In this document: positions 1 to 43,933 of the stretch, in pieces
Position numbering within the stretch: the stretch's first letter is position 1
Layout of the letters: each line of letters starts with the position of its first letter
Assembly (NCBI GenBank): GCA_000826855.1
Contig: JTLS01000026.1
Coordinates: forward strand, 1-43,933
Length of the DNA: 43,933 bases
Reading direction: 5' to 3'
Source: Basidioascus undulatus
Lineage: Eukaryota
Translations under genes and position numbers: made by a program
The notes under the pieces: generated by a model
The model's database searches: none
The model's input: the letters and a program-made list of their open reading frames with translations, nothing else
Told to the model about the DNA's origin: nothing

Positions 1-227
1 ACGTCGATGCGCGGACATGCAAGCGTCAGCGCTGCCAACATGTCTGGACATAACATCCCAGGGACGTACCCGCTAATGAACTCCCGTGCTCGTTATGGAA
101 GTGCTGCAGGTTGATGAGGGCCGCGAAGAGCTCGAAGTTGAAAGGCGCACCGGAACTGTTGCGGTGAAAAGGCGTCTCCAACCCAGTTCCTCCTCCTCCG
201 CTACCGCCATCACCTTCACGGATTCAG

Positions 228-1703
228 ATGACACTTCCTGGACAAGTGTCGTCCCTGTTCCCACGGCTTCTGGCGCGCCCCCCTACCGTTTACGGACCTT
301 CCGCCAATAATAGCGTCCCCTGGTGGGTGGTGTTCGGTCCGGCCATCGTCAGCCCTGTTCCGCCAGCAGTCAGCTGCATCGGCTACATCCCCCCTGCTAT
401 CGCATCCGCTTCCTCATCCCAATCCACCTCTAAAACTCGCCGGTGTTCACCCATTCCCCGCCCAACGAGGGCTCCGATCGAGCCAGAGGGTCCAGAAGAC
501 GACGAGGATGACGATTACCGGAGGAGGGATCTGAAGCCTCGTGCCCCGAGACGCAGTATGCTTCCCTGCTTGAACTGTCCCATCACGTTTTCCATGCTAA
601 ATCAAACTTGTGTCAGCTATCAAGATCTTAAAGTGCAACCTGCAGTGGCAGCCGAATTGAAGGCGCTGACCTCGAGCGCGGTCGTTTCTTCTACCTTCCC
701 AAAGAACCCGGGGACAGCATTGAGTTGGAAAATGAGGACGATGAAAAGTGGCTGGGGGGCAATATCCAAGAACACGTCCGTGCATTCACTCCCGTTCCTG
801 TAGCTTGAGACTGACATGTACGCCTTCGCCCGCAGCTCTTCGAGTTAGTACCACCCCAGATTTTTCACGAGTTTCCCAAGCTGAAATATTACATACCCAA
901 TAGGCTGAGATATGTCAACAACTTCTTTTCATCCGCTTTCGACAACACTCGCTGCACCATGTGAGTTAAAAAAAAAAAAAAGCCTCCATTATTGCGCTCG
1001 CTTGCACATTCTGGTCTGACTTTCTGCTTCATCCGCGTTCAGGCTCCGACTCTTGTGGACAAGGTACCTGCACGACGGCGGTGGCCTGCAATTTGCCGAC
1101 GCTCTACTCGTAGCCGTGCGTTTCTTCCCTGCTCTTACCAATATTCGCATTTGATGCTGATGACAGGATTTGTCTGCAGATCGATAACGTCAGTTAAACG
1201 CTCGCCTCCTTTAACGGAATAACGCGTGCTGATCTTCACCCTTGGGGACAGGTCGATAACATGGTTTGGGTCCCCGACTACCTCAATAAAGGGACGTTGG
1301 GTTTTCGGTGATTCAGACGTTTCTGTCGCATAAGCAGATCTTCTTTCATCTCTAGCGAAATCGTATGTCGTGAATGGCTGGAGTCCGACCCCCGAATGGC
1401 CGCCGCAGAAAGAGAGGAAGATGATGAAGATCAACAATCTTCAGGCGGGGTCGAGCGACTGGGAGAAGGCGATGGAGGTTGAGGACCTGATCCGGTACTT
1501 CGGCTCTCTCGGTCAATGTAAGTGCCACTTTGTGCATAGAGGTGATAGGCGCTGGTTTTGCGTGCCGACAGTGAATGTTAGACTGGTGCGACAACGCCGA
1601 CGCGTTCAGAAACACCGCCACGCGGGTGCAGCACGTCCTCTCCTGGGTTCAACCTCCCTCCGGCGAGGCCACGGATGAGCCCCTCGACACGTTGTACGAG
1701 CGC
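228..1703 (+). pseudogene. Spliced gene of unknown function, 3'-truncated at the junction with the uxs1 pseudogene; the 5' end is uncertain and may lie outside the window
   Basis: Exon-like blocks bounded by GT..AG introns: ...RGRFFYLPKEPGDSIELENEDDEKWLGGNIQEH|gtccgt (~776), LFELVPPQIFHEFPKLKYYIPNRLRYVNNFF...|gtgagt (961), ...EDLIRYFGSLGQ|gtaagt (~1518), WCDNADAFRNTATRVQHVLSW...DTLYER. The last block runs straight into antisense uxs1 sequence. No family recognised. Confidence 0.35.
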
Positions 1704-2963
1704 GTCTGCGCGCCGTCGCCGTACACCATCATCGGCTCGCCGCGCAGCGCCTGCACGATGAAGTTCGACACGACGCGCCCGTCCGCTGGGTTCATCCGGG
1801 GCCCGAACGTGTTGAAGATCCGCGCGACCCGGACGTCCACCTCGTCTTGCCGCGCGAAGCCGTACGTGAGGCACTCGGCGACGCGCTTGCCTTCTTCGTA
1901 GCACGCGCGGATGCCCATGGGGTTTACGTTGCCCCAGTACTGCCGGGCGGGAGAATAGCTGACTTTTAGTACCCGCTGGAAAGGTAGGAGGAGTGGGGGT
2001 GGGAAAAAGTGGAGAGGACTGACAGTCTCCGGCTGGGGGTGGACCTCCGGGTCGCCATACACCTCGGAGGTAGAGGCGATGAGGAAGCGGGCCTTGGTGC
2101 GCTTCGAGAGGCCGAGCATGTTGAGCGTGCCGAGTAACGAGGTCTTGACGGTCTTGACGGGATTATACTGGTAGTGTGGGGGCGAAGCCGGGCAGGCTGT
2201 GAAAGAAACACGCGAGTAAGCGACTGCCAGCTTCGCGGAAGTGCGTCTGGGAAGTTATCGAGGTGGTAGATCTGGGAGCTGTAGTAGGGAAAAAGCTGTC
2301 AGTATGTGGGGTGTGGACGGAGCGGCCGGGGGGGGGGGGAAAGGGAGGCAGCGCACCATTCCACCATGAACGGCTCGACAAGGTCGTGCCGGACGAGCTC
2401 GAAGTTGGGGGGTTCGATCCAGTGCGAGACGTTGCTCTTGGAGCCGGTGAAGAAGTTATCGAGGACGATAATCTCGTGGCCGAGGAGCATCAGGCGGTCG
2501 AATATAGAAGCGCAGCCGGGTATGAGCGCCGGCAGGTAGGAAAGTGAAATGCGCGAGCAGCGGGACACTTGCCGAGATGCGAGCCCACGAATCCCTCCCC
2601 GCCGGTGACGATGATGCGCTACCCCTTTGCGGGAGGGAGGAGTTTAACGGGCGGGTAGGTCTTTTCCGAGGGGTAGGAGCTGGGGAGAGGGGGAAGACAT
2701 AAGCGACGCAGCAGACCAGAGGCTCGACAGTCGACTTACACGAACGTCGCATCGGGCAAGTCCTTTGGGCTGTCCTCCGCCTTCTCAGTCCTGCTCCCGT
2801 CCGTATGGTCGAGGTAGAGCTCCCGCATCGACTCCAGCGCGACGCGCGAGTCGAATCCGAAGCGGTCTGCTCCGGCGTAGTGCAGCTCTTGGCCGTCCTT
2901 ACCGATCGTCGGGGACGCCGAGCGCGCGCGCCTGTTGACGTTCGTGAGGGTCGAGGCAGTCAT
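1696..2963 (-). pseudogene. UXS1: UDP-glucuronic acid decarboxylase (UDP-xylose synthase) pseudogene
   Basis: Spliced translation gives [107 protein letters not shown] and YGDGAQTRS. Lesions: in-frame TAG at 2619-2621, GGAG motif reads GGEG, intron acceptor reads AT instead of AG (2502-2503), and similarity ends abruptly after QTRS (~1696), so the C-terminal part is missing. Confidence 0.93.
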
Positions 2964-3587
2964 GGCGATCGAAGTTTGAGTGAGTGAGATAAGCGAGGAC
3001 TGAAAGGCCGGAAATTGGGAGATGGGAGATGGAAGTCTGGTGAAGGTGCGGGAGGACAAACGCGCGAGCCTGGCAGAGAAAACGAAACACCCCGAGTCGT
3101 TGCGTCTGGTCCCGTTCGTTCAGTCCTGGACCTGATTGAAGAAAAGACTCAGCGCTCGGAGCCCTTTAAGTCTGTGTAGAATCGCTGTGCTCCTGCAGCA
3201 CTCAGGGGGGGAGAGGGAAGGGGAGCAACAGCCGGCATGGAAATGAAGCAGCACGGCCCGCCCGTCCCCCAGCGGCGACAGCTGAACGACAGCCTCTATG
3301 TCCGGAGCCGGTTCCTTTCTGTATCTTGAGCAGGGATTAACTTTCGTGCTCACGCTCAGCTCACTGATTCACTGATTTTGGGATCGTGGCGGTATGGCCG
3401 GGTCTAGAGAGTTCGTCCGCCTGCGACAGTCGTGAAAGACACTCAGCAGGCTCCTGCCAGGACTACCGCACTCTTGCCCCTTCAGGCAGCCGGTTTGCCT
3501 CCCTCTCGTCCCTCCATCCATCCCGCCGTTTGGCTCTTCCTCCAACCATCATACCCATTCACATTCTCTCAGCCGTTTGAAGCAGCG

Positions 3588-5712
3588 ATGGTGGCCGTAA
3601 CTGTAAGCGCCCTCCTCGACTCTCCCACTGCGCTTTCACCGACCGCCCTCTTCCCCTCCCAAAACGTTAAACGCATCTGCTGCAGTGAGTTTCTTGTCTT
3701 CCCTTACTTTACCCTTGCCTCTCCCCCCTACCGGCATCTCCCATCCCTTCCCTCCCTTCCCTCCCAGTCGGAGCGGGCTACGTCGGCGGCCCGACCTGCG
3801 CGGTCATCGACGCAGAAGTGCCCGCACAACGACGTGACGATTGTGGACCTCAACACGGTGGTCAGAGCTGCCTGGAACAGCGACGAGCTGCCCATCTACG
3901 AGCCCGGGCTGCTCGACGTCGTCAAGGAGTGCCGCGGGAGAAACTTGTTCTTCTCGACTGAGGTGCACAGGGCTATTACGGAGGCGGATCTCGTTTTCGT
4001 CCGCTTGCCCCTTTCATCGCGTTCTTTCTGGGAGCTTGGGACTTAACTCGGGGTGGGGTGAACAGGTGAGCGTGAACATCCCGACGAAGACGACCGGTGT
4101 GGGTGCAGGATACGCAGGACCTGAAGTGCGTCGCCTCCCATCTCTTCCAACTCCCTTTGCTCTCATAACTCAACCCTCATATATGTGGAGATCGCCACCC
4201 GACGCATCGCCGAGATCTCCACGTCGTCCAAGGTCATGGTCGAGAAGTCGACCGTCGGCGGACTCGATGCGCGCCATCCTCGAAGCGAACGCCCGCCCAG
4301 GCGTCCGCTTCGACATTCTCTCCAGCCCGGAGTTCCTCGCCGAAGGGACGGCGATCGCCGACCTCCATCAGCCGGACCGCGTCCTTATCGGGAGTCTGCA
4401 GACCCGCCAGGGGAAGGCGGCGCAGGAGACGCTGGCGGAGGTTTATGCCAATTGGGCACCGTGCGTTACGTTGACCCCTCTAGGCATCTTGGGTTACAGA
4501 AGCCTAAATTCCCTCCCTTGATGCTCAGACGCGAAAATATCATCACCATCGGGCTGTGGTCTTCAGAGCTCACCAAGCTCGTGCGTCGTTGTAGCAGCCC
4601 TTCTGCCGGTAGCGGCAACAGCCCACACTAACCCCACTGCCCACAGGCGGCCAACGCGATGCTCGCCCAGCGTATCTCCTCCATCAACGCCCTCTCGGCC
4701 GTCTGCGAGGCGACAGGCGCCGACATTGACGAGGTGGCGAACGCGACCGGGAAGGACAGTCGCTTGGGTCCGAAGTTCCTGAAAGTGTGCTTTCCCCTCT
4801 GCCCCGCCTCCCCCGTACCCCTTCTACTACCTGCTTATCTATTACCCTTCGCAGGCCTCGGTCGATTTCGGGGGGTCGTGCTTCCAAAAAGGTGCGTTGC
4901 CTGAAACATGTCCGACCCAGTGCCGCTGACTGACATGTTTCGCACCAGACATCCTCAACCTAGTATACCTCTCCGAGTCCCTGCACCTTCCGGAAGTCGC
5001 GGCCTACTGGCGACAAGTCGTCGAGCTGAACGAGTACCAGAAGCGCCGGTTCTTGAAGCTCAACGTCGAGACGCTCTTTCAAACTATCCTCGGGAAACAC
5101 ATTGCTGTGCTCGGATACGTCTCTCCTTCCCCCTCTTCAATGTTTTTTGAGGTAGTACTGAGTTCTGAGGGGATGAGGGATCAGGTTCGCGTTCAAGAAA
5201 GACACGGGCGACACGCGCTAGTCTGCCGCGATCACGCTCATCAAGCACTTCCGCGCTGAGCGCGCGAACGTGAGCGTTTATGACCCGAAGGTCGAGGAGG
5301 CGCAGATCTGTACGTTCTGCTTCCTATTCCCAGACTCTCCGGAATTGCTCTGATTGGTTTTTCAGGGTGGTCGGAAGGGATGGACCTCTAAGAATCCGAC
5401 GAGTCGCTCGACCAAGCAAAGTGCAAGTCTCGATTTGCTCGTCCGCGCTCGAGGCGTGCAAGGGCGCCCATGCAGTCTGCGTTCTGACCGAATGGGTGCG
5501 TCTCCGCTCCATTACAAGTTTTCCCCGTGTTCCTCCTCTACCGTGACTGACGGACTATGGTGGGCACGCAGGACGAATTCAAGACCCTCGACTGGCCAGC
5601 CGTCTACGCGGGGATGAAGAAGCCCGCGTTCCTCTTCGACAGGTGCTTCATCCTCGATGCGCCGGCGCTCAAGACAATTGACTTCTCTGTGCATTCTATT
5701 GGGAGGGGCTGA
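3588..5712 (+). pseudogene. UGD1: UDP-glucose 6-dehydrogenase pseudogene
   Basis: Motifs [79 protein letters not shown] and GFAFKKDTGDTR; stop TGA at 5710-5712. Lesions: +1 frameshift ~3810, frameshifting deletions ~4117 and ~4256 (PCRT lost), acceptor AT at 4179-4180, donor AT at 5115-5116, in-frame TAG at 5219-5221 (DTR*S for DTRES), and SVGFGG reads SVDFGG. Confidence 0.94.
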
Positions 5713-5941
5713 GGGTGGGGGTTCGGGCGGCTGCTAGAGGGGAAATCGGATCGGGAGGCACTGGAATATTTCGCTTGGGCTTTCGGTCGTTTTGTTGTTT
5801 TTCGCAGATCATTATCTTTTTGTTCCTCGTATTTTGGCTTTTCATACTTGACTTTGGGTCTGCCAAGACTTCTATCTGGCATGGTAAACGAATCCCAATC
5901 CCTGGCTTTCATCATCCCTACCCGGACATGCGGTCCGGATC

Positions 5942-6184
5942 CTACGGGGGCACAGAGCTACGTGAGAACTGATGGTCACGAACGACTAGGGAGGAGATGC
6001 TCACACTCGGGCAATATCTCTTTGTACTGTCTACTTCCTGACCGCCCGCCTCCATGAAGCAGATGTTGCACCCGTCGCCACACTGGTAGCGCTCGCCGAC
6101 GGCGTGCTCCTTGCCGTCTGATCCGCGGGCGGCCAGGATCGTCGCAGCCAAGAGTAGTGCTATCAAGAAGTGGAGTAGCCGCAT
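5942..6184 (-). CDS. Small secreted cysteine-rich protein, pacifastin/VWC-like
   Basis: ATG plus hydrophobic signal-like MRLLHFLIALLLAATILAA, then DGKEHAVGERYQCGDGCNICFMEAGGQEVDSTKRYCP. A possible gtgagc donor right after CPS (~6004) makes the 3' end uncertain. Confidence 0.55.
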   Translation of the reverse strand: MRLLHFLIALLLAATILAARGSDGKEHAVGERYQCGDGCNICFMEAGGQEVDSTKRYCPSVSISSLVVRDHQFSRSSVPP

Positions 6185-6756
6185 CGCTCGGTGAAAACAA
6201 GGGGTGCTTCGAGGTGGGGTCCGGCGATGTCGCGATGTCGAAGCTGAAAGCGAAAGGGGTGGTCTTCGACTGCAAAGCGCGCTTACCTTTATTCTGGCGG
6301 AGGCTTCTGTCTCAGTCCAGAAAACACCTGGCTTGGCAAACAGTCGGGACCTCTTCCGACTTGGTCACAATCGCGATGGGTTGCGAAACCTTGGGAAACG
6401 GGCGGTAAACAAATCGCTAGCGAATGCACGGACTTCAGTGCGCTTGTCTAGGCTTCGCCCAGACTGAGACAAAGCGCGCTGATAAATGTGGTGGTGAGTT
6501 ATCTCCCACCGTGCTGGACTTCAATATTGAAACTGTGGAAAGAGGTTTTATTCCCATAGCACTTCTGGGTTGTTGTGGGCCAACCGTGTGGCCTGTCACC
6601 CGAAGTCCGCCCGCAGGCTGCAGCGTCGCTTCTAGTTGCAGGAAGCTATGTCTTGTTATTGGGTATGGTAACTGCGTCAAAGGTTTACCTCAAACTCTTG
6701 TTATTTTCTTCGTCACTTGGGGAGACAGCTGGAACATTCGCTGGGTCCTCGGTAGT

Positions 6757-8810
6757 TTACAGGTGCGTGGGTGCAAATTCGATCTCTCTCTGCATCTCCT
6801 CGCCTGCCCCCATTTCCCGGACGTCAGCCCACAGCACGCTGGATGTAAATGGACTGGAAGGCCACAATAACGCACCGAAGTCACCGAGGCATCTGAAGTA
6901 GCCATCCAGCGGATTAGTTCCATACTTCAAGTAAGGGAGGGTTCAGGCTTTCGCGATTCATCGCTCACTGAACCGGCCATTGCGCAAGCGCAATGTCAAA
7001 CCAGAGAGTGTTGACGTCGGCGCGGGTGAAGGTCGATCGACCGAGCGTCCCATTGACAAAAGGCTCAGAGTCAAGAACCGAGACTTCACCAATCATCGTC
7101 ATTTGCGAGCCTGTGAATGGTAGTCTTTAGATATGGTTATCAACGGTGGAGGAACAGCATCGCGCACATGTGTCAGCGGATCGATGAGAGAGACGCCAGT
7201 CACGTTCGCGTGTATAATAGTCTCCCTGATTCGGTTAAGAAGGGAATCATAAAATATGGGACGAAGAAGTTTCAGGGGAATAGTCACCGTCGTCAGGCCA
7301 CGCCAATAGACGCGATTGTCTTGGCTTCTGCGACTGCGAGCATCCCACGTCCACTCTCAGCCTTCCCGCGGGGTGTCCAGGATGTGGAGAGAAGACACCG
7401 AAGAACAGACAAAGGCTTGGTAAGGATATCGGAGCAAAGCCCGGGGACTTTACTGAGCGTGAAGATGGGTTGGACAGGGTATGACAAAAATCCACCAGAG
7501 CTAAACAAGTCAGATCTATCCCAGAGGGATACTGTACTGTCTCTAGCACTCACGCGAAAGACCCATGGATGTCCTTCATCTAGAGATGCAAGCAGTAATC
7601 GGCCGATAGCGTGTGATCGCAGACGAAAGAGGAGGCTGGAAAGCTTGTCGTGAGTTCACTGTGACGAATGCAATAGGATGGGGGTAAATTGAGTTGCGAT
7701 CCGTTCAAGGGCTTATTAGATGGGTCGTGTATGGGCGTTTCAGGCCCGCAACCGTGGGGCCATGATGGTTTGACGAAACGTCGCTCCTCAAGACTCTCGA
7801 TCTCCTGAAACGACAGCATTGTTGGGTAGAAATGTGGGTAGAAATGGTAGCTTCCCAAAGTCCCAAGCTTTTCGTGAAACCAACCTTCTCCAGCCTTCGC
7901 CCGGACCACGGCTTCTGCTCAGTAACTGCCACACTTCTGTCCGTATCCGTAGGCCGGAGTAGAAGAGCGGAGCGACAAACGGCGACTTACTCCCAAGCCA
8001 TGAGACGCTTTCCACAATCGTCGTTGTTGAGCCAGAACTTCATCTTTGGAAGAAGGTGTGCGATGGACCTGAGGAGCTGCAGGTACCAGATAGAGCGCTC
8101 GTGCCCGGCGTCAGAGCCCGAAAGGATGGGAGGATTCGGAAAGGAGGCATTGGGGGGGGGGATTTGAATGGAGTATGACGTGCGGGGAAGATCAACCGGC
8201 GAGGAGACGCGAGCGACAAGGCTGTTCGAGGGAAGCCCGAGCAGGTGCGAAGTTACAAAGGTCAGACTTGGACACTAAGGCAGGAAATTAGCGGTCGCAC
8301 AGACGTGATATCTTTGTCAATCTGGTCGGACTCGTCTATTGTACGGATGTCATGCTCCTTGCACCAGTCCTGTTGTGGCCTTTTCGCAATAGCGCACGAG
8401 GAAGTGTTGTCTCGATTACCGCAGCGACTCACCAATCGTCAACGCCCTTCGGTGGATGCCTCCCATATCTGGTCCTATACCGCTCTGCGGCCTGCTCCAC
8501 TGTGGTGCTCTGTCTCCCAATAATTTCCTTCCACCTCCGCTCCCCCTTCTCCATGAGCCCTTAAATGGGGTGCCTACCCTCGCTCGGTTGCACAGCCGTG
8601 CCGGCGATGGTCGTGCGGCTTGCTGCGGCGCCGAAATCTCGGGGAGGACGATAGTGGACGACGCGGTACCGAAGGAATATTTTGGAGGATGTGGGGGGAC
8701 ATTGAGCCGCTCTTGCTATGCGGCGATAATTTACGACAGCCGGTGATAATCAAGGCGCTCACGAAGAGGAAAAACGCGGCGTGACGGACGCGACGGCGAG
8801 GAAACCACAT
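6757..8810 (-). pseudogene. Glycosyltransferase family 90 (Cap10/Cxt1-like, probable xylosyltransferase) pseudogene
   Basis: Type II anchor MWFPRRRVRHAAFFLFVSALIITG, then ordered GT90 blocks across introns and frameshifts: RHPI*GLME (TAA 8561-8563), RQSTTVEQAAERYRTRYGRHPPKGVDDW, WCKEHDIRTIDESDQIDKDI, LLRSIAHLLPKMKFWLNNDD..RLMAWE, SFVCDHTLSADYCLH, PIFTLSKVPGLCSDIL, DNRVYWRGLTT, VNTLWFDIALAQWPVQC, EEMQREIEFAP. The expected KYxxDxDG C-terminal segment was not found. No single ORF in the track captures this gene. Confidence 0.8.
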
Positions 8811-9561
8811 TGTAAAGAGAAGGCGTGGGAGCAGCGGTAGACGGTGTGATTCTCAGTGGGTAAGAGGAATATTGAAAGCATCGTGACACGAAGTTCTTGT
8901 CGAGCCGGAGGTCTCGCAGACTGGTACGTTTCGGACGGCAACGCCTCAGAGTCGAGTGATGCGTTCTGAGTGACACGGTGAAAGTCTTCGCCCCTACCCT
9001 GGCGACTGTGATCCAAGTTGCAAAATAAGAGGTTTAGTAATCATCATGGCAGAGAAAGAACCATGCGTCACGGTTGGTTGCTTTTGAATAACGCCCGTTG
9101 AATGGGACTGACAGGGAGGCCCTTGCTCCTTCTATGGCGCAGCGTTTGAGCTCGAAGGCGCTGTCGTGTCCTCCAACAAAGGGTAGGGATCACCAATTCT
9201 CTTTAGACCCCGAATGACTAGTTGAACATTCGGCGTGCGTCAAGCGAGGTACCGAGCTTGAGCGCGAGCGGGAATATCGTCTCCGGTTTCGAACTTTCAG
9301 CAACTGAATGCACTTGCCGGAGGAGCCGGAGCGACATGAGAGTCCAGCAGTTTTTACTGACTGCATTTCAGCAGACATGAGGATTCAAAACCTCAAGCAA
9401 AGCCTGATGAGTTTTATGACAGCCTGGAAGGGCACCCGCAAGCGCACTGTACAATCGCAAGACCGGTTACTGTAACCTTAGCGGTCACTTGAGGCCCCAG
9501 GGAACTCGTGGGGTTGAAGGCTTTCGAACGTTGAAATTGGAAATTTAAGGAATGTAGGCGA

Positions 9562-10677
9562 TCAAGGAGCATTGTACACGCTGGAGGAGCTGCAGAGAAA
9601 CAAACGATATCGATATCTCGCAAATTTACGCCCTGCATGGGAATCCTGCAACAGCTCTCTAATCTTACTGAAAACCACATCTGCCACAGTCCAAGGTGGG
9701 TAACAAATGCCGAAGAATAAGGACGGAACCGTCGGGGGAGGCGGTCGGCAAGTACGACGCGTTCGTAGGTGTGCGTCTGTCCGAGCTTCACTCGGTCTTC
9801 CCAATCCTGGGCATCTTCGACGCTGATCCGGGAAAGCAGCCTTGAGCATGGCTCCGTTCAAGCCCGGGCTGTCGCGCCATTCGCCTGGCTGGATGTGGAG
9901 GAGATAGAGGCGTTTGGGAAAGGGGAGAAAGGACGCAGAATTGGCTGGGATTCCGAGGGTGGAGTAAATGCGCCAGCCTGCCAGAACTTGGCGGTCAGTA
10001 AAAAGTACACGGTTGAGGAATCGAAAGGAGGCGCACAGCCGAAGATGATTTCTGAAAAGAAAGCCACGCAGTCACAATGAGCAGCTGAGGCTTGCTAACA
10101 TAAGCTGTGGAATTTTCTGCTCACCTGCCATGAGATGATAATAATGGGCAAGAAATTGACGATAGTCTTTGACGAAGAACTAAGGGTAAGATAGTTAGCC
10201 ACTGCACACTCAAGCCGAGCTCGAAGAAAAACTCACCGAGACGCCATCCTCTTGTGACTCAGAATCCCATGCGCCTCCTCTGGAGAGATGACTCGGATCA
10301 TACCCGGCGTAAGCTCGGCTGCCTCCCACGATTGGTCGTGGAGTCTGAGCGGCTGGTTGAGCATCGCGTAGAGCGGGGGTAACGTCTCGGGCTTCGATGT
10401 GACGAAGTAGAGTGTGCCATTTCGAACTTGGAGATTGTCGATGACGGTGAACCCATGAGCGTGGGCTACGACTTCCGTGTCGGCATCGGTCACCGAGACG
10501 ACTTGCTGGCGGTCGAACGCGCCCGCGACGGTCGAATAGAAGGGCGATTCGGAGAGGCGAGGAAAGGGGTTGAAGGAGTGACAAGGGCGTTGAAAGTAAA
10601 AGATGCGACGAGAAGTGTCGGAGTGATGAAGATAAGGTAACGAAGTGAAGTGCGCTGGAGCGCCGAGTACAGCTCAT
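9562..10677 (-). pseudogene. GT61-domain (Cap64/Cas3-like) glycosyltransferase pseudogene, copy 1, internally deleted
   Basis: Hydrophobic anchor LRYLIFITPTLLVASFTF; TEVVAHAHGFTVIDNLQVRNGTLYFVT; FLAHYYHLMA|EIIFG; GEWRDSPGLNGAMLKAAFP; (frameshift) ISVEDAQDWEDRVKLGQTHTYERVVLADR. The sequence then jumps to a last exon DVVFSKIRELLQD that matches the last exon of copy 2. Confidence 0.78.
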
Positions 10678-11645
10678 GTTGGCTGGCAAGACCCAAGGAC
10701 GAAGGTCGACGGTGATGAGTTGTGAGCACCCCTCCGCACGGTTAAAACGTTACTGGCGGCTAAGAGAAGTGCTTGGCGAGACAAGAGTGCTGCGAAGCAA
10801 CGGAACGTTGATTAGAATATAGGTCCGCCGCGTCCGTCACGAGAGCGGCAGGAGAGCGAGAGCGGCACTGTGGGCTGAACAATGAGTGGTCAAAGGTGAA
10901 ACAGCTCAGTCCCCGTTTCGGACGTCGCTCCTGCCCAGACTTTCGGCTTTGAATAATCTGTCCTGGGCAAAGAACAATAAAAATGTATGAGAGAAGGGCG
11001 CTGTAGTGGGCTTTACGCGGCTCGACGATGCTGCGTGCTGTGCCGGCACGGAGCCATAAAATTCCTTGTCGCGAAGCCTTATAAATCAAGCTTGGACTAT
11101 GCTACTCAGAATCCTAAGTTCGTTGTCTCGCACTAGGCATGGTGTCAGCAGTGACCGATTGAATGAGAACAAGGACGCAAAGGGACCAGCCACAAAGGAA
11201 GCCCGCAGCACAGGCCATCGCCTCCTCCCGCAACGGGATGCTCGTTGTCCAGTACAGTTCGTCTGGTCATGAGGCCACATTTGAGCGCGAAAGGCTGTTC
11301 AGTAACCTTTTGTACTCGTCTGAATACTTAGTGCGTGATTACAGGACACAGACGAATGCGTATAAGCCGGTGTACCATTTTTCAACAAGTCCGGCGCAAC
11401 GACCCATTTTTCGTTCGGATATTTGCTTAGGTTGAAAAATGCCTAAACAAACGCTGAAATTTGATGGGATAAACAGCAGCACGTTACATTAATCGGTCGA
11501 TCAAACATAGTCCTCCGTCCTGAACGAAGGGGTATCAAGAGTGTGGGAACGGCTTCCGCTTCGGCAAATAGAAGGAAAAATGAGGCAAGTGTGCAGAGGC
11601 CCGACGGCTTTTTGGTGAGTGGAAAGGAAGATTGCGTGGATGCAT

Positions 11646-13657
11646 CTAAGCTGGCGCAGGGACCCCCCTATTTTAGATCAAATGCATCAGCATTTGACAA
11701 GCTCAAAGCGCGACAGGGGATTAAGGAATACTCACCCGTCCTCCTTCATCCCCGTGAGCGCCCGCGCTACCTCACCAGCCCTGACCGCACCCACACTGAG
11801 CAGCCCGTCGCTGAGCCCGTGGCTCTTCTCGTTGAAGCCGAGCACGAACACCCGTGCTTTCCAAGCGCCGTCGGACGCCGGCGGGAGGTAGTGCTCCCTT
11901 TGGACGAGCTGGTGCTCGGCGGGAGTCGACCCGTTGAGGAAAGACGAGAGCGTCGGAAGGTAGGGAGCGCAAGAGGAGAGGAAGGAAAGAGAGGAGGGAG
12001 GACGGTGGTAGCCCGTGCCGAGGAACACGGCGGTGTAGTTTTCGGTGGAAGAGGTGGAGGACGAAGAGGAAGGCAGAAGCGAAGAGACGGTCAAGGAGAC
12101 GGTAGGCTCGCCGGACTGCGGCTTAGAGGCCTGGAGAGGGACGCATGAGGTGACGTGCGAGTTGGCGAGGATGCGGTGGGTAGGAGCGGGAGGAGGGGAG
12201 TTGGGAGAAAGGAGCGAGGCGTCGGACTGGACGCGCTGGCGGTAGAGCGTCTTGTACATGCTTTCGAGAAGCTATGGGGGAATGTGGCGTCAGTGCCGTG
12301 GTTGCAATCCAGTAGGGAAGTGAAGAGAGAAGGGAAGGAAGCGGACCTCTGGAGCAATGCAGCTGTAGTTGGCACGCTTGAACTCGTGCAACCTTTCGAG
12401 ACGATCGGACACCGGGAGAGCGTGGAACTCGTCCGTGGATGCCGGGTCGAACGCACGCGCGTTCACGAAGGGACTGTCGTCAGCGGGGACGAGCGCAGAG
12501 GACCGGTGGATCATGTCGACGGAGGCGCGTGGGTAGCGTGAGAGCAGGTCGTTGAACACCTTGGCGTCGCGACATAGAGGTCAGCCTTGGGGATCGAACT
12601 GGGAACGGGGAGGGAGACGTACCTCAGCGCAAGACTGTCCTCCACCCACTACGGCAAAACGACCAGAGAAGGAGAGGTCCCCCTCATCCGATCCAAAGAT
12701 GCGGCGGAGAGTAGGGAGGTAGTCCGACGTGTGCGCCACGAAGCCCTCGCCCCCGGCGGGGAGCGTGAGGGGCTTGAAGAGCGAAGGGATGACCGGCGTA
12801 GCGCCAGTGCCGACGGAAAGGTTGCGCGTGTAGCGGACATGGAGCGTGTTCGTCGTAGCGTCAAGGCTGCCCAGGGATGTTAGGAAATGGCGGTGCGTAG
12901 ATGCGGAAGGGATGGACGAACCAAGTCACTTTGAGTATCTTCGCCGAGCCTGAGACAGATGGCATGGGCTGGACAGAGAGAACACGATTCGAATACGCTG
13001 CGAGGTGCTACAGGAAAACGATCATGAGAAGACGATCAGCGAGAAATGACATCATGTGGGAGATGGGAGGATCGACGCACGCCGAGCCTCGTCGCCGCCC
13101 AAGCTAGGTAGCCCGCCCACTCTGCGCGCGAGGGAGTCCATGAACCAATGTTGGAGAAGCCGACAAGGCGCTTTAGCCCGTGCGAGTGCAGATACGAGAT
13201 GAACGAGTAGGTGCTTTGCGGGTTGCGGAACGTCTGCAGCGGATGCAGTCGGATGTTGTGACAGTCAGGGGTTATTTCGAGAGAGATGGACGGCAAGGTC
13301 ACGAACAGCGAGGTCCTTGAGGAAAGATATTTGCATGCGTGAAGCCGGAAGCAAGAGAGCTGGGTGCCTGTGGACTGCCTCCGTCAACGGAACCCGTCCG
13401 CGTGGACGTCTCCCTCCGAGGACGCACCAGCTGAACCCGTCCTTCGCTTCAACGAACACCGCCCTCTTCCCAGGATGCTCCTCCTCGAACGCAATCGCCA
13501 GCGCGAGGTGTGTCGGGCCGAACCCAATGCCCAGAAGGTCGTACGGCTCCGGGTCAGTCTGCACGGGGAGGTCGCTCAACAGCGGCGTGGGCGGGTGCGA
13601 CGACGGCGGAGAGAGGGGAGGGGTGGGCGAGTAGTGCATCGGGGGCGTGGTGGTCAT
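11646..13657 (-). CDS. sidA: L-ornithine N5-monooxygenase (hydroxamate siderophore biosynthesis; Sid1/SidA)
   Basis: YDLLGIGFGPTHLALA (FAD site), FSW|HPALLLPASRMQISFLKDLA, TFRNPQSTYSFISYLH, FAVVGGGQSCAE (NADPH site), ALVPADDSPFVN, ANYS, VFLGTGY and FNEKSHGLSDGLLSVGAVRAGE. Multi-exon, with a short last exon GVPAPA* (TAG 11646-11648). No lesion seen. Confidence 0.95.
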
Positions 13658-13782
13658 GGTGTCGCGATCGAGAGTTGGAGGGGAGGAGGAGAGTGTTTTG
13701 TGAACGAGAAAGAGAAGACCGGGTAGCAAAAAAGAAGACGGGTCTGCTGCGCTGGAGCTCGCAAAAGATGCGCCGTTTCGGC

Positions 13783-13791
13783 TTATCAGAT
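13783..13791 (-). promoter_or_regulatory. Iron-repressor GATA box (SreA/Urbs1-type) ATCTGATAA upstream of sidA
   Basis: Plus strand reads ttatcagat, i.e. ATCTGATAA on the minus strand, ~125 bp upstream of the sidA ATG. It matches the ATCWGATAA consensus known for SreA-type factors. Confidence 0.7.
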
Positions 13792-16005
13792 GGATCGCTG
13801 CCGGTAGCGTCTTGTCGTGTGAGCGGCCGTCCGGTCCGAAAGGTTCTCACGCACCGCTGAAAAAACTCGTGGGTGGTGCGGACGTGGGCGGCCAGTGAGA
13901 GCCTCGGAGGCGAGGCGAGGGGAGAAGATCGGGAATGGAGGGCAGCCCAAGACGACGCTAGACTAGCGCGATCCGAGTATCAGATGACAGAGATAAGATC
14001 GTGGGTGTGATGTTGTGGAGGACGCTCCTTATTTCAAGGGCCCGCGCTAGGACTTGGCCGGAGAAGAGCAAGCGCAAGGCACGAGCCAGGGGCCGGGATG
14101 GTGCGATCTGGGGTCGAATTAGAGGTTCCGTGACGATCGTCAGGTTTATCAAGATTCTAATCAATCTGCTTCCGAACGGCGGCGGATTTGTTGTCGCCGC
14201 ACAACCGCTCTACATTCCTGCAAGTTTGGTGTTTCCATCCGCACCTAAAAACAGGAAGAAAGGTCCTAGACAACAGGTTCATATTCTTTGGGAAAACGCA
14301 AGCCCGCGCCTTCAGTGCGTGCCAGTAGTAGTGCTGGAAGCGGCAGGCGACTCAACATCGCAAATGAAGCGAAGTGCTGCGTTACTGCGCCGTGGTACTC
14401 GTCCCGACGCCCATTGTGTCACTGAACTGAATGGATAAAACAAGAAAAAAAGTAGAGAAATTACTGGGAAGAGCTGAAACCTCGAGCAAGTCAACTCTCA
14501 GAGGTATAGGCCAGGAGCATGGACGGGTTTGGGCAAGGAGCGGACCTTGATCAATCACCAAGCAACAATGAGGGCCGAGGTCGACCTCTGATGCTTTGAA
14601 ATACCTCCCGATGTAGCTCAAGGACTGAGTACGGAATACCAACCCAACTGTAAGTCCCTGAACTGTGAGGTACAGATGGCAGTCCAGGACATGCGGCCCG
14701 CGGGCGAGACTGCCGAATGGTGCCACTCGGGGATGATAGCTGTGCGTGCTGTTCACAAGAAGATACCGGTATCATTGGACAGAGACTGTGATGTGTCGGC
14801 GAAGTACTAAGGACGAGGCGAAGCCGTAAGCAGTGCTGCAAGGCGGGCGTAGTGGGCCGAAGCCAGAGATAAGATAAGGAAGCGAAAGGTGCACGTCTAA
14901 CGTTACCGCACCCTTAAACTCCGGGGATCTCAGTGAGAGCAGGAACACTTGCCCCAATTTAATCAGGGTGGACTTGCCACGTGGTGAGGTTGACTGTGAG
15001 CCCACGAGAATGGGCAGTTGGATGTGGGATTTTCACTCCGCCTTGCCAGCGTTGCGATCACTCCCTGCCTGAGGCTGACTGAGCCCAGTCAAGAGACTTC
15101 AGGTCATCCCAGCCACTTTATGAATTTATATAGACGTTCTATCCTCGACAGTGCCGCCCGTGGAGCGAGTGAAGGTGAGCCGCCAGGCTGCGCTGTCCAA
15201 GTCTGTCCCAAACCACTCGAGGCCCCCCTCGAAGTGGACACCCCCAAGCTAACCAAAATTTTTGAAATACAACATGTTATATCACGTTTGTGAATGGCCG
15301 AACATTGTACACACAGTAGCTCAGTTGCGACAGTCGGTCTTGTAAATCACCGCACAAATGCATTGCAGTCTGAGGAGACCGGGTTCCATTGCAGGACTGG
15401 ATCGCTGCAAAACGAGCAGATAAAAAGGGGTTTTCCTTCGGGGTGTACCAAGATGGTGAGACTGTTTATGGCTCACTGTGTTCAGTCCTCTTTAGAGGTC
15501 CACACCCATTTCCAAACTTTCAGCACCTCAGAGACTCAGCATAGACGTCAGATGACGTTTAACCCATGAAATTAGAGCCACAACAGGGAATCATAATCCC
15601 TACAAGAGGACTTTATACCCCTCGTCCCTTTGAGAGACATTGAGGATGAGGAAAGTACTATTCTTTCAAGGTGCTGAGCACCAACTCGGTTGCGTCCGCC
15701 GCAATGCCACAGCTAGCGCTCCACTTCCTCTTCGCTTTCGAAATTGCTTCAGAAATACCAAATACCAAGCGCTGCTTCCAACCAGCATTCGACAACGCAG
15801 AGTCGCACTGCTGGCCTGAATCCCGAGTCTCCCTCCAGTTTTCACTGAAGAATTTTCACCTTGTTCACCCAAATTTCGAACGCCGTTCACCGGGATCAGT
15901 GAGTCCGTGGCGTGACACTAATAAAAGGAGGTTTGGCTTGCGCTGCGCGACGACGACGGCTCATGCAACAAGGTTCAAGCAAGTTCAAGGGTTTCTTCTG
16001 CATCT

Positions 16006-16147
16006 TTATCGATCATCTAATTAGATAAGGGGGCCGATTGATAAGTAAAACGCGGTGATCTCCGGTGAAATTTTCGAAAGCACCCGAACCTTCGCTTTTT
16101 GTGTGAGGGCACATGAGCATCTACTTCGAGCAGACTTATCAAGATAA
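16006..16147. promoter_or_regulatory. Cluster of HGATAR motifs in the sidA-NRPS intergenic region
   Basis: ttatc (16006), agataag (~16023), tgataag (~16039) and an inverted pair ttatc-aa-gataa (~16136-16147) in a relatively AT-rich patch. Confidence 0.45.
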
Positions 16148-16466
16148 ATTCAATAAAGCTTGGGAAGATGCTGTACAAGGCATACGAGGAAAAAGAGTGC
16201 TCGAGAGCTGCGTCTTTTTGCTGGCTGCTGAGTCAGCAGCCCCTCGATCGTTGATCCTGGTCATCTCCCGGATTTCTCCTTCACCTCCTGTGGCCATAAC
16301 ATATTCCGTGCTATCCTGCGCAGCGGACGGGCAGGAACTCTACGCCGGCACCCGCCCTCCACCAGACCAGTCCCCTGACTAGCCGGCCCTACGCGGTCGT
16401 TCGTCTATCGGGCGCTCTCGTCCGAGAGGAACGATGTGATTTTACCGAGGTGCACTTGTCGCTCGG

Positions 16467-16475
16467 ATCTGATAA
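16467..16475 (+). promoter_or_regulatory. Iron-repressor GATA box ATCTGATAA upstream of the NRPS
   Basis: Exact atctgataa ~225 bp upstream of the NRPS ATG, identical to the box in front of sidA. Confidence 0.7.
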
Positions 16476-16699
16476 CGGATCAAAGTGGAGGCGATGGAGG
16501 GAAGGCGGGGCTGAAGGAGGAGGACAAGGAAGACACTGATTGCTCGTCCGTACGAAGACGCAGCAGTCCCCCTTTTCGTCTTTTCGACGCCTTGCTGCCG
16601 ACAAGTTCCCTCGTATTCACCATCTCGAAAGACTCCAACACCCACACTCAAGAGATACACTCCGAAATATCCTCATCGAAAGCCAACACCTCGCACACC

Positions 16700-19600
16700 A
16701 TGTCCGACCCACATACCGACCCTCCCCATCTCTCGGCGATCCTGAACGCCTCCGCCCTCAGCTTCAGGCCTCCATCGACGCTCCTTCATGAGCCATTCCT
16801 CGAGCGCGCCAAATCAACCCCGAGCTCACCCGCGCTCGTCTTCTGCTCGTCCGACTCCGGCCCGCCGAGCACGCTCACCTACGCCGAGCTCGATGCGCGT
16901 TCGGCCGCCCTCGCGCGCACTCTCCGCGCCCGACTCGGAGCCCAGGCGCAGGGGAACGGGCAGCCCATAGTCCCGCTCGCGCTCCCGCCCTCCCCCGAGC
17001 TCTACATCGCCTACCTCGCAGTCCTCCGCGCGGGATGCCCGTTCTCCCCGCTCCCCCAGCTCGACGCCGCCCCCGCCGAGCGCCTCCGCGAACTCGTCGC
17101 GGCCTTGGGTGCTCGGATCGTCCTGGGTCTGGGCGAGCGCGAAGAGTGGATGGCCGGGCTTGAGGGCGTGCAGTGGGTGGATGTGAGGGAGGGCGTGGAA
17201 GATGGTACGGCGCTGTCGATCGACGAGCGCGACTGGGACGCGCCCGGGGAGGACGATCTCGCGTACGGTGCGTGCAATTTTCATCTACGCCATCTCGTCT
17301 TAGCGTATTTTAACGTCTCACACCCACTTTTCGGCGGTCATTGCAGTCATGTTCACCTCGGGCTCGACCGGAAAGCCCAAGGGCGTCCAGATCACCCACC
17401 GCGCCGCTGCGTCTTCCATCGCCGCTCATCTCGCCGTCAAGCCCCTTTCTGCCGACGCTCGCTGGTTCCAGTTTGCAGCCTCTACCTTTGACCCGGTGCG
17501 CCTTGATCAGTTCTGTTAAAATCGCAGAAAAACACTTATTGTGTTTCGGCGTGGCTGCAGTCTCTCATGGAGACGTTCATGACGCTCTCCTCGGGCGCGA
17601 CGCTCTGCGCCGCCGACCGCTACCTCCTGCTCACCGACCCGGAGAAGATAATTCGCATCCTCGAGTGCACGCATATGAGTGCGTCTATTTTTTTGTTTTC
17701 GCGGTATTATTTTCTCTATGCTGATCAGGTACTTTCATCCCAATGATAGTGGCTACGCCGAGCATGGCAGCCGTCCTGCGCCGCGACGCCCTGGGCCCCA
17801 ACTTCCGCGAGCTGTGGACGATGGGCGAGAAGCTCACGGACAACGTGATTGAGGCGTTCTCGAGCGGCGACGGCGAGGGGCTGATGAACGCGTACGGCCC
17901 GACCGAAGCGTGCGTTCCCCCACCTTTCCCTCACCTCCTCACGCAGCTGACGCCCTCTTTCTCCCATCGCAGCGCGATCAACGTAACCCTCCGCCCGCAC
18001 CCCCTCAACACGCCCGGCTCGAACCTCGGCGCGCCCCTCCCCTCCGCAGCGGTCCTCATCCTCCCCCCCGCGCCGGCTGCGCCGGAGCCGCTCCCCTTCG
18101 GCACAGAGGGCGAGCTCGCGATCGCCGGCCCGCAGCTTGCGCGCGGGTACTTCGGCCAGCCTGAGCGCACCGCCGAGGCGTTTGTGGACGTGCCTGGCGT
18201 CGGGCGTGCGTACCGCACGGGCGACAAGGCGAAGATCGAGAACGGGGAGGTCATGTTCTTGGGACGCATGGAGGCGGACCAGGTTAAGATCAACGGGAAG
18301 CGGGTTGAGCTCGGGGAGGTGCGTTGAGTTTCTAAGTCATATTGTTCATTCAGCTGCTTACCGGAATCCTGACTTATTCTTATATCCATTCCAGATTGAC
18401 GCTATCCTCTCCCGTACTTCGAGCGTCCAATCCGCCCTCTCCCTCATCTCCGCCGACACGCAGCTCGTCGCGCTCCTCGTCCCCTCCCCCGACTCCGCCA
18501 CGCCCGAGTCCGACCTGATCGTCTCCGCGCGCGACACCGCTGCGCGCCTCCTCCCGCAGCACATGCAGCCGCTGCACTACTTCGTTGTCCCCGCCGTCCC
18601 GCGCTCGGCAGCGGGCAAGACGGACCGCAAGGCTGCGCAAGCGATTGCCGCTGCGCGGCTCGCCGAGGCCCCCGCTGCCCGGGACGCTTCCGCGCCGGAC
18701 GCGGATGTCCCCGTCGACGAGGAGATGCTCGGGGACGTCAAGGCTGCTGTGGCAGAGACGGCGGGCGTGAATGTCGGGGCTGTCGCGGACGAGGCGAACT
18801 TGCTCGCACTCGGGATTGACTCGCTTAGGGGGATCAGGCTCCTTCAGCGCCTGCGCGAGCGTGGGCGGGAGGGACTGACTATTGTGGACGTTGTGAGTCT
18901 TCCATCTTCTCAGTACTTTCCTTCCCATCCTCAAGCGCTGACAACTCTCCGCCCACAGCTTCAAAACCCCACCCCGCTCTCTCTCGCGCGCCTTCTCTCT
19001 GCTCCCCCCACGCACGCCCCCTCCGCCTCCTCCGTCGTCCCGAGCCTCTCCGTCCCCGCCTCCCTCCTCGCGCACCTCCCCTCCCAGCCCACCTCCCTCT
19101 ACCCCGCGACGCCGACGCAGTCCGGCATCCTCACGACCTACCTCGCCGGTTCCTCGCCGCAGGCCGCCTACCTCCACACCTCAGTGCACCACCTCGCGCC
19201 GTCCGTCGACGCCGCGCGGCTCAAGGCCGCCTGGGCGGAGGTCCGCATGAGGCACGATGTGCTTAGGTCCGCGTTCGTAGCGCTCCCGCCCGAGGTCGGG
19301 AAGGGCGTCGCGTTTGCGGGGTGCGTCTTGCCGCCTGGGCAGGAGGAGAAGTGGGTGGAAGAGAAGGGCCAGATTTTGGGGGAGATGGTGGAGCAACACT
19401 TGGAGCGCGTCCATGAGCGCGTGGGGATCGAGGGGAGGCTCGTCGTCCCTGCGCTGTTGGAGGACAAGGCGGGCAAGAGGGCGTTTGTTCTGACTTTGCA
19501 TCACGCGCTGTTCGGTTCGTTTTCTTCTCTGCCTTTCCTCCGTTTCTCACACATGCTGACGTCTTGACTCGTTCACAGACGGCGGCTCCCTCGCCCTCAT

Positions 19601-22600
19601 CCTGCAAGAGCTTTCGACGCTCTTCGCCGACCCCGCCGCGCCCATCTCGCGCACGCCCTTCTCCCACGCCCTCGCGCACGCGTACTCGTTCGACGCAAGC
19701 GAGAACGAGGCGTACTGGAGCTCGAAGCTCGCCGGTGCGTCTCTTCTTCGCTCCAGCCCTGTTTTCTTCCCAGCTCAACCTGCTTTGCTTTTACTGCCGA
19801 TACCTGCAGGCCACTCGCCCGACCCCTTCCCCGACCTCTCCGGCCTCCGCCCTCGTGCCAAGAGCGGAAGGTCCGAGGTCGAGACGATCGTCAGCCAGCT
19901 CAGTTGGGACGCGCTGGCGCAGCGCGCGCAGGAGCTCCGGACTACCCCGCTCGCGGCGGTGCAGGCTGCGTGGGCTGCGCTCCTCGTGCGTTACTTTCTT
20001 CGCTTCCTGTTGCTTTCCCCTCCGTAACCTCAAGCTCACTACGCACGCCTGCAGTACGCCTACTCCGAGGCGGACAGCCCCTCCGTCGTCTTCGGCTCGG
20101 TCATCTCGAACCGCTCGACGCCCGAGCTCGCCACCTGCGTCGGCCCGACGTTCACCACCGTCCCTGCGCGCCTGCCTTCCTCCGACGGCCTCACGAACGG
20201 CGACGTCCTCGCGCACTTCGCCCGGGACAACGTCGACGCTCTCCGCCACCCCATCCCGCCTTCCAGTGCGATTAAGGGACCGGACGGCCTCGTGTATGAC
20301 ACGACTGTCGCGCTTCAGCGGTTCGAGGCGGGCGCGAGGCAGAGTCCGCTCTGGGATAAGGTGGACTGGCCGGCGATGACGAGCGAGGTGCGCTGCCTAT
20401 TGTGTACTTCTGTTGAGGATCAAGCGGGACTGACAAGCCGACCCGTATGGCTGCTTGACAGTTTGCCGTCATGCTCGAGCTCTGGCCGCACCCGACGACA
20501 AGCGCGATCGACATCCGCGCAACGTTCAGCACCTCCATCCTCACCCGCTCCGCCACCACCGCGATGCTCGAGCAGTTCGACGACGTCCTGAGCCACATCC
20601 TGCACCACCCCTCCGCGCCCTACCTGTCCGCTCCCTCGCATGTCCGCCCCGCCCTTCTCTCCGCCATCAACCCGCACCCCGCGCTCCTGGCCGTGCCCGA
20701 CGGCGAGCTCCTCCACTCCCAGTTCGAGCGCAACGCGCGCGAGAAACCCGACGCGCTCGCGGTCTGGTTTAAGTACCAGGTCGCGGGCGGGCAGGACGTC
20801 AAGTGGACGTACAAGAGCTTGAACGAGAAGGCGAACAAGGTCGCGAGGGTTCTGAGGGGCTTGTGTGGCGGGTTGACGGACCAGCCCGTGCCGCTGTGCT
20901 TGGACAAGAGCCCGGAGCTCTACCTTGCCGTGTTGGCTGTCCTCAAAGTGCGTCCCCAGGTCATCTCCAACCGGCCGTCCGCTTCTGACGCTGGTCCTTT
21001 CAGGCCGGCGCTGCCTGGTGCCCCATCGACCCGGCCTTCCCGACCCAGCGCAAGTTCGACCTCCTCACGCGCGCCGCAGGCCGCGTCGTCGTCGTTGCCT
21101 CCGCGTCTGACCGGGCGGAGCTCCTCGGGTCCGGCGCCGTGCCCGAGGGCGTGCATGTCCTCGCGCTCGATGACCCGCGCATCGCCGCAGAGCAGGGCGG
21201 CTCGGACCTAGGAGACGTCGGGACGCGCCCGGAGCACCTCGCGTACCTGATCTGGACGAGCGGAACGACGGGACTGCCGAAGGTGCGAGTCGAGCTTCCG
21301 AAGTTCGCGCATCCGGAAGGGGACTTTGGGTGCTGATGCGTAGCTGTTTGGGCGGGTAGGGCGTGCCGATCGAGCACAGGGCTGCGGTGCAGAGCTTGAA
21401 GGCCCTGCAGGACGCGATTCCGTGGAGGACGGACGGTGTCCGGTGCTTGCAGTGCGTTTCGCTGATACTCAGCTCTAGCCTTTTTCAACCGGCGATACTG
21501 AGCTCCTCGTTTACACAGGTTCTCGGCATACACATTTGACGTCTCAGTACACCTCTCCCTCTTCTTACCTTATGTGGAGAGCTAGCTAACGCCTTGAATC
21601 ACACCGCAGGTGCAAGACTTCTTCTACACCTGGGGCGAGCCAGCCGGCACGCTCTGTTCAGCGACGCGCGACGTCCTCCTCGGCCAGTTCGCAGACCTCT
21701 GCAACGAGGTTGAGGCGACGCACGCTTTCGTTAGTCATGCTCGCTCTCCCCCCACCCATCCGCTCTCTCCGTTCCCTTTCTCGTTTCCGGCACTCTGACA
21801 AGACGTTCCTTCTCGCCTTTCAGCTCACCCCCGCATTCATGGCCACGGTTCCCCTCAAGTCCTGCCGGACTTTCCAAGCGCTCACGAGCATTGGCGAGAA
21901 GCTGCCCGACGCCGTCGCGGACGCATGGTGCGCGGAGGGGGTTGTGAGCATCAACTCGTATGGCCCGGCAGAGAGCACCATCGTTTCGACCGGTGAGTCT
22001 TGGCGGAGACTAACGGGCACAAAATGAGACTGAAAATGCTCGGAGGTGGGCAGCGCGAACGTGGACGCCGGGCGAAGCGTGCAAGGCGCACAACGTTGGT
22101 CTGCCCCTGCCGACCATTAGCTGTTTCGTCGTCAAGGGCGACGAAGTTCTCCCGCGGGGCGCAGCTGGCGAGCTAGGTCCGTATCATTTCTCCTCTCTCG
22201 GTTTCGAGGGTATGTAAGGTTTCCACCTCTGACATGCATGACCTCCAGCGCTCGGCGGACACCAAAACGCCCGCGGTTATCTCCGCCAGCCCGACAAGAC
22301 TGCCGCGAAGTTCGTCGATCATCCGGTGGCGGGACCTGTCTATCTGACCGGCGATGTGGTGCGGTGCGTCTGCTCTGAACCTCGAGCGACTTGCGCCGAA
22401 ACTGACGATTGCGCTTGGACTCATCTGTCTCAGCATCCTTCACGATGGGACTTGCGAGTTCGTCGGCCGCACGGACGACCTGGTCAAGATCGGCGGGATC
22501 CGCATCGAGCTCAGCGAGATCAGTGCGGCGATCAACGAACCACACAAGCTCGCAAGGGAGGCGGCGACGCTGCAGCTGACACGCCCCGAGTGCGTCCTTC

Positions 22601-25600
22601 GTTCTTTCTTCTCTTTCTTCTGACGACCGCCAGCATTGCTGATCTTTCCGCTTGCCTCCGCAGCCGCCCCCAAACCGTCATCTGCACATTCGTCGCCGTA
22701 CCGTCCCTACCGCGTTCCGCGGAACCCAACACGTCCCCCCTCGCGGTCGAGATCGCGTGCGCCGCGAAGGACCTTGCGCACCGGACACTGCCTTCGTACA
22801 TGCTCCCGAAGTGCGTGCCCCATTCTCTCACATCTGCGTAGCTTCAAACTCCTGCTGACATACCATCCTCGCTCTTCCCCAGCGTTTTCCTCGTCCTCGA
22901 TCACATCCCGCACACACCCTCGAACAAGATCGACCGCAAGGCGCTGGCAGCCGCGTACGCCAACGTGGATATCGCGGGATGGGAGCGCGATATGGCGGGC
23001 GCTTCGGGCGGCGGCGCGGGCGTGGAGGACGATGGAGAATGGACGGAGACGGAGATCGAGATGCGCGACGCCGTGTCGGAACTCACGGGCGCGCCGAAGG
23101 AGGCGGTAGACAGGAGGACGCATTTGCCTGCGCTGGGCGTAGACTCGGTGCGAATATTTCCATTACATCGAGATGCCGGACGTTTACTTACGCCAAGTCC
23201 GGACATCTTCAGATCCGATCTATCACCCTCTCGACCAAGTTCCGCTTGGCCGGTATCCATCTGGCGGTCGTGGACATCATCCAGAACCCCACCATCCGGC
23301 AGCTGAGCGAGCTGCTCGCTAGCCGTGCCGCGCAGCAGGGTGACGGGCCGGATGCCCGGCAGCGGCTCGAGGCGTTTGACGGCGAGTGGCGAGGGAAGGT
23401 CGGAGAGAATGGGCAGGGTGTTGAGAGGGTTTTGCCGTGCACGCCGCGTAAGCCAATGCGTCTGCTTGTCTTACTTCCTGAGCATAGTTGAGACTGACTA
23501 GCGGACTGTGTCACAGTGCAGGAGGGCATGCTGGGCGAGACGATGCAGGACCCGCGCGCGTACTGGACGCACCACCTACTCGCTCTCCGGCCGAGCGTTG
23601 ACGTACAACGCCTGCGTGGTGCTTGGACGGAGGTGGCGAGCCGCACGGAGGCTCTGCGGGTCGGTTTCGTAGCTGCCGCGGAGGTCGGGGCTCAGAATGA
23701 CAAAGACCAGTTCTCTCCGTGAGTAGCTTTCTCAATCTGGAAAGCCTGTGGAGCAATGGCTGAAGTGGAGATCACTTCGCAGAACGTTCCTGCAACTCTT
23801 TTACAGTAGTGCAAGCGTCGACTGGAACGAGAGCGCGACGGCATTGTCGCTCGAGCAGGCCGCGAAGGATCGCGCCGGACAGGTCGTTAAGGAGCGGGCC
23901 GGCTTGCGACGTCCGCCGTGGGTTTTGACGCTTTTCGCGCTGCCAGACAACCAGCGGGTACTCATGCTGTCAATGCACCACTCGTACGTCTTGTTTGTAT
24001 CCAGTCGCTCTTTTCCGGTCCTCATTCCATGCGCTGGGCAGCATCTTCGACGCCGACACGCTCAACTTCATCCTCTCCGACGTGAACTGCGCATATCTCG
24101 ATCGCCCCATCCCCGACCGTCTCCCGCTCTCCGACGCTCTCGCTATCATCCTTCCTGGCGATGCGGAGTCCCCCGCCCGTTTCTGGGCTGCGAGGCTCGC
24201 CGACTACGCCGATCCCGATGCGCCGACCGTGCCGGATCTCACCGGACGCTCGCGATCTGCGCTCGGCTCGACGGCCTTCTTCTCTAAGCGCGTCTCTACC
24301 CGCACCGCGCGCACCGCTCTCGCTACCGCAGCGCAAGCCCTCGACGGCTCGCTCGGCAACCTCGTCCAGGCTGCGTGGGCGGTCGTACTCGCCGCCTACC
24401 TCGAGACGTCCTCCGTCGTCTTCGGCGAGACGCTTTCTGCGCGCCTCGCAAGCCCACAGCTCGCTACCGCTCTTGGGCCGTTCATCACCGCCACGCCGGT
24501 CCCCGTTCGACTGGACGAGAGCAAGACAGCCCGGCAACTCGTCGCCGAGCTCGGGAAGCTCGCTCAGAGCAGCATCGAGCACCGGCACGTCCCGCTCCGC
24601 CGCGTCGGACAAGCTCTTCAGCGTCCCAAGGGCCAAGCCCTGTTCCCGGCGATGTTCGTGCTGCACCTTGAGCAACCAGAGCTGGTGGGAGAGGAAATAT
24701 GGGAGCGCTTGGAGGACGTTGTGGGGCTGCAGGTCGAGCATGGATTGGCGCTGAACGTCGAGCTGCGAGAGGGCGGCGTCGAGCTGGATCTGTGGGGCGA
24801 TAGCGGCCTTGTGTGCGTCGTCCTCGCTCCTTCTACTCATCCAGGCAGTTGCTGACGAAACGGTGTACGTGATGCAGCGCACCGCAGCAACTCGAACTCC
24901 TCGTCCAACAAGTCGACGCGGTCCTTTCCGCGCTAGTCGAGCATCCCGACAAACCCCTCCTCTCCCTCTCCTCCGCCCAAATCCCTCCACGGCTCCTTTC
25001 CATCTCACAACCTACGCCCTCCAACACGCTGCGCGATGCCCCTCTGCGTCCGCCGACTTACTGGCTCGAGCACCACGCGGCGCACAACCCCGACTTCGTG
25101 GCGGCTGTCGTTGCGTCAAGCATCGAGGAGGAAGGAGTGGAGACGAGATCGTGGACTTACCGGGAGCTCGACGAGGTGAGCAGAGCTTCTTGTGTGCAAG
25201 TTTCCGTAGACGCTGAAAGCTCATATCTGGAGTCTTTTGTAGGCATCAAACCGCGTCGCCAACTTCATCCTGTCTAGCGGCGTCTCGAACCAAACGGTCG
25301 CTTTCTGTATGGGAAGGACGCTCGAAGCGTACGCTTACCAACTGGGGTGTGTTTGCTCTTCATCTCTTCTTTGTCGCGACTTCGGGCACTGCGTCTGATC
25401 AAACGCGTCCTTTTCAGCATTTTCAAGTCGGGAAACGTATGCGCGCTTTCCTGAATGCCTATTAGGTCCCGATTAACTCTCATTGGCATGTTCAGACCTA
25501 TCTCCCCATCGAGGAAGATCTCCCCACCGCGCGGAAGGACCTCCTTGTCAGAGACAGTAGCGCGGCGCTCGTCTTCACCACCTCGACACACATCGAGAGC

Positions 25601-28600
25601 TTCTCCGACGTTTCCGGCAAGGCGCAGATCGTCTGCGCCGAACAGCCTGAGCACGCAGCCAACCTCGCTGCGCAGCCGAACAGCTCGCCGCAGGTTGCTT
25701 ACCGTCCCGAGGCTCCTTCTTACCGTAAGCGGTCGCGCCCGGTTCAACCCTTCTCGCTTCTGGCTGACTGAGCGTGAGTCCACAGTTCTCTACACCAGCG
25801 GCTCGACAGGCACGCCCAAGGGCGTCATCGTCTCCGCGGGCAACTTGTCGGGCTTCATCGAGGCGTTCATCGAGCTCATTAACCGCGACTGCCCGATTGC
25901 ACCGTTCGCCGGCAAAGGTCGCTACCTCGGCCGGACGTCCATCGCCTTGTGAGTCCTCGTCGGTAGTTCTCTGATCACTGCAATCCGGCTGATAACCGTT
26001 CTTGCGCAGCGATGTGCACCTGCTCGAGTTGTTTGGAGCGTTCCGGATGGGCATGGCGGCCGCAAGCGCGCCGCGAACGATCATTCTGGACGATCTCGGT
26101 CTGACGTTGCAGAAACTGGAGATCTCGCACGCGAGGTGCGTCTTGGCCTGTTGCGCCTGTCCCGGCCATTCCACAGCTGACAGTTCCGTGCTGGCAGTCT
26201 CGTGCCTTCCCTCCTCGAGCGTGCTGAACTCGTTCCATCCGACGTTCCTGCTCTTCGCTGGCTTTCTGTCGGAGGTGAGATGGGAGTCACACTGCCGTTT
26301 ACGCCCTTCCGCTGACAAAGGTACTTGTGAGTGGCCAGGCGAGAAGATTTCCGCGCGGATCGTGGACGTGTGGGGTGACGACCCGGGCGGCGTCGTCCTG
26401 TTCAATGCCTGTGCGTGATAAAGTCCTGTCAAATTGGGATCCCCACCTGACGCTCACCCCACCGCAACCGACAGATGGCCCTACGGGTGAGCCAGTGCAC
26501 TTGGCAAGGGTTCTGCGCGCTAAAATGCTGATGATCTTCCATCACGTATTGCAGAGGTCACGATCGGCTGCTCTTTGGCTCGCGTTCAGAAGCACTCTTC
26601 CCCCCGGAGCATCGGCAAGATCTTCGACAACTGCGAGGCGTACGTTCTAAAACCAGGCAAGCTCGATATTGCGCTTCGCGGGCAACCCGGCGTACGTTTC
26701 ATTTGTCGTTATTATGGTGCGACCGTAGGCTCATAACGAATGATGTTTTCAGGAGCTTTGCGTCACGGGCGATCTTGTCGCGATCGGCTACTTCAACCGC
26801 CCAGAGGCCCGCGGCTTTGTGGACGACTTCCACGGCAAGAAACTCTATCGCACGGGAGATATGGTCCGGCTGATGGCGGACGACGTACATCTAGACTCCT
26901 TCTGTTACCCGAGGTGCATCCAGCTAACGCACTTCTTATCGCGCTGCTGCAGACAATCGAGTACTTGGGCAGAAGCGACGACCAGGCGAAGATCCGCGGC
27001 CAGCGACTCGAGCTCGCCGAGGTCAGCGAGTGCATCCGGGCATCTTCGCATGAGAGCGTCGGCGTCGCTACGCTTGTCATCCGGCATCCTTCCCTCCAGC
27101 GCGACTCGCTGGTCTCGTTTGTCGCCCGTTCTTCCGTGTCGGCAAATCAACCGAGCATCCTCTTCGCCGAAGCCGACTTCGCCAGCTCCCTCCAGCGCGC
27201 GTGCCGCGAGCGTCTCCCTGCCTTCATGGTGCCCGACCTCGTCTTTATCCTCGACTTTATCCCACTCGCCGCGACGTCCGGAAAGGCCGACGCCAAAGTG
27301 CTCCGCCGCATTTTCGCCGAGACACCGCTGAGCGACCTCCTGGGCAGCAGCTCGCCCGCGTCATCGCGGCCGCTAAACGCTGCGGAGGTCAAGGTTCGCG
27401 ACGTCCTTCTCGCCATGATCAACGCCGAGGAGCAGCTCCGGTCGACTACGACCGTCTTCGAACTCGGCATCGATTCGCTCAGCGCGATCTCGCTCAGCTT
27501 CAAGCTTCGAGCCGCCGGCTTCGACGCGCCCGTCCCGTATCTCCTCGGCGGCCCTTCAGTCGAGGAGCTAGCAAAGCGCACGTCGTCCCCCACGACGTCT
27601 CGCCCGGAGCTGCAAGATGCTCGCCGCCGCTTGGAGGAGCTTCACGGTCGACTTCGCGCGCAGCTAGCACCGGCATTCACCCCCTCCAAGATCGCTGCAG
27701 TCCGACCCGCCCTACCGTTGCAAGAAGGCCTCGTTGCCCGCTCGCTGGACTCGTCCGCTCCCGCCTACGTCAACCACGTCATCCTCCGCCTCGATCAGAC
27801 CGCTAGTCTTGGACTCGTAGGAGCCTTCGAAGCCGCCATTGCCGAGAACGAGATCCTCCGCACGTGCTTCGCGCCGGTCGGCGATGAGATCGTTCAGGTC
27901 GTGCTTCATCCCTCGTCGCTTCCGTCGCCATGGTCCTCTCGAGAGCTCCCGGCCGGCGAAGACACTCTTGCATCCATCCGCTCCTCTCTCCCCGACGTCG
28001 CTGCCGACATCGTGCAGAACCTCGCCCGCGTTCCGCCGCTTCGACTCAGTCTGTGGGAGAGTCCGCAAACGGCGTACCTCGTCATCTCCATGCATCACTC
28101 CATCTACGACGGTGCGTGGCCTTCCACCACTTTTTTGTGCTTTTGGCTCTGTCTGACGCCTCATTTTAATTTAGGCGAGTCGCTGCCGATGCTGCTAAAC
28201 GAAGTCGAGCGTCGATACCTCGGGACGTACTCGCTTCAGCGCGCTCCATTCGCCGCGCTCGTCGAGCACGTCGCTGCGCAGTCTCCGCAAGACGCGGAGG
28301 CGTTCTATTCTCAGTATCTTGCGAACCTCGACCTTCCTCCCGCGCTCGAGCCTGTCGAGGACGGGCACGACTACCATACGCACGAGGTCACCGTCCCGTC
28401 GCCGCTCGTCACTGTCGAGTCCTCGGCGCGCAGCATGAACGTCAGCCTACACACTCTGGCCCAAACAGCGTTCGCCATCGGGCTCGCGGAGCATATGGGC
28501 CACGGCGATCTGGTGCGTGTTTCTTTGTTTAAAAACGATAGGTGGGATACTGACACCGCAGCGTGCTAGATCTTCGGTGTAGTTCTCTCTGGACGTACCG

Positions 28601-31600
28601 TTCCAGTGGAAGGCGCGGACAGCATTCTCGGTAAGCCGGGTTTCATTTTGAACCGGACAAGCTCGCGCTACGCAAACCGCAGGAGCTTACGTCTGCATCT
28701 TCCAGCCCCGTGCATCACCACCGTTCCTGTTCGCGCTCGATTAGCTACTGCCTCGGACGTGCAGCAGCTCGCGCAGCAGCTCCAACAGGACAGCACCTCC
28801 CTCCTCGCCCATCAGCATACCTCCCTCCGCGCGATTCAGAAATGGGCGGCAGCTACGCAGCCGCTCTTCGAAACGCTCTTCTCGTTCACTCGCGCTCAGC
28901 CGCTGCGGCTATCCTCCGACATCTGGTGCGAGGTTGACAGCTCGTCAGCAGTGGATGTAAGTTCGCTTCGTGTTGGAGCTACATCTCTCATTCTAAGCTA
29001 AATATTGTCCCTTCCCTCTCAGCATCATCTCGCCGTCGAAGTCGAAGCCCATGACGACACGAACGAGATCATCCTGCGCGCCACGTTTACGCCTGTCTTT
29101 GGCGCCGCGCCCGCAGCCGCCCTCATCCGCCGTATGCAGGGCCTCCTCTCGGACGCCGGCCAGTCGCTCGCATTGGCAGTCGACTCCGCGTCGCGACGGC
29201 CGTCCCGGAGCCCACGCGCCGAGACGTACGACGAGGCCGTCTGGAGCTCGGAAGAGGAGGTCATCCGGTTTGCTGTCTCCGAAGTCTGCGGCGTCGAGCC
29301 AGCGGTCGTCACGAAGGCCGTCTCGTTCCTTCGGCTCGGACTCGACTCGATCAGCAGCATCCGCCTCGCTCAACGCTTGCGGAAGAGCGGCCTCAAGGTT
29401 CGCTCTTCTTCCGTCATGCGCCACGCATGCGTCGGCGATCTTGCGCGTCACGTCGCCCAGGAGAACGCCGTCGCGCCCTCCTCTTCAGCCGAGCCCGAAG
29501 CGATCTTCGCCCGGACCGCCTCCGAGCTCTATCAAGCGCACTCCTCCACCGTCCCCCTCCTCTCGCCCTCCGACGTTGTCGACGCCGTCTACCCTGCTAC
29601 CGCGCTTCAGGCGGCCATGCTCACCTCCACGCTCGCGTCCGCAGGCCAACTGTACCTCGTTCCCCACCCTCTTCGCTTAAACCCGTCGATCGACCTCCGT
29701 CGCCTGCGCGACGCATGGGACGCGATTGTCTCTCGTACCGACATCCTCCGCACGACCTTCCATCCGGACGCGGACTTGCCCTGGATCGCGGCTGTCCACC
29801 GCGACGCACCGCTGCAATGGACCGAGCACGCGGGCGTTGCCAACGAGCAGCTCTCTGACGCGGTCGCCCGACTGGTCGGCTCTGCGGCGATTCGAGAGCC
29901 AGAGGGCTTCGAGAAGTCGCCTCTTTGGATCCATGTCCTCGTCTCGCCGGACGAGAAGCTTCTCCTGCCCATTATCCACCATAGGTGCGTTTCGCTTATT
30001 GTCATACTTACTCTCTCTCGCGCTCACTTGTGTTGTCTCGTTTAGTCTTTACGACGGCATGTCGCTCTCCTACATTCTCTCAGACGTCGAGGCAGCATAT
30101 CGGGACGCTTCCGCCACACCGCGCCCGCCGTTCCGAAGTGCCCTGCCGCACATCTTGCAACGGCCGTCCGGCGAGCTCGACTTCTGGCGGCGTAGGCTCT
30201 CCGGCTACAGCCCGTCTTCGCTCGTTGTGCAGAACCCGTGTCTGAGCGCCGCGCCGCAGTTCTGCGAGCGCAAGTCCAGCGTCCTCATCGCCGACATCGA
30301 GCAGGCATGCAAGGCGCTCGAGGTGACTGTGCAGGCTGCTGCTCTGCTGGCGTGGTACGTCAGGCTAGTACCCTTGTGCTTTACTGTGCTGGACTGATTT
30401 TTGTCCGTCTTCCAGGGGCAAGCTACTGGCGAGTCTGACGGGCACGCGCGATATAGTTTTCGGCCAAGTCGTATCCGGCCGGTCTATTCCGCTGGACAAC
30501 GCATATCAAGTGGCAGGCCCGCTGTTCAAGTGAGTCAATCGCTTCGTGCCCGAGGGTAAAGCCGGCAAGCGCTGACTATGGAAACCTACCTAGCACCATT
30601 CCGTTCCGCTTTGTCCTGGGCGACGACGCCGCGACCAACGCTCAGGCGGCTCAAGCGCAGCAGGCAGCTAACGTCGCCGCCGAGCCCTATCACCACACGC
30701 CGCTTCGCGAAGTCCAAGCCGCCTGGCGCGGCGAATCCCGAAACGCCGACGCCCTCTTCGACTGTCTCTTCGTCTTCCAGAAGACGGACAAGATGTCCGC
30801 AGATGAAGCCGACCCGCTCTGGCAGCCGGTCGAGCTTGACGGCATGGTGGACGAGCCGGAGGTGAGTTACGCTTCGAGGGAACTCATCGGGATGGGGCGC
30901 TGATCTTTCTGCTTTGCAGTATCCCGTGAACGTCGAGATCGAGCACGTAGGCGAGCGTCTCGCTCTTCGGGCATCGTGCCGGTCGGGCATGATGGACCTC
31001 GATGCGCTCTCCAACCTCCTCAACCGACTCGACGAGGTCCTCTCTGATGTCATCCGGAACCCTTCCGCTCCTGCCGTCGACCTTCCTCCCTCGCTTCGCT
31101 CTCTACCTCCGCCGCTGGCCACTCTCGCTTCATCCGAGTCCTCGCCGACTGTCGCCAAGAACGAGCCGGTTCCCCCCGCCGACGAGAACCTCAGCAGCAA
31201 CGAGCAGCTCCTCCGCGAGGTGCTTGCCGATATCGCGCGCGTGCCCATCGACAAGATCGGCCGCCATACACCGCTTTACGCTATCGGCCTCGACTCGATC
31301 GCTGCCATTCAGGTCGCATCCCGCTGCCGCCGCAGAGGCCTCAAGATCGCCGTCGCCGACGTTCTCGCGGGTGTTCACGTCGCAGGCATCTGCGAGCTGT
31401 TCGAGGCGCGGAAGGGACGGGCCAAGCCGGTCAAACCGGTGCAGGACCTGCTGGTCTCCGCGGACGTCAAGCAGAGGGCACTCGCTATCCTCGGCGTCAA
31501 CGAGGATGCGGTCGAAGCGGTTCTTCCCGTCCTTCCTGTGCGTTTCATCCTGCTTCCCCTGTTCTAATCGCTTTCCGGCTGACACTTCTTCGTGCTGACA

Positions 31601-33132
31601 GGGTCAACGCCACCACCTCGCGGCCTGGCTCAAGGGTGGTCGAACTTTCTACGAGCCACCGTTTGTCTGTGCGTGTCCGCGTTAGTATCAATCAGCCCAA
31701 CATGAAGCTGACTGGCGCTTTCGTGCACAGACCGAGCGTCTGCACCGCTCGACCCAGTTCGTGCCGCCGCCGCGTGGCGCTCCCTTCGGCAGCGGCATAG
31801 TATTTTGCGAACGGCATTTGCAGCGGTTTCGGAGACCGACGTGGTGCAGGTCGCGCTCAAGGACGTCCCGTCCGAAGACCCGACGTGGGCATTCGTCGAG
31901 TTGCAGGGCTCATTCGAAGAGCAGGTCGTCGAGCAGATCCGCCTCGAGGCGAGCCGGCCATCCGACATGTTCTTCCCTCCTGTCCGGGGCCGTCACGTCC
32001 GCGTCGGCGGCAGCGATGCTTTCATTCTCTTCATTCACCATGTTCTTTACGGTACGCATTTGATTTGACATTTTTCTGGGGGGTACATCTCACCCGCGTT
32101 ATCATCAACTTGTACAGATGCCTGGTCTATCCCACTCCTCATCTCCGACCTTGGCGCGCTATACGACGAACAGCCGTGCAGCAGCTCTCCCCACTTCACC
32201 GACCTCGTTCAGCACGTCTACTCCTCGCGCGACTCCGACGCCGACCGGCAGCACTGGTCGACCTCCCTTTCGGAAGCGCGACCTACCCTTTTCTCTCCCC
32301 CCGCTTCTTCGTCCTTGCCCGCCGACACCTTCGTCTTCATCCGGAACGCTATCACCAACATCTCAACGCTCTGCTCCTCTGCCCTCCGATCCAATCTTGC
32401 GCTTCCATCCGTCATCCTCGCCTCCCTTGGTCGTGTCTTCTCTGTCGTCGCCGATTGCCCCTCTCCCATCTTCGGCCTCTTCCAAACCGGTCGGTCGGCG
32501 TCGTTCGACAGTATCGAGCGCGTCGCAGCGCCGACGCTCAACGTCCTCCCTCTCCGAGTCCGTGCCGCTGGCGCCGGCGAGCTCAAGGAGGTCGCGGCGG
32601 AGGTGCAGGCTGAGCTCGGTCGCCGGACGGCGCACGAGCAGGTCAGCTCGCGCGAGATTGGCGAGTGGGTCGGCGTGCTCGGCCAACCCCTGTACAACGT
32701 GTACGTCAACCTCCTCTGGCACACCGAGCACATTCGAGAAACAAAGGGACAGCTTTTGGAGCGTATGGATGTACGTGTCTTCAGTCGCGCTCTCATCCGA
32801 TTCCTCTTACTCACCCAACTTGTCTCTAGGTGGGCGTGCCAACCGACTTCGCAACGAAGCATCCTGTCGGCGGAAAGACAGCTGTGGACGCTATTGACCG
32901 ATCATATTTGCCTGAGGTGCGTCTGAGACTTTCTGATGCCAGCGTTCTTCAGTATTTAATCTTCCCGCCCACGTAGGCCTCTCTCAACATCGACATTGCC
33001 CTCAACGCGGATGCTGACGCAGTCGACATCGCCCTCCGATGCGAGGGCAGACTGATGGACGACCCGAGCGCGCGCAAGCTCGTCGGCGACTTTGCGGAGG
33101 CGGTGCAGCGCGCGGTAGATGAGCTGGTTTAG
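16700..33132 (+). CDS. Ferrichrome-type siderophore nonribosomal peptide synthetase (SidC/Fer3-like), A-T-C-A-T-C-A-T-C-T-C-T-C
   Basis: Three A domains: [11 protein letters not shown] ~17350 with NAYGPTE and [16 protein letters not shown] ~21255 with NSYGPAE and [16 protein letters not shown] ~25790 with YRTGD. Five T domains: LGIDSL ~18810, LGVDSI ~23135, LGIDSL ~27465, LGLDSI ~29335, IGLDSI ~31285. Five C domains: HHALFDG, HHSIFDA, HHSIYDG, HHSLYDG, HHVLYDA. About 49 short introns by manual reading; TAG at 33130-33132; no frameshift noticed. Adjacent to sidA. Confidence 0.95.
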
Positions 33133-33559
33133 ATGGGACCTTGCATAGTTATACCTCTTGCATATTTTTACCTATTCTACACCCTGCTTCGCCCTTATCC
33201 TTTGTAGTCCTTACAAGCACAGTACCCTAAATGAATGCACGACATACTCGGATGCCTGGGCTTGCGGTGTGCACGCGGAGTTTCCCAGAGCAGTAAGAAG
33301 TCGCAAAATAATATAAAGATATGCTACTGCATGTAAACAGCGTGCAAATAAATACAGCAGTGGCGGCGAAGATCTGGCAGTCGACGCAAAGGCAGGAGTG
33401 CAGCGCTCCATTCTGGTTTCAGCTCCGTCAGGCGGGCGGTAATCTTCTGTGGAATAGGATACAGAGCGAAGTGGACGGAAGCGCGGACAAGGGCCAACCT
33501 AAGACAGGAGTGAGGTGCGCTGGCAGCGAGATTTGCACTGGCCGGCGAAGGCGGACACG

Positions 33560-34632
33560 AACTCATCGCGCCGCCCATGCGTGAGCAAGTCAGCAATGTT
33601 GGAAATGCCGAGGACATGCGCGGCGGTAAGGTGGACGTGGATGCCGCGCTCGACGAGGAGCGTGTAGATGGAGGACAGGACGCGGTCCACGTCGTGACTC
33701 GAAGATCAGCACCGGTTGAAGTCGCTGATGACGCCCATATTGTGGGATTGAACCAAGACGGAGGTGTGTTCCGGCCGGATCGCGCCGACCTCGGTGGCGA
33801 GGCGAACGAAGGCCGAGTTCGACCGCCACCATCTCTGCCAGTACAGGTCGCGGTGCCTGGCCGACCGCCAATCCGACTGACAGTACCGCCACAGCGCCCA
33901 CCGTCTCCCACGACGACGCCGAAGGAACTACTGGCATCGCCCCACCAACCGCACAGGCCTCGGTAGCTCGCTAGCAGATAGCTCGACCGTGCGGCGGGCC
34001 CCGCCCAAGGCGTTCCGCATGCGGTCGTAGGCCGCAGCTTCCCTGACCGGCTGTTCCCGGCGGCCCTGTGGAAGCGCATGGCGAAGTGCGTGAAGGGACG
34101 GAAGAGCGGATATATGGCAGCAGCGCTGAGATTTTCTCCTGTAACCTCGCAAATCAGCCCGGCAGATACTTGAAACGGGTTACAGAGAAAGAACTGGCAT
34201 ACCTTCAACATCCTCACCTGGATGCGATCGAAGACCGCGCCCGGCGCAAGCCACGCGTCGAGCAAATGGAACAACTCCGCCGCTTGTGCGCCGCGAGCCG
34301 GTCTTGGGCCAGGACGGCTAGCGCATCTCCTCGAATCAACGCGTCAGTCGGATTGCTGGTGGCAGCTCCGGCGTCTTTTCCGCTCTTCATGGGGTATGCC
34401 ATAGTACGAGAGACGCGCGCGGTACACGTGAGATTTGAGCGAGCCGAGAGCAGTGACCCTGGCCATCTCGGTTTCCGTCGGGCCATTGTGAGAGCTAGGA
34501 CGGTGGACGGCTAGTGAGTTAGTCGAGGAAAGCTGAGATGGATCGATGGACAAGGTCGAAGTCGAGGAGCGCAATCGCGCGACGCTCCCTGGCCGGCGTG
34601 GCTGGGCCAGATACAGTCATCTGCCATGAGTG
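33560..34632 (-). mobile_element. Degenerate DIRS/Ngaro-type (tyrosine-recombinase) retrotransposon, RT C-terminal part plus RNase H
   Basis: Frameshifted blocks ADDCIW, LSYYGIPHEERK, WWGDASSSFGVVVG, LAEMVAVELGL, LVQSHNMGVI and HLTAAHVLGISNIADLLTHG follow the order of DIRS-type RT/RNase H motifs. No recombinase ORF or terminal repeats seen. Confidence 0.72.
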
Positions 34633-35548
34633 ACCGACCGCATCAAGCTCGGCCAGACGCACACGTACGAGCGCGTGGTCGTGGCCGACCGCATTTCTGC
34701 GCACCATGGGCCGCCGTATTCCGCCAAGGTCTCCAAGTACATCGGCTACGTCGCCGAGCTCGAGGCGCCCCCCCGCCTTCTGGGAGCCTGTTCGCCACTC
34801 GGCGATCTGGTCCATCCTCGGCGAAGTCCTGCACGCCCATACCCGCCGCCCGACTGTGACCTACATTTCGCGCCAGTCCGCGGGCACTCGTAGACTCCTC
34901 TTAGGCGACCATGAGAGACTCGTCGAGGCGCTGGAGGGTCTGCGGGACATCGCGAACGTTCAGGCGGTCGTGATGGAGAAGTTGACTTGCGGAAGCAGGT
35001 GAAGATCACTGCGCAGTCGACGGTGGGTTGTTTCGCTGCCATCCGGATTGCGAGTTTGGCTGTGTCTGGGGATGTACTGTGGATGTACTGTAGAGATCCT
35101 GATCGGCGTCCACGAGAACGGCCTCACGCATGAGATGTGGATGCCGCGGTCTCCCTCATCGACCATAATAGAGATCTTCTATCCCGGGGGGTTCTTGTAC
35201 GACTATCAGAGTGCGTCGCGCCGCCTACTTTGCGATGTTGGACTTGGGGCTAACCTCGGAGGTCCTCCTTTCTCCTTCCCCCGCGACAGTCGTGGCCAAG
35301 CTGATGGGACACAAGCACTACCATGTCTGGAACACCAACATCAGCTTGACTTGCGTCGAGTCAGCCTGTCCCCGCAGCCACGGAGACGAGAACTTCCAGC
35401 GCACCAGGATTCCCGTCTATGCCGGTGAGTGTGACTGCTTGATGATATTCGTCCACAGGGCGGCTCTGAAGCATTTTACTGGGTGGGCCCCCTTGCAGAT
35501 GAGGTCGTCGGCAAAATCAGAGAGCTCCTTCAGGACGGCTCCAGATAG
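34633..35548 (+). pseudogene. GT61-domain glycosyltransferase copy 2, C-terminal half (displaced by inversion)
   Basis: Starts mid-exon with TDRIKLGQTHTYERVVVADR. Then AFWEPVR, PTVTYISRQSAGTRRL, DHERLVEALE, ILIGVHENGLTHEMWM (family HGNGLTH), IIEIFYPGGFLYDY, LMGHKHYHVWN and last exon DEVVGKIRELLQDGSR* (TAG 35546-35548). Frameshifts at ~34770 and ~34988. Confidence 0.82.
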
Positions 35549-35979
35549 CGAGTGCGTTTCTCGCTTGAAAGGCTTGGCCCGACGACACACTGACTTGCCC
35601 TGGCGCATGGAATAGAGTTGTTTGTGTTTTCGGGTTTATTTGTAGCTTATACGATCGGGCAAACAACGTCATTCCTTTGACGAGCATGACCCGGAGCATC
35701 GTTCGCACGTTGAATGTGCAGCTCCTGTGTAAGGTGGCCATACCGGCCTGTCTTAAGCCTTTTCGTGGGCCTGGCCAATAAATAATACGGAGTGAGAGAA
35801 TATCTCCCAAAGATGCATCATCAACACAAGCCCTGATTGCACGCTGTCGGTGATCGAAAGCGACATGTTCGTCGCCCTGCGTTCCTACCTTCGCGGCACG
35901 CATACGCGACTGGAACCCAAGACACCTCGCTTGCAGATAAAGGTAAAAAAAACAATCTATGATCTACTCCGGCAACGCA

Positions 35980-37154
35980 TTACCCCTGCAGCTTCTCCTC
36001 CTCCCACTTCAACCAACCCTCAACCAACCACCGATTCCTCTCCCTCACGTCCCCGTCCTCCCTGAGCTCGTCCCACTCCCTCCTCCGTCCGCCAGTCCCG
36101 CCCTGCTCCTCCGCGACCTCTTCCTCCCACACGCCGCGCGCCTCATCAACAACTAGCCCGCGCGCGCGCGCCATGCGCAGGAAGCGCGCGATGGGCTCGC
36201 GCCCCGTGTGCGCGCCCGAGACGACGAGGATGCGCGCTTCGCTGGTGCGCGCGAGAGTGCGCGTGAGCGTGGAGAGCAGGGAGGGATGCGAGAACGCGTT
36301 CCAGAGGACGTCGGCTAGGAGGATGAGCGAGAAGCCGGAGGGGGAGTAGCTGCGGGGAGAGGAAGAGGCGTCAGCGAGTTGGATGAGAGAGGGGAGGAAC
36401 AGGGGAACACGCACTGCTCGAACTCGTCCACGGACTCGCCCCAGATGTGGCCGACTACCTTGGCACGCGGGCGGAGAATTTCAGGGACGTTTTTACGCAC
36501 GTTTGCGCGGAGGCAAGAGATGAGCGCCTCGTCGTCGTAGTCGCTCATGACAGTCTTTCCGCACCCAATCATCATATCAGTTCATGTCCACGCAAACGTC
36601 CGAACTATAACGGAAAGGGGGAGGGAAAAGGGAGAAGGGAGGAGGGAGAGAAAGATGAGATTGGGACGAAGGAAGCAGACTCACCAACTCTGCCCCCCTC
36701 AGCGCACACAGTATCCCCGGCAGCCCCGTTCCCGCCCCCAACTCCAGCACGCGCTTCCCTCGCACGCCGACTCGTCCCTCAGCAATCGCGTCCGCGACGC
36801 GTAGCCCCGCGCGCCACTGTCTGTGCGCGAAGAGCTGCGAGATGGACGGAGCGGGGCAGGTGAGGTGGAGGCCTCCTTCGGGGAGGATAAGGTCGGCGGA
36901 GGGAATTGGGGTGTAAGTGAATGTAAACGAGGGTGATCCGAAGTTGGGCTGTGGGGGAAGGGCGCGGTGAAGGAAGGGGTTAGTGGGGAAGGAAAAGCAG
37001 GTGAGCGAGCGCGAAGGGAAGGGGCGTGTACAGGAACGTGCGGCGTCGAGAACGTCTGGCGGAAGGCGGTGAGCTCGTCGGTTTGGGCAGTCTCCGCCTC
37101 TGAGGTACGCGCAGCAGTGGGCTCCGCGGTGGGAGCTGGAGGAGCAGGATCCAT
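35980..37154 (-). CDS. SAM-dependent protein methyltransferase, Methyltransf_16 family (Efm7/Nnt1-like)
   Basis: LFAHRQWRAGLRVADAI, GKRVLELGAGTGLPGI (motif I), VMSDYDDEALI, VVGHIWG, LILLADVLW and SGAHTGR; GT-AG introns; stop at 35980. The 5' exon structure is approximate. Confidence 0.85.
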
Positions 37155-37589
37155 GGATGCTGAACGCGCAGGTCTAGGGTATCGCGCGAGCACCGGGGCG
37201 AGGGTATGTACAGCTCTAAGGGGGAGGAAGGAAGAAGGGTATTCTGCGGTAGTTGTGCAACAAGGAAAATCCGTGGGGTGTTGGTGGTAAAAGGTCAAGA
37301 CGAAGGGCGAGGCCTTGGGCGAGAGGAAGGAGGAAGACGTCCAAGAGGTCACGAGAGAGAAGGTGAACCCGTAGCGCCACAACAGTATGAGGTAAACCCA
37401 TCCCAGTCATGGCATGTCCAAGCTCTAACAGCTGCAGATTACGGTGTTCGATAGTCTTCAAGTATAATGCATGCGATACACTGCAGTTGTCAATCTGTGC
37501 CTTTCCTTAGGCTACTTTGAGCAGATTCTTCTCCCTGGATCCTCCCAACGGCGGAAACATCAACACTTCTTGACGTCGACCCCTCACAA

Positions 37590-37935
37590 CTGCAACTATT
37601 CTCGATGCCCTTGACGAGTTAGGGTGATCCCATCAGTCTTGCGAAAAACTGCGTGTGTGCCACCGCAGGCGACAGTCAACTTCCGTTGCAACTGGGTGGA
37701 AATACGATCCTTGCTCACCTCCCTGCTGAAGAATCCACCGTGTCCGGGGAAAAGATTGAACGTTTTTAGGTTCCGTCTACAAAGGAGGCCAAGCCGAGGT
37801 CTTGGACGAGCTGCTCCACGCCGGCGATGTGCTGATGGAAAGCCTGGGCGTCAAGAAGGTCTCTGTGAAGAGTAATCACGTAGACCACGTCCTCTGCGAC
37901 GTCCTGAAAGGGGGACGAAGTGCGAGCCTGCGCAG
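37590..37935 (-). pseudogene. Peptidase inhibitor I9-like relic, copy A
   Basis: VYVITLHRDLLDAQAFHQHIAGVEQLVQDL..., GGFFSRE|gtgagc..cag|FFARLMGSP*LVKGIE, with stop codons and a frameshift. Clearly paralogous to 38215-38610. Confidence 0.5.
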
Positions 37936-38214
37936 TCGAGCTTGGATGAGGTGTCCTCACGAAAGGTGGCAACAAGAACGGGAACGAGAAAGTTGCGAAA
38001 TGGATTTTCTCTTCAAACTAACCACGCACACCCTGACTCTTACAACTGGATCTGAAGATTTCAGTTTCGAGTAAGAACTATAATGGAAAGCCACCGCACT
38101 AGATATGCAGTGAACATTGTAGTCGTGGATTATTTAACGTGGAGAGAGTCGAATGCAGTCGGGCGCGTTGCCCATTCAAAGGATCCAAACACATTTCCCC
38201 CGGAGCTCCCCAAT

Positions 38215-38610
38215 AGCATTCAGAAAAGTCGACCTCCCCCGTCGCCGCTGGAAAGACGGCGGACATCCTTAACGAGTTCCAGTGAGGGAACAGCCTTGCG
38301 AAGAACTGCGTGCGCCTCACGACGATGTCCTTCAACTGCTCCCCTCGCAAGTCAGGTGAAGCAGGATCCCTTACTCACCTCCCTACTTAAGAACCCAACA
38401 TATCCCCCCCAAATCCTCGAAGTCGTGCACGCCCGGGGCGCCATCGACACGCGAGGCCAAGTGAAGGTCCTGCACGAGCTGCTTGACCCCGGCAATGTGC
38501 TGATCAAAGGCAGGGGTCTCAAGGAGCTCTTCGCCAAGGGAAACAATGTAGACCCCGTCGTCTCTGACATGCTCGAGCGGGGGCGCGATGTCAGTCTTCT
38601 CGGCGCACAT
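38215..38610 (-). pseudogene. Peptidase inhibitor I9-like relic, copy B
   Basis: APPLEHVRDDGVYIVSLGEELLETPAFDQHIAGVKQLV..PGVHDF..GYVGFLSRE|gtgagt..cag|FFARL..ELVKDV resembles the I9/subtilisin propeptide pattern YIVxL..F..H...HxF..GYxGxF. Frameshifts present, one in a G7 run at ~38405. Confidence 0.55.
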
Positions 38611-39118
38611 TAATTTCTTTTCTGTAAGAACCAAGAGAGTTAAAGTATTAGTTCAACCGTAGACGATTTGCATTACGGTAAAGGACCTTCCAAGGAAACA
38701 GGTTTCTGATAGGTCTGCGTTTTCGAGCTTTTAAATCTGGCCAGGACTTCGGAATCAAGACAAGAGCCATGATAAGTTCTCTGATATTTGACTGGCATAA
38801 GAACTAAAGAGATGCAGAGCGGTAACAAGCCGACAGCACCGCTGGAACGAAGCAAGGCGGGAGCCTTGCTTCGACGCTCTGTCTCTTTCCAACTTCCACG
38901 ACCATCACCACCACCTGTCCACGGAGGTATTCATGCACCACAAGACTCATTCCAAGTCATTTTTCACAAAGGGAGCACATTTAACAGTGTCTCCCTGAAA
39001 GCTGTCGACACACGATCGTGTGTTTCGAGCGCGAGCTGTCAACGGGTGTCCCAGCGGCTGCAGGATCCTCTTCCACGAAGTGGAGCTTCTCGGCGACGAC
39101 CATGAGTCGTTGGGGAAC

Positions 39119-39994
39119 CCAGTCGCCGGCATCTTACGATGCTGATGGAGGGGAAGGCGGAGCCGCGGAGGACGGACCCGTTCAGGCCGGCTGGGTCCCG
39201 CCACTCGCCTGGGTGGATGCGGATGAAGGAGATGCGCTCGGGAGGGGGTAGGGGAGCGGAATAGAAGGGAGAAAGGAGGCGCGAATACGCTCTCCAGCAT
39301 GTCTGAATTGAAGATGAGAGGCAAGAAAGTGTCAAGAGTTCGGACGTCGAATCGGAAAGGCGCACAGCGTAGGAGGATTTCTGGAGGCACAGGCAACGTG
39401 CTGTCAGCATCCGCCAAGGCTATGTACTACTGTGGGAGGCTTACAGGCCACCATATGATAGTAATGAGTGACGAATTGGTTCACATCTTTGGTAAGGAAC
39501 TGTTAGGCACACATGCGAGTGTATGGAGATCGTAAGCTGACTGGCAGGAGGAGGGCAAGCGCCCAAGAATGGGACAGGCAGGCAGGCAAACGTACGCCCC
39601 CGATCTTGGTCGATGTAGAGCCCAGAATCTCTCGAGCCTCATTAGGATCGATAATGCGGACAGTACCGGGCGTGGGCTCGTTCGGGATTGGGCCCAGCGG
39701 GACAGGAAAGCTCATGATCAAGTTGAGCGCGGGTAGCTTCTCGGGGCTCGAGGTGACGATGTAGAAGGTCCAACATTGAATCCAGGGGTGTGGGCGCGGA
39801 GTTGCCTCCGCGATGGGGTGCCCCTCCGCGTGGAGCTCGGCGTCGAGGTACTCGTTTCCAATGGGTGAGTGCGAGGCGGGATTGCGGAAGGTGAAGGTGG
39901 GGCGAATATCGAAAGTGCTGAGTACGAAATACGGGAGAAGAATGGACAATATGAGAACCAAGTACAGGCGCCGAGGTTGCGGGGTGCGGCTCAT
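39119..39994 (-). pseudogene. GT61-domain glycosyltransferase copy 2, N-terminal half
   Basis: MSRTPQPRRLYLVLILSILLPYFVL anchor; AHTPGF (small deletion) TFYIVTSSPEKLP; EPTPGTVRIIDPNEAREILG; FVTHYYHMVA; GEWRDPAGLNGSVLR..AFPSISI..DAGDW, ending abruptly at 39119. Colinear with copy 1. Confidence 0.8.
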
Positions 39995-42991
39995 GCTGGC
40001 GATTTTGGCGGTGAGAAGACAAGGAACGGCGGATGATCAGGGGCCGTTAAACGCGGTTGAAACAGTGTGCTATTGTGCTTGAAAATGAATCGCTATATTA
40101 ATCGAGTACTTGTGAGTTCTGAGTGCGAATATCAGCTTCTTTGAGGCGGTGAGCGCTCGAGCCTGCGAATGAATCGGTGTCTGGACTATGTGAGGCTGAC
40201 CGTACTAACTGTCTCCGGCTATCACCGCCTCGGGCGTGTCGCACACACGTTGAGAGCTCCTGGAATACTAAATTGTGGTCTTGTATCCTGTACCAAATGC
40301 GCAACACGATGAAGAGGATGACTGGCGTGCAATTGCCATCAGACTAGTGGGGTAACGTCCCAGCACCGCATTCCGGTTTAGGCAATTGCAGCGGCAAGCA
40401 TTACAGGAGTTCAGTCAGCGAAGCGAAGACTTCTTCTTGTGAGTTGGTAAGACGTGATGGTATTACAAGTCTCCCAAAGAACCCATCGGCTGGGGATCAC
40501 GATGGGCTGGTGTTGGCGAGGAAAAGGGGTCGCAATTAACAAACTGACACGAGGCTTCCTTGGGTTCCTCTGCACAGCGAAAGGTAAGCAGTCTGAGGGA
40601 GGCCGGGGAGGTTACCTAATCAGAACATTCGGATGACCGGAATTGCAGTGCGGACCGCCATGCGTGTCAGGACTGCCACACAGTCGCCTCAAGTGGCCAC
40701 AGTTCATTGCAGTTGCTCATAGACTGGTTTGACCATTGTCGCCGTCGAAGTGCTGCTCCTTCCAGCACGTTCCTAATATCGGATTGGTGCAAAAGACTAT
40801 CCTCCCTGTATCTGTTCTGGGACTTTCGGAACGGCGCTCATCGTATTGCCCAACCGCCTGCTTGCCTGCGGCACAGGCCCCTTCAACCCCGCCGATTCAA
40901 ACGTCCGCTTCAGCGTAGCCATCTGTCACCCGCCTCGCTCTCCCCTTCATGTCTCGCGTACCAAAGTACGCATTGAAATGTTGTCTGGTTGACAAGCATT
41001 CCCCTTTGTGAATCGGCGAAAGAGATACTACGATTGTGTGGGTCTGGAGAGCACAGCGAGCACGTCTTTCATCTTCATCCTCATTCACCCACCACACCCT
41101 TCTTCGCTCAACCCTTCTGTCTAATATTCGTTATTCTGGCTTTGGGGTTGATAGCTCCTCTCGCGGCTGGTCGTATTGAGCTTGGGAGTTGCCGCGCACG
41201 ATTTGGAGGGGCGGAAAGCTGCGGTGCGTTCTTTGCGCCTCACACCACACTTTGAGGCTTAACAACTCCCTTCCGCAAATAATGCGGAGACAAGGGTACA
41301 CCTTATCCCCCTTCCCTTGTTTGTCCACACTGCTGACTTGTGTTCTCCGGCCCACAGCGATGGATCGTCGCCAGTACCGAGACCACCTCCTTTTCCTCCT
41401 CCGACTCCCCCTCCGAATCCTCTTCCGAATTTTCATCAGAGACGTCGGCCTCCATCCACGACACCACCCCACTTTGACACCAACCTCGACCCGCCGCATC
41501 ACATCTGCCAACCCCTCGACGTTCACGCGCAGCACCCCTATTAACACGTACGACATCGGCAAGTACGCGACGATGAACGCTGCTGTGGGAAAGCTCAGGA
41601 ACGTGGGTGCCGGGGGGTTGGAGTGGGCGGGTGTTGTTTCAGCCGGGCGGGGGATGTGCAATTTAGATTGCTGGGGTTGGAGATCCGGGTGCGGGTTCGT
41701 GCACGAACGGACTGGGTTAGACAGAGGTTATCATAGAGCGGTGCTCCGGTGGCGTGCTCAAGTGAGAAAGAAAGTGTTCTTTTGATTATTTCCTCAAAGA
41801 GAGTGAAGCCCGAACCGAACTCTTCAAGTTTTAGGTAAGAATACCGCTTCTACTTGGGCATTGGGGATCAACCGCGCTCTTCCGCTCTTCTCTTCGAGAA
41901 ACATGCCCTCTCAAGTGTCGAAGAACCACAGTAGATTGAATTGTTGGATGGAGTCCTTTGAGTCTTTTCCGACAATGAGGTATGGGGGAGCCGTGTGCGT
42001 GCATTTTTGGCCCGAGACGCAGCAGCCGGTGGTATGAGGGCCTGCGTCCTCATAGTGGATTTCGAGCCGACTCTGGATCAGTTCGTGCTAATGTAGACTA
42101 CCAAATTTTAGTTGTCGATTACACAGAGGGCTGAACTGGGCGATAATGAGTCAGTTTGCGTTGTAGACCCAACAAACAGCCATAGCGTGTGGGAGTACCC
42201 CGTTAGGCCGCATTGGTCACATTACAGAATAGGGGCAGCAACACTGTACGGAGATCGAAGATAAGCATTTACATAAAGATTTCCTTTAGATCAATACAAC
42301 AACAGTGGCGGGCTGTCTAATTGCCAGGCGCTGACTTCAGTGACAGTCCATGGATTCGATGGTTTCTGGGCCCTGCCCTCGAGGAAATCTCTTAGGAAAG
42401 TCCTGGAACATTCCAGAAGATATTTCTCCCATTCTGTTAAGAACCGCCTTGGCATGTTTGGCGCTGATGCGACTATACGTGGAACCGAACGATAGCCGCA
42501 AGGGTGCCGTTCTCTCTTGTTCTCCTGCGCCTTTATGAACGGGTTCCAATCTCGAATGCTTGATAGGATGGCACAAGCATGAAAGGAACGAGAGCGACGT
42601 GGAGGAGGACGAGAGGACGAGAGCCGGCAAGAGCCGGAGACATGCAGGAGGAAGATGTGCAGCGTTCTGCATCTTCGCAAGTCGACCCGCTCGCCACGCC
42701 GGCCCGCACACTCACCTTCAGTATGTGAGCGCTTGCAGCTTGCTTGTATGATGACGAAGGTCAAACTGCAACAGAGAGAGTACCGCTGCAAAGAAGACAG
42801 CAGGTTCAGTTCACGTGACCGTGCGTCATGATCTTCAAGCACTTCGCCGAAGGGAGAAGGCGCGTCCTCCTCGCCCTCACCTCACCCTCATCCGCACCCC
42901 ATCCTCCTCGTGCGTCCCAATTTCAAGTCCACATTTGTCCACAAACTTACATCAAAGTTTGGACTCTGGCACCAATCCCTCCAGTTATTCG

Positions 42992-43933
42992 ATGTTCAAA
43001 AAGCCCTACTCCCCAAAGACCGCCTCCGCCCTGCGCTCGTCCGACCGCCGCAAGCTCGCCGCGCAGGTCGCGAGCGCGTACGGCCTCGCGGACGACGTTG
43101 CGAAGCGGCTTGTGCCCGAGGGGCTGCAGTCTCAGAAGTTCTTGACGCATTTGGATGAGCAGGGTGTGAGTCGCTGGACGGAGTGGGGAGGGAAGAGGAG
43201 AGACTGATGCGTGAGGGGACGGAACAGTCTTTGTACCTCTCCCCGGCTGGAGACCCGCTCTGGTTTACGGTCGGGTTTGAGCAGGGGTTGATACCCACCG
43301 GTGAGTCCTAATTGCGCGTCTGCAGTTTATGAGGACACGCTTGACCCTTCTCTCCCGTCCGAAGTGTACACCCTCTGGGCGCACCCCACCCTCCTCCCAA
43401 CCCTCCAAACCCACGCGCCCGTAATCGAAAAGTGCTTGCCATCCCCACTCCCTTCGCCCTCCCTCATTTCTTCCCTCCCCGTCGCTCACCTCCTCCCCGC
43501 AGGTTAATATCCGGCGCGGACCTAATGGCCCCCGGCCTAGCACACAAGTTCTCCCCCTCCCTGCTCCCCGTCCTCCGCGCAGGCGACCTCGTCGCCATAA
43601 CCGAGCACGCCACGCGCTTCCCGCCTTTGGCAGTCGGGCGCATGGCCGTCGACACGGCTGCGCTTGGGCCGGACGCGGGGGGGAAGGCGGTGCTGGTGTT
43701 GCATGCTTGGGAGGACTGTTTGTGGAATGCGGGGAGCAGGCCGGGGAGGAGGGAGGTGGAGGTGGAGAGTGAACCGCAGCCGGAGGGGGAGGCGAAGGGG
43801 GAGGAGTTGAGCGAGAAGGTGGACGGCTTGGCGCTGGAGGATGGGCAGGACGCGCGTCCTCCCGCTGCGCAAGAAGCGGAGCTCACCGTACCCGGTGCGT
43901 TCCCCTCCTCCCTCCCTCCCCTTCCCGCCACAT
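42992..43933 (+). CDS. Translation initiation factor eIF2D / Tma64-like protein (PUA/SUI1), 5' part; runs off the window
   Basis: MFKKPYSPKTASALRSSDRRKL, GDPLWF, LIPT|VYTLWAHPTLLP, VIEK|LISGADLMAPG, GDLVAI, PLAVGRMAV and GKAVLVLHAWEDCLW; GT-AG introns. Confidence 0.85.

Follow-up and report, generated by a model that had tools for sequence, protein, structure and literature searches.

The 43,933-nucleotide stretch of DNA analysed here (the window), an entire contig (C1778) of a basidiomycete assembly of 32.1 Mb in 2992 contigs, probably preserves what is left of an accessory cluster for glycan biosynthesis that was built from single-gene duplicates of the host's own genes. It suggests that a sugar coat, on the surface or secreted, has been lost, and that the genes for it once lay side by side. 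Spliced alignment confirms the central observation of a first-pass annotation, namely that four broken, intron-rich genes (UXS1, UGD1, GT90 and GT61-like) lie together between 1696 and 10677 (Table 1). Stops and frameshifts, lost splice sites, deletions and two rearrangements now disrupt the window genes; the lesions were mapped by spliced alignment to intact paralogues that this genome carries elsewhere.

Table 1. Features of the window, with positions counted from its first nucleotide
Feature	Coordinates	Strand	Basis
Decayed intron-containing dispersed repeat, left part	177..1695	+	86-87% identical in DNA to a C2438 copy; match ends at 1695
UXS1 (UDP-glucuronate decarboxylase) pseudogene, 5' two thirds	1696..2963	-	PF01370 and PF16363 at E 1e-19; spliced alignment
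Interval of 624 bp between the start codons of UXS1 and UGD1, which diverge	2964..3587	.	Start positions
UGD1 (UDP-glucose 6-dehydrogenase) pseudogene, full length, 10 introns	3588..5712	+	PF03721 E 1e-11, PF00984 E 2e-13
80-aa ORF, signal-peptide-like start, four Cys; possibly not a cluster member	5942..6184	-	Translation
GT90 (Cxt1/Cap10-like) pseudogene, N-terminal hydrophobic anchor, C-terminal part missing	6770..8810	-	Homology to the C2425 paralogue; runs from 8810 to about 6770
GT61-like pseudogene A	9640..10677	-	Alignment to GT61 protein P0013; runs from 10677 to about 9640
SidA-like L-ornithine N5-monooxygenase, intact	11732..13657	-	PF13434; open spliced frame
Siderophore NRPS, intact, A-T-C x3 + T-C x2, about 50 introns	16700..33132	+	Open spliced frame; Pfam A, T and C domains
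GT61-like pseudogene B, C-terminal half	34633..35549	+	Left end of a 4.5-kb inversion; frameshifts
GT61-like pseudogene B, N-terminal half	39110..39994	-	Runs from 39994 to about 39110; stops where the C-terminal half starts, judged against copy A

The gene identities given by the first-pass annotation were borne out, for UXS1 and UGD1 by Pfam domains and trees and for the two transferases through relatives. The window UXS1 contains the epimerase/dehydratase domain (PF01370), groups with named fungal Uxs1 proteins, and is 74% identical to its intact paralogue by spliced alignment and 62% identical to an Exidia protein (P0043). From its start at 2963 the gene runs into a TAG at 2621, has lost an acceptor at 2502 and a donor at 2258, and is truncated at 1695/1696, past residue 340 of 502; with a stop, splice losses and a coding region split over two contigs, it is a pseudogene. 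UGD1, which retains PF03721 and PF00984, groups with named fungal UGD proteins and is 80% identical to an intact copy on C2312 by spliced alignment, has a reading frame broken by three frameshifts (3809, 4257 and 5422), two stops (5219 and 5389) and three damaged splice sites (4118-4170, 5115 and near 5370). The interval between the two start codons is inferred to be a putative shared promoter. The 80-aa ORF downstream of UGD1 gave no match in the Pfam scan.

The GT90 and GT61 families were assigned only via relatives, since no window fragment matched PF05686 or PF04577 directly; the GT90 exons are short and the C-terminal part of the gene is deleted, and the GT61 pieces are short and frameshifted. 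The window GT90 gene aligns to an intact paralogue on C2425 with a score of 509, compared with 58-66 for three shuffles, at 43.5% identity and with intron positions in common. A C2425 exon falls in GT90 Atlas clusters at 0.89-0.91, with PF05686 present in 12-68% of their members, and matches PF05686 itself at E 0.06, below the cut-off. The window gene can thus be regarded, with moderate confidence and by sequence comparison, as homologous to a protein assigned to GT90. It carries stops at 8563, 7921 and 7582 and frameshifts at 7097 and 6967, and about 130 C-terminal residues of 624 are lost; a TGA called by the aligner at 8431 proved by eye to be an ordinary splice donor with a frameshift after it. 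Genome-wide searches with PF05686 and PF04577 returned no candidates and are uninformative, as they also missed the intact GT90 paralogues. A PDB search with a GT90 exon yielded chance matches only, and a weak GT90 match on C2353 (E 0.07) turned out to be another gene.

GT61-like copy A aligns to P0013 with a score of 183, compared with 45-57 for shuffled sequences (E 3.8e-4), and P0013 scores 45.3 bits on PF04577 against a cut-off of 27. A search with P0013 recovers copy A, copy B and an unlinked copy on C114; its match to EOGT (9wjk) is weak (E 0.045). An exon of copy B has 33 relatives, among which PF04577 is found at E ≤ 0.01 in 21 and above the cut-off in five, so that homology to full-length PF04577 proteins was found. 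Exon 1 of copy A had no homologue at E ≤ 0.001 among 294 candidates, and its Atlas matches, all under 0.9, were unrelated. Copy A is frameshifted in exon 1 and at 9825, and an internal deletion has removed most of its C-terminal half. The second paralogue that had been noticed at 34633-39994 is present and GT61-like, split into two halves by an inversion. The C114 copy is broken too. None of the three GT61 copies found in the genome is therefore intact, whereas UXS1, UGD1 and GT90 survive elsewhere, which suggests that the host has lost an entire glycan. A tie between GT61 and the Cap64/Cas3 family, also proposed at the outset, found no support: a published table (PMC12506587), as far as its accessible part goes, uses the labels Cap64-related and SGNH-esterase, not GT61. 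None of the published work found gives a link between GT61 and Cap64/Cas3. The SGNH-esterase-labelled genes of that table are presumably Cas33/Cas34. The literature search found no functional study of the fungal GT61-like family.

The physical linkage of the four genes lies far beyond chance, as had been suspected: a rough, post-hoc estimate puts the probability that a UGD, a GT90 and a GT61 all lie within 9 kb of a UXS copy at about 6e-9. It is unlikely that functional copies came together late, for instance through rearrangement or by capture in a region rich in repeats, without ever forming a co-regulated unit. The repeat remnants and two rearrangements of the region, the solo broken GT61 on C114 and the fact that the linkage was seen in no relative examined would fit such a history, but a random process leaves both the row of four same-pathway genes and the head-to-head UXS1-UGD1 pair unexplained, and the known rearrangements split the group rather than assembling it. 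An intact syntenic cluster in relatives, which the first-pass annotation had looked to for support, did not emerge from a sample holding no close relative: UXS, GT90 or GT61 lay near UGD in none of 29 intron-bearing metagenome loci, of which 15 extended 1.5 kb or more upstream, and UXS1 and UGD1 were adjacent in none of 10 named Agaricomycotina species, which indicates that their pairing is derived. Among intronless metagenome UGD loci, 22 of 51 carry a UXS-like match, some of these being weak epimerase matches. No description of a fungal UXS-UGD-GT90/GT61 cluster was found either, in agreement with the earlier remark that none was known, in a literature search that covered sources other than subscription journals and supplements and may miss some; the accessible portions of PMC8022950 and PMC13202872 contain nothing on such a cluster. 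Neither a nucleotide-sugar transporter nor a synthase for a polymer backbone could be recognised in the window.

The SidA-like and NRPS genes are located between GT61 copies A and B. N-terminal hydrophobic anchors are typical of Golgi type II proteins. The position of the siderophore genes, the existence of basidiomycete xylosylated metabolites with a clustered transferase, EriJ (PMC8463280, PMC10830979, in the parts available), and the report, in the accessible text of PMC13753743, that Cxt1 xylosylates glycosphingolipids too would be in line with a cluster whose acceptor was a small molecule, for instance a glycolipid or the siderophore of the adjoining genes, instead of a surface glycan. 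This is quite unlikely, given that both transferases begin with a hydrophobic anchor whereas the NRPS is cytosolic, and that the siderophore genes are intact although every glycan gene has decayed.

As to the origin of the copies, intact unlinked paralogues of UXS1, UGD1 and GT90 were found on contigs C745, C2312, C2425 and C2329, and the separate housekeeping UXS1 and UGD1 genes that the first-pass annotation had expected do exist on other contigs, amid unrelated neighbours. Window and housekeeping genes form sister pairs, with SH-aLRT 99 for UXS1 (27 of 120 matches used) and 98 for UGD1 (32 of 120); a first, mixture-model UXS tree with 48 of the 120 matches gave no supported sister pair or placement. 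Introns occupy paralogue positions at 5/5 sites in the window for UXS1 and at 9/10 for UGD1, and the donor-gene pairs show dS of 0.78 and 0.90 and dN/dS of 0.16 and 0.17. Sister pairing, dS of 0.8-0.9 and dN/dS of about 0.16 together indicate that the window UXS1 and UGD1 worked long before they decayed, and such apparently long purifying selection on both donor genes fits a once-functional module. The similar dS of UXS1 and UGD1 relative to their paralogues, together with the movement of fungal glycan clusters between lineages (a galactosaminogalactan cluster in Trichosporon, according to the accessible part of PMC4817252), might suggest that the region is a decayed second subgenome or segmental duplication, or that the cluster arrived by transfer from a different fungus; this is very improbable, because the paralogues are spread over four contigs and have unrelated flanks, Tfb4 (one match in the genome) is single copy, and the trees join both genes to the genome's own copies, although a transfer from an unsampled close relative is conceivable. 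No synteny was seen between the window flanks and the paralogous loci. The UGD tree places the host outside Tremellomycetes, Dacrymycetes and Agaricomycetes, the UXS tree, which has no Dacrymycetes row, among Agaricomycetes; as these placements disagree, the host is left as Agaricomycotina-like.

The displaced part of UXS1 and the siderophore genes bear on whether the damage is real. The 3' third of UXS1 lies on C1682 from 2212 to about 1922, with two further frameshifts, just upstream of the Tfb4 gene (PF03850). In the window the repeat is fused to the broken UXS1 end, while on C1682 positions 2212-2295 match the continuation of the C2438 repeat copy and are fused to the UXS1 3' part. UXS1 was thus split by a break inside a decayed repeat, and the window and C1682 junctions are reciprocal. 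The earlier statement that the NRPS next door is lesion-free held up: its spliced frame is open, three A-domain and five T-domain motifs are retained, and two oversized predicted introns resolve by eye into intact exons. By inventing introns, the ab initio splicing script also found a way through the UXS1 and UGD1 pseudogenes that avoided every lesion, so its finding of no lesion proves nothing by itself; the verdict on NRPS and SidA was based on core motifs, normal intron sizes and four odd introns inspected by eye, a 93-nt predicted NRPS intron at 31757 lying outside these checks. Since the 3' piece on C1682 is a reciprocal break product and the adjoining NRPS and SidA are intact, the damage looks genuine as judged from the assembled contigs, as had been claimed. 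That the lesions are assembly or consensus errors is hardly credible: even if the sequencing runs containing the stretch are possibly the source of the assembly itself, the lesions include substitutions that create stops and destroy splice sites, the two products of the break in UXS1 occur on separate contigs, and the 16.4-kb NRPS and SidA require no repair. Among the runs listed as containing the stretch, three were of DNA, two of them marked as a possible source of the assembly, and none was of RNA.

A dedicated glycan cluster, the preferred explanation, may have operated as follows. A shared promoter would have driven UGD1 and UXS1 jointly, raising cytosolic UDP-glucuronate and UDP-xylose, and an unlinked transporter would have supplied the Golgi, where a membrane-anchored GT90 enzyme might have put xylose onto mannose-containing glycans, as Cxt1 and Cxt2 do in Cryptococcus (PMC13753743, accessible part), and GT61-like enzymes might have attached a further sugar, xylose or GlcNAc. 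The product would most likely have been a condition- or stage-specific xylosylated glycan, on the surface or secreted; when the need for it ended, its dedicated genes would have decayed, at a time put very roughly at 5% neutral divergence, and only the housekeeping versions of UXS1, UGD1 and GT90 would have been kept. Observed stop counts of 1, 2 and 3, against expectations of 1.0, 2.4 and 2.2 for neutral divergence of 5%, are compatible with the earlier suggestion that the genes were lost as a unit, at low power; the broken, unlinked GT61 on C114 shows that the loss extends beyond the cluster. A wider proposal is put forward tentatively: an Agaricomycotina lineage may have evolved a dedicated, co-regulated xylosylation cluster that combined UDP-xylose supply with GT90 and GT61 to make one particular glycan of the surface or of secretions, and relatives may keep it intact.

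Among fungi, the main known case of clustered glycan synthesis is the galactosaminogalactan (GAG) cluster of Aspergillus fumigatus, which comprises uge3, gtb3, agd3, ega3 and sph3 (PMC4817252, in part). As in GAG, whose product is a surface glycan, a dedicated nucleotide-sugar enzyme is linked to a glycosyltransferase in the window; however, the sugars and families differ, the window combining two donor enzymes (UGD and UXS) with Golgi-type GT90 and GT61, and its genes are native duplicates, all broken. The GAG gene set (Uge3, Gtb3, Agd3, Ega3, Sph3) was not found, no deacetylase, hydrolase, spherulin or polymerase being recognised by six-frame reading and Pfam. The window cluster is organised like GAG, yet it is not a GAG cluster.

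In Cryptococcus neoformans the xylosylation pathway genes as a whole appear to be scattered. This pathway comprises Ugd1, Uxs1, Cxt1, Cxt2 and Cap10 (accessible parts of PMC13753743 and PMC10889740) and appears to share its donor route and the GT90 family with the window, but UGD1 and a CAP10-domain gene lie far apart by locus numbers (PMC12506587, same limitation). The literature search found no GT61 tied to this pathway. The apiose operon of Xanthomonas pisi, which in the available portion of PMC6193724 contains UAS, the GT90 ApiT and the GT2 XylT, likewise places a UDP-xylose-making enzyme beside a GT90; this operon and the prokaryote-type UXS-UGD tandems are bacterial, whereas the genes in the window contain many introns and group as sisters with the fungus's own copies. 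The erinacine (eri) cluster, with its xylosyltransferase EriJ, resembles the window in being a case of clustered xylosylation in a basidiomycete, but it has a small-molecule acceptor and the accessible text lists no UGD, UXS, GT90 or GT61; erinacine production in yeast used added plant UGD and UXS (PMC8463280, PMC10830979).

The value of the finding is limited by its being a fossil in a single genome, with no intact version found. Because UXS1 and UGD1 are non-neighbours in all 10 named species, a cluster made from their duplicates represents a different arrangement. The neighbourhood ties a fungal GT61-like family to UDP-xylose metabolism, and the position of GT61 beside UDP-xylose genes offers a testable guess for the GT61 donor. 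Should intact clusters exist in relatives, they would constitute a second kind of fungal glycan cluster besides GAG and would provide the first functional handle on fungal GT61 enzymes.

Splice- and frameshift-aware alignment of intact paralogue models from other contigs, together with comparison to relatives, bears out the proposal in the first-pass annotation that UXS1, UGD1, a GT90 gene and a GT61-like gene (copy A) form a group in which all members are inactivated. UXS1 and UGD1 lie head to head, with 624 bp separating their start codons, and their pieces in the window match Pfam directly. Two introns of the UXS1 on contig C745 are absent from the window UXS1, and one intron of the window UGD1 is absent from the copy on contig C2312.

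Features of the window, with related copies on other contigs
Feature	Position	Strand	Observation
Dispersed repeat	177-1695; contig C2438, about 9400-7560		decayed, intron-containing, stops in both copies; hosts the UXS1 breakpoint
UXS1	start 2963, broken off at 1695/1696	-	stop at 2621; 2 splice sites lost
UGD1	3588-5712	+	3 frameshifts, 2 stops, 3 damaged splice sites
80-aa ORF between UGD1 and GT90	5942-6184	-	signal-peptide-like start, four Cys, no Pfam match; Cys spacing loosely like that of pacifastin inhibitors
GT90 pseudogene	8810 to about 6770	-	3 stops, at least 2 frameshifts, about 130 C-terminal residues gone
GT61 copy A	10677 to about 9640	-	frameshifted; most of the C-terminal half absent
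SidA and NRPS	11732-33132	divergent	intact pair, about 50 introns, between two broken GT61 genes; NRPS presumably ferrichrome-type, by domain order
Decayed stretch	about 33400-34300	-	no Pfam match; resembles a retroelement RNase H by motif
Methyltransf_16-like gene	35980-37154	-	E 0.001, below cut-off; apparently intact, within the 4.5-kb inversion; assumed to be Efm7/Nnt1
Related decayed segments	37600-38650		a pair, spaced about 660 bp
Pre-PUA + PUA gene	42970-43933	+	extends past contig end; presumably eIF2D/Tma64-like
Third GT61-like gene (L013)	contig C114, about 20300-18500	-	unlinked; broken by stops and frameshifts

The GT90 and GT61 pieces of the window gave no Pfam match in direct scans or in a genome-wide search, which taken literally is one of the outcomes that the first-pass annotation named as refuting its proposal. 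Given how short these pieces are, and since even the intact GT90 paralogues escaped the genome-wide search, this negative decides neither way; homology was found through relatives. The window GT90 is 43.5% identical to the intact paralogue on contig C2425 (score 509 versus 58-66 for three shuffles), an exon of which matches PF05686 at E 0.06, below the cut-off, and Atlas clusters that bear GT90 at 0.89-0.91. Through this paralogue, there is moderate evidence that the window gene belongs to GT90. A single exon of the second GT61-like copy (copy B) retrieved 33 proteins, with PF04577 at E<=0.01 in 21 and above cut-off in 5, and one of them, the full-length GT61 protein P0013, detects copies A and B as well as the third copy on C114. 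Copy B is in two pieces whose halves join where copy A is continuous, as would be expected from a 4.5-kb inversion. The suggested tie of GT61 to Cap64/Cas3 found no backing in the literature examined.

The missing 3' third of UXS1 was located on contig C1682, beginning within a few bases of the end of the window copy, and the two UXS1 ends are each joined to one half of the same decayed repeat, a further copy of which lies on C2438. Since the break is reciprocal and both products are present, consensus error would not produce it. The C1682 piece carries two additional frameshifts and adjoins the single-copy Tfb4 gene, which marks the former left boundary. The 16.4-kb NRPS and SidA read open and keep all core motifs, as spliced by a script that can mask lesions as invented introns (four odd introns were checked by eye, one was not). 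These open frames and the reciprocal junctions support the earlier view of real damage beside a lesion-free NRPS, and the lesions look genuine from the sequence.

Intact copies occur elsewhere in the genome (UXS1 on C745, UGD1 on C2312, GT90 on C2425 and apparently also on C2329), confirming the anticipated separate housekeeping UXS1 and UGD1; apart from the genes, nothing in the flanks of these paralogues is syntenic with the window. Window and housekeeping UXS1 and UGD1 have intron positions in common and are sisters, with SH-aLRT values of 98 (UGD) and 99 (UXS); the UXS pairing was without support in the first UXS tree. Their dS values (0.78 and 0.90) and dN/dS ratios (0.16 and 0.17) indicate that both duplicates stayed conserved long after duplication. 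At 5% neutral divergence one would expect 1.0, 2.4 and 2.2 stops where 1, 2 and 3 were observed, which is compatible with the proposed loss as a unit within a single period but too weak to prove it. Breakage extends to every one of the three GT61 copies found, among them the unlinked copy on C114, around which 28.5 kb contain no UXS, UGD or GT90. The assembly comprises 32.1 Mb in 2992 contigs, the window being the entire contig C1778; its genes are intron-rich, and the best matches of UXS1 and UGD1 are basidiomycete proteins. The two trees disagree on the lineage: the UGD tree places the organism as sister to Tremellomycetes, Dacrymycetes and Agaricomycetes together, and in the UXS tree it falls among Agaricomycetes.

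The linkage of the four families in the window exceeds chance (roughly 6e-9 by a post hoc calculation), and this part of the linked-module proposal stands; an intact linked version was not found among the loci and species examined. Among the best 80 of 254 metagenome UGD loci, none of 29 intron-bearing loci (15 with at least 1.5 kb upstream) had UXS, GT90 or GT61 near UGD, and 22 of 51 intronless loci had a UXS-like match beside it. In all 10 named Agaricomycotina species, the accessions of UXS1 and UGD1 differ by 240 or more and belong to contigs of different length, which shows that the ancestral state was not the paired one; these genes are distant housekeeping copies and speak neither for nor against close relatives having the cluster intact.

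The closest fungal precedent is the Aspergillus fumigatus galactosaminogalactan cluster (PMC4817252), which follows the same logic with different genes, and an operon of UAS + GT90 is present in bacteria (PMC6193724). No description of a fungal UXS-UGD-GT90-GT61 cluster was found in the parts of the open literature searched. The fossil cluster is real and apparently undescribed, and its worth is limited as a fossil from one genome.

UGD1 produces UDP-glucuronate, and a shared promoter in the UXS1-UGD1 interval could switch on both genes at once. The GT61 family comprises EOGT, to which a weak match was seen here, as well as plant xylosyl- and arabinosyltransferases. Both transferases, GT90 and GT61-like, start with an N-terminal hydrophobic anchor of the kind found in Golgi enzymes. 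Uxs1 converts UDP-glucuronate to UDP-xylose (PMC10889740), fungal xylosyltransferases fall within GT90 (PMC6193724), and in Cryptococcus the Golgi enzymes Cxt1 and Cxt2 act as beta-1,2-xylosyltransferases on capsule, O-glycans and glycosphingolipids (PMC13753743). The neighbouring siderophore is a less likely acceptor of glycosylation by the cluster, because SidA and the NRPS survived while the glycan genes decayed. The simplest product would instead be an accessory xylosylated glycan, either surface or secreted; as no nucleotide-sugar transporter or backbone synthase was recognised in the window, the cluster probably decorated a glycan built by unlinked genes.
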